IMG/VR virus record: IMGVR_UViG_3300035670_000099
Span: 1-64,000 of that record
From: a virus
Strand: one strand, 5' to 3'
Length of the DNA: 64,000 bases
In this document: piece after piece, positions 1 through 64,000 of the stretch
How positions within the stretch are numbered: position 1 is the stretch's first letter
How the letters are laid out: each line of letters begins with the position of its first letter
The notes under the pieces: generated by a model
What the model saw: the letters and a program-made list of their open reading frames with translations, nothing else
What the model was told of the DNA's origin: nothing
The model's database searches: none
Position numbers and translations under genes: made by a program

Positions 1-4
1 GCTT

Positions 5-388
5 CTACTCTATCTCCACCTCCCCAAAATAATCTCTTAACTCTTTAACACTCTCTCTGTCTACTATCGCTCCGCTTAAATTAGCTCCCTCTACTATCAC
101 TCCATGCAAACTCGCTCCTCTTAAATCTGCTCCATGTAAACTCGCTCCTGTTAAGTTCGTGTTTGTTAAGTCTGCATACATTAAATTTGCGTTAGATAGA
201 TTTGCTCCTGTCAAGTCGGCTCCCACCAGCTTGGCAAATCTCAAGTCAGTAAAATTGAACGACGCAAATGATGCGTCTGCTCCTGTTAGATTTGCTCCAC
301 TCATGTCAACGAAGTCAAACCGCAAGTTCTGCAAGTTGACTCCAACTAGACTCTCCCCACTCAAATCTGTGCTGTTCAAATCTCTCAT
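5..388 (-). CDS. Pentapeptide-repeat protein
   Basis: Almost entirely A(D/N)LxG-type pentapeptides (ADLTG ANLSN ANLMY ADLTN...). Confidence 0.92.
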   Translation of the reverse strand: MRDLNSTDLSGESLVGVNLQNLRFDFVDMSGANLTGADASFASFNFTDLRFAKLVGADLTGANLSNANLMYADLTNTNLTGASLHGADLRGASLHGVIVEGANLSGAIVDRESVKELRDYFGEVEIE

Positions 389-759
389 TTTGGCTCTCCA
401 AAGTAATTAGTAATGTTTGTTATGTCGATTGTTGCGTTGAACAAATTTGCACCTTCTAAGTTAGCTCCTGTTAAATTTGCTCCTGTTAAATCAGCTTCTT
501 TTAAGTTTGCATACGCCAGATTTGCGTTGCTCAAATCAGCATTCACCAGATTGGTGTATCTGAAATCAGCTCCCCTGCAATCAGCATTGCTTAAATTGGC
601 ATTAGTCAAATCAGCATACTTGAAAGAAGTAAACTTTGCATCTACTCCACTTAAATTAGCTCCCCTTAGCTCTCCCATTGAAAAGCTGCTGTTAGACAAG
701 TCTTTTCCACTTAAATCTTGTCCAACAAAATCTTCTCCAAAATAATCTTGATTGTTCAT
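385..759 (-). CDS. Pentapeptide-repeat protein, tandem paralog of 5-388
   Basis: ADLTN ANLSN ADCRG... repeats and a shared YFGE C-terminal motif. Likely start is ATG 759 (MNNQDY), not 921. Confidence 0.9.
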   Translation of the reverse strand: MNNQDYFGEDFVGQDLSGKDLSNSSFSMGELRGANLSGVDAKFTSFKYADLTNANLSNADCRGADFRYTNLVNADLSNANLAYANLKEADLTGANLTGANLEGANLFNATIDITNITNYFGEPK

Positions 760-784
760 GTTGCTCTTATGCGGTGTTGACATT

Positions 785-817
785 AAAAAACCTGGAAATC
801 GTCCAGGTGCGTTTTTT
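785..817 (-). terminator. Putative intrinsic terminator
   Basis: acctgga-aatcg-tccaggt stem with an adjacent A-run (U-tract on the minus strand). Confidence 0.5.
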
Positions 818-1100
818 AGATTGTTATTACCTTTCCCCTGTTGGGGCCAGACATGATAGTCGCCTTTCCTGGGAAGTATTTCGACACCTTCGCACAATCT
901 GTCGTGCGTGTGTCTGTGCATCCGACTACGGCAGCGTCGAGAAATCCGCTGTAGTCGAGTATGTTGCCTGACTCATTTACAAACTCAACAACGATTAGGT
1001 TCTCGTTATTGAGTTTGATTTGTTCTCCGATGAACTTGTGGCAGTCATCGGATGAACGGAGATTCAAGCTGGACGGTACTTGAATTTTTTTATAGTACAT
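816..1100 (-). CDS. Hypothetical early protein
   Basis: ORF with AAGGAG Shine-Dalgarno upstream of ATG 1100. Confidence 0.7.
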   Translation of the reverse strand: MYYKKIQVPSSLNLRSSDDCHKFIGEQIKLNNENLIVVEFVNESGNILDYSGFLDAAVVGCTDTRTTDCAKVSKYFPGKATIMSGPNRGKVITI

Positions 1101-1110
1101 GATTTCTCCT

Positions 1111-1479
1111 TTAGTGGTAGCAGTCGTCAATGTCCAGATTTGGATCTGGAATGTACACAACTTCTGGGTGACTCCAAATCAAACCCTTCTGCTGATTCCA
1201 GAAGTTAGCGACGTTAAAGCCGCTTCCTTTTTCTGGAACGACATCAAACTGCAACTCCCACGGGGTGGGCTTAATTGCCACCGCGTGATAGGTGTGTTTG
1301 CCAGTTTTCCAGCGCAGTCTTCCCACATGCTCCATTGCTGGAGCAGCAAAGAATGCCGCTTCATCACTGACTTCGACATCAGTGTCAAAGTCATCACCTT
1401 CTGACTGGGCAGCGGCAGCGAATAATTCGTGCCACTCATTTTCGACATAGGTGTATTCCAACTCTTGGTAGAATTTCAC
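1111..1479 (-). CDS. Hypothetical acidic early protein
   Basis: GTG start with GGAG SD, directly downstream of promoter cassette A. Confidence 0.75.
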   Translation of the reverse strand: MKFYQELEYTYVENEWHELFAAAAQSEGDDFDTDVEVSDEAAFFAAPAMEHVGRLRWKTGKHTYHAVAIKPTPWELQFDVVPEKGSGFNVANFWNQQKGLIWSHPEVVYIPDPNLDIDDCYH

Positions 1480-1507
1480 TGCTTTCGTCTCCGTTCACTA
1501 CTCTTTT

Positions 1508-1553
1508 ATCATAAACTACTTTTATTTTATCGTCAAGGGGTTTAGAAAAAAAA
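1508..1553 (-). promoter_or_regulatory. Conserved early sigma70-type promoter cassette A
   Basis: TTGACG-N17-TATGAT. Spacer (AAAAGTAGTT) and upstream TTTTTCTAAACCCC are shared with the other copies. Confidence 0.8.
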
Positions 1554-1564
1554 TGTTTTGGATG

Positions 1565-1651
1565 CAAAAAGTGCTTTACAGCTAATCCAAATTACAACTT
1601 TTAGTTTCCAAAACCCTTGCAAAATCAACAAAAAGTGCTTTACAGCTAATC
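1565..1651. repeat. 23-bp perfect direct repeat, two copies, 41-bp spacer
   Basis: CAAAAAGTGCTTTACAGCTAATC at 1565-1587 and 1629-1651. Confidence 0.9.
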
Positions 1652-1783
1652 TTTCTCCTTTTGCTTTTCCATTTCGCGCATTAGCTCCTGCAAAGCTATT
1701 GCTAATGCGCGTAACTCTTTGAGTGTTTGAGCGTCTATGATGATTTCACAGACTAACTCTCCACTCTCTGCACCAGCTTTCAA
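1646..1783 (-). CDS. Small helical hypothetical protein (~45 aa, not in ORF track)
   Basis: Open frame ...EIIIDAQTLKELRALAIALQELMREMEKQKEKD*. TTG start is uncertain. Confidence 0.4.
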   Translation of the reverse strand: MKAGAESGELVCEIIIDAQTLKELRALAIALQELMREMEKQKEKD

Positions 1784-2036
1784 ACTCTGGTGATTGCATC
1801 GTCATTCCATGAGGCAACACATACCTTGCCTCAATCTCAGTCTTGTATAAGTGCCTCCCATTAACAGCTTTAGCAGCTGCTAATCCAGCCTTGGTGGCTG
1901 GAAAGTATCTATTCTGTTCTTCTAGCTCGTCATCGCCTAAGACGATGACAGAAACACAATAGCATGGGATTAGTCTGTCTTTGAAGACAGACAATCTATT
2001 GGCATGCCATTGTGCTGGACGTTCTAATGCTTTCAT
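1746..2036 (-). CDS. Hypothetical protein
   Basis: AGGAG SD before ATG 2036; alternative start at 2138. Confidence 0.65.
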   Translation of the reverse strand: MKALERPAQWHANRLSVFKDRLIPCYCVSVIVLGDDELEEQNRYFPATKAGLAAAKAVNGRHLYKTEIEARYVLPHGMTMQSPEFESWCREWRVSL

Positions 2037-2122
2037 TTTTCTCCTGTGGGTGTAAACAGCTCCCACGACTGCCTTTCGGCAGTTTCGTCTACCGCTGCTA
2101 GTAGACTCGTCAGGTGGGTGGA

Positions 2123-3286
2123 TTATTTTGCTGCCCACTTCTCAAATGATTTAACAGGTAACGAGCGCTTCTGTCTGTCAAGCACGTATTCATCATACGC
2201 ATTCAGAATACTCGTTTTAGCCGCTATCTTGGCTTCTTTCTCGCCAAGTCTTAGCTCTATTTGTGCCAGGACAGCAGCTTCATCACTGCCTAGCTCCTTG
2301 GATTTATAGCGATCAACGGCATTTAGTCCGTTCCTGCGATCGTCCATTGACTCGATAACTTGTCCCATCTCTGGGTTCCAGAAATAGGAGACAACGTAAT
2401 CGTCTCCCACCCAAAAACGCTGCTTACCAGCGTTTCTTTTTATTTTTGCAAACCAGTCGGGTACTGGTACTGCTGCTGCTTTCTTTGCAGCTTCTTCTTT
2501 TCTCTGTATATCGTATTGTTCATTGAGCATTCTTTGATGCTCAATCGTTTTGACAAATCCATCCCATGTCATATTCTCCCGTTGGAGAAATTCGTACACC
2601 CATTTCTGGATATACTTTAATACTTCTTTCTCACTCCAGATGTGAGTGAAGTTTTCATCCGCCCAGACGGTAGTGCCATCTTTATGGCGGTATTCATAAC
2701 GAGTTTCATAATCGTTATGAATATAGGTGTTATTACGCATACCGTCTCCTTCCACTAGAGATGGTATGGCTATTTCTTTCTTTCTCCCTGTTGGAGAGAA
2801 TCTTTGTCCCCAGTACTTTCTTGGTAGATTATTTACTACCGAACCAACTGCTTCCTCGATTGAGGAAGCAGCGATAATAGCTGCTTTGTATCCTGGACAC
2901 GCGTACTTATCCCAGTCGGATAAGCACGCAAAGTTTTTCTCTACTTCTTCTAGTAGAGAATTTTTACTTTCATCTTCCCAGCTAATCAACTGGGAAATTC
3001 TATCAGCATCAGTATCTATGCTTCCATAGATACTGATTTCTACTTCTTCCCAGTTTATATCTTCTGGGTTTTGGGATATTGTTAATATCCCGTTTATTAG
3101 CTTCCCATTTAAATGGGAAGCTAGTCTCTTTTGTATGTCTATGTGTAACTGATTACACTTTATTTTATAACTCATTTGTTCCTCCAATAATTTCTCAGCG
3201 TCCAGCAGTGGGAGGATATACCGCCGGCATCCAGCTTTTACTAGCACTGTGTATTTTGCTATTTGTCTCTGAATCGCCGTCGTCAT
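2123..3286 (-). CDS. Hypothetical early protein (387 aa)
   Basis: Long ORF with SD, downstream of promoter cassette B. Confidence 0.85.
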   Translation of the reverse strand: MTTAIQRQIAKYTVLVKAGCRRYILPLLDAEKLLEEQMSYKIKCNQLHIDIQKRLASHLNGKLINGILTISQNPEDINWEEVEISIYGSIDTDADRISQLISWEDESKNSLLEEVEKNFACLSDWDKYACPGYKAAIIAASSIEEAVGSVVNNLPRKYWGQRFSPTGRKKEIAIPSLVEGDGMRNNTYIHNDYETRYEYRHKDGTTVWADENFTHIWSEKEVLKYIQKWVYEFLQRENMTWDGFVKTIEHQRMLNEQYDIQRKEEAAKKAAAVPVPDWFAKIKRNAGKQRFWVGDDYVVSYFWNPEMGQVIESMDDRRNGLNAVDRYKSKELGSDEAAVLAQIELRLGEKEAKIAAKTSILNAYDEYVLDRQKRSLPVKSFEKWAAK

Positions 3287-3317
3287 CTTCCTACTCCTGA
3301 ACTTTGTTTACTCCTTT

Positions 3318-3364
3318 AATATAAACTACCTTTTATTTTATTGTCAAGGGGTTTAGAAAAATTT
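3318..3364 (-). promoter_or_regulatory. Early promoter cassette B
   Basis: TTGACA-N18-TATATT, nearly identical to cassette A. Confidence 0.8.
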
Positions 3365-3374
3365 CTTTTTTAAT

Positions 3375-3396
3375 AACCCACCCCTTGGGTGGGTTT
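3375..3396. terminator. Intrinsic terminator hairpin
   Basis: aacccacc-ccttg-ggtgggtt just past the stop of 3400-3996. Confidence 0.6.
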
Positions 3397-3399
3397 ACT

Positions 3400-3996
3400 T
3401 TAATCTCTATCGTCCCAATGACTAACTCTTGTCTCTCTGTTGGGTTTTATCCACTCCATTGACTGGATTTCTTCCAACTCCAAGAACTGCTCTCTCCACT
3501 TCATCAGTTCTTGTTCATCCACCATCTCCGCATCAGCAGAGTTGATTGACATTATCATCTCTTTTATCGTCATGTACTCACACACGACAATCTCTACACT
3601 GTTGTCATACTTCACTATCCCTATGTCTGGGCCGTCTCTTAACACCATCCTGATTTTGAGTTTGTGTGTTAATACATCAGATAAGAAGTCTCTAGCAGCA
3701 AACCGGAAATTTAAATACGCCGCTAAAGCAATGATTTGCCCCCTCCTGGGGGAGAGTTCTCCCGCCACAGCAGGTAGTTCCTCAGCTTCCTCTACCGTCT
3801 CTAGAACGTATTCCAGAGACGGTGCATAGCACTCGTCTACTTGCTCAAAGCTGAGTCTTCCATCACAATAAGTCATTCTTACTGCATATTGCTTCATCGC
3901 TATGACTGCGCATAGCTTGTGAAATGCAGTATTTTCCCCGCTAAGGGAGAATTTTTTAACCAATTCTTGAGATTGTTTATAGCTTAATGTCTTCAT
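3400..3996 (-). CDS. Hypothetical early protein
   Basis: ORF with GAGGG SD, downstream of promoter cassette C. Confidence 0.8.
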   Translation of the reverse strand: MKTLSYKQSQELVKKFSLSGENTAFHKLCAVIAMKQYAVRMTYCDGRLSFEQVDECYAPSLEYVLETVEEAEELPAVAGELSPRRGQIIALAAYLNFRFAARDFLSDVLTHKLKIRMVLRDGPDIGIVKYDNSVEIVVCEYMTIKEMIMSINSADAEMVDEQELMKWREQFLELEEIQSMEWIKPNRETRVSHWDDRD

Positions 3997-4030
3997 AATT
4001 CCCTCTCTTGTCTAAAATATTTATTCTTTC

Positions 4031-4078
4031 AAGATAAACTACTTTTTATTAATTGTCAAGCACTTTAGAAAAATTTTT
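4031..4078 (-). promoter_or_regulatory. Early promoter cassette C
   Basis: TTGACA-N17-TATCTT with the conserved AAAAGTAGTT spacer. Confidence 0.75.
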
Positions 4079-4112
4079 TACACCAAAAACTAATATCTGC
4101 TATAATATATAC

Positions 4113-4204
4113 ACCCTGCTGCTTGCGAAGTTTCAAGTTCCACTTAAAATACGCCTAAACGCAATCTATTGATATGCTACAGGCATAGCAAGAGCGGGGT
4201 TTTT
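4113..4204 (+). ncRNA. Candidate structured small RNA (~90 nt)
   Basis: Extended -10 TGcTATAAT at 4098-4106. 5' accctgctgcttgc pairs with 3' gcaagagcggggt, followed by TTTT; internal stem; no ORF. Confidence 0.45.
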
Positions 4205-4451
4205 AATTAGACAGTAACATTCGGTACTGAAATTCTCTATTAAGCCAAAAGCTAGATGTACTACCAAGCACTTGTTCTAGTCTAGCTGCCACATCTTTAT
4301 CGATTAACGCTTCACCACCAATTAATTGATTTGTATATTCAATTGTGTAATTCAATTGCTGTGACAACTGCTCTATTGTCCAGCCGCGCTCTTCTGCTAT
4401 ATCCAATATTGTGTCCCCTGGGGGAGAAATCCAGCTGTTAGTAATTTGCAT
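4203..4451 (-). CDS. HigA-like (addiction-module antidote) XRE HTH protein
   Basis: SPPGDTILD...GWT.EQLS...A.RLEQVLG.SSFWLNRE.QY matches the HigA-family signature. Confidence 0.8.
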   Translation of the reverse strand: MQITNSWISPPGDTILDIAEERGWTIEQLSQQLNYTIEYTNQLIGGEALIDKDVAARLEQVLGSTSSFWLNREFQYRMLLSN

Positions 4452-4532
4452 GGTTAATTGCTTGGTGAGCAAAACTCTCCTAAGAAAGTTTTGCTACAAT
4501 AGTAAAATCCACCCTTTTTTGGAGCTACTATC

Positions 4533-5324
4533 ATGAAATCTATTATAGCACAGATTGATCTTGGTTTTGCAACAGTTGAAGGATTAATGTTGCCAGACGG
4601 AACTTATGCTGTTTCTGTCCCTCAGATTGCTAAGTTGTTTTCGTTAGAATCTTCAAATGCTGCTAGAGATGTTAAAAATTTAGTCAAAAATAGCACTTTA
4701 GTTAATCTCGTCAACTGTGGACAAGAAAAACAGAGCAAACCTAGTCACAGTAAGGATTCCAGACTCGTCATAGAAGAAGAATTATTTTCGGCTAACACTG
4801 AAAAAGATGTTACTTTTGATATTGTCCGTCAAACACAAATAGAAGGACAAAGACATAAAATTAACATCATTTCCTTGGAAGATTTTTCTAAAGTTATATA
4901 TGAACTGCAAAAGAAAGGTAATCCTGTTGCAGATGCTTTCTTGCGAGCGCTAATAATAGAAGGAATAGAACGCAGGTTTGATAAAGCATTTGGCAAGTTT
5001 GTAGAAGAACAAGAACGCAATAGCAGAATACGACTTCGGATGGAACGTATATTAGCTAGAACAGAATGGACTGATACTTTGATGAACAGAAGTCTAAAAT
5101 TGTATGGAGTAAAGCCAAAAGCACAAGACTACCAAAGATGGACTGTTTACGTAAACAAGATGTTGTTTAATCAACCACACTTTCAATGTGATAGAGACAC
5201 TATGAGTGAAGAAGAACAGAAAATAATAAAAGCATTTGAGACAACGGCTAGCTTTAAAGCTAAAAAATATCCAAATGCTACTCCGGACGAGATAATAACT
5301 ATGGCTGTAAATGTCTTTCTGTAA
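4533..5324 (+). CDS. Putative DNA-binding / antirepressor-like protein
   Basis: N-terminal VEGLMLPDGTYAVSVPQIAKLF resembles cyanobacterial P63C/KilA-like antirepressor N-termini. GGAG SD. Confidence 0.5.
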   Translation: MKSIIAQIDLGFATVEGLMLPDGTYAVSVPQIAKLFSLESSNAARDVKNLVKNSTLVNLVNCGQEKQSKPSHSKDSRLVIEEELFSANTEKDVTFDIVRQTQIEGQRHKINIISLEDFSKVIYELQKKGNPVADAFLRALIIEGIERRFDKAFGKFVEEQERNSRIRLRMERILARTEWTDTLMNRSLKLYGVKPKAQDYQRWTVYVNKMLFNQPHFQCDRDTMSEEEQKIIKAFETTASFKAKKYPNATPDEIITMAVNVFL

Positions 5325-5331
5325 ATAATCA

Positions 5332-5359
5332 AAAAGCCTAGGACGTATCCTAGGCTTTG
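5332..5359. terminator. Bidirectional intrinsic terminator
   Basis: aaagcctagga-cgta-tcctaggcttt between convergent genes. Confidence 0.75.
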
Positions 5360-5363
5360 TTCG

Positions 5364-5885
5364 TTAACCGTTAACTATCTTTTCCCATTTTTTGAGATCA
5401 TCCAGATGAATCTCATCAAATGTCTGGTATTTGTCTTCATAGATATAGTATTTCCAATCATTCAAACTTTTGGTTGTCTCCTCTGGATTATTCTTAATTG
5501 CCAAGATATACAGCTTATCTGGCAAAACTTTATGAAATAAGAAGTCTTGTATATAGACTCCAGGGTGCCAATGTTTGACAGCATTTCTGACATCTTGCGA
5601 TAATGTTTTGGAGCAAGATTCAATAACAATTGATCTGTTTGTGTGACAGATTAACCAATTGCTTTTTTCTTCTGGACTAATGTTGAAGATGTTATCAGCC
5701 ACATCGGATTGACTAACACCATTAAAATATAAGTCAACTTTCTGTTCTTTCTTGAAAATCACTTGCAAAGGTTTTTCGCCCTTTGCTTTGTGTTCCCACA
5801 CCTGATAGTCACCGCAATTGATTTTGCGGCACTCGTAATGGGTTAATGTTTTTACCGTTCCAGTGCCGTTGATATATACAAACAT
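5364..5885 (-). CDS. Hypothetical protein
   Basis: GAGG SD and its own consensus promoter. Confidence 0.75.
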   Translation of the reverse strand: MFVYINGTGTVKTLTHYECRKINCGDYQVWEHKAKGEKPLQVIFKKEQKVDLYFNGVSQSDVADNIFNISPEEKSNWLICHTNRSIVIESCSKTLSQDVRNAVKHWHPGVYIQDFLFHKVLPDKLYILAIKNNPEETTKSLNDWKYYIYEDKYQTFDEIHLDDLKKWEKIVNG

Positions 5886-5911
5886 TGTGTTACCTCTTAA
5901 ATATTACTTAG

Positions 5912-5940
5912 ATTATAATATTAAAAACAAAAACTGTCAA
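5912..5940 (-). promoter_or_regulatory. Perfect sigma70 consensus promoter
   Basis: TTGACA-N17-TATAAT on the minus strand. Confidence 0.85.
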
Positions 5941-5953
5941 TAGATTTATAATA

Positions 5954-5978
5954 AAAACCTCCTAAAAAAGGAGGTTTA
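5954..5978. terminator. Intrinsic terminator
   Basis: aaacctcct-aaaaa-aggaggttt after the 5982 gene. Confidence 0.65.
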
Positions 5979-5981
5979 ATT

Positions 5982-6362
5982 TTAGTTCCAAAATCTTGTT
6001 TTATTAAAACTCGCGTTATCCAAATTAGTTTTTTGAATAGTGCAACGCCTTAAATCTGCTTTTTTCAGATTGGCATTTTTGAATATTGTCCCATTCAAAT
6101 CAGAGTAAGACAAAATTGCTTCCTCTAAATTAGCGTCTGTAAAATTAGCATTTTTTAAATCAGCGCCTTTTAATATAGCACCATTCAATTTAGCGTTAAC
6201 TAAAATGGCATTACTTAAAACAGCGCCTGTTAAATTAGCGTTTGTCAAGTTAGCGTTTGTTAAGTCAGCACTTGTCAAATTAGCACCTATCAAATTAGCA
6301 TTTGATAAGTCGTATCCTTTCAAGTCAGCGTAACTTAAGTCAGTGTATTCGAGACTTTCCAT
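5982..6362 (-). CDS. Pentapeptide-repeat protein
   Basis: ANLIG ANLTS ADLTN ANLTN ANLTG... over the full length. Confidence 0.92.
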   Translation of the reverse strand: MESLEYTDLSYADLKGYDLSNANLIGANLTSADLTNANLTNANLTGAVLSNAILVNAKLNGAILKGADLKNANFTDANLEEAILSYSDLNGTIFKNANLKKADLRRCTIQKTNLDNASFNKTRFWN

Positions 6363-6396
6363 ATTTGTTTAATCCTTAATTATCTTAACTATTTTA

Positions 6397-6798
6397 TCAA
6401 AAATTTTTGACATATTTCTTAGCGTAAGTTTTGTATTTAACCACCTCCTTTAAATAAGTTTCTGGTGCAATAATCACAACTTCTGTTCTGTCTTCATGCT
6501 TGGTAAGTGATTCTACAAGTCCTTCCACAAGTGCTTTAAATGCTGTTTTTTGCCTATCATTAGAAACTAATTGGGAAAACATACTATCCAAGTTCTTGAA
6601 TACTCCAACGCTTTTATTTAAGTCTGTGGAAAATAGCATTATTCCCCATTGTTGTATCCACCGTTGTTCGGTATAGTTTTCCTCAATCAGTATTCTAGTA
6701 ATAATATGTCTTCTTACAGGTGTTAATATCTCTACTACTGTGTGTCCTGGGTAAATTGCAGCTACATCAATTTCTTGAGTGTAAACACTTACAGTCAT
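6397..6798 (-). CDS. Hypothetical protein
   Basis: ORF; likely ATG 6798 (MTVSVY). Confidence 0.7.
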   Translation of the reverse strand: MTVSVYTQEIDVAAIYPGHTVVEILTPVRRHIITRILIEENYTEQRWIQQWGIMLFSTDLNKSVGVFKNLDSMFSQLVSNDRQKTAFKALVEGLVESLTKHEDRTEVVIIAPETYLKEVVKYKTYAKKYVKNF

Positions 6799-6823
6799 AT
6801 ATCTACCTATAGTTTTGACATTA

Positions 6824-7090
6824 CTATAGCTTGTTTTGCCAATGGTTGCCAAATACTCTAATACCACCAGAAGCAAAAGACATTATGGCTATGGTTAATG
6901 CCAATTTATTGAATATTTCAGCAGCAGCATTTTCCTTCTTTCTTGCATCAGCAAGTAGCGTGTCACCAAGAGACTCAATTAATTCTTCTATGTTGCCTGA
7001 AATAGGTGGTAAATAACCTAATTTCTTTATCTGAAGCACATGTAAAGGCACTGCGCACTTCAAAAACGTTAATACTTGGTTTTCCATCAT
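6824..7090 (-). CDS. Hypothetical phage protein
   Basis: AAGGAG SD, downstream of promoter cassette D. Confidence 0.75.
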   Translation of the reverse strand: MMENQVLTFLKCAVPLHVLQIKKLGYLPPISGNIEELIESLGDTLLADARKKENAAAEIFNKLALTIAIMSFASGGIRVFGNHWQNKL

Positions 7091-7116
7091 AATATCTCCT
7101 TAATTACTCGTTATTC

Positions 7117-7165
7117 AATATAAACTACTTTTATTTTAATGTCAAGTGTTTTCTGAAAAATATTT
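7117..7165 (-). promoter_or_regulatory. Early promoter cassette D
   Basis: TTGACA-N17-TATATT with the conserved AAAATAAAAGTAGTT spacer. Confidence 0.8.
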
Positions 7166-7283
7166 TAAATTTACACAACATTTATTACTCAATAATCTAA
7201 AAAAAACAACATTAGCTAGTCTAATATTGTTTTTCTTATGTTAATCTAGTTTTTGTATTCATGTAATTCAATTTATTTTAAAA

Positions 7284-8126
7284 ATGAAACCATTAATTAG
7301 TTATTACGGCGGCAAACAAAGATTAGCATCTAAAATTGTTTCTTATTTACCAAACCATAATATTTATGTTGAGCCATTTTGTGGTGGCGCAGCAGTTCTT
7401 TTTGCTAAAGGTATTCCATATACAAATAGAAAATGTACATACAAAGAAGTAATTAATGATACTCAAGAATTACTAATAAATATGTATAGACAAGCTATTT
7501 TACATAAAGATGAATTTGAAATAATGATACAATCTACGATGTTTTCACAATCTGATCACAAAAGATCAAGAACAATCTTAAAAAATCCTCAAGAATACAA
7601 TGACTTAGATAAGGCGTGGGCTTATTTTTTTAATATCAATACTTCTTTTGCAAATAAATTATTCGGAGGATGGGGAATCTCTCGCGATCCAAATAGTTGT
7701 CCATCCCAAGAATGGATTAATCATAAACAAAGAATTTCTGCTATTTTAAATAGAATATCTGCTATTCATGCTTCTTGTGAAGATGCTTTGGATTGCATAA
7801 AAAGATGGGATAGTCCTAACACTTTGTTTTATGTAGACCCACCATACATAAATACAGATTGTGGACATTATAAAAAATATTCAATTGAAGATTATAGAAA
7901 TTTGTGTAATTTATTAGATACAATTCAAGGTAAATATGTTTTATCCGGTTATCAACAAGAAATCGAACCAAAATCTTTTCATCAAAAAATTAATTTTAAA
8001 GCAACAATGAGTGCAACAGGAGCAGGTAAAACTAGATTGCAAAAAAAGGTAAACAGTAAAAATGAGCGAGTTGAAATTATATATGTTCATGATAAAGATG
8101 CAAAAATTTTTAATTTAGAAAATTGA
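7284..8126 (+). CDS. DNA adenine methyltransferase (D12/Dam class)
   Basis: YYGGKQRL, EPFCGG (motif I), EVIND and DPPY (motif IV). Confidence 0.9.
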   Translation: MKPLISYYGGKQRLASKIVSYLPNHNIYVEPFCGGAAVLFAKGIPYTNRKCTYKEVINDTQELLINMYRQAILHKDEFEIMIQSTMFSQSDHKRSRTILKNPQEYNDLDKAWAYFFNINTSFANKLFGGWGISRDPNSCPSQEWINHKQRISAILNRISAIHASCEDALDCIKRWDSPNTLFYVDPPYINTDCGHYKKYSIEDYRNLCNLLDTIQGKYVLSGYQQEIEPKSFHQKINFKATMSATGAGKTRLQKKVNSKNERVEIIYVHDKDAKIFNLEN

Positions 8127-8194
8127 AATTTTAAACACCAACTATTGTCAATATGTTTGTGATATACTAAATAAGTAACATTTGTATTAATACT

Positions 8195-8452
8195 ATGAAC
8201 TCAGCTGTAATTCAAGGTGTGGTAATGGACACACCAAAAAGCATGTTAATTAACAACAAACCAGCCATAGAGTTTGTTGTATCTGTTCCTTCCCTTAGAA
8301 AGGAGGAAAAGCCGTATCTATTACGTGCCAAAGGCATGGAGATACTAGGAATTGACATTGATGACAATGTCATTTTAGAGGGAAGAATATTGATTAACCA
8401 GGAGACAAAAAAGTCTGAATTGATGTTTAAAAATGCACAAATAGTTAAGTAA
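8195..8452 (+). CDS. Minimal SSB/OB-fold protein resembling the cyanobacterial second SSB-like protein
   Basis: MNSAVIQGVV..P, EFVV.VPSLR.EE.P..L and VILEGRI pattern. Confidence 0.55.
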   Translation: MNSAVIQGVVMDTPKSMLINNKPAIEFVVSVPSLRKEEKPYLLRAKGMEILGIDIDDNVILEGRILINQETKKSELMFKNAQIVK

Positions 8453-8466
8453 CATTTACAAACTAC

Positions 8467-8490
8467 ACCCCTGAGATTACTCAGGGGTTA
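8467..8490. terminator. Bidirectional terminator hairpin
   Basis: acccctgag-atta-ctcaggggt between convergent genes. Confidence 0.7.
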
Positions 8491-8799
8491 TTAGTTATTT
8501 ATTTTTTTGTGATTTTTCCAAAGTTGCTGTACATATTTCATATAATCAGGCAAAGCAACAGTCCAATGAATTCCAAATATTGATTGTGCCAACATTATAG
8601 CTTTAGTGGATGGATCTACATACATAGGGACGTGAGTTCTTAGATTAGCTTTGCAATTGTAGATAAGTATTTGAGATTTATCATTGCTAATTTCAAGTTG
8701 CGTAAACAAGTTAGTTTGTTTATTCAAACTAACCAAAAATTCATAAATTTCCTCTACTCCAAGGAAAGACACTTCAGCTAAATGTTTGTAAGGCAACAT
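8491..8799 (-). CDS. Hypothetical protein
   Basis: ORF with GGAG SD. Confidence 0.65.
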   Translation of the reverse strand: MLPYKHLAEVSFLGVEEIYEFLVSLNKQTNLFTQLEISNDKSQILIYNCKANLRTHVPMYVDPSTKAIMLAQSIFGIHWTVALPDYMKYVQQLWKNHKKINN

Positions 8800-8838
8800 T
8801 ATGTTACACTCCTAATAAATGTTAAATAAACTTGAACA

Positions 8839-9417
8839 ATGATTAAAGTATCACAAATAGAACAATGGGAACTTAGTCGTATTATTCCCTATGAAGCAAA
8901 CGCAAAATTACATCCAGATGAGCAGCTAGAGCAGATAGCAGCATCAATAGCTGAGTTTGGATTTTTAGATCCAATAGCTGTGGATGAATCTAACGTTATT
9001 CTAGAAGGGCATGGTAGACTTGCAGCAGCGACTAGACTAAAGATTAAAACAGTCCCTGTCATTGTCATAGCTGGCTTGTCTAAAGCACAAAAAAGTGCAT
9101 ATAGACTCGCGCATAATAAGTTGACAATGAATTCCGGATTTAATCCGGAAGTACTTCGGAAGGAACTAGAATTTTTGGATTCAGTGGAGTTCAACATTGA
9201 ACTAACTGGATTTAGTTTAGATGACTTGAACTTTGATGACTTCCCTGAGTGGGAGGAAGAGTCCAGCAAAGAAGAATCCAGTGGTGATTACACCACTATC
9301 AAAATAACTGTTAGTCCAGAAGAAAAAGACTTGTTATTTGATATTATCGGAATTAAGAAAAATAACTCATCAGCGACAGAAATTGGTAGTGCTTTGATGA
9401 GTTATTTGAATCAATAA
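8839..9417 (+). CDS. ParB/Srx N-terminal domain protein
   Basis: IIPYEANAKLH, IAASIAEFGFLDPI, ILEGHGRL and AYRLAHNKL motifs. Confidence 0.88.
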   Translation: MIKVSQIEQWELSRIIPYEANAKLHPDEQLEQIAASIAEFGFLDPIAVDESNVILEGHGRLAAATRLKIKTVPVIVIAGLSKAQKSAYRLAHNKLTMNSGFNPEVLRKELEFLDSVEFNIELTGFSLDDLNFDDFPEWEEESSKEESSGDYTTIKITVSPEEKDLLFDIIGIKKNNSSATEIGSALMSYLNQ

Positions 9418-9423
9418 AATGTA

Positions 9424-9753
9424 TTAAAAAACAACTTCCTCTTCTTGTTTTTTACCACCTAGTAGTTCAATCTGATCTACTAGAATCACCACTTTAGTCC
9501 TTTCTTCTCCTGACTTAGTGTCAAGCCAGGATTCTGTTTTAAATGCTCCTTTGACAGCGATTTGGCTGCCTTTCCTGACATAATTTGTTATTATGTCTCC
9601 TGTCTTTCCCCACGCCTCAATGTTGAACCAGTCTGTTACTTCTTTATTGCGAGTAACAGCTAAGCTAGTAGTGACTTTTACACTACCGCCTTCAAAATAT
9701 TTCACAGTTGGATCTTGTCCAACACGTCCTACCAATGTAACGGTGTTAATCAT
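9424..9753 (-). CDS. ssb: Single-stranded DNA-binding protein
   Basis: INTVTLVGRVGQDP.VKYFE.G, TDWFNIEAWGKT, YVRKGS and acidic C-terminal F (cyanobacterial type). Confidence 0.92.
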   Translation of the reverse strand: MINTVTLVGRVGQDPTVKYFEGGSVKVTTSLAVTRNKEVTDWFNIEAWGKTGDIITNYVRKGSQIAVKGAFKTESWLDTKSGEERTKVVILVDQIELLGGKKQEEEVVF

Positions 9754-9773
9754 AATTTTGTCGATATTGTACT

Positions 9774-10175
9774 TTAATTAAAACACATTTTATCTAAAGT
9801 GTCAATAGATATCGTAGTATCTAACATAACGACACATTCAATTATGGTTTTATTAAATTGCCTTTTCTTTTTTAGTGGCAAATTATTGAATTTAAGATTT
9901 AACAAACCATCGGTTGTGTTTGTCAGGACAAATTTGTCATCAACAAAATTGACTATTGTTTTAACAAATTGAATACTAGAATTAATGGGCAATACTTCCC
10001 TAGTATTTTCTAGTAAAAATATTGATGGCACTGGAAATCCAAACAATATATTTTCTATAGCACGTGATTGTTTAACCACGTCCCATTCCACGCAATTAGG
10101 CACAACAAGAACGCCTTTGTCAATTTGTTGCACCAACGATTCTATAGTGTGCAACTGATTATTTAAGTACTGCAT
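9774..10175 (-). CDS. Truncated/degenerate DUF262 (GmrSD N-terminal, ParB-like) domain protein
   Basis: W...KQSRAIENILFGFPVPSIFL matches the DUF262 motif; QR and DGQQR motifs are missing. Confidence 0.6.
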   Translation of the reverse strand: MQYLNNQLHTIESLVQQIDKGVLVVPNCVEWDVVKQSRAIENILFGFPVPSIFLLENTREVLPINSSIQFVKTIVNFVDDKFVLTNTTDGLLNLKFNNLPLKKKRQFNKTIIECVVMLDTTISIDTLDKMCFN

Positions 10176-10321
10176 GTTAATCAGTGTAATTTTAGTTTCT
10201 ACAATAAATTAAACATTTGTTTTGTGTCAATATGTTATATAAAATAAAATTTATTTTACAATCTACCAATAGAGACATTACTTGGTTTACAGTAAAATAG
10301 TTGTTGCATGAAAAAATCAAA

Positions 10322-13300
10322 ATGTCAGAAGATTTTGGTGCGTTAACTGGCAATCCAGTGTTCTTTAGAACATATAGCAGATTAACAGGACACGGAAGAG
10401 AGTCATGGGAGGAGATGTGCAAACGTTCCGTTGACGGATTAGCAAAGCTGGGGAAATTTACCCCAGAAGAAATAGAACTAGTCGCCAGAATGCAGAAAAG
10501 CATAAAAGCATTGCCATCTGGAAGATGGCTATGGGTAGGCGGCACAGAGTGGCTGGATAAGCCACAGAATTACAGTGGAGCATACAATTGTACGTCCACA
10601 AATTTAACCAACTGGGATGCTTTTGCATTCATGATGGATTTAGCCATGATGGGATGTGGCACAGGCGCTGTAATTGAGCCTAAATATTATCAGCAATTAC
10701 CTACCATCAAAAATAGAATAGACATTGAGATTATTGACAAAATAGGCGAAACCCCACCATCTGAAAGGCTGGACGAGACAGTAACTGTCTTGACAGAAGA
10801 CAGTTTTACGATAAAAGTCGGAGACAGCAGACAAGGATGGGTGGAAGCATACAAGCAATTACTCCAAGTAGCTTCTGATGACACCTTTAATGGAGTTGTG
10901 GTAGTCAAAGTGTCATTAGCCAATGTACGCCCCGCTGGGGAGAAATTAAAACAATTTGGTGGTGTTGCCAATCCAGTGAAATTAGAGAATTTGTTTTATA
11001 GATGTGCAAACATCTTAAACAAAGCACATGGTAGAAAACTAACGTCACTGGAATGCTGCTTGCTGATTGATGAAGCAGCAAGCACTATAGTGGCTGGGAA
11101 CATTAGACGCTCAGCGGGCATGCGCCAGTTCACTTCTAGTGATAACGTAGCTGCTAACGCTAAAGCAAATCTATGGGAGCAAACACCAACTGGAGAATGG
11201 AGAATAGATCCAGAGAAAGATGCTTTGCGCATGGCAAATCACACCAGAGTTTTTCACCAAAAGCCTACTTATGAGGAGGTGTTTGATTCAGTAACGAGTC
11301 AATATTGGAGTGGTGAAGGAGCAATACAGTGGGCGGGTGAAGCTGTCGCCAGAGCAAATGCAGATTTATTGATTACCCAAAAGCTAAAAGCAAAGTTTTT
11401 GACTGCTTACGAGAATGGTGAAGCTAAGCAATGGATAAGAAAGCATTATCCAGACATGCCACATGCGGAGATAGAACATAGAGTAAGTACATATGGATTA
11501 AATCCATGTGTTACTGCTGATACATGGATTCACACAGAAAAAGGAGCGAGGCAAGTTAAAGACTTGATAGGCAAACAAACAAGTGTTTACGTTGATGGAG
11601 AATTATTTAGCACCACACCTGAAGGTTTTTGGCTAACAGGAATCAAGCCTGTGCTAAAAGTAATTACTCAAGAAGGATATGAGTTGCGTTTAACTGACAA
11701 TCATCAGCTACTCAAAGTTACTGCTCAGACTCAGCATAAACAATATTCTGAGTGGACTGAAGCTAAAGATTTAAGTCCAGGACATTATATTTTAGTCCAC
11801 AACCATCGTGAAGCACAGCATTGGGACAGTTTTGGAACTTTTGACGAAGGCTGGTTAATTGGCAATTTAATTGGCAATGGCAGCATCTCATCAACGCAAT
11901 GGGGAAAAACAGCACTTTTACGATACTGGGAAGATTCTCAAGATGAGATGGGAAGACATGCTGTTGCTCTACTTAAAAAAACTGTTGATTATGCCGGAAC
12001 TACAGAATCTGGACATTACTATAAACAGCAGAATTATCGAGTAGTTCAATCAACAGGATTAGCTAGATTAGCTGCTAATTATGACGTTACGTTGGATAAT
12101 AAAATGCCAACAGGTAAAATTGAAGAAGCAAGTTATGAGTTTTACCGTGGTTTTTTACGTGGCTTATTTGATGCTGATGGCAGCGTGCAAGGGAATCAAC
12201 AAAAAGGCATTAGCATCAGATTGTCACAAAGCAATCTAGAGACTTTGAAAATAGTCCAAAGAATGCTGGCGAGATTAGGTATTATCTCAACAATTTATCA
12301 AAAAGCACAACATGAACTTGTTATCAGCAATGATAATGTCTGCGTCTTCCAAGACATTATTGGATTTCAAAAACCTGACAAAGTAAATCGCTTAAATGAA
12401 TTAATTACCAGATATGAGCCAAAATTAAATCGTGAGCGATTTGTAGTTAAAATCAAAGAGATTATACCCGATGGAGTAGAAGCAGTTTTTGACTGTACTG
12501 TTCCGGGAGTTTCTCGATTTGATGGTAATGGAATTGTCACCCATAATTGTGGTGAGATTATTGGTAGTAATTTCCACTGTGTTAGTGGTGACACGCTGCT
12601 AATTACCAAAGATGGATTACACGCAATCAAAGATGTTGTAGGATGCGATGTTGAAATTTGGAATGGTAGGAATTGGAGTCAAGTACAGCCATTCAAAACT
12701 GGCAGTTCTCGCGTTCTTTATCGTGTACGATTTGCGGATGGTACGTATTTAGATGCTACCGAATATCATAGATTCTTTGTTAAGGATAGGTTTGGCAAAG
12801 AATACAAAGAAGTACAGACAAAAGACTTAATGGATGCAAGCAAGTATCGTATTCACACCAAGCCATTTACTATTCAATATGATGATGGATTGGATATTGA
12901 TACTAATTATGCTTATAGCTTGGGAGTAGCCGTAGGAGATGGCACCACAGACAAAGACAACAACGCAAAAATAAGATTGTATGGCAAAAAAATTGCTTTG
13001 TCTGTGGCAGGCAATAAGTCTCCCATCAGGGAATATGAATACGTTACAAACTTCACTGATGTTACAAATTTAAGCTTTTCTGGGGAATTTCTGAAGAGTC
13101 TTAAAACCAAACCAGAAGCATTAAACATCATAGCAAGTTGGAATCGTGAAGCAATTTTGCATTTTATTGCTGGTTTAGCAGATACAGATGGAACAAATAG
13201 TAGCGGCAATGGTATTAGAATCTACATCTCTGATTATGACAGAGCGTATAGAATACAATTGTTGCTAATTAAGTGTGGTATTCGTTCTTCTGTCAATCTT

Positions 13301-15730
13301 TGCGCTTACAAAGGAGCAGTTACAAATTATGGTGTTAGAAGTAAAGATTTGTACTCTGTACAAGTAACTGATTGTGGTAAAATCCCTTGTCAGCGATTAG
13401 ACGTAAGCCAAGGTAGAGTACCTAAATGTAAAGGCAAATGGCAAGTTATCAGGAGTGTGGAGCAATTACCGGGATTGCATGACACTTACTGTTTTAATGA
13501 ACCACAATATCATGAAGGTGTATTTGGAAACACGTTGACTGGAAATTGCAATTTGTCAGAGATACACTTAAATCAGCTCAATCCTACTGACTACAAAGAA
13601 CAAGAAGATGCTTTTAAAGCAGCTTCACTCTCAGTAGCTGCATTGCTTCACCATAGATTCACCGAGCCTATTTATCAAGAATCTAGAGAGTTAGATCCTA
13701 TTGTTGGTGTTTCCTTCACCGGATTATTTGACTTTTTTGTTCATGCTTTTGGAGCAGAATGGCTTCACTGGTGGCAACAAGAGAGAGAAGACAATGAGCA
13801 AGGCAGGATATTTAAACAAAAAGAACAGGAGTATTTATCTAGATGGAAAGACATAGTGCATCAAACTGTTTGGGAATATTGTGATAAACACAATCTTAAA
13901 CGTCCTAATCGTTGTACTACTGTCCAGCCCAGTGGGTGTCTAGATCGCACTGCATTAAGAATTTTTGATCAGGGATTACTTTATGCGGATGAATTGATAG
14001 CACCTGGCAGCGGTGAAGCTACTAATTTGAAACTAAGTGTTCGTGAAGGAGTGTCTGTCACCACTGGAATTGCTAATCAACCATTGCAGTTAATTAAAGT
14101 CAATCTGAACAATGGACGTGTTTTACGTATGACTCCAAACCATCGTCTTTCTATTGATGGAAACTGGATTTATGCGTCTGACATGGCTCCTGGAATGAAG
14201 ATTGATTTTAGTCTTGGAGAATATCAAAACAGCCAAGAGACTTCACTACTTGATATAGATCAATTTAGCTATACAAGAGAAGCAAAACAATTAGAGTCTG
14301 GGCATAATCGTGGTGGCATCACAGCAACTATCATTAAAACGCCCAAGATAATGTCTCCTGACTTAGCTTATTTTATTGGAGCATTATTTGGAAATGGATG
14401 TTTAAGTGCAACTGGACATCGTATTAGGTTTTCTAGTAATAGTTATAAATTGCTAGAAAGACTACAACAAATAGCACAAAATCTGTTTGTTTTAAATGGG
14501 AGAATCAACAAATACTCTGGCAGAGAAGCTTATGAATTAAGCATTTCTAGTGTTCAGCTTTATGATTGGTTGCAATTGAATGGAATAGCTAAAACAGAGA
14601 AAAGTCTAAATCTTGACAGAATACCATTAGCTATTCGTTGTTCCTCCAAGCAAAGTATTCTATCGTTCTTTTGTGGATTGATTGACACTGATGGATGCAT
14701 TAGAGTTAATGGCTCAATGTCCATTGACAGCGCTAGTGAAGAGTTCATTAGAAACCTTCAACAAATAGGTGAAGCTGTAGGATTGTGCTTCTCCATATTC
14801 CATAACACTGAAGGGGAGAACAACCAAGCACAGAAAAATATGTGGGGTTTATGTTTAAGCCGCATGTTATCTAAACCTGATGCTTTAGATTATCTAAACG
14901 AAAATAGTCAAAAAGCTGAGATTCGTCCTATTCCTTCACTCAAGAGAAGTTATAAATTTGATCCATATCTCATTGAATCTGTGGTGTGGGAAGAAACTCC
15001 TGATTACAGCTACGACTTTGCGGTGCAAGGAGAGGACGACAATGATTCATGGTATTGGCAAGGAGCGATTAAATCACACAACACAAAGTCTTTGCTAACT
15101 GGCGCTTCTCCTGGTTGGCATCCTCCCAAAGCACAACAATTTATCCGTCGGATTACTTTCCGTAAGAACGATCCAGTAGCATTGGCATGCATAGACTTTG
15201 GGTATAACGTAGTTCCATCACAATCAGATAAAGATGAAAATGGTAACTTATTAGACAATCCTTTTGATGAACGTTGCACAGAATGGTTAGTAGAAATACC
15301 AGTAGCAGTATCTTGGGCAAATCTACCAGGAGTTGATGTTGATATTTCTAAATTCTCGGTGTTGGCACAGTTTGATTTTTATATGCAAGTGCAGAAGTAT
15401 TACACAACTCATAATACTTCAGCCACACTTGAACTACGCCAGAACGAAATTGGTGCTTTAAGTAGAGCTATATATGACTCAATCAAGAACAATGACGGGT
15501 ATATTTCTGCTGCTATCCTTAGTCGCTTTGATGATTTCCAGTCTTATCCTAGATTGCCTTTTGAGCCTATTAGCAAGGACAAATACTTGCAGTTGGTAGA
15601 AGAAGTAAATCAAAGAAGAACTAATGATTCTTTCTTAGATGCTTTGCATAAGTATGATAATGGGTTTGATGAACAATCAGGCCCTGCCCCATGTGATTCA
15701 GACAAGTGTCTTTTACCAGAGTCAAAGTGA
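10322..15730 (+). CDS. nrdJ: Class II (AdoCbl-dependent) ribonucleotide reductase containing three inteins
   Basis: VFFRTYSR, PSGRWLW, AYNCT, GNIRRSA, NP|CGEI, |CNLSE, TTVQPSG|TKSLL and C-terminal CDSDKC. Mature protein is about 750 aa. Confidence 0.95.
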   Translation: MSEDFGALTGNPVFFRTYSRLTGHGRESWEEMCKRSVDGLAKLGKFTPEEIELVARMQKSIKALPSGRWLWVGGTEWLDKPQNYSGAYNCTSTNLTNWDAFAFMMDLAMMGCGTGAVIEPKYYQQLPTIKNRIDIEIIDKIGETPPSERLDETVTVLTEDSFTIKVGDSRQGWVEAYKQLLQVASDDTFNGVVVVKVSLANVRPAGEKLKQFGGVANPVKLENLFYRCANILNKAHGRKLTSLECCLLIDEAASTIVAGNIRRSAGMRQFTSSDNVAANAKANLWEQTPTGEWRIDPEKDALRMANHTRVFHQKPTYEEVFDSVTSQYWSGEGAIQWAGEAVARANADLLITQKLKAKFLTAYENGEAKQWIRKHYPDMPHAEIEHRVSTYGLNPCVTADTWIHTEKGARQVKDLIGKQTSVYVDGELFSTTPEGFWLTGIKPVLKVITQEGYELRLTDNHQLLKVTAQTQHKQYSEWTEAKDLSPGHYILVHNHREAQHWDSFGTFDEGWLIGNLIGNGSISSTQWGKTALLRYWEDSQDEMGRHAVALLKKTVDYAGTTESGHYYKQQNYRVVQSTGLARLAANYDVTLDNKMPTGKIEEASYEFYRGFLRGLFDADGSVQGNQQKGISIRLSQSNLETLKIVQRMLARLGIISTIYQKAQHELVISNDNVCVFQDIIGFQKPDKVNRLNELITRYEPKLNRERFVVKIKEIIPDGVEAVFDCTVPGVSRFDGNGIVTHNCGEIIGSNFHCVSGDTLLITKDGLHAIKDVVGCDVEIWNGRNWSQVQPFKTGSSRVLYRVRFADGTYLDATEYHRFFVKDRFGKEYKEVQTKDLMDASKYRIHTKPFTIQYDDGLDIDTNYAYSLGVAVGDGTTDKDNNAKIRLYGKKIALSVAGNKSPIREYEYVTNFTDVTNLSFSGEFLKSLKTKPEALNIIASWNREAILHFIAGLADTDGTNSSGNGIRIYISDYDRAYRIQLLLIKCGIRSSVNLCAYKGAVTNYGVRSKDLYSVQVTDCGKIPCQRLDVSQGRVPKCKGKWQVIRSVEQLPGLHDTYCFNEPQYHEGVFGNTLTGNCNLSEIHLNQLNPTDYKEQEDAFKAASLSVAALLHHRFTEPIYQESRELDPIVGVSFTGLFDFFVHAFGAEWLHWWQQEREDNEQGRIFKQKEQEYLSRWKDIVHQTVWEYCDKHNLKRPNRCTTVQPSGCLDRTALRIFDQGLLYADELIAPGSGEATNLKLSVREGVSVTTGIANQPLQLIKVNLNNGRVLRMTPNHRLSIDGNWIYASDMAPGMKIDFSLGEYQNSQETSLLDIDQFSYTREAKQLESGHNRGGITATIIKTPKIMSPDLAYFIGALFGNGCLSATGHRIRFSSNSYKLLERLQQIAQNLFVLNGRINKYSGREAYELSISSVQLYDWLQLNGIAKTEKSLNLDRIPLAIRCSSKQSILSFFCGLIDTDGCIRVNGSMSIDSASEEFIRNLQQIGEAVGLCFSIFHNTEGENNQAQKNMWGLCLSRMLSKPDALDYLNENSQKAEIRPIPSLKRSYKFDPYLIESVVWEETPDYSYDFAVQGEDDNDSWYWQGAIKSHNTKSLLTGASPGWHPPKAQQFIRRITFRKNDPVALACIDFGYNVVPSQSDKDENGNLLDNPFDERCTEWLVEIPVAVSWANLPGVDVDISKFSVLAQFDFYMQVQKYYTTHNTSATLELRQNEIGALSRAIYDSIKNNDGYISAAILSRFDDFQSYPRLPFEPISKDKYLQLVEEVNQRRTNDSFLDALHKYDNGFDEQSGPAPCDSDKCLLPESK
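11507..12547 (+). mobile_element. Intein 1 (347 aa) with LAGLIDADG homing endonuclease
   Basis: Starts CVTADTW, ends IVTHN, +1 Cys; contains LIGNLIGNG and FLRGLFDADG. Confidence 0.93.
12578..13546 (+). mobile_element. Intein 2 (323 aa) with LAGLIDADG homing endonuclease
   Basis: Starts CVSGDTL, ends TLTGN, +1 Cys; contains LGVAVGDG and FIAGLADTDG. Confidence 0.92.
13937..15082 (+). mobile_element. Intein 3 (382 aa) with LAGLIDADG homing endonuclease
   Basis: Starts CLDRTAL, ends IKSHN, +1 Thr; TPNH block B; contains IGALFGNG and FFCGLIDTDG. Confidence 0.92.
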
Positions 15731-16272
15731 AAAATAACAGCAAACAATTAGGAGTTTTAGCAGTTCATGATGGAGATCATAAAACTGCTATCAAACACTA
15801 TTCAGATGCCCTTGCTACTGAAAAAAGTGTTGATTTATTACGTGAAAGAGCTAAATCCTATGCTGCTTTAAAGAAGCTGGATAATGCTATCAAAGACTAC
15901 ACTACAGCTATCAACATTCAGCTAGATAATTCGGCTCTTTATTGTGAGAGAGCTGAACTTTATATCAAAAAAGCTGACTATAATGCTGGACTGGAAGACT
16001 GTAATGATGCCTTGGAAATTAATCCTAAATGCCCAATTGCTTTGCTACTAAAAGGACTAATACTAGTCAAATTAGGAAGTATTAATGATGGCATGAGTTG
16101 CATCAATAATTGTTTACAAATCAACAAGTGGTATGCCAGAGCATATTACGAAAGAGCAATATTGATGGAGGGGATTGACAAAGAAAAAGCCAAGTTGGAT
16201 TATTACCAAGCTGCTCATATTGGCTATCCAAATGCACTGAAAAGGTACAGAATATTAGCAGGTACTAATTAA
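15706..16272 (+). CDS. Tetratricopeptide-repeat protein
   Basis: AIKDYTTAI, ALYCERAELY, EDCNDALEINP and ARAYYERA TPR motifs. Confidence 0.85.
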   Translation: MSFTRVKVKNNSKQLGVLAVHDGDHKTAIKHYSDALATEKSVDLLRERAKSYAALKKLDNAIKDYTTAINIQLDNSALYCERAELYIKKADYNAGLEDCNDALEINPKCPIALLLKGLILVKLGSINDGMSCINNCLQINKWYARAYYERAILMEGIDKEKAKLDYYQAAHIGYPNALKRYRILAGTN

Positions 16273-16277
16273 ATTTT

Positions 16278-16316
16278 TACAGCAAAGACTTAGTTGGATC
16301 TTTGCTGTATTTTTTT
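16278..16316 (+). terminator. Intrinsic terminator
   Basis: tacagcaaaga...tctttgctgta 11-bp stem plus T-tract. Confidence 0.7.
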
Positions 16317-16358
16317 GGCAATTGATATACAATAAGAAACGTATTGACAGGAGGTAAC

Positions 16359-17030
16359 ATGAAGCTTTTAATAATTGACACAGAGACAACAGGATTATCT
16401 GAGGAAGATGCTCCCATTGAAGTGGCAGGCATCTTCTATTTAGTAGGGCAAGGAATCATAAGTCAAGTTAGCACTATCGTATCTAGTGTTATACCTAACT
16501 TTGCTGTTCAAATCAACAAAATTCAACAGGAGTTGATTGATGTTGGTACAAATAATCAGATAATCACTGTCTTGAATGACATGGCAAATGAATGTGATTA
16601 TGTATTAGCACACAATGCACAGTTTGATAAACAAGCTTGTGCTAAAATTCCTGGTTTAAATATTCACCAAAAGTGGGTGGATAGTCAGTACATAAACTTT
16701 CCAAATAGTCAGTACTGCAAGACTAACGGCTTGCACAATTTAGCTATAGCGCACAATGTGCCAGTTATAGATACGCACAGAGCGTTGGATGACTGTAGAT
16801 TGCTGAGTAAATTGTTAGATACAGTTGCTAATTTAGAACAAGAAATCTTATTAGCAGCAGAACCTAGAGTTTTGGTTAAAAGTCTAGAACCATATCCAGC
16901 AACACTGACTAAACAAGCTGGTTTTAGGTGGAATGCTAATACTAAAACATGGGCAAAACACATCAAAGAAAAGGAGATTGCTGATTTACCTTTTCAAGTT
17001 AAAATAATAGGCACAGACATAAATGATTGA
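16359..17030 (+). CDS. DEDDh 3'-5' exonuclease (DnaQ/epsilon-like)
   Basis: IIDTETTG, AHNAQFD and HRALDD motifs. Confidence 0.9.
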   Translation: MKLLIIDTETTGLSEEDAPIEVAGIFYLVGQGIISQVSTIVSSVIPNFAVQINKIQQELIDVGTNNQIITVLNDMANECDYVLAHNAQFDKQACAKIPGLNIHQKWVDSQYINFPNSQYCKTNGLHNLAIAHNVPVIDTHRALDDCRLLSKLLDTVANLEQEILLAAEPRVLVKSLEPYPATLTKQAGFRWNANTKTWAKHIKEKEIADLPFQVKIIGTDIND

Positions 17031-17238
17031 ATACAATTCTCGTGTTTACCCAATCAAAAAGCATAAAGTAAGTGCTGCTGATAAAGGCAAGTTATCGGTG
17101 TCTTTACCCAAAGCTTTGATTGACAGAATTAGATATATCGCTCAGAAAGCAAATGTTGAGCCGTCTAATGTAATGTGGGTTGCTTTTGAAGAATGGCTAA
17201 CCAACCATCCCGATGCACCAAATCTCAAAGATGAATAA
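17023..17238 (+). CDS. Ribbon-helix-helix-like DNA-binding protein
   Basis: KLSVSLPKALIDRIRYIAQ...SNVMWVAFEEWL. Confidence 0.55.
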   Translation: MIEYNSRVYPIKKHKVSAADKGKLSVSLPKALIDRIRYIAQKANVEPSNVMWVAFEEWLTNHPDAPNLKDE

Positions 17239-17506
17239 ATACATCGACATTCTTAAACAGTTTAGATTCCTCCTAGGAATCAATGAGGAATTAGAACAAG
17301 TGGAAACATTCTCTGAATTATTATCAGAAATGCTTGCTTGTGAAGCAGTGCTATTAGACAAAGATTGTATAACACTTGTGCTGGAAGGAAAGGAAAGTGA
17401 CAACCCAGAAAGTGTTATTAAGCAATTGTTGGTTGAACATCTTATCTACTCAAAAGAAGCTGTAGAAAATCCAAGTATTATTGACGCAATTATGCAGCTT
17501 GTTTAA
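17231..17506 (+). CDS. Hypothetical protein
   Basis: Translationally coupled ORF. Confidence 0.65.
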   Translation: MNKYIDILKQFRFLLGINEELEQVETFSELLSEMLACEAVLLDKDCITLVLEGKESDNPESVIKQLLVEHLIYSKEAVENPSIIDAIMQLV

Positions 17507-17557
17507 TATTTTGTAAAGCACTACTATTAACGTAGTGTTTTATTTTTTATATATCCC

Positions 17558-17586
17558 TTGACGTAGTGTTGTCAATAAGTTATAGT
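17558..17586 (+). promoter_or_regulatory. Sigma70-type promoter
   Basis: TTGACG-N17-TATAGT, preceded by a terminator-like hairpin at about 17516-17540. Confidence 0.65.
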
Positions 17587-17612
17587 AAATATTAAAAGTT
17601 CACTGATAAAGT

Positions 17613-17831
17613 ATGTATTACTTCGCAAATGTAGAAAAAACCAAAGGTAAGAGTCATTTAGTTGACTCTAATTACAACATCAGCCAAGATGCTGCGTTAG
17701 CAGTGTTAAGTCTAGGATTAGTTGGAGCTATTCCTGACGCTGTTGTATTTAGAGAAGTACTTGATGCTGACACCATTAAGTATCATGTCGAAGCCCCTCA
17801 AGAAGAATGGGATAAATGGAGGAAAATATGA
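17613..17831 (+). CDS. Hypothetical protein
   Basis: First ORF after the promoter. Confidence 0.6.
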   Translation: MYYFANVEKTKGKSHLVDSNYNISQDAALAVLSLGLVGAIPDAVVFREVLDADTIKYHVEAPQEEWDKWRKI

Positions 17832-18253
17832 AGTACGTTGTTAATTATGATGATTTACACCTTAAAGATTGGCTAAATGCTAATCCTGATGTGTGGGAAC
17901 AATTCATCAAGAAACACAAAAATGGAAAGTTTTTCATAGCGCTCAAAGACAGATTTGATGCGTGTGTTTTTTATGAAACTAAATCTCAGTGGGGAGATTT
18001 TATCTATGGAGTCCAGCTTCATCCTCCTTTAGAGAAAGAAGAATTTGGTTTTCTAGATATTGAACAAATAGAAAATCGTTTTCACTCTCATTGCTTAATG
18101 CTTATAGAGAAAGCAGCAAATCCTGCATCTAAAGAGCAGCAAAAGCAGGAATACATCACTTACATAGAACTCTATGGAGTTGAAAAACTCGCACAAGTGG
18201 TGGGAGAAAATAAAGTTAGGCAAGTTTTAGGAGATTATGCAATTTATTGCTGA
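17828..18253 (+). CDS. Hypothetical protein with DWLNANPDVWEQFIK N-terminal module
   Basis: ATGA coupling and GGAGG SD. Confidence 0.7.
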   Translation: MKYVVNYDDLHLKDWLNANPDVWEQFIKKHKNGKFFIALKDRFDACVFYETKSQWGDFIYGVQLHPPLEKEEFGFLDIEQIENRFHSHCLMLIEKAANPASKEQQKQEYITYIELYGVEKLAQVVGENKVRQVLGDYAIYC

Positions 18254-18497
18254 CGATAAAAAAATTCAGGATTGGCTAAATGCTAATCCTGACGTGTGGG
18301 AACAGTTCATTAAAGAATATCCAGAATATTCTCACACAACTTTTGATAAAGCTATTTTCTTTACAGAAGAAATGTCGGAAAATAGCGATTATTCAATGGC
18401 AACTTTTGTCGGATTTGAACCAAGAATCAAAACATCTGATGGGTGGTTCTTATCTGATTGTTTCTTAGATTTTTGCAAAAGGAGATGGGATGATTAA
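18237..18497 (+). CDS. Hypothetical protein with DWLNANPDVWEQFIK N-terminal module
   Basis: AGGAG SD; shares the module with the upstream gene. Confidence 0.7.
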   Translation: MQFIADDKKIQDWLNANPDVWEQFIKEYPEYSHTTFDKAIFFTEEMSENSDYSMATFVGFEPRIKTSDGWFLSDCFLDFCKRRWDD

Positions 18498-19089
18498 AGT
18501 AGATTGCTTTGGCACTGAATTAGTCGTTGATATTCTAATGGACAAGAATCAAATGGCAATATTAAATCTTTCTCCATTAGAAGATTATATCTGGGCAAAA
18601 ATATTTTATGAACTTGGATGGAATGTGCCAGATCCATCCAACATAGCAAAGTCTTGTTTTGCCTATTCAATGGATAAGAAAGAAAGAAGCTTTGTACTCT
18701 TTTTGGAATACAAAGAGGATTGCCTTAGGCATGTTTACAGTCAACTACAAAGCAAAATGAAACTCCGCTTAGATTACAATCCAAACGAGTTTAGATGGGA
18801 TTTACCATACGTTAGAGGAACGTATGACTACCATTACTTTAGATTACTGGAAACTCCAGCTAGTATGTACGTTGACGTAAATCACTACAGAGGCTGGGAG
18901 AATCAAGCGTGGTTTGAGCAGCTTTCTGAAATCAACGATAACAAGACGAAAGAGCAATCTTTCAAGGAAGAAAAGGAAAAACTAAAACAATTTTTCCTTG
19001 AACTCGCTTTAAACAAGCTAGATATTGACTTGTCTAAATACACTTACTTGGACAACGCAAACACTTTGGTATGGACATGTACGCAATAA
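18490..19089 (+). CDS. Hypothetical protein
   Basis: Coupled ORF with AGGAG SD. Confidence 0.75.
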   Translation: MIKVDCFGTELVVDILMDKNQMAILNLSPLEDYIWAKIFYELGWNVPDPSNIAKSCFAYSMDKKERSFVLFLEYKEDCLRHVYSQLQSKMKLRLDYNPNEFRWDLPYVRGTYDYHYFRLLETPASMYVDVNHYRGWENQAWFEQLSEINDNKTKEQSFKEEKEKLKQFFLELALNKLDIDLSKYTYLDNANTLVWTCTQ

Positions 19090-19217
19090 TTGAAAACAAA
19101 CAACTCAAAGAAGCTAGTCCTGGCATCACCAGAGATTTAGCTATCATCGCTTTAAATTTGGCAAAAGCAGGTAAATTGCCAAACGCGTCTTTCAAGAAAG
19201 ACAAAGATGCTTATTAA
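19071..19217 (+). CDS. Small hypothetical protein (~48 aa, not in ORF track)
   Basis: MDMYAIIENKQLKEASPGITRDLAIIALNLAKAGKLPNASFKKDKDAY* fills the operon gap. Confidence 0.5.
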   Translation: MDMYAIIENKQLKEASPGITRDLAIIALNLAKAGKLPNASFKKDKDAY

Positions 19218-19301
19218 TCAAAGCACCTAAAGAGTCTTGGAAAAAGCACAGCGTAGATTAGACAGATTTTCGGAAAACTTCAATGGCACCTGGATACCTT
19301 A

Positions 19302-19586
19302 ATGCAGCAATACGTTGAAATCAAAACAAATGGAGAGTTAGTCAATGGCGCTCTCCAATTAAATCAGCTAGCAATTAAAACGTTGTTAGATTTGATTGGT
19401 GATGGCAGTAATCCTGATTTACAGACAGAATATGGTTTCTTTCGTGTACTGCCAACAGCTTTTATCAGACAAGATCTTCTCTACAAGCAAAAAGACAAAA
19501 TCTGCATGCACGATGCGGAACTTAGCTATTTTGTTATAGCTAACGATAAAACATGGGATAATTTATTGTCAGAAACGGAACAATAA
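19302..19586 (+). CDS. Hypothetical protein
   Basis: ORF followed by terminator gcacttag..ctaagtgc-T6. Confidence 0.65.
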   Translation: MQQYVEIKTNGELVNGALQLNQLAIKTLLDLIGDGSNPDLQTEYGFFRVLPTAFIRQDLLYKQKDKICMHDAELSYFVIANDKTWDNLLSETEQ

Positions 19587-19739
19587 ATACAACTAACACG
19601 ACTTCAATGCACTTAGACTCACCAGCTAAGTGCTTTTTTATTTGGTATAAAAATTTTTTGAAAAAAAAACAAAACCAGTGTCCGTTCACTGCTGGTTCTG
19701 TTATGATAAATTTATTCTTTGTTAATGGATATATTATAA

Positions 19740-20948
19740 ATGACTTTTGTGTTTCCGGGGAGAGTAATTGCATATTCTCCAGAAGTATCAAAAAAATTAG
19801 GATCTGTCACCGCTGCCATCCTAGTAGGACAGTTAGAATTTTGGTTTAGCAAGTATAAGACATTTTGGAAGTTCTTAGAACCAAACAATTCTGAGAACTA
19901 TAGAGAAGGCGACTCTTGGACAGAAGAACTAGCAATGTCTAAAGCAGAGTTCAAGACTGCTTTTAGCAAAGTAGGGATAAAGTACGCCTCCCAAAAAGAG
20001 TATGAAGATGCAGAGAATAAGTTCATTAAAGACGGTAAAGAATATCTTTATTGTTCTTACACGAATAAGATGACGCATATCACCTGGTATGAGCGCAATG
20101 ATGCCAAGGTGGAAAGATTTTGGATAGACACGTTCTTTGTGGATAGAAGCACTCTTAAAGAGCGCCCATTCTTGTTTAATGAACTACAAGACAAGAAAGA
20201 GACAAGAGCGCTCACACCCGTACTTGGTGTGAGGCGGGATTTGCCACAATCACAATCTCGCTTTCCCGAAAGCAAGAAAGTTGATCTCGATTCATATACA
20301 GAGATCAATGCAAAGAAAAAAAATAAATATAAGAAAGATGTTGTGGACAAGACTCAGAATAAGTCTGAGGAAAAGTCGGAAGTCCAAGAAGTAAAAAGTC
20401 TTTCTTTGGCAAAAACTCAAGAAGATAAGAATGTTGAAAGATTATCCGTTGATCAAGATAAACAAGTGCCGCCCGCGCCCGCGTCTTGTCAAGGCAAGGA
20501 TAGTCTTGGATTAAGCAATGATTATTATACGCGTCCAACACATCATATAAAAAAGACATCTATGAGCATTGCAACAGATGCTTGGATGGCTGGAAGCAAG
20601 CAAAATGTTAAAGCTTCGTTTGCTGAATGGGTGTATAATGAGCGGCGAAAAAGCAACCCTAATACTAATTTGGCTGATATTGTTGCTGAGATTAAAAACA
20701 ATGCCGACGGCGCTGCTATTTGGTGGAAACAGTATCTTAAATACCAAGAAGAACAAGCCAAGCTAGAACAACTACAACAAGAGAAGTTGAAAGAGAAGGC
20801 ATTGGCTGAAGCCAAAGAAAAGCAAGCGCAATGGGAGATAGAACAAGAAGCTGAATCTCTTGGCATGACTACTCAAGAGTACGTTCTTTACAAAAATAAA
20901 AAAGCTGAAAAGGACTTAAAAGCTAAATTCAATGAGTGGGGTTTCTAA
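19740..20948 (+). CDS. Putative replication initiator protein
   Basis: N-terminal wHTH-like IAYSP..SKKLGSVTAAILVGQLEFW...SWTEEL.MS, a low-complexity linker, and position directly upstream of DnaB. Confidence 0.6.
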   Translation: MTFVFPGRVIAYSPEVSKKLGSVTAAILVGQLEFWFSKYKTFWKFLEPNNSENYREGDSWTEELAMSKAEFKTAFSKVGIKYASQKEYEDAENKFIKDGKEYLYCSYTNKMTHITWYERNDAKVERFWIDTFFVDRSTLKERPFLFNELQDKKETRALTPVLGVRRDLPQSQSRFPESKKVDLDSYTEINAKKKNKYKKDVVDKTQNKSEEKSEVQEVKSLSLAKTQEDKNVERLSVDQDKQVPPAPASCQGKDSLGLSNDYYTRPTHHIKKTSMSIATDAWMAGSKQNVKASFAEWVYNERRKSNPNTNLADIVAEIKNNADGAAIWWKQYLKYQEEQAKLEQLQQEKLKEKALAEAKEKQAQWEIEQEAESLGMTTQEYVLYKNKKAEKDLKAKFNEWGF

Positions 20949-20953
20949 TTCCA

Positions 20954-20982
20954 TTGACAGTGTGTTTTTATTGTGTTAGATT
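20954..20982 (+). promoter_or_regulatory. Sigma70-type promoter for dnaB
   Basis: TTGACA-N17-TAGATT. Confidence 0.55.
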
Positions 20983-21009
20983 GCTGGTGGTGTTTACCGT
21001 GGTGTTAGC

Positions 21010-22314
21010 ATGGACGTTACAATAATAAATTCTCCGGAGTCGGAGAGAGAACTTCTAAGTTATGTGTTAGTGCATGGCAACTTGGATATAGTTGAAAAAT
21101 ACGAGATACAGGAAGAAGATTTTTATGTGTTGGATTACAAAAAGCTATTTAAAGTATTTAAGACTTTAAATAATCAAGGCAAGCGCATTGACTTAATGGA
21201 AGTCAGCAATTTCTTAACTACAAATTCTGTTAAGTTAGTGGCGGAGCCGAAAGCATTAATAGCATCTATTCTGGATAGTGCGTATTACAATCCAGAGTCA
21301 GCAGCGTCTATAGTTAAGGACAAATCGCTCAGGAGGCGGATTATGTCAGCTGCTGAATTCGCAAAGAAAGAGTCCAACAACTTGCTTGTTGAGCCACAGG
21401 ACTTATTGGCATCTATGCAAGAGGAGTTGCTAAAAGTTGAAAGGCAAGTTCATGGGGACAGATATCAGCTGTACTCTGCTAATAAACTTGCTGTAAGCGT
21501 GTTTGATTACTTGACTTCAGAGCATCAAAAATTGCCTAATTTAGGCTGGTATTCACTTGATAATATACTAGAAGGCATTCGTCCGTGCGTGTACCTTGTA
21601 GCTGGCGGTACAGGCATGGGGAAAACGTCTTTTATGTTAGCTATGGCAATGCAATTGATGAAGCTGCATGGATTGCCTGCATTGTACTTTACTCCTGAAA
21701 TGACACAGGAGCAGTTTGCAACGAGAATGTTGTCAAACATTACTGGGATAAATTCTAGTGATTTGTTGCAGATTGGGAGAAATGAGCAACATCATAAGTG
21801 GGATGCAATTGTTCAAGGCATTGCACAGTTAGGGGATTTACCATTGTATGTGAACGATAATAGCTCACCTAGCATGGCAATTATTGAGTCAGATATTAGG
21901 AAAGTGATAGCTCAGCGTGGTGAGAAGATGGCTGTATTTGTGGATTATTTACAGCAATTGCCACCCGTTTCTAAAGATGGTGATTCTGCATCTGAGCTAG
22001 GACGACGGATGCAACTACTTGATAATATTTCTAAGAAATATCAAGTACCGCTATTTGTTGGTTGTCAGATTAATCGTAGTAACGCTACTACACAGGACAA
22101 ACGTCCTGATTTGTTTAGTATCCGTGGTAGTGGAGAGATCGCGGAAAAGGCAGCCGTTATCTTAGGATTGTTTCGTTCTGCTTATTATAGTAAAGATCCA
22201 GGAGATTATAGCTTTGAAGTTTCAGTGTTAAAACATCGATGGGGAAGGATGGGAGAGACTGCATATTTACGATGTGATTTAGGCACTTCATCTTTCTGGG
22301 ATGCAACAGTGTAG
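21010..22314 (+). CDS. dnaB: DnaB-like replicative helicase
   Basis: Walker A AGGTGMGKT, FTPEM, FVDYLQ, QINRS..DKRP and IRGSGEI. Confidence 0.92.
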   Translation: MDVTIINSPESERELLSYVLVHGNLDIVEKYEIQEEDFYVLDYKKLFKVFKTLNNQGKRIDLMEVSNFLTTNSVKLVAEPKALIASILDSAYYNPESAASIVKDKSLRRRIMSAAEFAKKESNNLLVEPQDLLASMQEELLKVERQVHGDRYQLYSANKLAVSVFDYLTSEHQKLPNLGWYSLDNILEGIRPCVYLVAGGTGMGKTSFMLAMAMQLMKLHGLPALYFTPEMTQEQFATRMLSNITGINSSDLLQIGRNEQHHKWDAIVQGIAQLGDLPLYVNDNSSPSMAIIESDIRKVIAQRGEKMAVFVDYLQQLPPVSKDGDSASELGRRMQLLDNISKKYQVPLFVGCQINRSNATTQDKRPDLFSIRGSGEIAEKAAVILGLFRSAYYSKDPGDYSFEVSVLKHRWGRMGETAYLRCDLGTSSFWDATV

Positions 22315-22379
22315 CTTCTGTTGTTAAACCTGCATTACTGTCAATATAATTAAAAAATAATGACAAATGCAGGTATCTC

Positions 22380-22676
22380 ATGACAGAAGAAGAAAGAGAC
22401 TTAAGAAGGCGGGAAGCCCAAAAACGTTACTATGAGCGTTCCAAGCGTGGATATAAGCCATCTAGATGCAGTAAGTGTGGAGCTAGACTTAAAATTGATT
22501 CTAAGCACGCTCCTATTTGCTGGGGCTGTTGGTACAAAACTGACGAAGGCAAAGAGTATTTGCGAGACAAGCAACGTCTTTGCAGAAAGAGAAAAAAGTC
22601 AGATAATCTATTGACAATTACTAGAAAAAATACTATAGTAGATGAAACGATTAGTGTAGGTGTAGTATGGAATTAA
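22380..22676 (+). CDS. Small basic CxxC...CxxC zinc-finger protein
   Basis: CSKCG and CWGC motifs. Confidence 0.6.
   Translation: MTEEERDLRRREAQKRYYERSKRGYKPSRCSKCGARLKIDSKHAPICWGCWYKTDEGKEYLRDKQRLCRKRKKSDNLLTITRKNTIVDETISVGVVWN
22611..22639 (+). promoter_or_regulatory. Sigma70-type promoter upstream of ERF
   Basis: aatcta-TTGACA-N17-TATAGT. Confidence 0.6.
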
Positions 22677-23392
22677 TAAAAGCATTGATAGCAGCGGAAG
22701 AAGAGTTTGAACCAATCATCAAAGACTGCCGTAACAAGGCACAGAATTTTACGTATGCTTCTATGGAAGCAATCAATCAGGCTATTAAACCTGCTTTACG
22801 CAAGAATGGCTTAAATGTCATGTTTATCAATAGTCAAGAAGCGGATGAAGAAAATCCCACCTTGACACTTGTGTTGACTCACAAGTCGGGGGAGAAGATG
22901 GAAAGTTCAATGAGACTTACGCCATCAATTATGAAGAATAAAGATGGCAGGGAAATCCAAACATATGCTCAAGCTTTGGCTGCTGCTAATACATCAGCTA
23001 AAAGACTGCTGTTGACAAGTATGTTGAATCTTTCTTTGGAGGAAGATGAGGACAGTGTATTTAATCCTGCTGAAATGCAGGCTCATAGAGTTCCGCATCG
23101 GGCTTTACCACAGCAGCAGCAAAAAACATTTGAGAAAATATCGTCAGAGCAGCTTTTGACATTGAATCAGTTGCTTTACAAAAAAGGAATGGTGAACGAT
23201 AAATTCCAAGCAGACGATGCTCAGAGAGTAGCTGCGTCTTCTGTCATTAAAGAAGTCTGTGGAGGTATATTTGCAAGAGCTGATATTCCTCAGAAGCATT
23301 TTCAGGCATTGCTTACCAAACTAGATGCTATACCAGATGCATTAGAATCTTCTGAGGACACGAAAGAAGAAGACATAAGTAAGTGGATATAG
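22667..23392 (+). CDS. ERF-family single-strand annealing protein
   Basis: FEPIIKD..N...FTYASMEAI..AIKPAL.KNGL, L.HKSGE..ES and Q..AAA.T.AKR..L. Confidence 0.8.
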   Translation: MELIKALIAAEEEFEPIIKDCRNKAQNFTYASMEAINQAIKPALRKNGLNVMFINSQEADEENPTLTLVLTHKSGEKMESSMRLTPSIMKNKDGREIQTYAQALAAANTSAKRLLLTSMLNLSLEEDEDSVFNPAEMQAHRVPHRALPQQQQKTFEKISSEQLLTLNQLLYKKGMVNDKFQADDAQRVAASSVIKEVCGGIFARADIPQKHFQALLTKLDAIPDALESSEDTKEEDISKWI

Positions 23393-23401
23393 AGTAATTT
23401 T

Positions 23402-23433
23402 TACCCGCTCTTGTTTAAGAGCGGGTATTTTTT
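23402..23433. terminator. Bidirectional intrinsic terminator
   Basis: tacccgctctt-gttt-aagagcgggta plus T-tract between convergent ERF and dnaN. Confidence 0.8.
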
Positions 23434-24545
23434 TAGTTTCTTAATTGAATAGGCATTGTCAATCTGATATTCTTGTCTAAATCGTCTACATTGGTTAAAA
23501 TTACTGGACTTAACGGCTGATTTAGCTTAATTAATACTTCCTCCCCATCTAATGATTTTAATCCATCCAGGAGGTATTTTAAATTGAATGCAGTTGTTAC
23601 AGAGTCGCCAGATATTTGAACTGACTCAATAGCATCAACAGCAGAGCCAAGTTGTGGTTCTTCACTACTAATTTCTAATCTTTGATTACCAGCATCAAAC
23701 ACAACTTTAGCTATATTGTTGCGACTATCAGCCATAACACTAACTCTCTCCAATGCGCCGATAAAGTCTTTTTTGGGAGCGATAACAGAAGTTGCAAATT
23801 CTTTTGGGATTAGTCTTGAGTAGCTTGGGTATGTGCCTTCTAGAATTTTAGTTACTATTGTTATTTCTGCTGTTTGGAAGTAAGCAGTGTAATCTTTCAT
23901 AGTAAAACTTAGCTCATCATAAGCCTTAACAATCCTGGAAATTTCTGTTAAGACTTTAGCTGGAATTGTTACTTCCATTGTTTCTAATTCTTTGTCATGA
24001 GCAAATTTATGTACAGATAATCTATGTCCGTCTGTACTAGCTAGTGTGATAAATAAATCAGAGACAGTAATATTTACTCCTTGTAGAATTTGCTTTGTCT
24101 CATCTGTTGATGCGGAGAACAATACGGCTTTTAAGCCCTGTAGAAAAGACTCTGCTGGTAATTTAAGTTTGTCATCTTCATCTTGAACCATTGGTATTTC
24201 TGGATATTCTGACGCACTTAGTGCGTTGATTTTCACCTTTCCAGTTTTGTGTTTGATAATTACTGTACTATCATCCAAAGTAACGGATAAATCGCATAAT
24301 TGAATACGATTTACTGTATCTAACAACAAACTTGCTGGTAAGCAAATTGAACCATTTGTATCTGTGCTACAATTGATTCTAGCTGTTATCCCAAAACTTA
24401 AATCGAATCCAGTGATAGTAAGCAAGTCGTCTTTAGCTGTTAACAATACCGTGCCTAATATTGGATGGGTGGGACGACTTGGGACGGCTTTAGAAACCAT
24501 TTGTAAAGCATTAGCCAGCATTTTTTGGTTAACGTGAAATTTCAT
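23433..24545 (-). CDS. dnaN: DNA polymerase III beta sliding clamp
   Basis: VSKAVPSRPTHPIL, TGFDLS.GI, DETKQILQGV, STDGHRL and MPIQLR (cyanobacterial type). Confidence 0.95.
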   Translation of the reverse strand: MKFHVNQKMLANALQMVSKAVPSRPTHPILGTVLLTAKDDLLTITGFDLSFGITARINCSTDTNGSICLPASLLLDTVNRIQLCDLSVTLDDSTVIIKHKTGKVKINALSASEYPEIPMVQDEDDKLKLPAESFLQGLKAVLFSASTDETKQILQGVNITVSDLFITLASTDGHRLSVHKFAHDKELETMEVTIPAKVLTEISRIVKAYDELSFTMKDYTAYFQTAEITIVTKILEGTYPSYSRLIPKEFATSVIAPKKDFIGALERVSVMADSRNNIAKVVFDAGNQRLEISSEEPQLGSAVDAIESVQISGDSVTTAFNLKYLLDGLKSLDGEEVLIKLNQPLSPVILTNVDDLDKNIRLTMPIQLRN

Positions 24546-24579
24546 TTTGTGTTAAAAAATAAAGGTGTCATTTAATTAT

Positions 24580-26085
24580 ATGATAAATGTCAAGTTAAAT
24601 CCTAAAAATAAAACAAAAATTAAACAAAAAACTATTGATATCTTGACACAAGATGGGAGATCTAATTCACTGGATAATTTTTACCAAGTCCCTAGGAAGT
24701 ATGGAGATTTTTTAGAAGAATGTTGTCGTATACGTTCTGGTAATAAATTTATTCCATTTATGCCATTTGATTATCAAAAAGTTGTTAGTGACTTGATTGA
24801 TGACTACCGTGGCATAATGATTTTTAAGACAAGACAATTAGGATTAACAGAATGTATTTCTGCTAAGTTCTTGCACAAAGCATTATTAAATCCAGCGTAT
24901 GCTTCTGCTGTTTTATCGTTGGGACAAAAAGAGTCGTCTAACATTGCTGTACGTATTCAATCAATGCCTGCTAACGTAAAAGATCTTAAATTTTTAACTA
25001 AATCTAAAACTGAAATTCACTTCCAGAATGCTGGTAAAATATGGTTTCGTCCAGCCACAGATAATGCTACGCGTTCTTTGGAATCTGTTAGTGATATTTT
25101 TTATGATGAAGCTGCTTTTCCTCCAAATTTTAGTGAGATTTATGCCTCATCAACACCATCTCAAGAAGCGGTAGGGGAGAATGCTAGAACTATAATGGCT
25201 ACTACAATGTCACAACTAGGTAAGTTATCGACATTTTGGCAAATGTTCAATAGCGCTAATCCTGTGGATGCAGAATCTATAATTCAACGGATAAAGTTGG
25301 GGAAAGAAGAGCCATGTTATTGGTGGATAGATGACAATGGTTGGGCGAAAGTTATTATCCACTGGAAAGCACACCCTGTATATTCTTCTGTACCTGACTT
25401 CTTAGAGAAAACTAAGAAGAAACACAAGCTAACAGATGATGCTTTGAACAGAGAATATAATTTAGGCATTCCTGACTCAGGTGGTGCATTATTCAGTTAT
25501 GAATATGTCTCTAAATGCGCAGTCGGTAGTTGGCAATTACCAAACAAAGATAGATATTATATGGCTGCTTTAGATCCAAATTTTGGTGGTACAGACTATT
25601 GGGAATATTTGATTATTGACATTACAGAAACTCCTTATCAAGTAGTTGCAGAATATAGAGAAAACTCTAGACAATCTTTGTATTGTATAGACAAAACGCT
25701 GGAGTTATCTGATGCCTATAATCCAGTTTTAACAGTGATAGAACATAATTCAGGTGGTGCTATTATTGCAGCTGAAATCTCCAAATTGAGGCGTAATTTA
25801 TCAATTGAAACTGTAGCTACTACCAACGTATCTAAAGTGCAAAATACAGATAGATTAGCGTTAGCTTTAGAAAAACAAGAAGTTATATTCCCCTACAATT
25901 GGGATGGATTAACAGAATTTGGCGCGTTCTCTTTGCAAAGCAGAAAAGCTATGTACGGACATGACGACTGTGTTATGTGCCTTGCTATTGCTTTTGCTAA
26001 ATTAGATGTTGCTTTAAGACGCAAAGGTACTGCCCTAGAAGGAGATCTAGGAACTATCGCGGGACGTAAAAGCAGATTTAGATAA
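24580..26085 (+). CDS. terL: Terminase large subunit
   Basis: KTRQLGLTE (Walker A), FYDEAAF (Walker B), ALDPN and HDDCVM nuclease motifs; precedes the portal. Alternative start at 24565. Confidence 0.9.
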   Translation: MINVKLNPKNKTKIKQKTIDILTQDGRSNSLDNFYQVPRKYGDFLEECCRIRSGNKFIPFMPFDYQKVVSDLIDDYRGIMIFKTRQLGLTECISAKFLHKALLNPAYASAVLSLGQKESSNIAVRIQSMPANVKDLKFLTKSKTEIHFQNAGKIWFRPATDNATRSLESVSDIFYDEAAFPPNFSEIYASSTPSQEAVGENARTIMATTMSQLGKLSTFWQMFNSANPVDAESIIQRIKLGKEEPCYWWIDDNGWAKVIIHWKAHPVYSSVPDFLEKTKKKHKLTDDALNREYNLGIPDSGGALFSYEYVSKCAVGSWQLPNKDRYYMAALDPNFGGTDYWEYLIIDITETPYQVVAEYRENSRQSLYCIDKTLELSDAYNPVLTVIEHNSGGAIIAAEISKLRRNLSIETVATTNVSKVQNTDRLALALEKQEVIFPYNWDGLTEFGAFSLQSRKAMYGHDDCVMCLAIAFAKLDVALRRKGTALEGDLGTIAGRKSRFR

Positions 26086-26210
26086 GGAAAGCCCTGTTGA
26101 AGAGAAGGGCATAGAGAGGGATAAAATTATTGTACCAAAAATTTTCTATATTACAGTTTTGCGTATATGTAACATATAATTAAAATTATATTATTTAATA
26201 ACATTTTTGT

Positions 26211-27482
26211 ATGGTTAATTACGGAAAAATATTTAGCAAACTTTGGCAATTTTTTAGAGGCTCTAATAATCTAGAAGGCATTAGGCAATCTGTTATTTAT
26301 CCGCACACTCAAACTAAAAATTATTTCGATTTACCAGAAACGCCTATACGTCCGGTACACGGTGATTTGAATATATCTTACGAACTTCTGGAGATGTATT
26401 ATTGGAGTTATGAATACAGGCACTCCATTGATACTATCGCATCTGATTGCTTCCAGGAAGTTGAAGGACAAGTCAGCAGTTGGTATGTCAATCCTACTTT
26501 AAGTGATGGCACAGTTGTTAGTCCAGAAGTGCTGGAAATAGCCAAAGAGCTATCAGAGTACAGATATGGTAAAGAACTAGTATTAGGCGGTGATTTTTTA
26601 ATTAGAGCAGCGATAGAAGCGTTAGCGTTTGGCGACAGTTTCGTTGAATTAGGCATTGGTAAAACAGGAATTGGTAATAATGATTGGGACATTGTTTCTA
26701 GTCAGTATTTACCTACTTTCTCTGTATTTGTGGAAAAGACTAGCAGTAATCAAACAGTAAGTTATATTCAACGTACAAGAGTCATGCCATCGGAGGATGA
26801 TATTCAATTCAATCCTGTTAAAATACTGCATTTTAAATACAAATCTAGAGGATTGTATGGCAATTCTATTGGATTTCCTTCTATAGAAACATGGCGTAAA
26901 TTCAAAGAGTGTTCTGTGGCATTAGAGACAGCAGCGCGAGATGTGGGGATTACTCCATGGTTGCATATTTTGCCAGAAGACAAGACGGAACAAGACAGAA
27001 TAGATTACATGCAGCGTCATGAATCTATGTCAGCAAGTGGTATTATTACCAATTTGTATTTACTGTCTGGCTCTGATGTTAAAAAAGCTGCTGGAACAAG
27101 TGGTGATTCATTAGCTCCTTTAATTGATTATTGGCTAAAGCTAAGATATCAATGCATTCCTCCTAGAGTGCCTGCATGGATATTTCCAGGATTAGCAGAA
27201 TCCACAGGTTCTAGAGATATTCATGGACAGCCAGCGTTAACTTATAGTCGTCTAATTGGTGAAGTCCGTTCCTTGATTGGAGAGCAAGTTAGATGGGCAA
27301 TTTGTCTAAAAATGGTATTAAGATATGGATACGATTTTTACATTGCTAACAGGCATTTTGATGTCAAATGGCCTAAGTGGGTATTAACTCCTAACTCTGA
27401 ATACACACAAGTCATGGGTGAGTTTGCTTCTCCTACTGATATTCCAACAACTACAGAATCTCCGGAGTCATATGGAAACTAA
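26211..27482 (+). CDS. Portal protein
   Basis: Position after TerL, size, and ALAFGDSFVE and F.P.KILHFK....LYG.S motifs. Confidence 0.8.
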   Translation: MVNYGKIFSKLWQFFRGSNNLEGIRQSVIYPHTQTKNYFDLPETPIRPVHGDLNISYELLEMYYWSYEYRHSIDTIASDCFQEVEGQVSSWYVNPTLSDGTVVSPEVLEIAKELSEYRYGKELVLGGDFLIRAAIEALAFGDSFVELGIGKTGIGNNDWDIVSSQYLPTFSVFVEKTSSNQTVSYIQRTRVMPSEDDIQFNPVKILHFKYKSRGLYGNSIGFPSIETWRKFKECSVALETAARDVGITPWLHILPEDKTEQDRIDYMQRHESMSASGIITNLYLLSGSDVKKAAGTSGDSLAPLIDYWLKLRYQCIPPRVPAWIFPGLAESTGSRDIHGQPALTYSRLIGEVRSLIGEQVRWAICLKMVLRYGYDFYIANRHFDVKWPKWVLTPNSEYTQVMGEFASPTDIPTTTESPESYGN

Positions 27483-27645
27483 TTTTATTCCAACTGAACA
27501 ATCAAATTTAGAGCCGTTAGAAACATTACTAAGACGTGCTTTAATCTTCCCTGAAGATGTTGACAAATACATTGAAGATTGGGACGAAAATAATCCAGAT
27601 TATGCCGGATTACTCAATGCTGAAATTTTACCAGAGGAGACATAA
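27472..27645 (+). CDS. Small acidic head-region protein
   Basis: METNFIPTEQ..., coupled to both neighbours. Confidence 0.6.
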   Translation: METNFIPTEQSNLEPLETLLRRALIFPEDVDKYIEDWDENNPDYAGLLNAEILPEET

Positions 27646-28343
27646 TGGATTTTGCGTTTGATCCAAAAACTCAAAGATTTAGATATACTTCTGGTATTTT
27701 TGCTGGTAAATTTGTGTCTAGAGCAGATGTCCAAGAAATTATAGAAAATGGAATTAAACGATTAAAAACTGATATAAAAACTGTAACTGAATTATTATTA
27801 AATAATAAAATCAGTGTAAGTACTTGGGAATCTACTATGGCTGAGATTATCAAGAAAGGAGACACACAATCTTATCTAGCAGGCAAAGGAGGTAAGTACA
27901 TTTTTAAATCTAGAGACAAAGGCATTGTAGGTAAAGCCTTAGCTGAGGAATATGCTTACTTACGTCGTTTCTCTCAAGAAATTAAAAATGGCAATTTATC
28001 ACCTTCTCAGATAAAAGACAGAGCCAACAAGTATGGAGATTCTTTCTATAAATTCTATGAAAGAGGACGCGCTGAATCTCACAAAGAAGCTGGATTTAGA
28101 TGGGAGAAATGGATAATTGGTGCTTACAACAATGTTTGTCCAGATTGCATAGCTTATTCATTATCTGGTTGGCAATTAATTGGACACTTCCCACCAATTG
28201 GTGTGGCAACAGCATGTAAAATGCGTTGTAGATGCCATAAAGACTATTCTAGTAATGTTAGTAAACCTGATTTAAATTTATTAAATTCAAGACAAGGATG
28301 GATTAATCATGCTGCAAATTATGGAACTTACAAAGTCTGCTAA
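27645..28343 (+). CDS. Minor head / head morphogenesis protein (Mu gpF/SPP1 gp7-like)
   Basis: Follows the portal; VCPDC...P....C..RCRC C-terminal motif. Confidence 0.7.
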   Translation: MDFAFDPKTQRFRYTSGIFAGKFVSRADVQEIIENGIKRLKTDIKTVTELLLNNKISVSTWESTMAEIIKKGDTQSYLAGKGGKYIFKSRDKGIVGKALAEEYAYLRRFSQEIKNGNLSPSQIKDRANKYGDSFYKFYERGRAESHKEAGFRWEKWIIGAYNNVCPDCIAYSLSGWQLIGHFPPIGVATACKMRCRCHKDYSSNVSKPDLNLLNSRQGWINHAANYGTYKVC

Positions 28344-29013
28344 ACGTGTTTTATATATGGGAACTCCTATTCCAGAAGATTTAGATAAAATCAAATCATT
28401 GACAAAGCAAGAATGGGAAGCTGATGAATGGTTTATTGTTCCTTTAAGAGCATCTGATAATTTGGTAAGTCGCAATTACAAAGTATGGCATGACAATGTT
28501 TTAGAACAAATGCCACAGCAATTAATTGGTAAAAGTTTACTTAAAAATCATGATTGGGATAATGTAGAAAATTCTACTGGTTTTATTTTAGATGCTTTTT
28601 TAGCTAATGACTCTTTGCCAGAATATAGTCAAGATAAAATGTACAAAAACTTATCTTTTATTAAAGACAAAGGATATAAATGTGTTTACTGTATTGCTGC
28701 TATCCATGCTTCAAAAGCACAAGATATCATGGATATTAAGACAATGCGGATTAGTAAATGTTCTACTGGTGGTGTCTTATCTGAAGTAGATATTATTTGC
28801 CCAAACTGTTCTGCTGAATATGGTAGAGAAGTTAGCTTTTTTGAAGTAGACGAATATGGCAATTATATCTGTCCTCATCAAATACCAGGTGGATATGATT
28901 ATGACGAGGACGACGAATTAGCTGATTACGCTATTTGGAATGGAGTGTTCGATGGAGTCGAATTGTCCTTGGTTGTTTGCGGCAATCTGTTCAAAGCTGA
29001 AATCATTAGATAG
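28321..29013 (+). CDS. Putative prohead maturation protease
   Basis: Position; LLKNHDW, CSTG and ELSLV motifs reminiscent of HK97-type proteases, with a Zn-ribbon insertion. Confidence 0.55.
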   Translation: MELTKSAKRVLYMGTPIPEDLDKIKSLTKQEWEADEWFIVPLRASDNLVSRNYKVWHDNVLEQMPQQLIGKSLLKNHDWDNVENSTGFILDAFLANDSLPEYSQDKMYKNLSFIKDKGYKCVYCIAAIHASKAQDIMDIKTMRISKCSTGGVLSEVDIICPNCSAEYGREVSFFEVDEYGNYICPHQIPGGYDYDEDDELADYAIWNGVFDGVELSLVVCGNLFKAEIIR

Positions 29014-29313
29014 TTCCTCTAATTCTTCACTAGAAATTAATTGATAAGTCACAGGCATAATAATCTGTGGTAATATCAAATCTCCTACATCTTCCTGTGT
29101 TGGAACTGGGAAGATGTAAAAATCTTTGAACTCTTTAATCTCCGCCCATGTCGTAGTTTTAACAGCATTTATATCCGGCTCTCCTGTCTCCGCATTCACA
29201 GATATTATGCCTTCTGGCGTGACTAATTCTGGTGGAAACATAGATGCTAAAGTGACATTAATATAATTTAATGCCGTTTGTGCGTCTTCTTTGTTTGTGA
29301 ATTTGTAATACAT
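28918..29313 (-). CDS. Small tail-fibre-associated protein
   Basis: Coupled to 29315-31120; 3' end overlaps the convergent protease gene by 96 nt. Confidence 0.55.
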   Translation of the reverse strand: MYYKFTNKEDAQTALNYINVTLASMFPPELVTPEGIISVNAETGEPDINAVKTTTWAEIKEFKDFYIFPVPTQEDVGDLILPQIIMPVTYQLISSEELEELSNDFSFEQIAANNQGQFDSIEHSIPNSVIS

Positions 29314-29314
29314 A

Positions 29315-31120
29315 TTAAACAGAAGCTAATTGAATGTTGGAGGAAGTTAAGCCATTAGTTGTGTAATTGAACTCTTGGAAACTTCCATAGAATCCTAATC
29401 TTAATAATACTTCAGTTTCATTAACTGCGGTAGTTGTAACCATAATACTAATTATTGGTAATTCAGTAGTAGTATCTGTGGATATTCGTAAGTTTGTAGC
29501 AGTAATCGATATTCTTTTAACATATCCATAAAGAGTTCCTATGTATACAGTAGCATTTGTAACATTTATCGAATTAAGAGTAATTGTTTTTGCGTTACTG
29601 AACATAACACATATTATGCCATTTATTGTCTGAGTTGTTAAATTAGTTATTGTTTGATTGCTAGTTTGATTGGTAGCTAAAGTTACTGGAGTCCATGCGG
29701 ATACATTGCTACTACTAACAGTTAAACCACTATTAGATCTATAACTTCTAGTTACTTCAGTTGTTAAAGTAGTTGGTGCTGCTCCTAATGGAATAGTTAA
29801 ACTTTTCTTAGCCACAATCCAGTAATATGCTTTTTGCCCTGATACTGTTCCGTTTGAAAAGTTGTATTGTACTCCATTTAATAATTCATTGGTGTTTCTT
29901 AATGCTTGCTCCCATGTCTTCCACCTATTGTTGTAAGTATCTATTTCAGCTGCGTGCTGAGTTCTCATTTGCTGTAAATCAATGTTACCACTTAAATAAC
30001 TGTCGATTATTGCATTCCAATTAGAAATCGTGTCTTGTGTGTTGGTTTCGTTAAGATCAGCCTCTGGGCGACGGTTTTCGTGAGTTAATATTGCTGGGAC
30101 ATCATTAAAAATGCTTGAAACATTTATTGATTTACTAAGATTGTTTGCAAATCCAGCTGCTATTGATATTAAAATATTGTCTAGTGATAACGGTGTTAAT
30201 GGGCAATTCCGCCAAGCAAATTCCATACTACTCACATTCCGAGTATTAAGTGCAGGGAATGATGTTAATGAGGTGTTGTCCCAAGTCGCATACATAGTAT
30301 ATACATTTTGAGTATTAATCGATGGGAATGATATTAATGAGCCGCAATATTGCCAAGCAGTTTGCATTCTACCCACATTTTGAGTATTAAGCAATGGGAA
30401 TGATGTTAATGAGGTGCAACCATACCAAGCAAGTAGCATATCAGTCACATTCTGAGTATTAAGCAATGGGAATGATGTTAATGAGCTGCAACCATACCAA
30501 GCCGCATACATACTAGTCACATTCTGAGTATTAAGCAATGGGAATGAGCTAACACGACAAGCAAAAAAACTGTTATTAGATTTAGTTACCCAAAAATTGT
30601 CAAGTGTAATCGCATTACTGTATTTAAGATTTTGGGATTTGCTTCCAAAATAATTTTCTATAACAGATCTATGATTTGGGTTAGATGTAATAACAATTCC
30701 TATAACTTTTAGAAAAGCATTTGAAGTGCCTGGTTGAAAATTTGCTTTAGTCCAAACATTTAAAATAGTATTAGCACCAACACTAATAGCAAAATCAAGC
30801 ACACCATGATCTGCATCAGCAATATAAACAGTTCCATTAAAAGCATTTGTCCCAAAATTTATTAAGAAATTTCTAATAGGACTCATGTTTATAGTTCTTA
30901 ATCCAGTGCCAGTAGCAGGATTATAAATTGGCTGTTCACTACCAACAGTTTGTGTAGCTGGTACATTATTAACACTCCTATCCCCCCAGCTGGTTATATT
31001 ATTAGTGCCAGAAGCTAATGTAATTGTAGAAGTAGCTGTAGCATCATAAAATCTTAATACTTCAGGGAGTATTGATGATATATCAGCTGTTGCGTTTGTT
31101 TTAATTGCGATTTTGCCCAT
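29315..31120 (-). CDS. Tail fibre/receptor-binding-like protein with BspA/DUF285-type leucine-rich repeats
   Basis: YDAT..STIT...ITSWGDRS...ATQ....QPIY N-domain plus five SFPLLNTQNVTxMxxAWYGCxSLT repeats. Confidence 0.7.
   Translation of the reverse strand: MGKIAIKTNATADISSILPEVLRFYDATATSTITLASGTNNITSWGDRSVNNVPATQTVGSEQPIYNPATGTGLRTINMSPIRNFLINFGTNAFNGTVYIADADHGVLDFAISVGANTILNVWTKANFQPGTSNAFLKVIGIVITSNPNHRSVIENYFGSKSQNLKYSNAITLDNFWVTKSNNSFFACRVSSFPLLNTQNVTSMYAAWYGCSSLTSFPLLNTQNVTDMLLAWYGCTSLTSFPLLNTQNVGRMQTAWQYCGSLISFPSINTQNVYTMYATWDNTSLTSFPALNTRNVSSMEFAWRNCPLTPLSLDNILISIAAGFANNLSKSINVSSIFNDVPAILTHENRRPEADLNETNTQDTISNWNAIIDSYLSGNIDLQQMRTQHAAEIDTYNNRWKTWEQALRNTNELLNGVQYNFSNGTVSGQKAYYWIVAKKSLTIPLGAAPTTLTTEVTRSYRSNSGLTVSSSNVSAWTPVTLATNQTSNQTITNLTTQTINGIICVMFSNAKTITLNSINVTNATVYIGTLYGYVKRISITATNLRISTDTTTELPIISIMVTTTAVNETEVLLRLGFYGSFQEFNYTTNGLTSSNIQLASV
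30190..30550 (-). repeat. Five coding tandem repeats (72 bp, 24 aa; one of 69 bp)
   Basis: GAGTATTAA anchors at 30241, 30310, 30382, 30454 and 30526. Confidence 0.9.
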
Positions 31121-31136
31121 TGGTTTCTCCTTTTAA

Positions 31137-33434
31137 TTAATATGCAGCTCCAACGCCTTCAAATAAGTAAGTAAAGGCAGCAATATTTCTGTATTCAACA
31201 CCATTTGCATCACTATGAGTCACAATAACTGTTTGTTCCAAGGTATTAGTATATGTATTTGTTGTTATCGCTTCGGTAGTTGTTGAAGGAAACTCATAAT
31301 TAAACACTGCTGTTTGGCTGCTGCCGGCACCAATATCATTATTAACGCTTCCTTTTAACACTGTAACAGATTGATTATTGGATGATTTATCTACAACAAT
31401 CGAAGGTGTTGCATTACTAAGGGGAAGAGTTACAGCATTAACTCTTACAGTATCTCCTATAGATATATTATTAAAAACTGCGCTATTTGCGGATAAAGTA
31501 AAGTAACTTCCCCCTGCTCCAGCGGCATAAGTGTTGTCTGCTGCTATTGTTAATCCAGAAATAGACGATTGATTTTTAACTGCATTTAGATTAAATGTGA
31601 TGGTTAAAGTGCCATTATTAACACTTGTCCAAACAGATAAAGGACTTCCTATTCTTCTTAATTCAGGAGAGCTGCTACTTCCAGTCCATCCAGATAGAGT
31701 TATATCACCACCTACAGTATTAACTATACTTGTGTATCTTGATTGTTTTTTAAAACAGATAAGAGCATTTGCTATAAAATAATTTGTCCAATTTGTTTGT
31801 GATGCTTCTGGTATTCCTTTTAATGTTATTCTGCATTGTGTGGTAGTAGGAAAAGTTAATTCACTGTTAACAAGTGCGCTACCAGCAAAATTTACAGCAT
31901 TTCCAAGTCCTAAAGGAGTGCTTCCACCGTTGAAGCTAAAACCAAAATTAGCTTGATAAGGTAAAGTTACCAAACCACCTAATTTTGTATGATTCCAGTT
32001 AGAATATAACTTTATTGCAGACACTTGCGCTATTGCTAATTCACCATATTCTGATGTTAGATAATTTACTCCACTAGGATAACTATAATACAATCCATGA
32101 GTTATGTTTGTTCTACTTGGATTGAACAGTTCTCTAAATCCAGTAAAGACAATGCCAGTATTGTTTGTTCCAGTATATTTACTAAAATAAAGATATCTAA
32201 GTTTTCGCATTGCGCTAACTTTAAATGCATAAAGACTAAGCGACAAATCAGAATATAATTCCTCAAGATTTATGCATTTATGTAAATTATTTACTATTGA
32301 ATTAACATCGAAAGAACCTTCTATAATCAAAGATTTTAGACTTTGTAAAGGTAGTGGTGCTATACCAATTCCTGGGCCGAATCTAGACTGAGTAGGACTA
32401 TTTGAACTCCTTAATTGTAGTTCTTCCAACTTACTTAAATTTGTTCTTAATGTTGTATTATTTGCTCTAAATCTAGTCAAACTAGTTTCTGTACCTGTCA
32501 TTTGACAGATAATTTTTAATCCTCTTATTTCAGTAAAATTATTAAATTTTAGTTTAACAACAATAGGAACTTGAGCGCCTATAACTTTGTCATTAGGTGT
32601 TGTTTTGTAACTATTATCAAGTTGATCAATAACTCTATTTGATTCATCCGGAAACTCTATTGTAAATGAGGCGTTTTGCTGTAATTTAACATCAAGTCTT
32701 GTCAATGTGCTTGCTATTGCTGGATTAATTTGTTCAGGAGTGTAATAATAATTTTGTGAACTATTTGTTAATCCATTGCATAAAATCCAAATTTCTTTAT
32801 TATCCCAGTCTGGAACAGTCACATTAAATCCAGAGCCTCCTTCTAATCCAAGATTAATGATTGAATTGCCTTCGTATCCACAAGCAGCTACTACATATAA
32901 ATGTGCATCTGTGTAAGATATTGTTTTCTTGGCTAATTGAGTAGTATCGGCATAATAGGTTACTTGATCTCCTTTCACTACGATAGATAAATTATTTATT
33001 CCAGGCTTAGGGAGAACTTGAGTTAATGTATTTTCGTGAACAATCCATAAGCTATCGTTATTTGTCATTGGACTATGGATAAAACCATAAGCAACAGATC
33101 TAGCAATTGTGTTGATATGTGTTGCGTATAAAGGTGGTATTCCAACTGTAAATCCACAAATAGCACTTAATGGATTGCTAGCTGTATTGTTTTGAAATCC
33201 AAACTCAAGTCTGCCATCATACGTGGCTTTGGCAAGACGTAAATTTAGCATTTTCCACTCAGCAGAGCTGACAAAAGGATTATTGTATCCGCTTCTACTG
33301 CTATTTCCGTAAAATAATGTCCATATGGTGCCATCGACTCCGCCAATAGCATTATTTTGATCAGGAATTTGTGTATGTTTATAAACAAATTGTCCGTTTG
33401 TATTTGTGTTTCTAGTTAAACTATTTGTAGCCAT
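31137..33434 (-). CDS. Virion appendage / tail-fibre-like protein, paralog B
   Basis: 765 aa, S/T/N-rich, LRR-like middle; tandem duplicate of 33531-35855. Confidence 0.7.
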   Translation of the reverse strand: MATNSLTRNTNTNGQFVYKHTQIPDQNNAIGGVDGTIWTLFYGNSSRSGYNNPFVSSAEWKMLNLRLAKATYDGRLEFGFQNNTASNPLSAICGFTVGIPPLYATHINTIARSVAYGFIHSPMTNNDSLWIVHENTLTQVLPKPGINNLSIVVKGDQVTYYADTTQLAKKTISYTDAHLYVVAACGYEGNSIINLGLEGGSGFNVTVPDWDNKEIWILCNGLTNSSQNYYYTPEQINPAIASTLTRLDVKLQQNASFTIEFPDESNRVIDQLDNSYKTTPNDKVIGAQVPIVVKLKFNNFTEIRGLKIICQMTGTETSLTRFRANNTTLRTNLSKLEELQLRSSNSPTQSRFGPGIGIAPLPLQSLKSLIIEGSFDVNSIVNNLHKCINLEELYSDLSLSLYAFKVSAMRKLRYLYFSKYTGTNNTGIVFTGFRELFNPSRTNITHGLYYSYPSGVNYLTSEYGELAIAQVSAIKLYSNWNHTKLGGLVTLPYQANFGFSFNGGSTPLGLGNAVNFAGSALVNSELTFPTTTQCRITLKGIPEASQTNWTNYFIANALICFKKQSRYTSIVNTVGGDITLSGWTGSSSSPELRRIGSPLSVWTSVNNGTLTITFNLNAVKNQSSISGLTIAADNTYAAGAGGSYFTLSANSAVFNNISIGDTVRVNAVTLPLSNATPSIVVDKSSNNQSVTVLKGSVNNDIGAGSSQTAVFNYEFPSTTTEAITTNTYTNTLEQTVIVTHSDANGVEYRNIAAFTYLFEGVGAAY

Positions 33435-33530
33435 TGATTTTGTCCTGTATTTTTAGAATTGTTTTGCAGTTTAACAATATTGCTTTTAAGTAAAAAAATA
33501 GAAGTAACTAAAACATTATAAAACATTTGG

Positions 33531-35855
33531 TTAATATCCTCCCCCAACGCCTTCGAACATGTAAGCAAAGGCAGCAGCCATATTTATGTAACTGCCTCCT
33601 GAAGGATTCCAAGTTACAATAACTGTCTCATCTATATTATTGGTATATGTCAATGTATCTGTTATTGCTTCGGTGGTTGCTGAAGGAAATTCATAATTAA
33701 ACACTGCTGTTTGGTTGTTGCCGGCACCAATATCATTATCAACGCTTCCTTTTAACACTGTAACAGTCTGATTATTGGAGGATTTATCTACAACAATCGA
33801 AGGTGTTGCATTGCTAAGGGGAAGAGTTACAGCATTAACTCTTACAGTATCTCCTATAGATATATTATTAAAAACTGCGCTATTTGCGGATAAACTAAAG
33901 TAACTAACTCCTGTTATGCCAGCATTATAAGCATTATCTGTTGTTATGTTTAAACCAGAAATAGATGATTGGTTTTTGATTGGCTTTAGATTGAATGTAA
34001 TATCTAAATTGCTATTAGCAATGTTCCAAGCGTATGAAGTATTGCCTACCCTTCTTAGTTCATGATTAGTGCTAGTATCTTTCCATCCAGACAAAGTCAC
34101 ACCATTGACTATTTGATCATATCTAGGCTGCTTTTTAAAACAAATCAAGACATTTTCCGTAAAAAACCACACCCAACTTGCTACTGATGTTTGCTCTATT
34201 CCTTTTAATGTTATTTTGCATTGTGTGCCACTGTTAATAAAGCTTAATTCGCCATTAACTAATTGCCTTCCAGCATAATTTGGATTATTTCCAAGCCCCA
34301 AAGGATTGGCTCCACCATTAAAAATAAATCCAAAATTAAGCATTCCAATAAATGTTGTGTAGTTAGGAGTTGCAGTATTATTAAAGCCTAGTTTTGTGTG
34401 ATTCCAGCCATATAATTTTATTGCAGAAACTTGTGCTGTTGCTAATTCAGCATATTCTGGGACTAAAATATTTTCACCACCACTAGGATAAGTATAATAC
34501 AATCCATGAGTTATATTTATATTGCTTGTTCTATTTGGATTAAACAATTCTCTAAATCCAGAAAAAGTAATACCAGTTGTGCCTAATCCAGTGAATTTAC
34601 TAAAATAAAGATATCTAAGTTTTCGCATTGCACTGATTTTAAATGCATAAAGACTAAGAGATAAATCAGAATATAATTCCTCAAGATTTACACATTTATG
34701 CAAATTATTTACTATCGAATTAACATCAAAAGAACCTTCTATAATCAAAGATTTTAGATTCTGTAAAGGCAATGGTGCTATACCAATTCCTGGTGCAAAT
34801 CTAGACTGAGTAGGACTAGCTGAGCTTCTTAATTGTAATTCTTCTAAATTGTTTAAGTTTGCTCTTAATGTTGTATTATCTGTTCTAAATCTAGTCAAAC
34901 TAGTTTCTGTGCCTGTCATTTGACAGATAATTTTTAATCCTTTTATATCAGAAAAATTATTAAATTTTAGTTTAACAACAACAGGGATTTGAGCATTTAT
35001 TGTCTTGTTATTGGGTGTTGTTTTGTAATTATTATCGGATTGAGTAATAGCGGTAGTTGATTCATCCGGAAACTCCATTGTAAATGAGGCATTTTGTTGC
35101 AACTTAACATCAAGTCTTGTTAATGTGCTTGCTGCTATTGGGTTAGTTGTCTCATGAGGAGTATTGTAATAATTCTGAGAACTATTTGTTAATCCGTTAC
35201 ACAAAATCCAAATTTCTTCATTATCCCAATCCGGAAGACTTGCATCAAATCCGCTACCATTTTCTAAGCCAACATTTACGATTGAATTTCCTGCATATCC
35301 GCATGCGCCTACTACATATAAATGCGCATCTGTATAAGTTATTGTTCTTGTACTTAATTCAGTATCTCCTGTTTTGTAGGTTACTTGATTCCCTTCTATT
35401 GTGATAGACAAATTATCTATTCCGTAAGTGCCAGACAATTGGCTTATAGTGTTTTCATGTACAATCCATAACGAGCCGTCGTCTGCCATGGGATTGCGGA
35501 TAAAGCCATAGGCAACAGATCTAGCAATTGTATTGATATGTGTTGCGTATAAGGGAGGTATTCCAGCTGTAAATCCACAAATAGCACTTAATGGATTGCT
35601 GCTGTTGTTGCTAAAGCCAAACTCTAGTTTGCCGTTATACGGAGATTTAGTAAGACGTAAATTTAGCATCCTCCACTCAGCGGAACTGACAAAAGGATTA
35701 TTATATCCACTTCTACTGCTATTTCCGTAAAACAATGTCCATATACTGCCGTCTTGTCCATAAACAGAATTATTCTGATCAGGAATTTGTGTGTGTCTAT
35801 AAACAAATTGTCCGTTAACGTTTCCGCTAGTTCTAGTTAAGCTATTTGTAGCCAT
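33531..35855 (-). CDS. Virion appendage / tail-fibre-like protein, paralog A
   Basis: 774 aa; long blocks identical to 31137-33434. Confidence 0.7.
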   Translation of the reverse strand: MATNSLTRTSGNVNGQFVYRHTQIPDQNNSVYGQDGSIWTLFYGNSSRSGYNNPFVSSAEWRMLNLRLTKSPYNGKLEFGFSNNSSNPLSAICGFTAGIPPLYATHINTIARSVAYGFIRNPMADDGSLWIVHENTISQLSGTYGIDNLSITIEGNQVTYKTGDTELSTRTITYTDAHLYVVGACGYAGNSIVNVGLENGSGFDASLPDWDNEEIWILCNGLTNSSQNYYNTPHETTNPIAASTLTRLDVKLQQNASFTMEFPDESTTAITQSDNNYKTTPNNKTINAQIPVVVKLKFNNFSDIKGLKIICQMTGTETSLTRFRTDNTTLRANLNNLEELQLRSSASPTQSRFAPGIGIAPLPLQNLKSLIIEGSFDVNSIVNNLHKCVNLEELYSDLSLSLYAFKISAMRKLRYLYFSKFTGLGTTGITFSGFRELFNPNRTSNINITHGLYYTYPSGGENILVPEYAELATAQVSAIKLYGWNHTKLGFNNTATPNYTTFIGMLNFGFIFNGGANPLGLGNNPNYAGRQLVNGELSFINSGTQCKITLKGIEQTSVASWVWFFTENVLICFKKQPRYDQIVNGVTLSGWKDTSTNHELRRVGNTSYAWNIANSNLDITFNLKPIKNQSSISGLNITTDNAYNAGITGVSYFSLSANSAVFNNISIGDTVRVNAVTLPLSNATPSIVVDKSSNNQTVTVLKGSVDNDIGAGNNQTAVFNYEFPSATTEAITDTLTYTNNIDETVIVTWNPSGGSYINMAAAFAYMFEGVGGGY

Positions 35856-38506
35856 TAATTTTGCCCTGTAATTACTGAAAGTGTTCCGCTGCCTGTGTTA
35901 ACAATATGCAATGGATTTGTTGCGGTAGGAGTTGCTATATTAAAATTTGATGTTCCTACGTTTGCTTGCCAGCTAATTTGTTCAGTTGTTTTACTAAGCA
36001 ATTCTCCCAAATGCTTTAAGAAAAATAATATTAAATCCTGTGACTCTATTTGATTAGTAAAACTATCATAACTTGTTGCAAAAAATTCTCTATATTCTTG
36101 GAATGCGTGAGTCAAATCTATTTGTTTAGCACCACCTCCTATAACTATATTTGATACTATATCTCCTACTGGCTGAAAACCGTCTTTGCTTACTAGAGCA
36201 GTTATACCAGCAGCTAATAGATTGCCTTTTAGGAATGAATTAGCTGATGTTAAATCAATAAAAGTTCCACCTGAATTTAATTCTAGGACAACTTGAGTAG
36301 AATTATATAATAACGAATTTAAGTTTGGATCTACAACTATACCTATACTAGGAGCATTAGTTAATATTGTGTTTACAGTACTTGCGTAATTGCGTTTACT
36401 TATTACATTTGAGTTAGTTGTGCTTGCTACATACACAATATCTACACTGTCTACAGCGACAATAATGTCTGGATTTGACAGACTATGGCTAAAACTAAAC
36501 TCACTACTATTTGTGTATTGGCTACCACTAAATCTTGTTAGACAAGAAACACTCCCAGATGACAAGGAAATAAATAGTTTAAGTTGGCTGTATGCTATTC
36601 CTAGAACAGAAGAAGCATTGTTAAAAGACGACTCTAAATCAGGAGCTGTTGTAGTCGTAGCAGAATAGATATTAACATTATTTTGCAGTGCAACAAAAAA
36701 TCTATTATCAGCAGCTAATACTTGGGCAGTCAGAGGAACAGTCAATCCAGTAACACTATAAATTAGTGATGGAGATAAAAATCCTCTTGGGTTAATTGTG
36801 TCATCCGTGATGTTCCATACGGTAAAACCTGAGGAATTAGTAATTATTAACCTATCTTGCAGAACACTGTTGACAGTGACAGAAGAAAAAGCCAAATCTA
36901 TTGCATTAGAACTGTTGGTGAGAAAGCTATCAATAATATCTCCAGTGCTTCCATTGATTGCTAAAATAGCATTACTTATGGTAGTTGCTACGTACAAAAT
37001 ATCGTATTTTTGTACATATAATATATTCCTAGCGTTGCAATCTACTGTTTTAATTAAAGTTTGTAATGTAGTTGAGATAAATGATATTTTGCCTGATAGT
37101 GAATCAACAACATAAAGTAAATTCTGACTATCATATTGTTCTTGTACAGTAGGTTCTAATTTTATAGTAGATGAATTAGATTCATTAAGTCTATATCTTC
37201 TAATTGTTAATTCTGTAGGAACATTAGCTGTAGCTGTTAGATATTTTGGAAAATGTCTAGTGTAGTTTCTTTTTTCATTTAAAGAATCTTTAGTTAATAA
37301 TCCAAATATAAAAGACTCCTTGAAAGGAATTAATTCTTTAAATTGTCCAGCAGCAGAAAACATTTTTATTACTGCTGTACTTGCCCCTACTCTAGTGACT
37401 GACGTTCCGTATTTACTTAACTTACTAACACTTGAAAAACTAACACCTGAAAATGATGGGGTTGTAGAGTGAAAAAAAGTTAAAGGAAGTGCTGACGCGT
37501 TCCTTTCTGGAAATTGATTCAATGTGTCTGAAATGCCTATTTTATGGAACATTGTCCATGTATGTCTTCCCGCTCGTTTATCAGGAATATAAGCATAAAA
37601 CTTAACAGCACTGCCATCATAACTTCCTATTTCAATGGCAAACATTGTTACATAGGAAAAATCTATTACATGTCCAGATACTCCGCTACCATCTAATTTA
37701 TCAACAAATTCATTTCTATAAAAAACTTGATCTATAGTCTTATTGGGAGTTGTAATTCTAGAATCTGTATATCTTCTAACAACTTTAAAATTGTCTCCAG
37801 CGCCAGATCCGCTAATCTCGATAAACCAACCAGTTTCAGATGAATAAATTCCACATCTTGATAAACAGCTTTCGTTTTTATGCTCTCTTTTAAGTCCAAA
37901 AGAAACAAAAACATTGGCTGCTACATCACAGTCAAATACTTGCTTGGTGGCACAAGTAACATACCTTCTGGCGGTGCTGCCAATGTCATACTTAGAATCT
38001 ATAATTAAATCAATTGCAGAATTATCGTAATCTTCATAAGAAATAATCCCTTCATATTCGTCTTGTATTGACTGACTTCCTATACTCCAAACGCCTTTGT
38101 AATAAGGAAATAAATCATTACTGATAGCATTACCAGAAGTGGATGGCAATTCATTTTTCTTAATATCATTTCCGTCTACACTTCCATATTGTATTACCCA
38201 ATCGTTAGGATCTATTCCATAAGAATGCGTGTCAGCAAATACTATTTGACGTTTATCTTCAATTGGATAACCAAAAATCGTTTCTTCAATTGGCTCTGGA
38301 AGTGGGATCGCTCTGTTAATTGTTACAAATGTGCCTTCTGTACTCAATACAGCAGGATAATGTTTTGGAGTGCTTGAAGGCTTAAGTCCTAAATCTTCAC
38401 GAGACTCTCCTAGATCTTCGGGTAAATGTACAAGTTTTGGCCTTTTAAGTCCTGGATCTTCAAGAGACTCTCCTAAATCTTCGGGTAAATATACAAATTC
38501 TGGCAT
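35855..38506 (-). CDS. Large structural protein with beta-propeller (YVTN-like) insertion
   Basis: LLYVVDSLSGKISFIST and ILYVATTISNAILAING blades; paralogous to 38506-40455. Confidence 0.65.
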   Translation of the reverse strand: MPEFVYLPEDLGESLEDPGLKRPKLVHLPEDLGESREDLGLKPSSTPKHYPAVLSTEGTFVTINRAIPLPEPIEETIFGYPIEDKRQIVFADTHSYGIDPNDWVIQYGSVDGNDIKKNELPSTSGNAISNDLFPYYKGVWSIGSQSIQDEYEGIISYEDYDNSAIDLIIDSKYDIGSTARRYVTCATKQVFDCDVAANVFVSFGLKREHKNESCLSRCGIYSSETGWFIEISGSGAGDNFKVVRRYTDSRITTPNKTIDQVFYRNEFVDKLDGSGVSGHVIDFSYVTMFAIEIGSYDGSAVKFYAYIPDKRAGRHTWTMFHKIGISDTLNQFPERNASALPLTFFHSTTPSFSGVSFSSVSKLSKYGTSVTRVGASTAVIKMFSAAGQFKELIPFKESFIFGLLTKDSLNEKRNYTRHFPKYLTATANVPTELTIRRYRLNESNSSTIKLEPTVQEQYDSQNLLYVVDSLSGKISFISTTLQTLIKTVDCNARNILYVQKYDILYVATTISNAILAINGSTGDIIDSFLTNSSNAIDLAFSSVTVNSVLQDRLIITNSSGFTVWNITDDTINPRGFLSPSLIYSVTGLTVPLTAQVLAADNRFFVALQNNVNIYSATTTTAPDLESSFNNASSVLGIAYSQLKLFISLSSGSVSCLTRFSGSQYTNSSEFSFSHSLSNPDIIVAVDSVDIVYVASTTNSNVISKRNYASTVNTILTNAPSIGIVVDPNLNSLLYNSTQVVLELNSGGTFIDLTSANSFLKGNLLAAGITALVSKDGFQPVGDIVSNIVIGGGAKQIDLTHAFQEYREFFATSYDSFTNQIESQDLILFFLKHLGELLSKTTEQISWQANVGTSNFNIATPTATNPLHIVNTGSGTLSVITGQN
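38382..38506 (-). repeat. 63-bp (21 aa) N-terminal tandem duplication
   Basis: PEFVYLPEDLGESLEDPGLKR / PKLVHLPEDLGESREDLGLKP. Confidence 0.85.
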
Positions 38507-40455
38507 TATTGTACTCCATAAACAAGACTACAAGAGACTATTGCATCTGCATCTGCTGATGATACCAAACTTCTTGCTATAACCATTAACGTGTCTCCAG
38601 CATTGTTAGGTGTAACATTCTCAGCGCGTCCTAATAACTCTCTTTGAGGATCGAAAATTTCTCTTAAATCAAATTCAACACCTTGGTTATTGCCGCAGTA
38701 AAAAGCTCCTATTAATTTTTCTTGTCCAGTTATGCTGGTTGGATATCCGTTAGATACATTAATTGTTGTAGTAGTAAACTGTCCTTGACTAGCGCTTGCT
38801 ACGGCAACTGGATCTAAATCACTATTTAATGTTTGGGCATACCATGTTGGGGTAGTATTAAAGTAACTACTTGCAGCTAGCGCGTGAGAGCCTTTAACTA
38901 AATAAAATTCTGTGTTTTGTGTTGAACTGACATACAATTTAATAGGATACGCTCTTGATTTTTGTGGACGTTGTGCATCAGCCCCAGCAATAGTACTGTT
39001 ATACACAAATGGCTTTAGAGCTATTGCCAACATTGGGGTGTACTTGTCATTTACCACTGTAATACCAGTTGCAGATGCTGATTCAATAGTTGCAGGACGT
39101 GGATCTCCTCCATCAATCCAAACAGATACTCCAAATCTGTCTAAAAATACGCTGTCGTTAATAGTAGCAGTTGTTGCATTTGCTTTTTTACCAATTCTGT
39201 ATGTAATTGGCATATCTGGATTAGACATACTCGGAGTGGGTAAAGTGTCTCCAATCCTAATTTCATGTCCTGTTACCCACCTTGTAGCACCATTGTACGG
39301 AGGATTTTGATCTGGAATATACATCAATCCTCTACCACCAGCTCCACCATACCAGCTTCTTTGTATAAGAAACATACAAAGATTTGAACGCTCATTAGCA
39401 AATATTGTTGTACTTGCGGTAATATTGCTTGTTAAATCTCGCGATAGAGTAAATTGTGTTCCACTAGGATTAATAGCGGTAATATATGTATTGGGTTGAA
39501 TACCACTTCCGCGAATAGTCATTCCTACTTTTAAAGGAATCTCATTAAGTACTGTTATAGTGTTTAGATTAACGTTACCACTAGCATTATTAAATTCATA
39601 GCTATCTGAAATAAAAGATACTTGTCTTGCAGATTTTCCTCTTGTGCCATCAGCTGCTGGTGTTCCATCAGCGTCTTTACCAGTATATCTATCTCTGTTA
39701 AAACTAACAGATCTACTTGTATCTAAAGTCGTAAAAGCTATTTCTTCCCATGTATTTGTATTTATATAAGATGTGTCTGCACCATCAGTGTCAACTAAAT
39801 AAGCAGGACGGTACATTGTTGTTTGATTAACAAGTCTTCCTAAGTTAGCAGTATTTTCATACACGTCTCCTTGTACTACGCCTGTAGGAGTATTTTCCGG
39901 CATTGCTGAAGTACGCCTAAAGAATAGTAAATAATTATGCCAAGGGGTGTAACTTCCAGCAGAAGTTCCTTTTCTAGTTAATACTCTCCATCCGTATCCA
40001 TCGCTTTTAGTGAATTCTCCCCATTCAATTACACAATTCTCTATTACAGGCCCAATGCTACACTGGACAGCTTGCGATATGGAGATTTGTTTGCCAGGCT
40101 GGTATTTGTAAGCAAATTTGCTTTGATGAGTGGAAATTGAAGTATCTCCACCTCCCCCAACTTTTATATTTACACAACTTCTGGATGGCAAATACGTTAC
40201 ACTACCTCCTGGATTGTTCCCCCACACAGAAGAATCAATGCCATAGTTAGGTAGTTCTTGTAATAAAAATTGTCTTTGTTCTGTAATAGGAAAACCAAAC
40301 ATTGATGCTTTTACATCACTAGGTATTGCAGCAGCATCCAATACATTTAACGCTGGTTGATCTGATGCTAATACAACAGATATTGACTCTGATGCTTGTT
40401 TTCTTCCTGGTGTGATAGGAATACTTCTAGAAACTATAACTCTATCATCGCTCAT
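38506..40455 (-). CDS. Large structural protein (lectin-like fold suspected)
   Basis: SISVVLASDQ leader, YKYQPGK, WGEF...DGYGW, SWYGGAG and PSMSNPDMPI motifs of phage virion proteins. Confidence 0.65.
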   Translation of the reverse strand: MSDDRVIVSRSIPITPGRKQASESISVVLASDQPALNVLDAAAIPSDVKASMFGFPITEQRQFLLQELPNYGIDSSVWGNNPGGSVTYLPSRSCVNIKVGGGGDTSISTHQSKFAYKYQPGKQISISQAVQCSIGPVIENCVIEWGEFTKSDGYGWRVLTRKGTSAGSYTPWHNYLLFFRRTSAMPENTPTGVVQGDVYENTANLGRLVNQTTMYRPAYLVDTDGADTSYINTNTWEEIAFTTLDTSRSVSFNRDRYTGKDADGTPAADGTRGKSARQVSFISDSYEFNNASGNVNLNTITVLNEIPLKVGMTIRGSGIQPNTYITAINPSGTQFTLSRDLTSNITASTTIFANERSNLCMFLIQRSWYGGAGGRGLMYIPDQNPPYNGATRWVTGHEIRIGDTLPTPSMSNPDMPITYRIGKKANATTATINDSVFLDRFGVSVWIDGGDPRPATIESASATGITVVNDKYTPMLAIALKPFVYNSTIAGADAQRPQKSRAYPIKLYVSSTQNTEFYLVKGSHALAASSYFNTTPTWYAQTLNSDLDPVAVASASQGQFTTTTINVSNGYPTSITGQEKLIGAFYCGNNQGVEFDLREIFDPQRELLGRAENVTPNNAGDTLMVIARSLVSSADADAIVSCSLVYGVQ

Positions 40456-41579
40456 TGTAAATCACTCCAACTATCTGTAAATGTACAATTCCCTTCCATA
40501 ACTCTAACAGTGTCTCCGTTATTCAATCTAACTAATATTTCATATCCATATTCTCCATCCATATCGTAAAATTCAGCGCTGTTTACGTATAATTCTAAAC
40601 TAATTGTGTTGAATGGTATTACTCCAACCATGAATTTGGAATAAGGAGGGATGATAACATTACCTTCGGGTGCCAAAAGTTTTACTGTTGGTGTGGTTAA
40701 TGCAGTAGGAGGGATTCCTACAAAATTTTCCTTGAAAGCTACTGCTCCTACATATTTCCATTCTTTATCAACATTAGAATAAGATTGAACATACAATCTT
40801 GTATTTGCAGTCATTGCGGGTAAACCTAAATACCAGCCTTGGATGCTTACATCTACTCCTGTTGTATTAGTTGAGTCAATCGCTATATCCGCACTTCCGT
40901 TATTTAAGTAACCAACAGTATTTGTAACATAACAGTTGTAGCCATTAAGAGTGCCAGCGACAACTGTTTCTCTAATTTCAATACTTGTTTGTCCAGCATT
41001 TACAGTGTTTGCTACTGTAACTCCTGTTACTAATGTACCACTTGTAAAAGCAAGTATACTGCCAGCGGGGATTTGTTGAGTTACGCCTGTTACAGTTAAC
41101 GCATTTTGTGTGTTGCTAGTTATATTTACGGTAAAATTGCTTGCTATGTTAGCATGAAACGCAGCCACTGATGCAGAACGATTGAATATTCTAGCTTCAC
41201 TAACTGTTTTAGTTGCATTAGAACTTAAAACAAGAGTAGAGTCAGTGACAGCATCTACTTTAGCAATTGCAACAGCGCCTTCAACAATTACTTTATCCCC
41301 AACTCTAACAGGCAGTAAAGACAATATTTTACTTTTGTCAGCTGTAGCAGGATATGCTTTAATTTGTACATTTGGGGTGTTAATTGTAGTAGATGCAGTA
41401 AATCGTTTAACTAAACTAAATCCCGGAGATTTACGTCGAACTTCTCCAAATACCAAAGCATTTGCAAAGTTCATGCCATAACTACCTGTTACAGTTAAAT
41501 TAAATCTAGCTGTCTCACCTTTTTTAAGTAATAAATCTAATTTTTGTGTATTAAACTGAGGTTTAAATGGTTCAGTCAT
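40452..41579 (-). CDS. Structural (baseplate/tail appendage) protein
   Basis: DLLLKKGET.RF N-terminus and YEIL...GDT.RVMEG C-terminus, beta-rich. Confidence 0.6.
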   Translation of the reverse strand: MTEPFKPQFNTQKLDLLLKKGETARFNLTVTGSYGMNFANALVFGEVRRKSPGFSLVKRFTASTTINTPNVQIKAYPATADKSKILSLLPVRVGDKVIVEGAVAIAKVDAVTDSTLVLSSNATKTVSEARIFNRSASVAAFHANIASNFTVNITSNTQNALTVTGVTQQIPAGSILAFTSGTLVTGVTVANTVNAGQTSIEIRETVVAGTLNGYNCYVTNTVGYLNNGSADIAIDSTNTTGVDVSIQGWYLGLPAMTANTRLYVQSYSNVDKEWKYVGAVAFKENFVGIPPTALTTPTVKLLAPEGNVIIPPYSKFMVGVIPFNTISLELYVNSAEFYDMDGEYGYEILVRLNNGDTVRVMEGNCTFTDSWSDLQ

Positions 41580-41778
41580 AATCTAATTCCAATAAATAAG
41601 ACGGACTAATTTCCAATACTTTAGCTATCTTTTTAATTAAGCAAGCACGTTTAATTCCATTACTTTCCGCCCTAACGAGAGTCATGCGGCTAACTCCAAT
41701 ACAATTTGCTAGTTGTTGGCAACTAAAACCTTTCTCAATTCTACATTTTTTTAAATAGCTTCCCTGCCTTTTGGACAT
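41572..41778 (-). CDS. XRE/Cro-family HTH regulator
   Basis: LKKCRIEKGFSCQQLANCIGVSRMTLVRAE...KIAKVLEISPSYL. Confidence 0.85.
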   Translation of the reverse strand: MSKRQGSYLKKCRIEKGFSCQQLANCIGVSRMTLVRAESNGIKRACLIKKIAKVLEISPSYLLELDYD

Positions 41779-41840
41779 AATTTAATACCATAAAAGATAC
41801 AGCTACAATAATTATTGCCATTATAATTAGCGAGAATAGT

Positions 41841-41869
41841 TTAAGCTAAAAACAAGTGTTTTAGCTTAA
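41841..41869. promoter_or_regulatory. 11-bp perfect inverted repeat directly upstream of the capsid ATG
   Basis: TTAAGCTAAAA-acaagtg-TTTTAGCTTAA. Confidence 0.6.
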
Positions 41870-41873
41870 TTGT

Positions 41874-43622
41874 ATGTCACGGAAATTTATAAAAGAATTA
41901 TCAGAACAGCAAGTCATAGATTCAATTAATCAAGCAAAAAGAGAAAAAATGTCAGACAAACCAAAAGGATTTGCTATTGCCAACTCCGTCAAGATTCAAG
42001 ACAGCGTATCAGTAGAATCTACTACAGATGTTTCAGCTCCTGCACCTACTCCTGCTCCTGAGCATGATGCGCCGAAGCCTTTATCTTTGGACGATGTTGA
42101 ACGTGTTTTATCTGTTCATTTAGATAAAATGCAATCTTCTTTAGAAGCGGAAAAACAAGCTAAAGCAGAATTGGAAGCTGCTTTACAAAAAGAACGTGCT
42201 GAAAAGGACGCTCTTAAATCTCAATTAGATACAGCGAGATTAGCTGAAAAAGTATTAAATGATATTGGTAGAATGCAAGGAAAAACTGAAAGCGTTTTTG
42301 TTCCTAATGTTAATAGAGTAATAACATCTAAAGCAGATGCGCCACAAGGTGCTTTAAAAGATTGGTTTAACATTTTTGATGACTGCTCCAAAGTCATCAA
42401 AGTACGCGCCAATGGCTCTCAGTATGTTACTCAAGACAACAGGCAGTTGAATCAATTTGTTAAAGAAAACAAAGCAGCTGTTATTAAAGACTTAGAGTCT
42501 TGGGCAAAAGCCAATGGTATGTTGCGTGGTTCTTCTACCATTTCCAAAGATGCTGCAACAGTTGGTGGAGACATCCAAGGCGGCTTTTTGTCTGTTTTGT
42601 CATCAATTATGCGTACTAACAATCGTCAAGGATTTATCTTTTGGCAATTTGCTAATACTGTAATTGATTTTGGCAAAGGATTGGGGGACAACATTAAGAT
42701 TCCTAGAGCGGCTTATTTACCCGCTCCTAACGCTCCTGAAGACAGATTATTGTCAAGTGCTGGTGCGTATACTCGTATTGACTCTGGTAATCAAAATTTG
42801 TCCACTGGAGTTGTAACAGCTCAGTTAAGTGAATGGGGTTTAGGACGTAATTCCCAATATCCTCCTGTTACTTTAGTTAGCTTTGTGACTGCCTATTCAA
42901 TGATTGAACTATTGTCAATTTTGAATAGAAACTTAATGCGAGATTACTACGCATGGGAAGATTTGCAGATTAGAAGCTTGTGGACTGGCACAACTCGTGT
43001 TGTTTATAATGACAAGAACGCTGTTACTACTTCTATTGGTGATGTTGCTACTGCTGGAGATGATGGAACTTTATCTCGCAAATTCTTAGCGTCTCTGTAT
43101 GGTTACATGAAAGAACTACAGATTCCTCCATTTGCTGGTAACAAGTATGGCTTGGTAGTTAACAGCACAGCTTTAACTCAATTGAAGATTAGCTATGACA
43201 CTTTGTGGCATGCTGCTACTCCTAGTGAATTGCAAGCTTTGACAGAGTTCTTGAATCCTGTTCTAATCTCTCCTGGCGAGACAGATAAACTAACTGGATA
43301 TTGTGGAGATTTTGAGAACTTCATGATTTTCGAGACTAATGCTTATGGTGTTGGTGGTAGCGGCGCTCCTGGTGTTCAAACAGAAAGCAGCAAAGTCACT
43401 CACACTAGCTTTGCTTTTGGTGCTGACACAATCGGACGTGGCATCGGCACTGAAATGGAAGTTCGCTTTGATGATGACACTGATTTTGGACGTGCTACTA
43501 GAACTATCTGGCGCTCTGAAGAAGGATTTGTCCAGATGGATGTTGATGGTGCAGGAGACAGTAGTGCTGTTCCACAACAACTTAGAGTTATCAAAGTTAA
43601 CACACTCAAAACTGCAATTTAA
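41874..43622 (+). CDS. Major capsid protein with N-terminal scaffold-like coiled coil
   Basis: Coiled coil (LEAEKQAKAELEAALQKERAEK), FWQFA...GKGLGDNIKIPR and HK97-like C-terminal pattern; followed by neck genes. Confidence 0.75.
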   Translation: MSRKFIKELSEQQVIDSINQAKREKMSDKPKGFAIANSVKIQDSVSVESTTDVSAPAPTPAPEHDAPKPLSLDDVERVLSVHLDKMQSSLEAEKQAKAELEAALQKERAEKDALKSQLDTARLAEKVLNDIGRMQGKTESVFVPNVNRVITSKADAPQGALKDWFNIFDDCSKVIKVRANGSQYVTQDNRQLNQFVKENKAAVIKDLESWAKANGMLRGSSTISKDAATVGGDIQGGFLSVLSSIMRTNNRQGFIFWQFANTVIDFGKGLGDNIKIPRAAYLPAPNAPEDRLLSSAGAYTRIDSGNQNLSTGVVTAQLSEWGLGRNSQYPPVTLVSFVTAYSMIELLSILNRNLMRDYYAWEDLQIRSLWTGTTRVVYNDKNAVTTSIGDVATAGDDGTLSRKFLASLYGYMKELQIPPFAGNKYGLVVNSTALTQLKISYDTLWHAATPSELQALTEFLNPVLISPGETDKLTGYCGDFENFMIFETNAYGVGGSGAPGVQTESSKVTHTSFAFGADTIGRGIGTEMEVRFDDDTDFGRATRTIWRSEEGFVQMDVDGAGDSSAVPQQLRVIKVNTLKTAI

Positions 43623-43636
43623 TATTGATATTTCCT

Positions 43637-43864
43637 ATGACAGAACAAGATGAGAAGGAAATAATTCAAGAAGCCAAAGAGGTAAAGGAGCCAAGGAAAA
43701 AAACATCTACGGCTCCTACCCCAGCTTTTCAGCATCCTGGCTTTGACTCACAATTCAAATGTTTGTTGTGTGGGCAATTTAGAACTAACTTGGTTGGTAC
43801 AATATTTTGCCCAGAGTATTTAAAAGAATGTCCTAGATTTGTGGAGGATAGACGCAATGCCTAA
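43637..43864 (+). CDS. Small Cys-containing head-region protein
   Basis: CLLCG...CP...CP. Confidence 0.6.
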   Translation: MTEQDEKEIIQEAKEVKEPRKKTSTAPTPAFQHPGFDSQFKCLLCGQFRTNLVGTIFCPEYLKECPRFVEDRRNA

Positions 43865-44372
43865 GTTAAATACAATACCAACTAGAGTCCAAGATGACTC
43901 CATTGGTGGAATCGTTAAAGTTATTTATGATTTTGCTGATGTAGGTGGAAAAGTTGGCAATATTCCTTTGGAATTAGAGTTACCAGTTGGAACTATAATT
44001 TATGGTGGCTTTATAGATGTTGTGACTGCTATAGCAGGCGGCGCTAATGCTACGTTTGGATTAAGTTTTATCGATAACGCAAAATATGCAGTGGGTTCAT
44101 CAGCAACGCCACAAGTTCTTTATGGTGCTACAAACGCAACAATTGCAACAGGAGTTACAAGATTGTTTAGTACTGGAACTAGTGCTGTAACTTCTGTTCC
44201 TTCAGGAACAACCAGCATTACTTTAACTACTAACACATTCCAATCTCCAGCTCTTAAATTAACAACTGGAGGAACTGGTGGAACAAAATGCGTACTTAAT
44301 GCAGTAGTAGCTACTGCTGATTTAACTGCTGGCAAAGCTAATATTTATCTGCAATACTTCGGGGTTGCTTAA
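43857..44372 (+). CDS. Putative capsid decoration/cement protein
   Basis: YDFA..GG..G...L..ELP.G.II..G.IDVVTA...ADLTAGK..I.LQY pattern. Confidence 0.55.
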   Translation: MPKLNTIPTRVQDDSIGGIVKVIYDFADVGGKVGNIPLELELPVGTIIYGGFIDVVTAIAGGANATFGLSFIDNAKYAVGSSATPQVLYGATNATIATGVTRLFSTGTSAVTSVPSGTTSITLTTNTFQSPALKLTTGGTGGTKCVLNAVVATADLTAGKANIYLQYFGVA

Positions 44373-44373
44373 T

Positions 44374-45087
44374 ATGCCGTGGCTCTCTAATCAAGACTGT
44401 ATTAGTTATGCTCCCAGCATTACTTTGACTGGAGAGCCATTGACTACTGCAATAACTTTAGCTCAAAGTTTAGTGGAAGGAGTTAATGGCTCTAATCGTC
44501 CATTAGCTCTAACAGAATTTACTAAAATTTTGTCTATACCAAATACTGGAAGAGTGATTGTGCCAATACGTCCACTACTTCCTTCTCCTGCTCCTGTAAT
44601 AGAATTAAGAGGGAGTGATACTCCGCCTCGCTTTGGTGTTTATTCTTTACAAGAATGGGAATTACTTACTTTAGATAAAGATTATATTATTGATTACGAT
44701 AACAATGAAGTTGGCTTATTGTCTCTTAGTCGAGTGTTAAGACATGAGTATTTTTATCATACTGGATTTAGAAGATATAGTCGCAGTCCAACAGTTCCTA
44801 GATTAAAAAAACAACTTAAAATTACTTATTATTCTGGTTTTAATTTTACAACTAACACAGAGGAAGTTGTAATACTAAAACGTGCTTTAGCTAGTATTGT
44901 GGCTATGAGAATTTCTCCTCAATCACAGGGAGTAAAATCTGTAGATGTTTCTGACGAGAAGTACAAAGTAGAGTATGCATCACAGTCAGATTATCTTGGA
45001 ATAAGTGGCAACAAAACTAGTGGTAGCCCAATAAATGAGTTATTATCAATATTTAGAAAATATCGCCCAAGTGAGTACACGTCATGA
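44374..45087 (+). CDS. Head-tail adaptor protein
   Basis: Position; KITYYSGF and GVKSVDV...KVEY. Confidence 0.6.
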   Translation: MPWLSNQDCISYAPSITLTGEPLTTAITLAQSLVEGVNGSNRPLALTEFTKILSIPNTGRVIVPIRPLLPSPAPVIELRGSDTPPRFGVYSLQEWELLTLDKDYIIDYDNNEVGLLSLSRVLRHEYFYHTGFRRYSRSPTVPRLKKQLKITYYSGFNFTTNTEEVVILKRALASIVAMRISPQSQGVKSVDVSDEKYKVEYASQSDYLGISGNKTSGSPINELLSIFRKYRPSEYTS

Positions 45088-45524
45088 ATATTGAGCAACT
45101 TGTCAGTGGCGCGTTAGAACATTTGCCCGATAATTATTTTAGTACAGTTAATTTAGAGTTAAAATTCAACGTTGGCAGTGGTAGTTTTACAGTAGATCCA
45201 GAGACTGGGAATTATGTTCAATCATCTACTCCTACTACACTATTAGTTTCTGCAACTGAATACAAAGATCCAAAAGTGCTGCAAATGCCTGGCAGCTACA
45301 GTACTAGCTTAATCCAAGTCGAAGGACGGCTGAGTAATCCAAAATTGATGCCAACTACAATCACTGTTCAATCTGTTGGTACAGCTAAACTAACCAACAA
45401 CGATGGTTCTATATTTCAAGGAACTTGGAAGTTCATAGCTATTACACAGAATAGAATAAATGCTTACACAACTAAAAGAGGTACGTTAATACGAGGTACT
45501 ATAACGCTGCCAACAGCAGTCTAA
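45084..45524 (+). CDS. Putative head-closure protein
   Basis: Position, size and beta-rich composition. Confidence 0.5.
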   Translation: MNIEQLVSGALEHLPDNYFSTVNLELKFNVGSGSFTVDPETGNYVQSSTPTTLLVSATEYKDPKVLQMPGSYSTSLIQVEGRLSNPKLMPTTITVQSVGTAKLTNNDGSIFQGTWKFIAITQNRINAYTTKRGTLIRGTITLPTAV

Positions 45525-45543
45525 ATAATTTTTCAGAAAACTA

Positions 45544-45572
45544 TTGACAGCAATAAAATAGGATGCTATATT
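45544..45572 (+). promoter_or_regulatory. Early-type promoter inside the late cluster
   Basis: TTTTTCAGAAAAC..TTGACA-N17-TATATT; upstream part matches cassette D. Confidence 0.75.
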
Positions 45573-45578
45573 AATTTT

Positions 45579-45722
45579 ATTCGATAAGCAATAGGCAAAT
45601 TCTATGGTATTTGATTATGATTATCCCGAACGGGATAAAAAAGACAAACAGTAAGCTCTAACTTACTAACTTGCAATAGCTACACCACAACACAAATGGG
45701 GCCTCCGCAAGGAGGTTTTTTT
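45579..45722 (+). ncRNA. Candidate small RNA (~145 nt) or 16-codon peptide mRNA
   Basis: Bounded by a consensus promoter and the terminator gcctcc-GCAA-ggaggt-T tract; two further hairpins. Confidence 0.5.
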
Positions 45723-45725
45723 ATT

Positions 45726-45944
45726 ATGTCAAACGTAGATCACCCACAGCATTACACAACAAGTTCAGTTGAATGCATTGATGCAATTGCAGCAGCTTTA
45801 TCTCCGGAAGAGCTAAGAGGATTCATCAAAGGCAATGTCATCAAATACTTATGGAGAAGCGAACACAAGAATGGTAATGAAGATTTACAGAAAGCTTTAT
45901 GGTACTTAAATTGGTATGTCAATAAAATCAAAAATCCATCATAG
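45726..45944 (+). CDS. DUF3310 (SaV-like / putative nucleotide kinase) protein
   Basis: VDHPQHY...ECIDAI...GFIKGNVIKYLWR..HKNG.EDLQKALWYL. Confidence 0.88.
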   Translation: MSNVDHPQHYTTSSVECIDAIAAALSPEELRGFIKGNVIKYLWRSEHKNGNEDLQKALWYLNWYVNKIKNPS

Positions 45945-46884
45945 AGTTTTTGTGTAATTTTCCATTTACCACCTTATATTGCTTTAGCCAGTTATAGGCA
46001 GTAGATTGGCAAACACCTAAATAGAGTTTACACCATGCGAATGATTTGCCATTAGAAAGTGCGTTTAAGACTGTTATTTTGACATTGTCATCGTAAGAAG
46101 GCCTGCCAATTTGTAATGGATTTTCAACAAACTGACTTTGGCAACTTTTGCATAAATATTGCTGCCTATTTCCTCTTTTCCCGTTCTTGACAACATTTTT
46201 GCTTAAACAGCTAGGACAAACAACAATATCGTTGACTACATTTTTAAGTAGTTCTATACCTTCAGATTCTAGTTGTTTAATTTGGTATACTGACAAATTT
46301 AATAATGACTTAATATCTTGTATTTTATAATCTTCAATATAAATTAATCTAAGTATTTGTGCGTGCTTGCTTGGAATTTTAGCTAGTATTATCTCTAATT
46401 CATCGATAGTAGAGTTATCAAAGTAACTGATTTCAGGAAGTTCTATGTGAATTTTATCATGAGCTATCGCAGCTTCTTTGGCGGTTAATTCTGAAATAGT
46501 CAAGTCCCTAGCTGATTGTTCATAAGTAATACCTTTCTTTTTAGCATTACGCATTATTTTCTGATAAATGTCTTGGATGTTCCTAGGGATTTTAACTAAT
46601 CTGTCTTTGTCCCGCAGGAACATTAACATATATCCATTTATGAAAGGAACAGCAAAGCTGGACAGCTTTTTAGATTTCTCAGGATTATATCTTTCAATAG
46701 CTTGGATTAATCCTAGACACCCAATTTGTACTAAATCCTCTAATGGAACAGAGCAAGACTTCTGGACTTTTTGAGCAACAGAGTAGACAAGTCCTAAATT
46801 TTTTTCTACAATCTTATTTCTTATTTTTATGTCTTTACTCTCGTAGTATTTGATTAGCAGCTGTTGGTTAACATCAAAATTCAT
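45928..46884 (-). CDS. Group-3 (SigF/SigB/FliA-like) sigma factor fused to an IS1 InsA-like Zn-ribbon/HTH domain
   Basis: Region 2 RNKIVEKNLGLV...EDLVQIGCLGLIQAIERY.P...LSSFAVP.I.G..L.FLRD...VKIPR; C-terminal CPSC...KNG...QQYLCKSC..QF...GV.QSTAYNW. Confidence 0.88.
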   Translation of the reverse strand: MNFDVNQQLLIKYYESKDIKIRNKIVEKNLGLVYSVAQKVQKSCSVPLEDLVQIGCLGLIQAIERYNPEKSKKLSSFAVPFINGYMLMFLRDKDRLVKIPRNIQDIYQKIMRNAKKKGITYEQSARDLTISELTAKEAAIAHDKIHIELPEISYFDNSTIDELEIILAKIPSKHAQILRLIYIEDYKIQDIKSLLNLSVYQIKQLESEGIELLKNVVNDIVVCPSCLSKNVVKNGKRGNRQQYLCKSCQSQFVENPLQIGRPSYDDNVKITVLNALSNGKSFAWCKLYLGVCQSTAYNWLKQYKVVNGKLHKNSMMDF

Positions 46885-46958
46885 CACATTAACACAAATG
46901 TTACATATTTATGTTACTTTAAAAATGGCAACTTTATAGGTAAACTATTCAGGAAACT

Positions 46959-47366
46959 ATGAAAGCTATTTGGAATAAAAATATTAATATTTCTCCTAAA
47001 ACTGCTACTTATACTTGGAGTGCAAATTACGCTCCTATTGTTCATGAAGGCGGTACAAGAAAGGATGGGAGTGATTTTCCTGCTCGTCCCTGGGTTTGGA
47101 AAACCGTAGGATTAAATGGACAGGAAAGACGTTATGATATTGTACAAGATTTCAATGATAAAATACGTACAGCGAATAGTTTCGATCAATTGTTTGAGGA
47201 CATTGCAAATAAACTTGATAGTGAATTTAGGAAGACTATAGAAGCTGAAATATTTACATGGGATGCAGCGACAAAAAGGAAAAATGGCATCACAGTTACG
47301 TCTCCAAGAGATATTGTTGATTTAGGATTTTTAAGAAACTCTCAATCTAAGTCTATACAGCCATGA
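46959..47366 (+). CDS. HK97 gp10-like tail completion protein (motifs in permuted order)
   Basis: YAPIVHEG...PARPW and PRDIVDLGFLRNS. Confidence 0.6.
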   Translation: MKAIWNKNINISPKTATYTWSANYAPIVHEGGTRKDGSDFPARPWVWKTVGLNGQERRYDIVQDFNDKIRTANSFDQLFEDIANKLDSEFRKTIEAEIFTWDAATKRKNGITVTSPRDIVDLGFLRNSQSKSIQP

Positions 47367-47737
47367 ATGTAGCTGAATTAAACACACAACTAAGAACGCT
47401 ATTAAGCACAGAGTTAGGAGTATACAGCAATGGTACTCCTAGTATTTGGGTGTATGGTTCAACAAGCAGTCCACCATCTGTAAGTAATGGACTGGAGTGT
47501 TTAATACGTCAGAATCCGATTGGATATGCCGGCGGATCTAGTGCTGGGCAAAGATATAAACCGCAGCAGTGGGAGATAATTCTTAAGAACTGGAAGCGAG
47601 ATTCTAATTTAATAAAAGCAATATCTAAAATAGAGCAACGTTATTGTGTTATGTCTTTGACACACATACCATTTAGCAATGAATTTATAGAACAGGCAAC
47701 TATTTTTATTAAAGATCCAATTTTCATTAACACTTAG
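47363..47737 (+). CDS. Putative tail terminator
   Basis: Position between the gp10-like gene and the tube genes; size. Confidence 0.5.
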   Translation: MNVAELNTQLRTLLSTELGVYSNGTPSIWVYGSTSSPPSVSNGLECLIRQNPIGYAGGSSAGQRYKPQQWEIILKNWKRDSNLIKAISKIEQRYCVMSLTHIPFSNEFIEQATIFIKDPIFINT

Positions 47738-47775
47738 TCTTGGCAACTATTAAGAAAGAAATATAGGGGATTTAT

Positions 47776-48756
47776 ATGCCTTTAGCAACTAGTTCTTTAA
47801 TATTACAGAATACAAGCTTAGATTTGATTTTATTACCACTTGATGCAAATTATGGTGTACCTAGTCGTACAGTTTCTTTTGCTACTTTAGCGTTGCAAGC
47901 AAACGAAAATATTGGAGATACCTCTATTAGTGTTTTATCAAGCACTACAGATACTCCTGTTTTTTTGCGCCAAGGAACTTCTTTATCATTTAGTGGTAGT
48001 ACTGCCGCTCCATTTAGGAGGCAAGTAATTGTCAATGAAGACAAAGTTGTTGGGACATCAGCTACTACTTTAAGTGTGACTCCTTTGTTGCGTCCTCTCG
48101 TTTCTGGAAGCGATCCAATAGGAATAGCAATTGTTCCTTTTGTGTCTAATCACGCTAATTTAGTGATTGAGTGTAATACGAGTAATGGTTCGCCAACTAT
48201 TACTACTACTAACTCTTTTGCCGACGTTGAAGTTGGTGATTTTGTTACTGGCGCTGGAGGCACTGGAATACCAGCCAATGCGTATGTTGTGTCAAAAGCA
48301 AGTAATACGTCTTTAACTATTAGCGCAAATGTTACTGCTGATGGCACCGGCGTAAATTTAACTTTTATTTCTCGTATTACTCCAACACCATTAACTGGTA
48401 TCCAAACGCTTGATTTAAATAATCAAGAAACTCAAGTTGATACTACTCACTTTGCCTCTGGCGCTGGAACTGAAGCTGCAATTGTTAGATTTAATAGAAG
48501 TTACTCAGCATCTGGCATTGCGTTAATTGGTGATGAAGCGCTAGAAAGAATTGTAAAAAGAGTAGCTGGTTTTGATAATGCTTTCTTAGGCAGAGAAGTA
48601 TATGCTGTTTCAACCACTTCGGATGGTGAATCTATCCATGGTGTTGCAAAAATTATGGCATTAAACTTGCCTGCCAACCAAAACGAAGTTAAGAAATACT
48701 CTTTTACTCTTATGTATCAAGGCAATGCTGCTTGGGTACAACCTTACTCTTATTAG
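47776..48756 (+). CDS. Tail tube protein, paralog 1
   Basis: GIQTLDLNNQETQVDTTHF...G.AKI......NQNEVKKYSFTL tube-like motifs. Confidence 0.7.
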   Translation: MPLATSSLILQNTSLDLILLPLDANYGVPSRTVSFATLALQANENIGDTSISVLSSTTDTPVFLRQGTSLSFSGSTAAPFRRQVIVNEDKVVGTSATTLSVTPLLRPLVSGSDPIGIAIVPFVSNHANLVIECNTSNGSPTITTTNSFADVEVGDFVTGAGGTGIPANAYVVSKASNTSLTISANVTADGTGVNLTFISRITPTPLTGIQTLDLNNQETQVDTTHFASGAGTEAAIVRFNRSYSASGIALIGDEALERIVKRVAGFDNAFLGREVYAVSTTSDGESIHGVAKIMALNLPANQNEVKKYSFTLMYQGNAAWVQPYSY

Positions 48757-48767
48757 GAGAATGAATC

Positions 48768-49553
48768 ATGCCTTTAGCTACCGCGTCTCAGATTTTACAG
48801 TCTTTTTCTCTCGAGATGATGCTTTTGCCATTAGATACTTTTGGTGCTGCCAATAGATCTTCTACTGGGTATCCTTCTGCAACTATTACCACAACTGGTG
48901 CTGCTGTAGGCGCTACTTCTTTAAGCATAAGTGCTAGTTCTAGTATTGGCTCTTCAACAAGCTTTGCTATTAATGCTGGAACAGCTTTATCTTTTGCCCC
49001 TGCTAGTAATATAAAGTCTAGACAACAAGTTGTAGTAACTCAAGATGTTCAAAGTCTTACAACTTCATCTACGTCAGTTTCTATTTCTCCATTACTTCGC
49101 CCAATAGCAGCCTCATCAACTGCTACTTTAATTTATCAAACAGACGCTAATATTAGTGCTGGCGCTACAAAGCTATTGCCATTAAGTGGTATTCAAACAA
49201 TGGACTTGAACAATCAAGAAACTCAAGTTGATACTACTCACTTTGGCTCTGGCGCTGGCACTGAAGCTGCAATTGTTAGATTCAATAGAAGTTATTCTGT
49301 ATCTGGAATTGCATTAATTGGTGATGAATGTTTAGAAACTGTTGTTAAAAGAGCAGCTGGTTTTGATAACGCTAGACTTGGCAGAGAAGTGTATGCAATT
49401 ACAACAATGCCTGATGGAGAAAGAATTGCTGGTGTTGCAAAAATCATGGCATTGAACTTGCCTGCCAACCAAAACGAAGTTAAGAAATACTCTTTCACAT
49501 TGATGTATCAAGGTTCTATTTACGAATGGACTGCTCCTTACTCTAATTTTTAG
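48768..49553 (+). CDS. Tail tube protein, paralog 2
   Basis: C-terminal half nearly identical to paralog 1; AGGAG SD. Confidence 0.7.
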   Translation: MPLATASQILQSFSLEMMLLPLDTFGAANRSSTGYPSATITTTGAAVGATSLSISASSSIGSSTSFAINAGTALSFAPASNIKSRQQVVVTQDVQSLTTSSTSVSISPLLRPIAASSTATLIYQTDANISAGATKLLPLSGIQTMDLNNQETQVDTTHFGSGAGTEAAIVRFNRSYSVSGIALIGDECLETVVKRAAGFDNARLGREVYAITTMPDGERIAGVAKIMALNLPANQNEVKKYSFTLMYQGSIYEWTAPYSNF

Positions 49554-49581
49554 TATGGCTTACTAAAAGCTAGGGGGATAA

Positions 49582-50310
49582 ATGGCTTCTACTTCGCAAC
49601 CACTAAGAAGTTGCTGCTTAGAAATATTGCTGCTTGACGTTAATTCTGATGGCAGCACTATTACTGATTTGTTTAAGACAGAAATAGAAGTAGTAGAGAC
49701 GGCAAACATCTCTGCTACTTCTGTTAAACTGCGCAGTTATACTGATGTATTCTTACCTGCTGGCACTTCTCTATCTTTTGTTAATCCAGACGCTGACGGC
49801 ATAAATACATACAGAAAGCAAATTATATTAACAGAAGACACAACGATAGAAGAATTTACTACAACTGTTAAAATCTATCCTTTACCTTATTCTTTGCGGC
49901 AGGGTGACATAGCAGAAGCCATAGAAGGAATTTTGCCATTATTTGGATTGCAAACAATTGATTTATCTTCCCAAGAAACTCAAGTAGAAACAACAAATTT
50001 TCGCTCTGGAAAAGGCGTAAATAATGCTTTTGTAAGATTAGCTAAAACATGTAATGTCACTGGCATAGCATTGGCAGGAGATAGAGCATTAGAAACTATA
50101 GTAAAACCAGTTGGTATTTTCTCTAGTGAACTATTTGGCAGGGATGTATATGTAGCTGTTACAATGCCAAATGGCGAGCGATTTGAAGGTATAGCTAAAA
50201 TAGGATCTATGGCATTACCAGCTAATCAAAATGATGTCCAAAAATTCAGCTTTACTTTACTATTCCAAGGTGAAGATTTTGTTTGGCATCCTCCCTTCAT
50301 TTTTAGTTAA
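49582..50310 (+). CDS. Tail tube protein, paralog 3
   Basis: GLQTIDLSSQETQVETTNF...PANQNDVQKFSFTL; more diverged. Confidence 0.7.
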   Translation: MASTSQPLRSCCLEILLLDVNSDGSTITDLFKTEIEVVETANISATSVKLRSYTDVFLPAGTSLSFVNPDADGINTYRKQIILTEDTTIEEFTTTVKIYPLPYSLRQGDIAEAIEGILPLFGLQTIDLSSQETQVETTNFRSGKGVNNAFVRLAKTCNVTGIALAGDRALETIVKPVGIFSSELFGRDVYVAVTMPNGERFEGIAKIGSMALPANQNDVQKFSFTLLFQGEDFVWHPPFIFS

Positions 50311-50353
50311 TCCATGATATTATTATTGTGCAACTAATTTGGTACAACAATAA

Positions 50354-50596
50354 TTGAAAATACTAACTGATAACACACGAGTGCTAGCAATTCTGGTAAA
50401 CTGTAGACAAAACGGCAATAAATTATTGTGTGGAGCAGCAGTTTTTAAGGGCGGATTATCAGGAAACATAAAAGTATACGATATATCAGATCCCTCTGTC
50501 TCGTTTACTATCAAAGTCCCGGAGTCAGTTGCTTTAGTTGCTACAACAGAAACATTTGCTGATTACTACGATTCGTTTGAACTATTATTGGTGTAA
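50354..50596 (+). CDS. Hypothetical tail-region protein
   Basis: TTG-start ORF between the tube genes and the chaperone. Confidence 0.55.
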   Translation: MKILTDNTRVLAILVNCRQNGNKLLCGAAVFKGGLSGNIKVYDISDPSVSFTIKVPESVALVATTETFADYYDSFELLLV

Positions 50597-50601
50597 TAAA
50601 C

Positions 50602-51366
50602 ATGCTGCCATTAATTCAAAAAAAAAGTTTACCAGAAATCATCAAAGTCGGAACTGATGAATCTGGATATTTGTATTTAGCTAAAACAAAATCTATCACA
50701 GTTGGGGAGAGGCAAGAACTATCTGAACACGAAAGAAAGCGTGGACAAGGTAGCGTAATGGCATCAAATCTAATTAACAAAATTGCCAAAGAAAAAAGCA
50801 TCAGCACAGTTGAAGCACGTAATCTACTTGGTGGTATTGATAACTTAGATAATAGTCAAATTGTGGAAGAATATGCCAAAGAATTTTACGATTTGTCTAC
50901 ATTTATTGGCTCTGCTGACTTAGATATTAAAGTTGCTGTAGCGCATATCATTATTAAGAATAGAGTTGCTTACCCAATCAAAGTTGCTGTAGATGGCAAC
51001 ATAAATGACAAGAAGTTAACAGTTGAACCATTAACAGTTAATTTAACACATAGGCAAGGCATTAGAATAGGCAGTAGCTACATTATTGCTGAAGGAAATT
51101 ATGAAATAGATAACACGTTGATTAAAACGCAGCCATTACCAGCTTCTATTAAAGCAGGCAGCGTTGGATTTTTGTCATCCAATTATTTCTATGTGCTTGG
51201 AAGTTCTGAGTGGACATTAGAAATGACTAAGCAGCTAGATGAAATTCTTATTAACGATATTTATGACTTTTTCCAAAATGAATCTAACAGATGGGAATCT
51301 GTAGAGACAGTTGTACAAGATGAGCCGGGGGAGGACAAGACTCAACTAGCGTTACCGATGGAATAG
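50602..51366 (+). CDS. Tail assembly chaperone (gpG-like)
   Basis: Follows the tube genes; slippery GGGGGAG near the 3' end. Confidence 0.6.
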   Translation: MLPLIQKKSLPEIIKVGTDESGYLYLAKTKSITVGERQELSEHERKRGQGSVMASNLINKIAKEKSISTVEARNLLGGIDNLDNSQIVEEYAKEFYDLSTFIGSADLDIKVAVAHIIIKNRVAYPIKVAVDGNINDKKLTVEPLTVNLTHRQGIRIGSSYIIAEGNYEIDNTLIKTQPLPASIKAGSVGFLSSNYFYVLGSSEWTLEMTKQLDEILINDIYDFFQNESNRWESVETVVQDEPGEDKTQLALPME

Positions 51367-51737
51367 ATTGGAAAAAACTGTATTGGCGTATTCAATCTTA
51401 TCAAATCAAAGATAGAAGATTTAGTGACTGGGAAACTTATTTGCAGCAGCCAGATTATGTAGTATTTGAATGTATTACTGAGATGGAATCTTTACGCATG
51501 GCTCAGTCAAACATTGACTCTAGAGTTCATGCAATTGGCTGGGCTGGACTATTCAATGGATTTAAAGGAAAGGAAGATCCATCTATTGATTACACTGAAT
51601 TGCTGCCTTTTCCAAATCAAGCCCACAATCCAAAATGCAAATTGAGTGATGTCACAAAAGCGATTATTAACGAAGCTATACGTAAAAAAGATTTACCATT
51701 GATTTCGTTGACTAGCTTAGCTCTACTGTTAAATTAA
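51324..51737 (+). CDS. Tail assembly chaperone gpT-like portion, reached by a -1 frameshift
   Basis: The -1 frame is open from 51324 (after TGA 51321-51323), well before any plausible start codon; IDWKKLYWRIQ...ELLPFP. Confidence 0.6.
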   Translation, partial: AGGGQDSTSVTDGIDWKKLYWRIQSYQIKDRRFSDWETYLQQPDYVVFECITEMESLRMAQSNIDSRVHAIGWAGLFNGFKGKEDPSIDYTELLPFPNQAHNPKCKLSDVTKAIINEAIRKKDLPLISLTSLALLLN

Positions 51738-51768
51738 AAAGCACTGCTGATAAATGCAGTGCTTTTTA
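51737..51768. terminator. Bidirectional intrinsic terminator
   Basis: aaaaagcactgc...gcagtgcttttt. Confidence 0.75.
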
Positions 51769-51771
51769 GTG

Positions 51772-51930
51772 TTATATAATTATTGCTCCAAACATTAATG
51801 CCGCCGATTCTAAGGACGATTCAATTGTTAGCTTTTTGCCATCGCTGGCGTAGATTTTTCCACCAACACTCCTGACATAATCAATGAAAGCATTCAGGCT
51901 TTCTTTGTGTTCAAATATAACCTGAGTCAT
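51772..51930 (-). CDS. Small hypothetical protein (52 aa, not in ORF track)
   Basis: TAATG-coupled MTQVIFEHKESLNAFIDYVRSVGGKIYASDGKKL... Confidence 0.55.
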   Translation of the reverse strand: MTQVIFEHKESLNAFIDYVRSVGGKIYASDGKKLTIESSLESAALMFGAIII

Positions 51931-52295
51931 TAGTCATTTGATGCCCATTGCAAGAAATTATAGAATTCTAACGCCCACTCTAGAAAGTTGTAAACAACGT
52001 TTCTAACAGCTTCCTGATTGCTTCTTTGCTCAGGAGATAATGTCTCTCCCCCAAAGAAAGAAAGAGTCTCCTCAGAGAAATTTTGCCATGGTGAGATGGC
52101 GTGATCGAATTCCTTGTCAGAATCAATGCCAATTTTGACGTTTTGCTTGATTTGTTCAACTATCAAGCTATCCAAATCGGACGTTAATTCGGCAAATTGT
52201 TCCTCTTCAGTATATCTTTGCCACAAATTGAAATCATCTGATTTAATTATCTCTCCAAAATCAAATGAATCGTACTCAGTGACTACTTCAATCAT
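51930..52295 (-). CDS. Hypothetical acidic protein
   Basis: GGAGG SD before ATG 52295. Confidence 0.7.
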   Translation of the reverse strand: MIEVVTEYDSFDFGEIIKSDDFNLWQRYTEEEQFAELTSDLDSLIVEQIKQNVKIGIDSDKEFDHAISPWQNFSEETLSFFGGETLSPEQRSNQEAVRNVVYNFLEWALEFYNFLQWASND

Positions 52296-52665
52296 ACAAT
52301 TTCCCTCCTTTGTTTGTTCTCTTTGTACGATTTGTTTCAATTATCTCACCATCATGAAGCACTACTAAACATGCTTCATCTGTTGAGTATATGGTTTTGC
52401 CCCCAGTGGCAGGGCATAACAACAACACAAGAATATCAGTGCTGTTGTCTTTGGCTGGGATAATTTCATTGTCCACTAGCTCAACTTCTCCTTGTGTCCA
52501 GCCGACTCCATCAGGGAGAACTCCCTTGGGAACAAAGTCGTCGTACCCATGATACGAAACTTGAATTTCTGGCGATACATTGATGTCCGTCCCTTGACAT
52601 TTGCCATCCAGCGTTTGTATGCCGGCAAATTTAATTCCAAACTCATCGATAGTGTATGTATTCAT
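52288..52665 (-). CDS. Hypothetical protein
   Basis: Coupled ORF with strong SD. Confidence 0.7.
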   Translation of the reverse strand: MNTYTIDEFGIKFAGIQTLDGKCQGTDINVSPEIQVSYHGYDDFVPKGVLPDGVGWTQGEVELVDNEIIPAKDNSTDILVLLLCPATGGKTIYSTDEACLVVLHDGEIIETNRTKRTNKGGKLYD

Positions 52666-52853
52666 TCCTCTTCCTCCTTCAATATTGTTTGTGCTACCAT
52701 TAGCAGCGAATATGCTTGCTGCTGAATTTCTTGTTCATCTGTAAACAGATATTTACAGTATGCGTAGGCAAGTGAGCCACCTTGCTCACTGCTTACATCA
52801 ATTCCTTGCTCTTTAGCAAAGCTAACGAATAGATATATATCTTCCAAGTTCAT
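52662..52853 (-). CDS. Hypothetical protein
   Basis: First ORF after promoter 52881-52909. Confidence 0.6.
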   Translation of the reverse strand: MNLEDIYLFVSFAKEQGIDVSSEQGGSLAYAYCKYLFTDEQEIQQQAYSLLMVAQTILKEEEE

Positions 52854-52880
52854 GCCAAAATTCAAAACTCAATCCATCTA

Positions 52881-52909
52881 ATAGTAGATGATTTTCAGGA
52901 TAATGTCAA
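52881..52909 (-). promoter_or_regulatory. Sigma70-type promoter
   Basis: aatcta-TTGACA-N17-TACTAT. Confidence 0.65.
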
Positions 52910-52918
52910 TAGATTATC

Positions 52919-53233
52919 TTATTTTTTCTTATGCAATTGCTTATAATTACGCTGTAGCATTTTAGTGAAAGCTGGAGTATTTTTATTTTTCCAGACTGGA
53001 TTATCTTTATTAGTTAACCAATTAGTAGTAGAGTGGCATATATTTTTATGACAGTATTTGCATACGGGGAAGATGTTAATTCCGTATCTGTCTCCTGACT
53101 TTCTATAGCTAGAATGATGTATTTCTTGACTGTCATTGATTTTGCAGCAACAACACTTACCACCAACATTGCTATGCGCTATTGCTGCTTTCTTTTTATA
53201 CTTCTTTAGATTGCCATATCTTTGCTGATACAT
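52919..53233 (-). CDS. HNH endonuclease
   Basis: CCCC...EIHH..Y...NIFPVCKYCHK..H. Confidence 0.75.
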   Translation of the reverse strand: MYQQRYGNLKKYKKKAAIAHSNVGGKCCCCKINDSQEIHHSSYRKSGDRYGINIFPVCKYCHKNICHSTTNWLTNKDNPVWKNKNTPAFTKMLQRNYKQLHKKK

Positions 53234-53973
53234 TAATAAGGGAATATTACTCTACCACTTGGGCGTATATCAGCATGGAAAAATCCTTTATTTCTTCCCA
53301 TAAATACAGCATCTCCTAGTCCTGTAAAATTGGAGGACAAAAGCACTTGCCAAAGTCTTCTAAAATCACCATTAACTGGTTGCATATCTAATGCTTTGAA
53401 ATAAATATGCTGACTATTCCTAGCACCACCAATAGATTTGTTTACAGCAGGTGGACGATAGCCGGAAGTAATTCTAATTGGTGAGCCAAATTTATCTCTG
53501 ACTTCTCCCCATGTTCTAGCTAATCTGATAGCGTTCGCCACATGCTCCGACGATATAGGAACTCTTGTGCAGTCTTTAGTAGCTTCTCCCCAAGTCAGTG
53601 GAACATTATCAACAATTAATGTATTTGCATACACTATTTTTCCACCTGGCAGCATCATACTTGGTTGACTATCAACTTTGTCTGTTTCACTTGCCGCGCA
53701 TTCTTCTTTATCTTGAAGTTCTAATAGTTCCTTTGCAGTTGTAACACCAAGAAATAGAGGATACTCAAGATTTTTATCAGACTTAAAATCTATAAATGCT
53801 TGCTTGGTGTTGTTCCCAACAATGCCATCTACAGTAATTTTAAGCAAAGATTGAATTTCTTTAACTAATTCTACTGGTAATTCGGAAATATGAATTGCAG
53901 TAGAATTAGTGCTTATGAATTTCTCAAGATTTTGCATGACTGGTAAAGATAATATCAATACCAATCTTAGCAT
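53233..53973 (-). CDS. Endolysin: peptidoglycan-binding domain plus peptidase M15A
   Basis: IQSLL.ITVDGIVG.NT; ITSGYRPPAVN..IGGA..SQH...ALD...FFHAD. Confidence 0.88.
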   Translation of the reverse strand: MLRLVLILSLPVMQNLEKFISTNSTAIHISELPVELVKEIQSLLKITVDGIVGNNTKQAFIDFKSDKNLEYPLFLGVTTAKELLELQDKEECAASETDKVDSQPSMMLPGGKIVYANTLIVDNVPLTWGEATKDCTRVPISSEHVANAIRLARTWGEVRDKFGSPIRITSGYRPPAVNKSIGGARNSQHIYFKALDMQPVNGDFRRLWQVLLSSNFTGLGDAVFMGRNKGFFHADIRPSGRVIFPY

Positions 53974-54609
53974 TTAAGAGTTGGAAAAGCCTATCTTTTT
54001 ATTTGCCCGATTGATTTGACATATCGCTTCCTCTAATTTCTCAGAAGTGCCGTATATGCTATTCCTGTTGTCAAATGTTTGGACATATTTTACAGCAGCA
54101 CGAAATTTGTACTGAAATATTTGCCATGCTTGTTTTGTTCCTGCCGCTCCAAGATTTAAGTTGGCATCACATAAATTCTTGAGTTTTATTGCTTTCTCTC
54201 TAACACCTTCTTCTAAAAGCATTATAGAAGAAATTGGATTGTACGCAAAAATTTCCCACACTAATGCATCATCAATTAATAGATTAATGTATCTTAGCGC
54301 TTTATTACTGTCTTGATAAAATATTTTCCAGACATATTTTATGGCAGTTTCTCCAACAGGAAATGCTTCATAAACTTGTTTAATATCCAAAGCGACACTT
54401 CTAGTTTTTTCGTTGATTGCAAAGACTGATGCAGCAGGAGGAAAATATTCAAAAATCTCCCATACTAATTTGTTTTTTCTCAGCCCCTCGCTGATTATTT
54501 CAGCCTTAATCTTCTCAGAGTCATAAGAGAAGAAATACGGATCTTGTAAATCGATATCTTCCAACAGCTCTTGCAGATTTTTTGTCTTTTCTTTTGTCTT
54601 TCTAGTCAT
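53974..54609 (-). CDS. Hypothetical protein with an internal two-fold repeat
   Basis: LVWEIF.Y.P...A..(V/A)W.IF motif occurs twice. Confidence 0.7.
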   Translation of the reverse strand: MTRKTKEKTKNLQELLEDIDLQDPYFFSYDSEKIKAEIISEGLRKNKLVWEIFEYFPPAASVFAINEKTRSVALDIKQVYEAFPVGETAIKYVWKIFYQDSNKALRYINLLIDDALVWEIFAYNPISSIMLLEEGVREKAIKLKNLCDANLNLGAAGTKQAWQIFQYKFRAAVKYVQTFDNRNSIYGTSEKLEEAICQINRANKKIGFSNS

Positions 54610-54690
54610 GCGTTTATATCCAAAACAATTAGCTAATAATACAGCAAAAAACACATAACGTCAATAGTTTTAGGAATAGTGATATATCTA

Positions 54691-54719
54691 TTGACAAAAT
54701 AGCCAAAATGCTTTACTGT
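54691..54719 (+). promoter_or_regulatory. Sigma70-type promoter for the helicase
   Basis: atcta-TTGACA-N17-TACTGT. Confidence 0.6.
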
Positions 54720-54744
54720 TAGAATGTGTAGCTATTTTCCATTT

Positions 54745-56466
54745 ATGCTAAGAGACTATCAACAGTCAGCAATTAACCGGATATACCAGTTATTCAGAAA
54801 CAACATAACCAGTGTTATGTTGTACGCTCCTACGGGTGCAGGCAAAACGCATATCAGCAGCAAGATTATCGCTGATTGCTTGTCTAAGAACAGGAGAATT
54901 TTATTTTTAGTCCACAGGACTAAGTTAATTGAACAGACAATATCTACTCTGGTTAAAAGCTATGGAGTGAAACTAGAGCAGATAGGCGTTATAGCGCCTA
55001 ATTACAAGTCGGATTATAAATGTCCGGTTCAGATATCCATGGTGCAAACTATCCAAAACAGACAATATCCAGAAGACATCGGATTACTAATTGTGGATGA
55101 AGCCCATACCACTGCTTATTTCAGTGTGTTTGAAAAGTTACTAAATCATTACAGTGGCGGCATTTGGACACAATCTAAATGCTTTGTACTTGGTTTATCT
55201 GCTTCACCATGGAGAACTAAAAAGAGAGAAGGTTTTTGTAGATTCTTCCAAGCGATGGTACGCGCGCCATATCCAGAAGAATTGATTAAGCAAGGACATT
55301 TATGCAGCGCTAGACATTTTGGCTGGGGTGGATTAATTGATTACTCTAAACTCGATGTTGGAGCAGCTGGAGATTTTACCCAAAACAGTTTAGAGGTTGT
55401 TTGTAATAGCGAATATAACAAAGTTATTATAGACAAATTTCTTAAGTTATGCCCCACCAGGAAGACGATAGCTTTCTGTGCTGGTGTTAAACAATCCATA
55501 GATTTATCTGAACAATTCAATAGTGCTGGCATTAAAGCTAGTGTTGTTACCGGTGAAACTCCGGAATTTGTCCGGAAAGACATCTACAATCAATTTAAAC
55601 GTGGAGACATTCAAGTTATTAGTAGCGTATCTGTATTGTGTGAGGGCTTTGATGAGACTAGCTGTAATGCTGCAATTATTGCCCGTCCTACTAAATCTAG
55701 AGCATTATTGGTGCAGATGTGTGGTAGAGCATTAAGATTGCATCCTGATAAACAAGATGCTTATTTATTAGACTTTGGGGATAATTTTAAACGACTTGGA
55801 TTACCTGTCTCTAAATTCCCCACACCATTGTGTCCAACGTTTAAGAAAGCAGAAGAAATGCCAGTTAAAGAATGTCCTAACTGTTCTGCAATACTGCCAA
55901 TTTTTGCTATGATTTGTCCTGATTGTGGACACTTGTTTGTGAAAGAGGAAGAAGAAGACACTCCAGATACTTTGCCTGAGTTTGGAGAGATATTCTCCAA
56001 AGAACAACAAGAACAAATATCTTATCTAAGAGGACAACTACTACGTGCTTACAAAGCTGAAAGAGATATTGGGAGAGTCACGTGGTTGTTCACAGAAAGA
56101 TATAATTTTTTGCCTCCACAGCATTGGTATTTAGACGCTATTTTTAGACGTGGTAGAAATGTCCATCCCACAGTCAGAAAGACAGATGAACAAGCATTAC
56201 TACGTTTCTTTAAGAAGACTAAACCTACTGCCAGTTCTGGTTGGTTAGGAGAACAATTTAGGCGAGAATTTGGCAAAGGATATTATGACTTTGATACAAT
56301 CAACTGGAAAGATGTTTTAGGAGTTCCCGAGCATAGTAATTACAGTTACAAAGACGTAACTGATTTGTATAGACAAAAAATAGTACAAGCCTCTCCAGAA
56401 GATGCTTCGCTCTTAAACTTCTGTCTGGAAGAGGCATTGAAAATATTGAATTCGTCAGCCTATTGA
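54745..56466 (+). CDS. SF2 (DEAH; RadD/YejH-like) DNA helicase with Zn ribbon
   Basis: LRDYQ, APTGAGKT, DEAH, LSASP, LCEGFD, QMCGRALR and CPNC..CPDC. Confidence 0.92.
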   Translation: MLRDYQQSAINRIYQLFRNNITSVMLYAPTGAGKTHISSKIIADCLSKNRRILFLVHRTKLIEQTISTLVKSYGVKLEQIGVIAPNYKSDYKCPVQISMVQTIQNRQYPEDIGLLIVDEAHTTAYFSVFEKLLNHYSGGIWTQSKCFVLGLSASPWRTKKREGFCRFFQAMVRAPYPEELIKQGHLCSARHFGWGGLIDYSKLDVGAAGDFTQNSLEVVCNSEYNKVIIDKFLKLCPTRKTIAFCAGVKQSIDLSEQFNSAGIKASVVTGETPEFVRKDIYNQFKRGDIQVISSVSVLCEGFDETSCNAAIIARPTKSRALLVQMCGRALRLHPDKQDAYLLDFGDNFKRLGLPVSKFPTPLCPTFKKAEEMPVKECPNCSAILPIFAMICPDCGHLFVKEEEEDTPDTLPEFGEIFSKEQQEQISYLRGQLLRAYKAERDIGRVTWLFTERYNFLPPQHWYLDAIFRRGRNVHPTVRKTDEQALLRFFKKTKPTASSGWLGEQFRREFGKGYYDFDTINWKDVLGVPEHSNYSYKDVTDLYRQKIVQASPEDASLLNFCLEEALKILNSSAY

Positions 56467-56467
56467 A

Positions 56468-56632
56468 TTAACATTTCTCCCAAAGTATGTTTGCTTTAAG
56501 CAGATTCACAGCTTGCAATTTACTTAATGCAGTAACAACTACTGTGGGAGGATAACTTGAAAATTGTTTAAGAATCTCGCCGTAATTGCGAGGTTCATTA
56601 CAAAATTTGACTAGCTCTTGTTCTAAATCCAT
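56468..56632 (-). CDS. Small winged-helix-like protein (54 aa, not in ORF track)
   Basis: MDLEQELVKFCNEPRNYGEILKQF...VVTALSKLQAVNLL. Confidence 0.5.
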   Translation of the reverse strand: MDLEQELVKFCNEPRNYGEILKQFSSYPPTVVVTALSKLQAVNLLKANILWEKC

Positions 56633-56706
56633 AACAATGGTAAAAATGGTACTCTAAAATTATACTATAATCCATTGACATGTCAAATTTAAAATTTATT
56701 TAAAGC

Positions 56707-56735
56707 AAAGCCTGTGTTGATTGGCACAGGCTTAA
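56707..56735. terminator. Intrinsic terminator
   Basis: aagcctgtg...cacaggctt after the minus-strand tail-tip operon. Confidence 0.6.
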
Positions 56736-56736
56736 A

Positions 56737-57117
56737 TTATTTAACATCATAGACTAAAAAGTTAGAACTCCATTCCAAAATGGATAGCAACATCTTTTGA
56801 AAAAAAATTATAAATAATGATTTGACTTTTACTACTGACTTAAAGATATTGATTTTAATGTTCCTGATTTCAAAAGTAACTGCATGAGATGCATCATCAA
56901 CTGAAACCAAGACAATTGACTTGATTTTAGATGGTTCAAATTTATCTGTCTGCATGTTATTAGAGCGTAAAAAAGCAATAAATCTAGGATAATGTTCAGT
57001 TATCAATATCCAGATATCGTCTTGACAAGATATAAATAAATCATATCCTTCTTCACTTTGAAAACCTGAGATTGAGCAGTATTCAAGTATTTCTTTGATA
57101 GGATTAAGATTATTCAT
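56737..57117 (-). CDS. Hypothetical protein
   Basis: ATGA-coupled to the gpK-like gene. Confidence 0.55.
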   Translation of the reverse strand: MNNLNPIKEILEYCSISGFQSEEGYDLFISCQDDIWILITEHYPRFIAFLRSNNMQTDKFEPSKIKSIVLVSVDDASHAVTFEIRNIKINIFKSVVKVKSLFIIFFQKMLLSILEWSSNFLVYDVK

Positions 57118-57884
57118 TCAAAACTCCTGTGTCTGCATATATATCGTGTTGCATGTTTCCAGTAAGTGCCACCATAAACAAACAATTCGCTAGTTCTTTC
57201 ACCTCCTAGATTATGTAAACCAGTGTTATTGTCATCAATTATTATGCTTACATGGTGAGGCTGTATGTTATTTAAACTCATAACAATGACATCATTTTTT
57301 TGATGTAATTCTCCAAATTCTAACTTACGGAAATTAGCTTTTTGGAAATTCTCTTCTATCAAATTCCAAGAAGAAGATGTTGTTTCTTGCAAAGAAAACC
57401 CACGGGGAAAATCAGGTAAAGATATATCTAACATTCCTTTATAATAAGCTCTAAGCAAGCTAAAGCAGTCAGTCCTATTGTAAACAAATGGCCACTTTAA
57501 ATAATAGTTGACTTCTTTGGGAGAACCGTCAATAAACAAAGGAAATGGATTAGCTAAATTTGCTGGATCAAACAAGTCCCAGGATTCAAAAGCAGAATGG
57601 TACAGAATATATTTTATCTTACTGGATTTTGCATTACAAATATCTGGCGGGCTTAGATATTCGCTTTGTTCTGTCTTCCAGTGAGTGTGGTAAACACCTT
57701 GGATGTCATTGTATCCAACTATTAAATCTAGTTCGTCCGGTTCAATAACAAATGCTTCATGCTTGTTCTCAGCAGCATTTGTACATCTATACGGCACGTC
57801 TTCCACAATGACACCGCAAACTTCTTGCTCTGGAAACTCCTTCGCGTGTTCAATTATATGCTCTTTTATATAAGCAGATATCAT
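57114..57884 (-). CDS. Tail tip assembly protein K-like (JAB/MPN plus NlpC/P60)
   Basis: PEQEVCGVI, YHTH...LSPPD, DCFSLLRAYY, PHHVSI and GLH. Confidence 0.9.
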   Translation of the reverse strand: MISAYIKEHIIEHAKEFPEQEVCGVIVEDVPYRCTNAAENKHEAFVIEPDELDLIVGYNDIQGVYHTHWKTEQSEYLSPPDICNAKSSKIKYILYHSAFESWDLFDPANLANPFPLFIDGSPKEVNYYLKWPFVYNRTDCFSLLRAYYKGMLDISLPDFPRGFSLQETTSSSWNLIEENFQKANFRKLEFGELHQKNDVIVMSLNNIQPHHVSIIIDDNNTGLHNLGGERTSELFVYGGTYWKHATRYICRHRSFE

Positions 57885-58255
57885 ACTCTTGGTGGGTAAA
57901 CTTTAGAAATTATGCTGGCGTTAGATCTTACTTGAGTACTTGTTATTTTAGTAGAGATTGTGTATTGATTTTCTCCAACTGTGGTTACAGTCCATTCATC
58001 ACAAACACACTCTTTAAGATCTTCACCGGTGGGACTCCACTCAAAAGAAGATAAAGAGTACTGTCGTAAATCAGCTAAAATAACATCTAATTCAGGCTTG
58101 CTATACACTGGACTGCGCACATCCCATTCACAATATGGTGATATGCCCTGCGTTAAAATTTGGCTGTAATTATCCCCTAATCTTGTTTTAATAGTTGGGA
58201 TAATTGTGTTTTTAGATAACTGCCACAATGGCGATAATTCCAGCACTAAGCTCAT
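57881..58255 (-). CDS. Minor tail protein M-like (distal tail), paralog 1
   Basis: TRLGDNYSQ...GI and FEWSP...CVCDEW. Confidence 0.7.
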   Translation of the reverse strand: MSLVLELSPLWQLSKNTIIPTIKTRLGDNYSQILTQGISPYCEWDVRSPVYSKPELDVILADLRQYSLSSFEWSPTGEDLKECVCDEWTVTTVGENQYTISTKITSTQVRSNASIISKVYPPRV

Positions 58256-58767
58256 AAGACAAAATATCCGATTGTGTAATTAAACGCAGAAGCAGCACTT
58301 GAGACAATATTCAAAGCAGTGTTAGCTGTTAGCTTAAATTCTCTATTTGCTGCAAGACTTATATCTTTGACAGAACCTTGAGAGGACAAATAAAAGCGAA
58401 TTCTGTCTGTAGATCCATCTCGAATAGTAATAGTCTGAGCGGTAGTACCTTCTAATTCAACTCTAATGAAAGACACATAAATACTTACTCCCGCTCCTGG
58501 CGCTGCTATTGCTGCTGTAGTAGTAGCAGTACTTGCAGTACCAGTTACAAATAGCATTGTTGGCGATACATTAGTTTTTGCTAGTAATCTTTTTGCTAAA
58601 GAGATTAAACTTGCTGATGCAGTGTCTGATGTAGCAGCAGTGTCACCTTTGTCTCCAATAGCTGTTGACTCAAATTGCATCACATCTGGATCATTGGCAG
58701 TCCCAGATCCTGAAGTTGTAGCTCTTTCCCGTTGTTGCCCGGCTCCGTCGATATATTTAACTGGCAT
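58252..58767 (-). CDS. Small virion structural protein
   Basis: Thr/Ala-rich; ASLISLAKRL and IAAPGAG.SIYV motifs. Confidence 0.55.
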   Translation of the reverse strand: MPVKYIDGAGQQRERATTSGSGTANDPDVMQFESTAIGDKGDTAATSDTASASLISLAKRLLAKTNVSPTMLFVTGTASTATTTAAIAAPGAGVSIYVSFIRVELEGTTAQTITIRDGSTDRIRFYLSSQGSVKDISLAANREFKLTANTALNIVSSAASAFNYTIGYFVL

Positions 58768-58768
58768 A

Positions 58769-59242
58769 TTAAAAATCTAAAGCAATGAATGAGTTTATTT
58801 TAGCACTTAACTTTAAGCTGTACGTTGTGTAATCCACAATAATAAATGACTCAGCCCAATCAGATGGATTTGTGTTGCTAAAAAATGTTGCCTTGACTCT
58901 TGCATAATAAGTAGCTTTGGGCATATTTGAAAACGTGGCAAATGTCTCTATTGTGTTTTGAGTCATTTCCCATGCTCCTGTCAATCCTTTCTTAATCTCT
59001 ACAACATATCCAATTGTCCATGGAGAATTTTGCAAAGAACCATTAATTGTCTGTTGAGGTGGAAGCCAAGAAACATAAATATCAAAAAAGTTTGCTCCTT
59101 CCGTGATTGGAATACCATCAGCTGATAGTTTACCAATTGGATTAGTTGATACTGTAACTTCTCTTGGAACTACATTAACGTTGGGAGCATTAGAAGACAC
59201 TCGTTGAGGCAACGAATCAAAAGCCCATTGTACTGGTGTCAT
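58769..59242 (-). CDS. Fibronectin-III-like C-terminal part of tail tip protein J, encoded as a separate gene
   Basis: VSWLPP...GYVVE...W...YYARVKA...SDW; ATGA-coupled to J. Confidence 0.6.
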   Translation of the reverse strand: MTPVQWAFDSLPQRVSSNAPNVNVVPREVTVSTNPIGKLSADGIPITEGANFFDIYVSWLPPQQTINGSLQNSPWTIGYVVEIKKGLTGAWEMTQNTIETFATFSNMPKATYYARVKATFFSNTNPSDWAESFIIVDYTTYSLKLSAKINSFIALDF

Positions 59243-61173
59243 ATTGTTGACATACTATCAATAAAACTATATTTAGTACTATCATATTCTGATGCAGTAA
59301 TTTCATGCATACCTTCAATCGTTTCTGAAACAGGCACTCTATTTATTACTCGATATTGTTTAGGAACAACAGAATTGCCGGATAATATCCAGTTAGATTC
59401 AGGTGGCGGTGCTGCACTAAAAGCAGAAGTTACTGTGACAACTGAAGTTGTATTAGCAGTGTTTTCTATTGTTTCTTGTTGCCAAGTACCATCACTCAAA
59501 GTAACACTAATTTGGTATGTTTGCCCTGCCACTAACGTCACTGGACTATCTAGATTAATTGTGGTTGTAGTAGCTGAAACAATCAATCCTCCAGCACGCA
59601 TTTCTAATCGTTCAGAGTCAGATATAGTAATAATATCTCCTGGCTTTATAAAAGCTGCATAAGCCCTAGCTTTAAATGTTACTGTCTCTTGTTCTAATCT
59701 ATCAGAAATTAAAGCTGCTACTCCTGCTCGTCTTGCTTGTCCTCTGCTAGTACATGCAATAGCTTCTAATTCTAGTTCTTTAATTCCCCATTTTTGTATA
59801 GCAATTGGATCTTCTACCATCTCAACTGTTTTGCGGTAAAAATCAGCTGGATTTAGCCAACTTACTAATGCTACAGTTTTTTTGGATTTTAGCCCAACTC
59901 TGCTATATATAAAAACTCCATCTTCAACATCCGCTTGCGTAAATTGGTATTTTATAGCATCTGGTTTATCTGCAATAAATGTTATCGTTCCAGCCTGCCA
60001 ATAAGCAAATCCTCTAAATATTGTTATCAAAGATTCCAGTACTTGGTATGCTTCTGTTTTGGCTTGTAAGACAATATTACATTGAAATCTTGGCTCATAA
60101 ATTGGGCTACCATTTGTGCTATATCCGCTTGGAACTAATTCATTACAGTATTTACTAATCTCGTATAATCCCCATTTATCTATTTGTTTAGTATCAATAT
60201 ACTTGCCAAGTCCATATCTAGTATTTGTAATTAAATCATATAAAATCCATGCTGGATCTGAAACAGCTACGTTTGGTGTTTGAAAAACTCCATTCCAAAC
60301 GCCATCATAGACAATACGTCTATTCAATCCATCTATTATGGCATTACTTGGAACTTGTACTAATCTCCCAAATACTTCAAATAAGACATTTGGAACTGAG
60401 CTAAACCCAGATGTATCAAACGAAAAAGCTGCTAAAGCTGTATTTGGATAATTTAATTTTTTGTTTGTAATTTTTGCGTAAGAAACAAACGACATATTGC
60501 GTTGGTATCCAGCCTTTTCGGTTTCTGCATTATCTAAAGTAAGTTTGATAACTTTAATAGATAAATTACCCAACCCAGTAACTGGAGGAAATCTAAATCT
60601 ATAATCAAATTCTGTTGGGCTTGAATAACGCCCAGAAACTACATTGTAATAAGTAAATAATGTTTCATAAGCATTATTTACTTCTCGTTGTATAATAATT
60701 TGAAATTCTATATTAGTTGTTTCAATATTACCATTATCTGGATTCTGTCTTTGCATTTGAAAAGACAATTTTACTTTAACTTCATCAGGAATACCACCTT
60801 GAATTTGTTGAGTAACACCAAGATTATTTCCTTCTCCATTCCATTCTACTGCTGAATTTACAGATATTTCGTTTGAAATAGTATCTCCAAATCCAAATAA
60901 TTCAATTGGTGATTGAATTTGGGTTCCTGCACGATAATCGAATTGAACATTCTTGAAATTATCACTATTATCTTCATTTTTGACTGGAGTTTCATCCAGA
61001 TAAACTCTAGTCAATGGATTTGTTCCAAAACCTTGTATTGGGCCTTCTGATATTGCTCCTAAAATGTAAGCAACTGAAGTACTGGTTCCTGTTATTCTAG
61101 CAACATTAGGAGTTCCTCTTCCTCCTTTACCGCCGCCACTTCCTTGGATTTTTTTATGTTTTTTGTGTTTCAT
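59239..61173 (-). CDS. Tail tip / host-specificity protein J-like (N-terminal core)
   Basis: ISEGPIQG, YPNTA, DPAWILYDLITNTRYGLG, EPRFQCN, CTSRGQARRAG and PGDII. Confidence 0.92.
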   Translation of the reverse strand: MKHKKHKKIQGSGGGKGGRGTPNVARITGTSTSVAYILGAISEGPIQGFGTNPLTRVYLDETPVKNEDNSDNFKNVQFDYRAGTQIQSPIELFGFGDTISNEISVNSAVEWNGEGNNLGVTQQIQGGIPDEVKVKLSFQMQRQNPDNGNIETTNIEFQIIIQREVNNAYETLFTYYNVVSGRYSSPTEFDYRFRFPPVTGLGNLSIKVIKLTLDNAETEKAGYQRNMSFVSYAKITNKKLNYPNTALAAFSFDTSGFSSVPNVLFEVFGRLVQVPSNAIIDGLNRRIVYDGVWNGVFQTPNVAVSDPAWILYDLITNTRYGLGKYIDTKQIDKWGLYEISKYCNELVPSGYSTNGSPIYEPRFQCNIVLQAKTEAYQVLESLITIFRGFAYWQAGTITFIADKPDAIKYQFTQADVEDGVFIYSRVGLKSKKTVALVSWLNPADFYRKTVEMVEDPIAIQKWGIKELELEAIACTSRGQARRAGVAALISDRLEQETVTFKARAYAAFIKPGDIITISDSERLEMRAGGLIVSATTTTINLDSPVTLVAGQTYQISVTLSDGTWQQETIENTANTTSVVTVTSAFSAAPPPESNWILSGNSVVPKQYRVINRVPVSETIEGMHEITASEYDSTKYSFIDSMSTI

Positions 61174-61175
61174 GG

Positions 61176-62198
61176 TTAAGAACCACCATGCTCATATTCT
61201 ACATACGAAACTTTCCAATGTATTTCTACTTTTTGGGAATAATCGTAATTTTGAGATAATCCAGATGTCACTGCTCTAACACGAATTGTCCAAGGGTTGA
61301 CATTTGTATTGACAAGAGAAGAACTGCACACAGCACTACCAAGCCCATCGTCATAAACGCAATTATATGGAGTTAAAGATACATCCTCTGTCAAAAATCC
61401 TTGTGAGTTAAAAATTAATTTATTTCCAGATATAATAAAACGAGAATTATAAGTATCTCCATCCCCTTGCACTAAAGAGAAAGTAACAGGAGAGTTATTT
61501 GGATCTCCCAAGAATTGAAGAGTAGCAAGTTCACTATTTGCTTGGTATAAATTAGGATCAAATGAAGCTTGATCTCCTAATAAAGTTTGACTTTGAAATC
61601 TTATCTGAAGTGGATTACCACTAATTGAACTATCTACTCTACTTGAAATAACATACATACCTGTTTGTATTCTCCCATACACAATAGGCATTCTACCGCC
61701 TTCTTGTGTGTTGTTAGGCAATCCTCCTATTGATTTACTCGTTGGCTCCTCTTCCGGCTTGGCTGGCTTAAATAAAGAGCTAATACCAGCAAGTAGTAAA
61801 ATACTTCCTAATAAAATTGTGGTGCTAGATTTAAGAATATGTGATCCCCAAATTGGAATTCCACCTGGAACCCAAATAGCTAAAGCAAACATTGCAGCAG
61901 CGCCGAGCCACATCCACCAATTGTCTCCACTGCCAGCAAGCACAGGGACAATTCTAATGTTACGTACTTTCTTAGATATTGGGCAGCTAAGCTTGTCAAT
62001 TTTATCGTTAGTTATGTTTTCATGTCCAACAACTATGCGATATCTTACGCCGCGATTTTCAGCATCTTGTAAATAACTTAAAAAATTGCTAAAATTAGCT
62101 TTTAAAGCACGAAGTACTTCAGCAACTGATTCTACTGCTAAATCAAGTTTGCTTGTAAATAAATCGCCTAATTCACCTTCTAGGAAGACAGAGATCAT
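61176..62198 (-). CDS. Tail assembly protein I-like with C-terminal cadherin-like extension
   Basis: LEGELG.LF...SVAEVLRAL, IRIVPVLAGSG, TM-like segment, GGRMPIVYGR; then FSLVQGDGDT.NSRF.ISGNKL. Confidence 0.85.
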   Translation of the reverse strand: MISVFLEGELGDLFTSKLDLAVESVAEVLRALKANFSNFLSYLQDAENRGVRYRIVVGHENITNDKIDKLSCPISKKVRNIRIVPVLAGSGDNWWMWLGAAAMFALAIWVPGGIPIWGSHILKSSTTILLGSILLLAGISSLFKPAKPEEEPTSKSIGGLPNNTQEGGRMPIVYGRIQTGMYVISSRVDSSISGNPLQIRFQSQTLLGDQASFDPNLYQANSELATLQFLGDPNNSPVTFSLVQGDGDTYNSRFIISGNKLIFNSQGFLTEDVSLTPYNCVYDDGLGSAVCSSSLVNTNVNPWTIRVRAVTSGLSQNYDYSQKVEIHWKVSYVEYEHGGS

Positions 62199-62526
62199 GA
62201 GTTATCCTATTATTCCTTTGGTTCCAAATTGGGACAGCACAAAGTCAGAGCAATCAAATATTATTGTAACTAAATACCAGCCTAACACAATTGAGGCAAG
62301 ATCATCAAGAACTAAAATCAATACCACAAATGTTACTTTCTCCGTGTCTGTTAATATAACTAATGGAACTGCTGTAGACACATTCTTGAGAGAACGTAAT
62401 GGCAAAGCATTTAGAGTGGAAAATGACACTATGCTTTACTCTTGTACAGAATGGACTATACAAGCATTGGGAGAAGGTGTTGATTTATTCTCAGCTACAT
62501 TTGAACAAGTTAGGAGATTTTTATGA
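62197..62526 (+). CDS. Minor tail protein M-like, paralog 2
   Basis: VDTFLRERNGKAF...YSCTEW...FSATFEQV; start at ATG 62197. Confidence 0.8.
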   Translation: MSYPIIPLVPNWDSTKSEQSNIIVTKYQPNTIEARSSRTKINTTNVTFSVSVNITNGTAVDTFLRERNGKAFRVENDTMLYSCTEWTIQALGEGVDLFSATFEQVRRFL

Positions 62527-63254
62527 TTCCAAATTTATTAAGTTTAAATCCAGATTCATTTATAGAATTATATGAGATATATAAATACAGAGTGGAAGAT
62601 ATAAATAAAGATGAAGCTGCACAAAATCCTAACGTGCCATCAACGATGATTGAAACAATTAGGATTGGTAGTATAGCCATGGATGAAAACACACCATGGG
62701 TTGTCTTTGAAGGCAAAACTTATTATGCAGTTGGATGTCAAGGAGAAGGATTTGATTTAATTGGACGTGGTACTATTCCTACTCCAACATTAACTGTATC
62801 TAACGTTGGTGGTATTTTGACTAAATGGCTAAAAGACAGTAGAGATCCAGCATACAGACTGGAAGGTACTCACGTCAAAAGACATGTGACTCAAAAAAGA
62901 TTTTTAGATGGACAAGTAGATGCTAATGCTGGGGTAAAAGAACTGCCAATACAAATTTATGTTATTGAACAGCTAGTAGAAGAGAACTATACTAACGCAA
63001 AATTCAGACTCGGATCTGCCTTTGACGTTGAGGGAATAACATTGCCAGCTAGAGTAATGGTGCGTAGCTGCACTTGGGTATATCGTAGTCCAGAATGCAG
63101 TTACGCTAATCCTGCAAAATTTACAATAAATAATGAGCCAACCCAAAATGCAAGTGAAGATTTCTGTGCAAAAACTATTGCAGCTTGTGAAACAAGATTT
63201 GGTGCAGGCAGTATATTACCATTTGGTGGATTCCCAGGATTAAATACTTACTAA
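62523..63254 (+). CDS. Minor tail protein L-like
   Basis: FIELYE, PTPTLTVSNV.G, KRFLD, LPAR...CTWVYRSPECSY, CAK....C..RFG and LPFGGFPG. Confidence 0.92.
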   Translation: MIPNLLSLNPDSFIELYEIYKYRVEDINKDEAAQNPNVPSTMIETIRIGSIAMDENTPWVVFEGKTYYAVGCQGEGFDLIGRGTIPTPTLTVSNVGGILTKWLKDSRDPAYRLEGTHVKRHVTQKRFLDGQVDANAGVKELPIQIYVIEQLVEENYTNAKFRLGSAFDVEGITLPARVMVRSCTWVYRSPECSYANPAKFTINNEPTQNASEDFCAKTIAACETRFGAGSILPFGGFPGLNTY

Positions 63255-63439
63255 ACCTCGGATTCGTTGCGTTTTAATTTCATGTATATCTTTATCTTGT
63301 TCCGTAGTTCTAGCTCCTGTATTAATCCACTAACAACTAATCTATTTACGATTGAACTGATAGATTCTTCTGTTTCTTGATGGATTGATTGTAAAACAGC
63401 AAAAACATCAGTTGATACAGACACGGAAACTTGTTTCAT
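63251..63439 (-). CDS. Ribbon-helix-helix (CopG/Arc-like) protein
   Basis: MKQVSVSVS.DVF..L..I......SISSIVN.LV. Confidence 0.6.
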   Translation of the reverse strand: MKQVSVSVSTDVFAVLQSIHQETEESISSIVNRLVVSGLIQELELRNKIKIYMKLKRNESEV

Positions 63440-63469
63440 ATTACCTCTCATTGCTTACTAAATTAACTA

Positions 63470-63518
63470 TACATTATGTATAATGTACATAGCAAAAAAG
63501 TCCGACTTTAGTCGGACT
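63470..63518. promoter_or_regulatory. Two palindromic operator candidates between divergent regulators
   Basis: TACATTAT-gt-ATAATGTA (63470-63487) and AGTCCGACT-tt-AGTCGGACT (63499-63518). Confidence 0.6.
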
Positions 63519-63534
63519 AAAGGAGGTAACATAC

Positions 63535-63816
63535 ATGGAAATTATAACTAAATTTAATCCTATCCCAGACAAATATTCCTCTTTGGATAGACTCATGTGT
63601 CCACTAGAATTTAAACAAAAGTGGAAATTAACGATAGACGAGATGTCTTGGGTGCTGCAAATTAGTCCGGATACTTTTAAGTCTTGGGCTGTACCTGAGA
63701 CAAGTGCCAAAAGCAGAAAAACACCTTTAATTGCTTTTGTTGCTTGCAAAGCATTAGATACTCTTTGGGAAAAGCAAGGTATGCCCAACGTTAGAATTTT
63801 GATGAATTTGCATTAA
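63535..63816 (+). CDS. HTH DNA-binding protein
   Basis: AAGGAGG SD; PLEFKQKW.LT.DEMS.VL.IS.DT.KSW. Confidence 0.65.
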   Translation: MEIITKFNPIPDKYSSLDRLMCPLEFKQKWKLTIDEMSWVLQISPDTFKSWAVPETSAKSRKTPLIAFVACKALDTLWEKQGMPNVRILMNLH

Positions 63817-63968
63817 AAACTAATTTAATTACGAAACTGTGTACTTTGTCCGCATTATTTGTGTACAAAGTACACTTGCTTTATATATACTTTGTTTTTA
63901 TAGTTTAAGCATAGTTCCAGAAACATTCCAGAAATAGTTCGGAAGTAAGACGGAAGTAAGGAGGAAAA

Positions 63969-64000
63969 ATGGATACAGACATTTTGTATCCTGTTAAACA
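63969..64000 (+). CDS. Start of an ORF running off the window
   Basis: AAGGAGG SD then ATG (MDTDILYPVK...). Confidence 0.5.
   Translation, partial: MDTDILYPVK

Follow-up and report, generated by a model that had tools for sequence, protein, structure and literature searches.

The sole sigma factor gene of a freshwater cyanobacterial virus encodes a protein that continues past sigma region 4, in the same open frame, into a module resembling the DNA-binding domain of InsA from the insertion sequence IS1. This module is constrained to the same degree as the sigma domains and evolves under purifying selection. We propose that it is a sigma-tethered DNA-binding domain that would read DNA just upstream of the -35 position, and we give this proposal an even chance of being right. 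The window, that is, the whole stretch of DNA analysed, covers the first 64 kb of an IMG/VR virus record of 93.6 kb, whose completeness is estimated at 90%. The fusion gene lies on the opposite strand within the virion gene block, and the gene order is syntenic with that of Cylindrospermopsis phage Cr-LKS4. An 82-aa ORF runs convergently to the sigma gene, whose last 17 nt lie within it (Table 1). About 0.70 of the sampled words from the 6.5-kb locus (41500-48000) were found in lake and freshwater metagenomes from 12 studies, from which we conclude that the phage is widespread and that no assembly chimera underlies the gene. Contigs from two freshwater metatranscriptomes fell on parts of the capsid gene only, and none covered the sigma gene.

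Table 1. Features of the fusion gene, its protein domains and the surrounding locus (positions in the window)
Feature	Position	Strand	Basis or remark
Sigma-InsA-like fusion gene	45928..46887	(-)	319 aa, stop included; ORF list and sequence
Sigma region 2	46600..46812	(-)	residues 26-96; Pfam Sigma70_r2, 62.5 bits (cut-off 24)
Sigma region 3, three helices	46450..46584	(-)	residues ~102-146; AlphaFold model
Sigma region 4	46243..46386	(-)	residues 168-215; Pfam Sigma70_r4, 28.7 bits (cut-off 24.1)
InsA-type zinc ribbon	46126..46224	(-)	residues 222-254; Cys 224, 227, 246 and 249
Module HTH, three helices	45979..46089	(-)	residues 267-303; recognition helix STAYNWLKQY
Putative sigma-70-type promoter of fusion gene	46902..46931	(-)	consensus resemblance read from sequence
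Candidate TGGCAA box	46926..46931	(+)	33 nt upstream of neck-gene ATG (46959); weak statistics
Candidate TGGCAA box	47741..47746	(+)	35 nt upstream of first tail-tube gene (47776)
Candidate TGGCAA box	41815..41820	(-)	42 nt upstream of small ORF 41572..41778 (-)
Small ORF	41572..41778	(-)	
Capsid gene	41874-43622		
82-aa ORF	45696..45944	(+)	phrog_236, called nucleotide kinase; described as DUF3310 in the initial annotation
Neck-like genes	first ATG at 46959	(+)	
Tail-tube paralogs	first gene starts at 47776		

The open frame of the fusion gene is uninterrupted, as the initial annotation had stated. It may start at a GTG (46887), which gives 319 aa, or one codon later at an ATG (46884), which gives 318 aa. 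The 318-aa form is identical to the public-collection protein P0001, and the same frame is open in 6 independent IMG/VR contigs at 99-100% identity. The order of domains that had been read from the sequence, a sigma part followed by an InsA-type ribbon and an HTH, was borne out by the Pfam scan, and the motifs quoted with it (CPSC...YLCKSC and STAYNWLKQ) are present in the protein.

Both sigma regions 2 and 4 scored above the Pfam cut-offs, and a genome-wide search placed Sigma70_r2 at the same coordinates as the protein scan. Region 4 had been described as degenerate, which did not hold. The Sigma70_r4 match in the window protein spans model positions 2-49/50, practically the full model, and the whole structural model matched SigB, SigA and SigS chains, so region 4 is ordinary. 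Among the homologs, Sigma70_r4 was also above cut-off in P0002, P0003, P0004, P0023 and P0024, and below it in P0025 and P0027 (19.8 and 21.0 bits). Since region 4 of the window protein exceeds the cut-off, the related idea that the module compensates for a weak region 4 is unsupported.

The sigma part resembles group 3. In the NCBIfam scan of the window protein, the sigma70-ECF superfamily model TIGR02937 was matched at 90.7 bits vs 42.9. The best match was the cyanobacterial SigF model PRK07408, at 139.8 below its cut-off of 261, and TIGR02980 (SigB/F/G family) likewise stayed below cut-off (106.6 against 234). PHROGs places the protein in phrog_351, a phage sigma family. Pfam Sigma70_r3 had no match in the window protein; three helices at the place of region 3 were seen in the AlphaFold model (102-118, 122-128 and 133-146). 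From the sub-cut-off NCBIfam scores, the missing Sigma70_r3 match and a separate long branch in the tree, we regard the protein as group-3-like yet outside the curated subfamilies. Its best cellular relatives are the cyanobacterial SigF proteins, at about 30% identity, with regions 2, 3 and 4 in both; the 3.2 linker of the phage sigmas is shorter by about 20 residues (alignment A1).

The AlphaFold model of the fusion protein, built on a 49-row alignment, had a mean pLDDT of 84, and the module by itself reached 86. The sigma-2 helices extend to about residue 100, and sigma-4 (161-218) follows a disordered linker (151-158). An unbroken helix (200-218) leads from region 4 into the ribbon at residue 222. 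The ribbon forms three strands (232-254, pLDDT 82-90), and a second short, low-confidence linker (257-264) separates it from the HTH, whose helices span 267-278, 283-290 and 294-303 (pLDDT 85-92). The arrangement of the domains relative to each other was not confident (pTM 0.43). When the whole model was used in a fold search, SigB came first, and the matched SigB, SigA and SigS chains were from holoenzyme structures. The module alone found no PDB match at E <= 0.001 and returned generic Zn ribbons and HTHs only, with TFIIB- and RPB9-type ribbons among the weak matches. Searches of the PDB by sequence and by fold turned up no solved InsA-type domain.

The module follows the last helix of region 4 after a linker of three residues and carries the pattern CPxC-x18-CxxC. 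Zn_ribbon_InsA (PF03811) was matched at residues 222-250 with 26.5 bits (cut-off 26.1) in the whole protein, and with 29.1 bits when residues 216-319 were scanned by themselves. The HTH was recognised weakly, with HTH_23 and HTH_28 at residues 271-305 below the Pfam cut-off in the window protein, and HTH_28 above it in the homolog P0003 (25.6 bits against 25). An exhaustive search with residues 216-319 returned 420 proteins at E <= 0.001, and Zn_ribbon_InsA was present in 112 of the best 148 of these, which were scanned. Many of the matches were proteins of 90-130 aa that aligned end to end with the module and resembled the N-termini of cyanobacterial IS1-family transposases, and in P0102 the module was paired with DDE_Tnp_IS1. 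The four Cys are invariant in 42 aligned module relatives. In alignment A4, the module matches cyanobacterial IS1 N-termini along its full length. On these grounds, we assign the module to the InsA/IS1 family of DNA-binding domains. Outside the sigma clade, its closest relatives by sequence are InsA-like proteins and IS1 transposase N-termini.

The likeness to InsA of IS1 extends over the entire layout of about 90 residues, from a C4 zinc ribbon (CPxC...CxxC) through a short linker to a three-helix HTH. The differences concern context and detail. The module is located at the C-terminus of a sigma factor, with no InsB/DDE in the genome and no frameshift partner. The helix ahead of the recognition helix reads GKSxxWC in the sigma-module family, against GMGFRxIxR in IS1, and the identity with IS1 N-termini is about 30% only. 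The same kind of module was also found on TetR regulators, at the C-terminus in P0080 and at the N-terminus in P0040, on the GntR-FCD regulators P0117 and P0147, and on the pentapeptide-repeat protein P0034. As it is found on both TetR and GntR proteins, InsA-type domains may be an extension that DNA-binding proteins can reuse. Some of the TetR, GntR and pentapeptide-repeat fusions were seen on several contigs.

The locus does not qualify as an insertion sequence, because it has no catalytic domain. It had been noted from the first reading that no InsB/DDE frame follows the fusion gene, and this holds for the whole 93.6-kb genome, where DDE_Tnp_IS1 (PF03400) had no match at E <= 1, whereas control genomes did match. 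The initial annotation saw no IS ends, and no inverted repeats were met on reading the flanks; the dedicated repeat search covered direct repeats only. At the orthologous locus of the phages with unfused sigmas, we saw no element-sized insertion, and the difference was confined to the 3' extension of the gene.

Full-length fused homologs were found down to 41% identity: 64% in P0002 and P0003, 60% in P0175, 45% in P0173, 44% in P0024, and 41% in P0004 and P0025. The fused proteins form eight clusters at 90% identity. They occur in two forms: the short one, to which the window protein belongs, has 311-334 aa, and the long one, with P0004, P0024, P0025 and P0173 among its members, has 369-389 aa and a further conserved helical tail. 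All fused members kept the four Cys, KNGKR, the NP..GR.G linker, GKSxxWC and the recognition helix [ST]TA[YHF]xW. Across the eight clusters, at 41-65% identity, not a single indel occurred in the linker from sigma-4 to the ribbon or in that from the ribbon to the HTH, which suggests that the module stands in a constant geometry to region 4. Public records name the members sigma factors, and fragments of them 'transposase-like protein'. One fused member is filed under a Minisyncoccia MAG and probably comes from a mis-binned phage contig.

Selection acts on the module as it does on the sigma part. Between the window protein and a 64% relative, the sigma part had a pN of 0.22 and the module one of 0.24, with pS saturated at 0.77, and against a 41% relative pN was 0.41 in both. 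In near-identical pairs, the module had 2-3 synonymous and 0-1 non-synonymous changes. Equal pN in the two parts means that the module is constrained like the sigma domains, and neutral evolution of the InsA part, which had been put forward as a sign of chance read-through, was not found.

These data bear directly on the idea that the sigma gene reads without function into a decaying IS1 insertion, or that the fusion is an assembly chimera. Such an origin would fit with the closest cultured relatives, in which sigma stops ahead of the module, but it is hard to reconcile with a frame that is open in all six contigs, with a locus that recurs in so many metagenome studies, and with a fusion that has kept its Cys and linker lengths despite deep divergence. 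The non-synonymous divergence equal to that of the sigma part, the missing DDE domain and the nesting of unfused forms within fused ones also stand against it. We consider it very improbable; as far as the sequence evidence goes, read-through into an IS remnant is excluded by the contigs, the conservation, pN and the tree.

The unfused sigmas are orthologous to the sigma part of the window protein. Cr-LKS4 gp25 (OQ625504.1) shares 46% identity with it over residues 2-218, and gp25 and the sigma of C. raciborskii virus RM-2018a lie in the same position and orientation between virion genes and have the shortened 3.2 linker of the fused protein. The Cr-LKS4-type sigma differs in that it has 225 aa and ends right after region 4.

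In a tree built on the sigma part alone, the phage sigmas formed a single clade on a long branch, apart from cellular SigF (support 100/99). Six unfused sigmas, from Cr-LKS4 and RM-2018a-like contigs, formed one group. Its sister group was the short fused forms (98/95), and it was nested within the fused forms overall. The AU test rejected monophyly of the fused proteins (p-AU 0.014). This nesting indicates that the module was lost in the Cr-LKS4 lineage and that the fusion is no recent accident. Related homologs that stop before the CPSC motif, which the initial annotation had named as a finding that would speak against the fusion, do occur in Cr-LKS4 and its relatives, but by the tree and the AU test these sigmas lost the module secondarily. 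The complete 101-kb Cr-LKS4 genome carries no second, free-standing copy, so the module is dispensable in at least one genomic background. Among 1.8 billion representatives, the fused modules were mutual best matches (E 5e-32 to 1e-21), and the next architectures followed at E 1e-12 or worse, which argues for a single acquisition. In the simplest history, the fusion would have arisen once, long ago; the Cr-LKS4 lineage would have lost the module, once, and the short forms their additional tail.

What the module might do can be considered from its position. Holoenzyme structures show that, when region 4 is bound to the -35 element, its C-terminal end is turned toward the upstream DNA. Given this orientation and the straight three-residue join of invariant spacing, the module should lie upstream of -35. 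From its family membership alone, it would be expected to bind DNA. No second sigma-70 family gene was found in the genome, and a scan of eight large ORFs returned no RNA polymerase, so the sigma has to work with a host core.

We thus envisage that the phage's only sigma, of the group-3 (SigF/SigB-like) type, would work with the host cyanobacterial RNA polymerase core. The InsA-type module, rigidly attached just past the last region-4 helix, would be positioned in the holoenzyme for duplex DNA at roughly -40 to -60. There it could act as a built-in activator or UP-element reader, adding affinity and sequence specificity at phage promoters, and would supply a third recognition element in the manner of a tethered class II activator. 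In IS1, InsA is natively a repressor; it binds the terminal inverted repeat, with which the IS1 promoter overlaps, and so occupies a promoter. Joined to sigma, such a binder would instead act in promoter recruitment. A more specific version, in which the single polypeptide is both sigma and activator, the module reads a fixed box directly upstream of -35 to give this cyanophage clade three-part promoters, and the domain was captured once from an IS1-type element, is more tentative, and we would not yet bet on it.

We looked for a DNA target of the module in the upstream regions. A candidate TGGCAA(C/T) box occurs 33-45 nt upstream of several virion-gene start codons. The TGGCAAC form may resemble the core of the E. 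coli IS1 inverted repeat, a likeness to which we give no weight. Boxes of this type upstream of virion genes may be a candidate site for the module. Counted near starts, boxes numbered 7 in this genome (G000) against 2.1 expected by position, 5 against 1.9 in the fused relative G002, and 3 against 1.07 in the first 50 kb of Cr-LKS4, an enrichment that is statistically weak, the motif having been chosen after looking. Read in reverse complement, the box 41815..41820 would give the capsid gene a -35-like hexamer (TTGCCA-N16-TAGTTT), and ATTATTGCCAT is conserved in G002. The box ahead of the first tail-tube gene is present at the equivalent position in both fused and unfused relatives, so that a genuine element would more probably be tied to the sigma part, which both types share, than to the module.

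The broader searches gave no module-specific site by k-mers, repeats or promoter alignment in two fused-type genomes. In 45 upstream regions, k-mer enrichment recovered sigma-70-type early promoters only, and a weak ATAGATTG signal was not upheld. Six early promoters of the form CTTGACA-N17-TAGTTTAT, together with the TATTGACA class, are plain sigma-70-type. The direct-repeat search revealed no operator-like family, and no conserved element further upstream was found in eight aligned TGGCAA-box regions from two fused-type genomes. TTGCCAT was rejected as a site, being too common to carry meaning by itself.

The putative promoter of the fusion gene consists of TTGCCA (46926-46931), an 18-nt spacer and TATGTA (46902-46907), and its hexamer is the same 6 bp as the neck-gene box, read on the other strand. 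Since the sigma gene and the divergent neck gene share these 6 bp, one bound protein could affect both. The module might accordingly target sigma, or the free protein, to phage sites for purposes other than promoter reading, such as autorepression, the marking of phage against host DNA, or repression off the core. The native role of InsA, which represses by binding the IS1 end over its own promoter, agrees with this reading. Its support is purely circumstantial, however: TGGCAA is frequent, with 104 copies in 93.6 kb, and it marks the tail-tube promoter regions of module-less phages too. We therefore think such a role unlikely.

The module could also be a regulatory or protein-binding extension that folds on sigma regions 2 and 4, or binds RNA polymerase or a host or phage partner through its Zn ribbon, and so controls when sigma is active. 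Zn ribbons often bind RNA polymerase, and such a role would be consistent with the TFIIB- and RPB9-type fold matches, with the searches that returned no DNA target, and with a module that was lost once without replacement. It also has precedent, since a conserved domain is likewise fused after region 4 in ECF41 (SnoaL-like), ECF42 (TPR) and ECF44 (Cys-rich), and these extensions of group-4 sigmas, as far as studied, are regulatory or sensory and not known to be DNA-binding domains (PMC3426412, PMC8103513). The protein described here differs from them as a group-3-like phage sigma with a transposase-type DNA-binding module. The full InsA-type DNA-binding layout has been kept, with strong conservation of the recognition helix, and the relatives of the module are transposase DNA-binding domains or add-ons of DNA-binding regulators, all of which speaks against a protein-binding extension. 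No zf-HC2/ZAS anti-sigma signature was present among the Pfam matches of the window protein, and we rejected a ZAS-type anti-sigma zinc motif on that basis. A regulatory extension seems to us rather improbable.

A functional parallel to a promoter-reading module would be AsiA and MotA of phage T4, or class II activators in general, in which a DNA binder beside region 4 re-targets the holoenzyme. This parallel is one of analogy only, with no homology. The T4 DNA binder is a separate protein that acts on the host sigma-70, whereas the binder here would be a covalent part of the phage sigma itself. The usual view is that sigma factors read promoters by regions 2, 3 and 4 only, with separate activators normally supplying any extra specificity. 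The fusion joins two known kinds of protein: sigma factors extended at the C-terminus, and transposase DNA-binding domains that have been domesticated. The initial annotation knew of no description of it, and our full-text literature search likewise found no published sigma fused to an InsA- or transposase-type DNA-binding domain. A survey of jumbo phages that treats phage sigma factors and zinc ribbons makes no mention of such a fusion.

If the version with three-part promoters is true, this would be the first known sigma to owe an additional sequence-specific DNA-binding domain to a transposase. Such a protein would offer a natural template for orthogonal sigma factors of extended specificity, which could serve gene-expression tools. 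A phage sigma that has long retained a transposase DNA-binding module would represent a new way to build promoter specificity, and would give a clear example, from a bacterial virus, of how the core transcription machinery can take in the domesticated DNA-binding domain of a transposase.

Start codons of virion genes were preceded at 33-45 nt by a TGGCAA(C/T) box, which also stood ahead of a 6235-aa open frame elsewhere in the phage genome. The box was found in phages with the fused sigma factor as well as in those with an unfused one. It is a candidate element of promoters used by the phage sigma, proposed from sequence with weak, post hoc statistics.

The leader of the capsid gene contained a conserved-looking stem-loop, AGCTAAAAACAAGTGTTTTAGCT, located immediately 3' of a promoter-like site (TTGCCA-N16-TAGTTT). 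The block ATTATTGCCAT was kept in G002, the genome of the relative with 64% sigma identity. Parts of the capsid gene (window 42096-43369) were covered at 95-100% identity by contigs from two freshwater metatranscriptome libraries of different studies. These contigs hint at active infections in nature, with DNA carry-over also possible.

Between its neck gene and sigma gene, G002 had an extra 319-aa tail-fibre-like gene with repeat motifs. Judged by eye from the translation, the C-terminal end of its product looks like a putative chaperone-like domain.

Six strong early promoters of the sigma-70 type in the phage genome (G000) formed one family, TTTTTCTAAAC..CTTGACA-N17-TAGTTTAT, and each copy had a small gene 31-40 nt downstream. 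The early region also contained ORFs of 15-nt periodic repeats, which we read as putative pentapeptide-repeat proteins. The two ~770-aa tandem paralogs shared DNA blocks that were 75-94% identical between both genes. The class II (B12-dependent) ribonucleotide reductase ORF seems to be interrupted by two predicted intein/homing-endonuclease insertions, with LAGLIDADG_3 and Intein_splicing at residues 441-749 and Hom_end near residues 1453-1537.

Locations of the sequence features
Feature	Location	Strand	Remarks
TGGCAA(C/T) box	window 41815-41820, 46926-46931, 47741-47746
TGGCAA(C/T) box	G000 69481-69486, 88225-88230		outside window
TGGCAA(C/T) box	L002/L013/L014 (related phages)		upstream of first tail-tube gene
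Capsid-leader stem-loop	window 41838-41862
Inserted tail-fibre-like gene	L010 (G002 sigma locus) 4952-5911; G002 45909-46868	sigma strand
Early promoter copies	window 1499-1550, 3310-3361, 4022-4073, 7108-7159	minus
Early promoter copies	near G000 91278-91305 and 93530-93558		two copies, outside window
15-nt-repeat ORFs	window 5-921, 5982-6362	minus	early region; repeat families D1, D2, D8, D14
Two ~770-aa tandem paralogs	window 31137-35855		repeat families D3-D6, D12 (jointly with 47776-50310)
Three tail-tube-like tandem paralogs	window 47776-50310		conserved core common to all three
Ribonucleotide reductase ORF	window 10301-15730	plus	1809 aa
Single open frame	G000:C1:69489-88196	minus	6235 aa; outside window

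The InsA-type Zn-ribbon and HTH module was not confined to the sigma factor. Metagenomic proteins of the TetR, GntR-FCD and pentapeptide-repeat kinds (P0080, P0040, P0117, P0147 and P0034) carried it as a fusion as well, and some of these fusions were present on several contigs. The module may represent a recurrent add-on DNA-binding domain.
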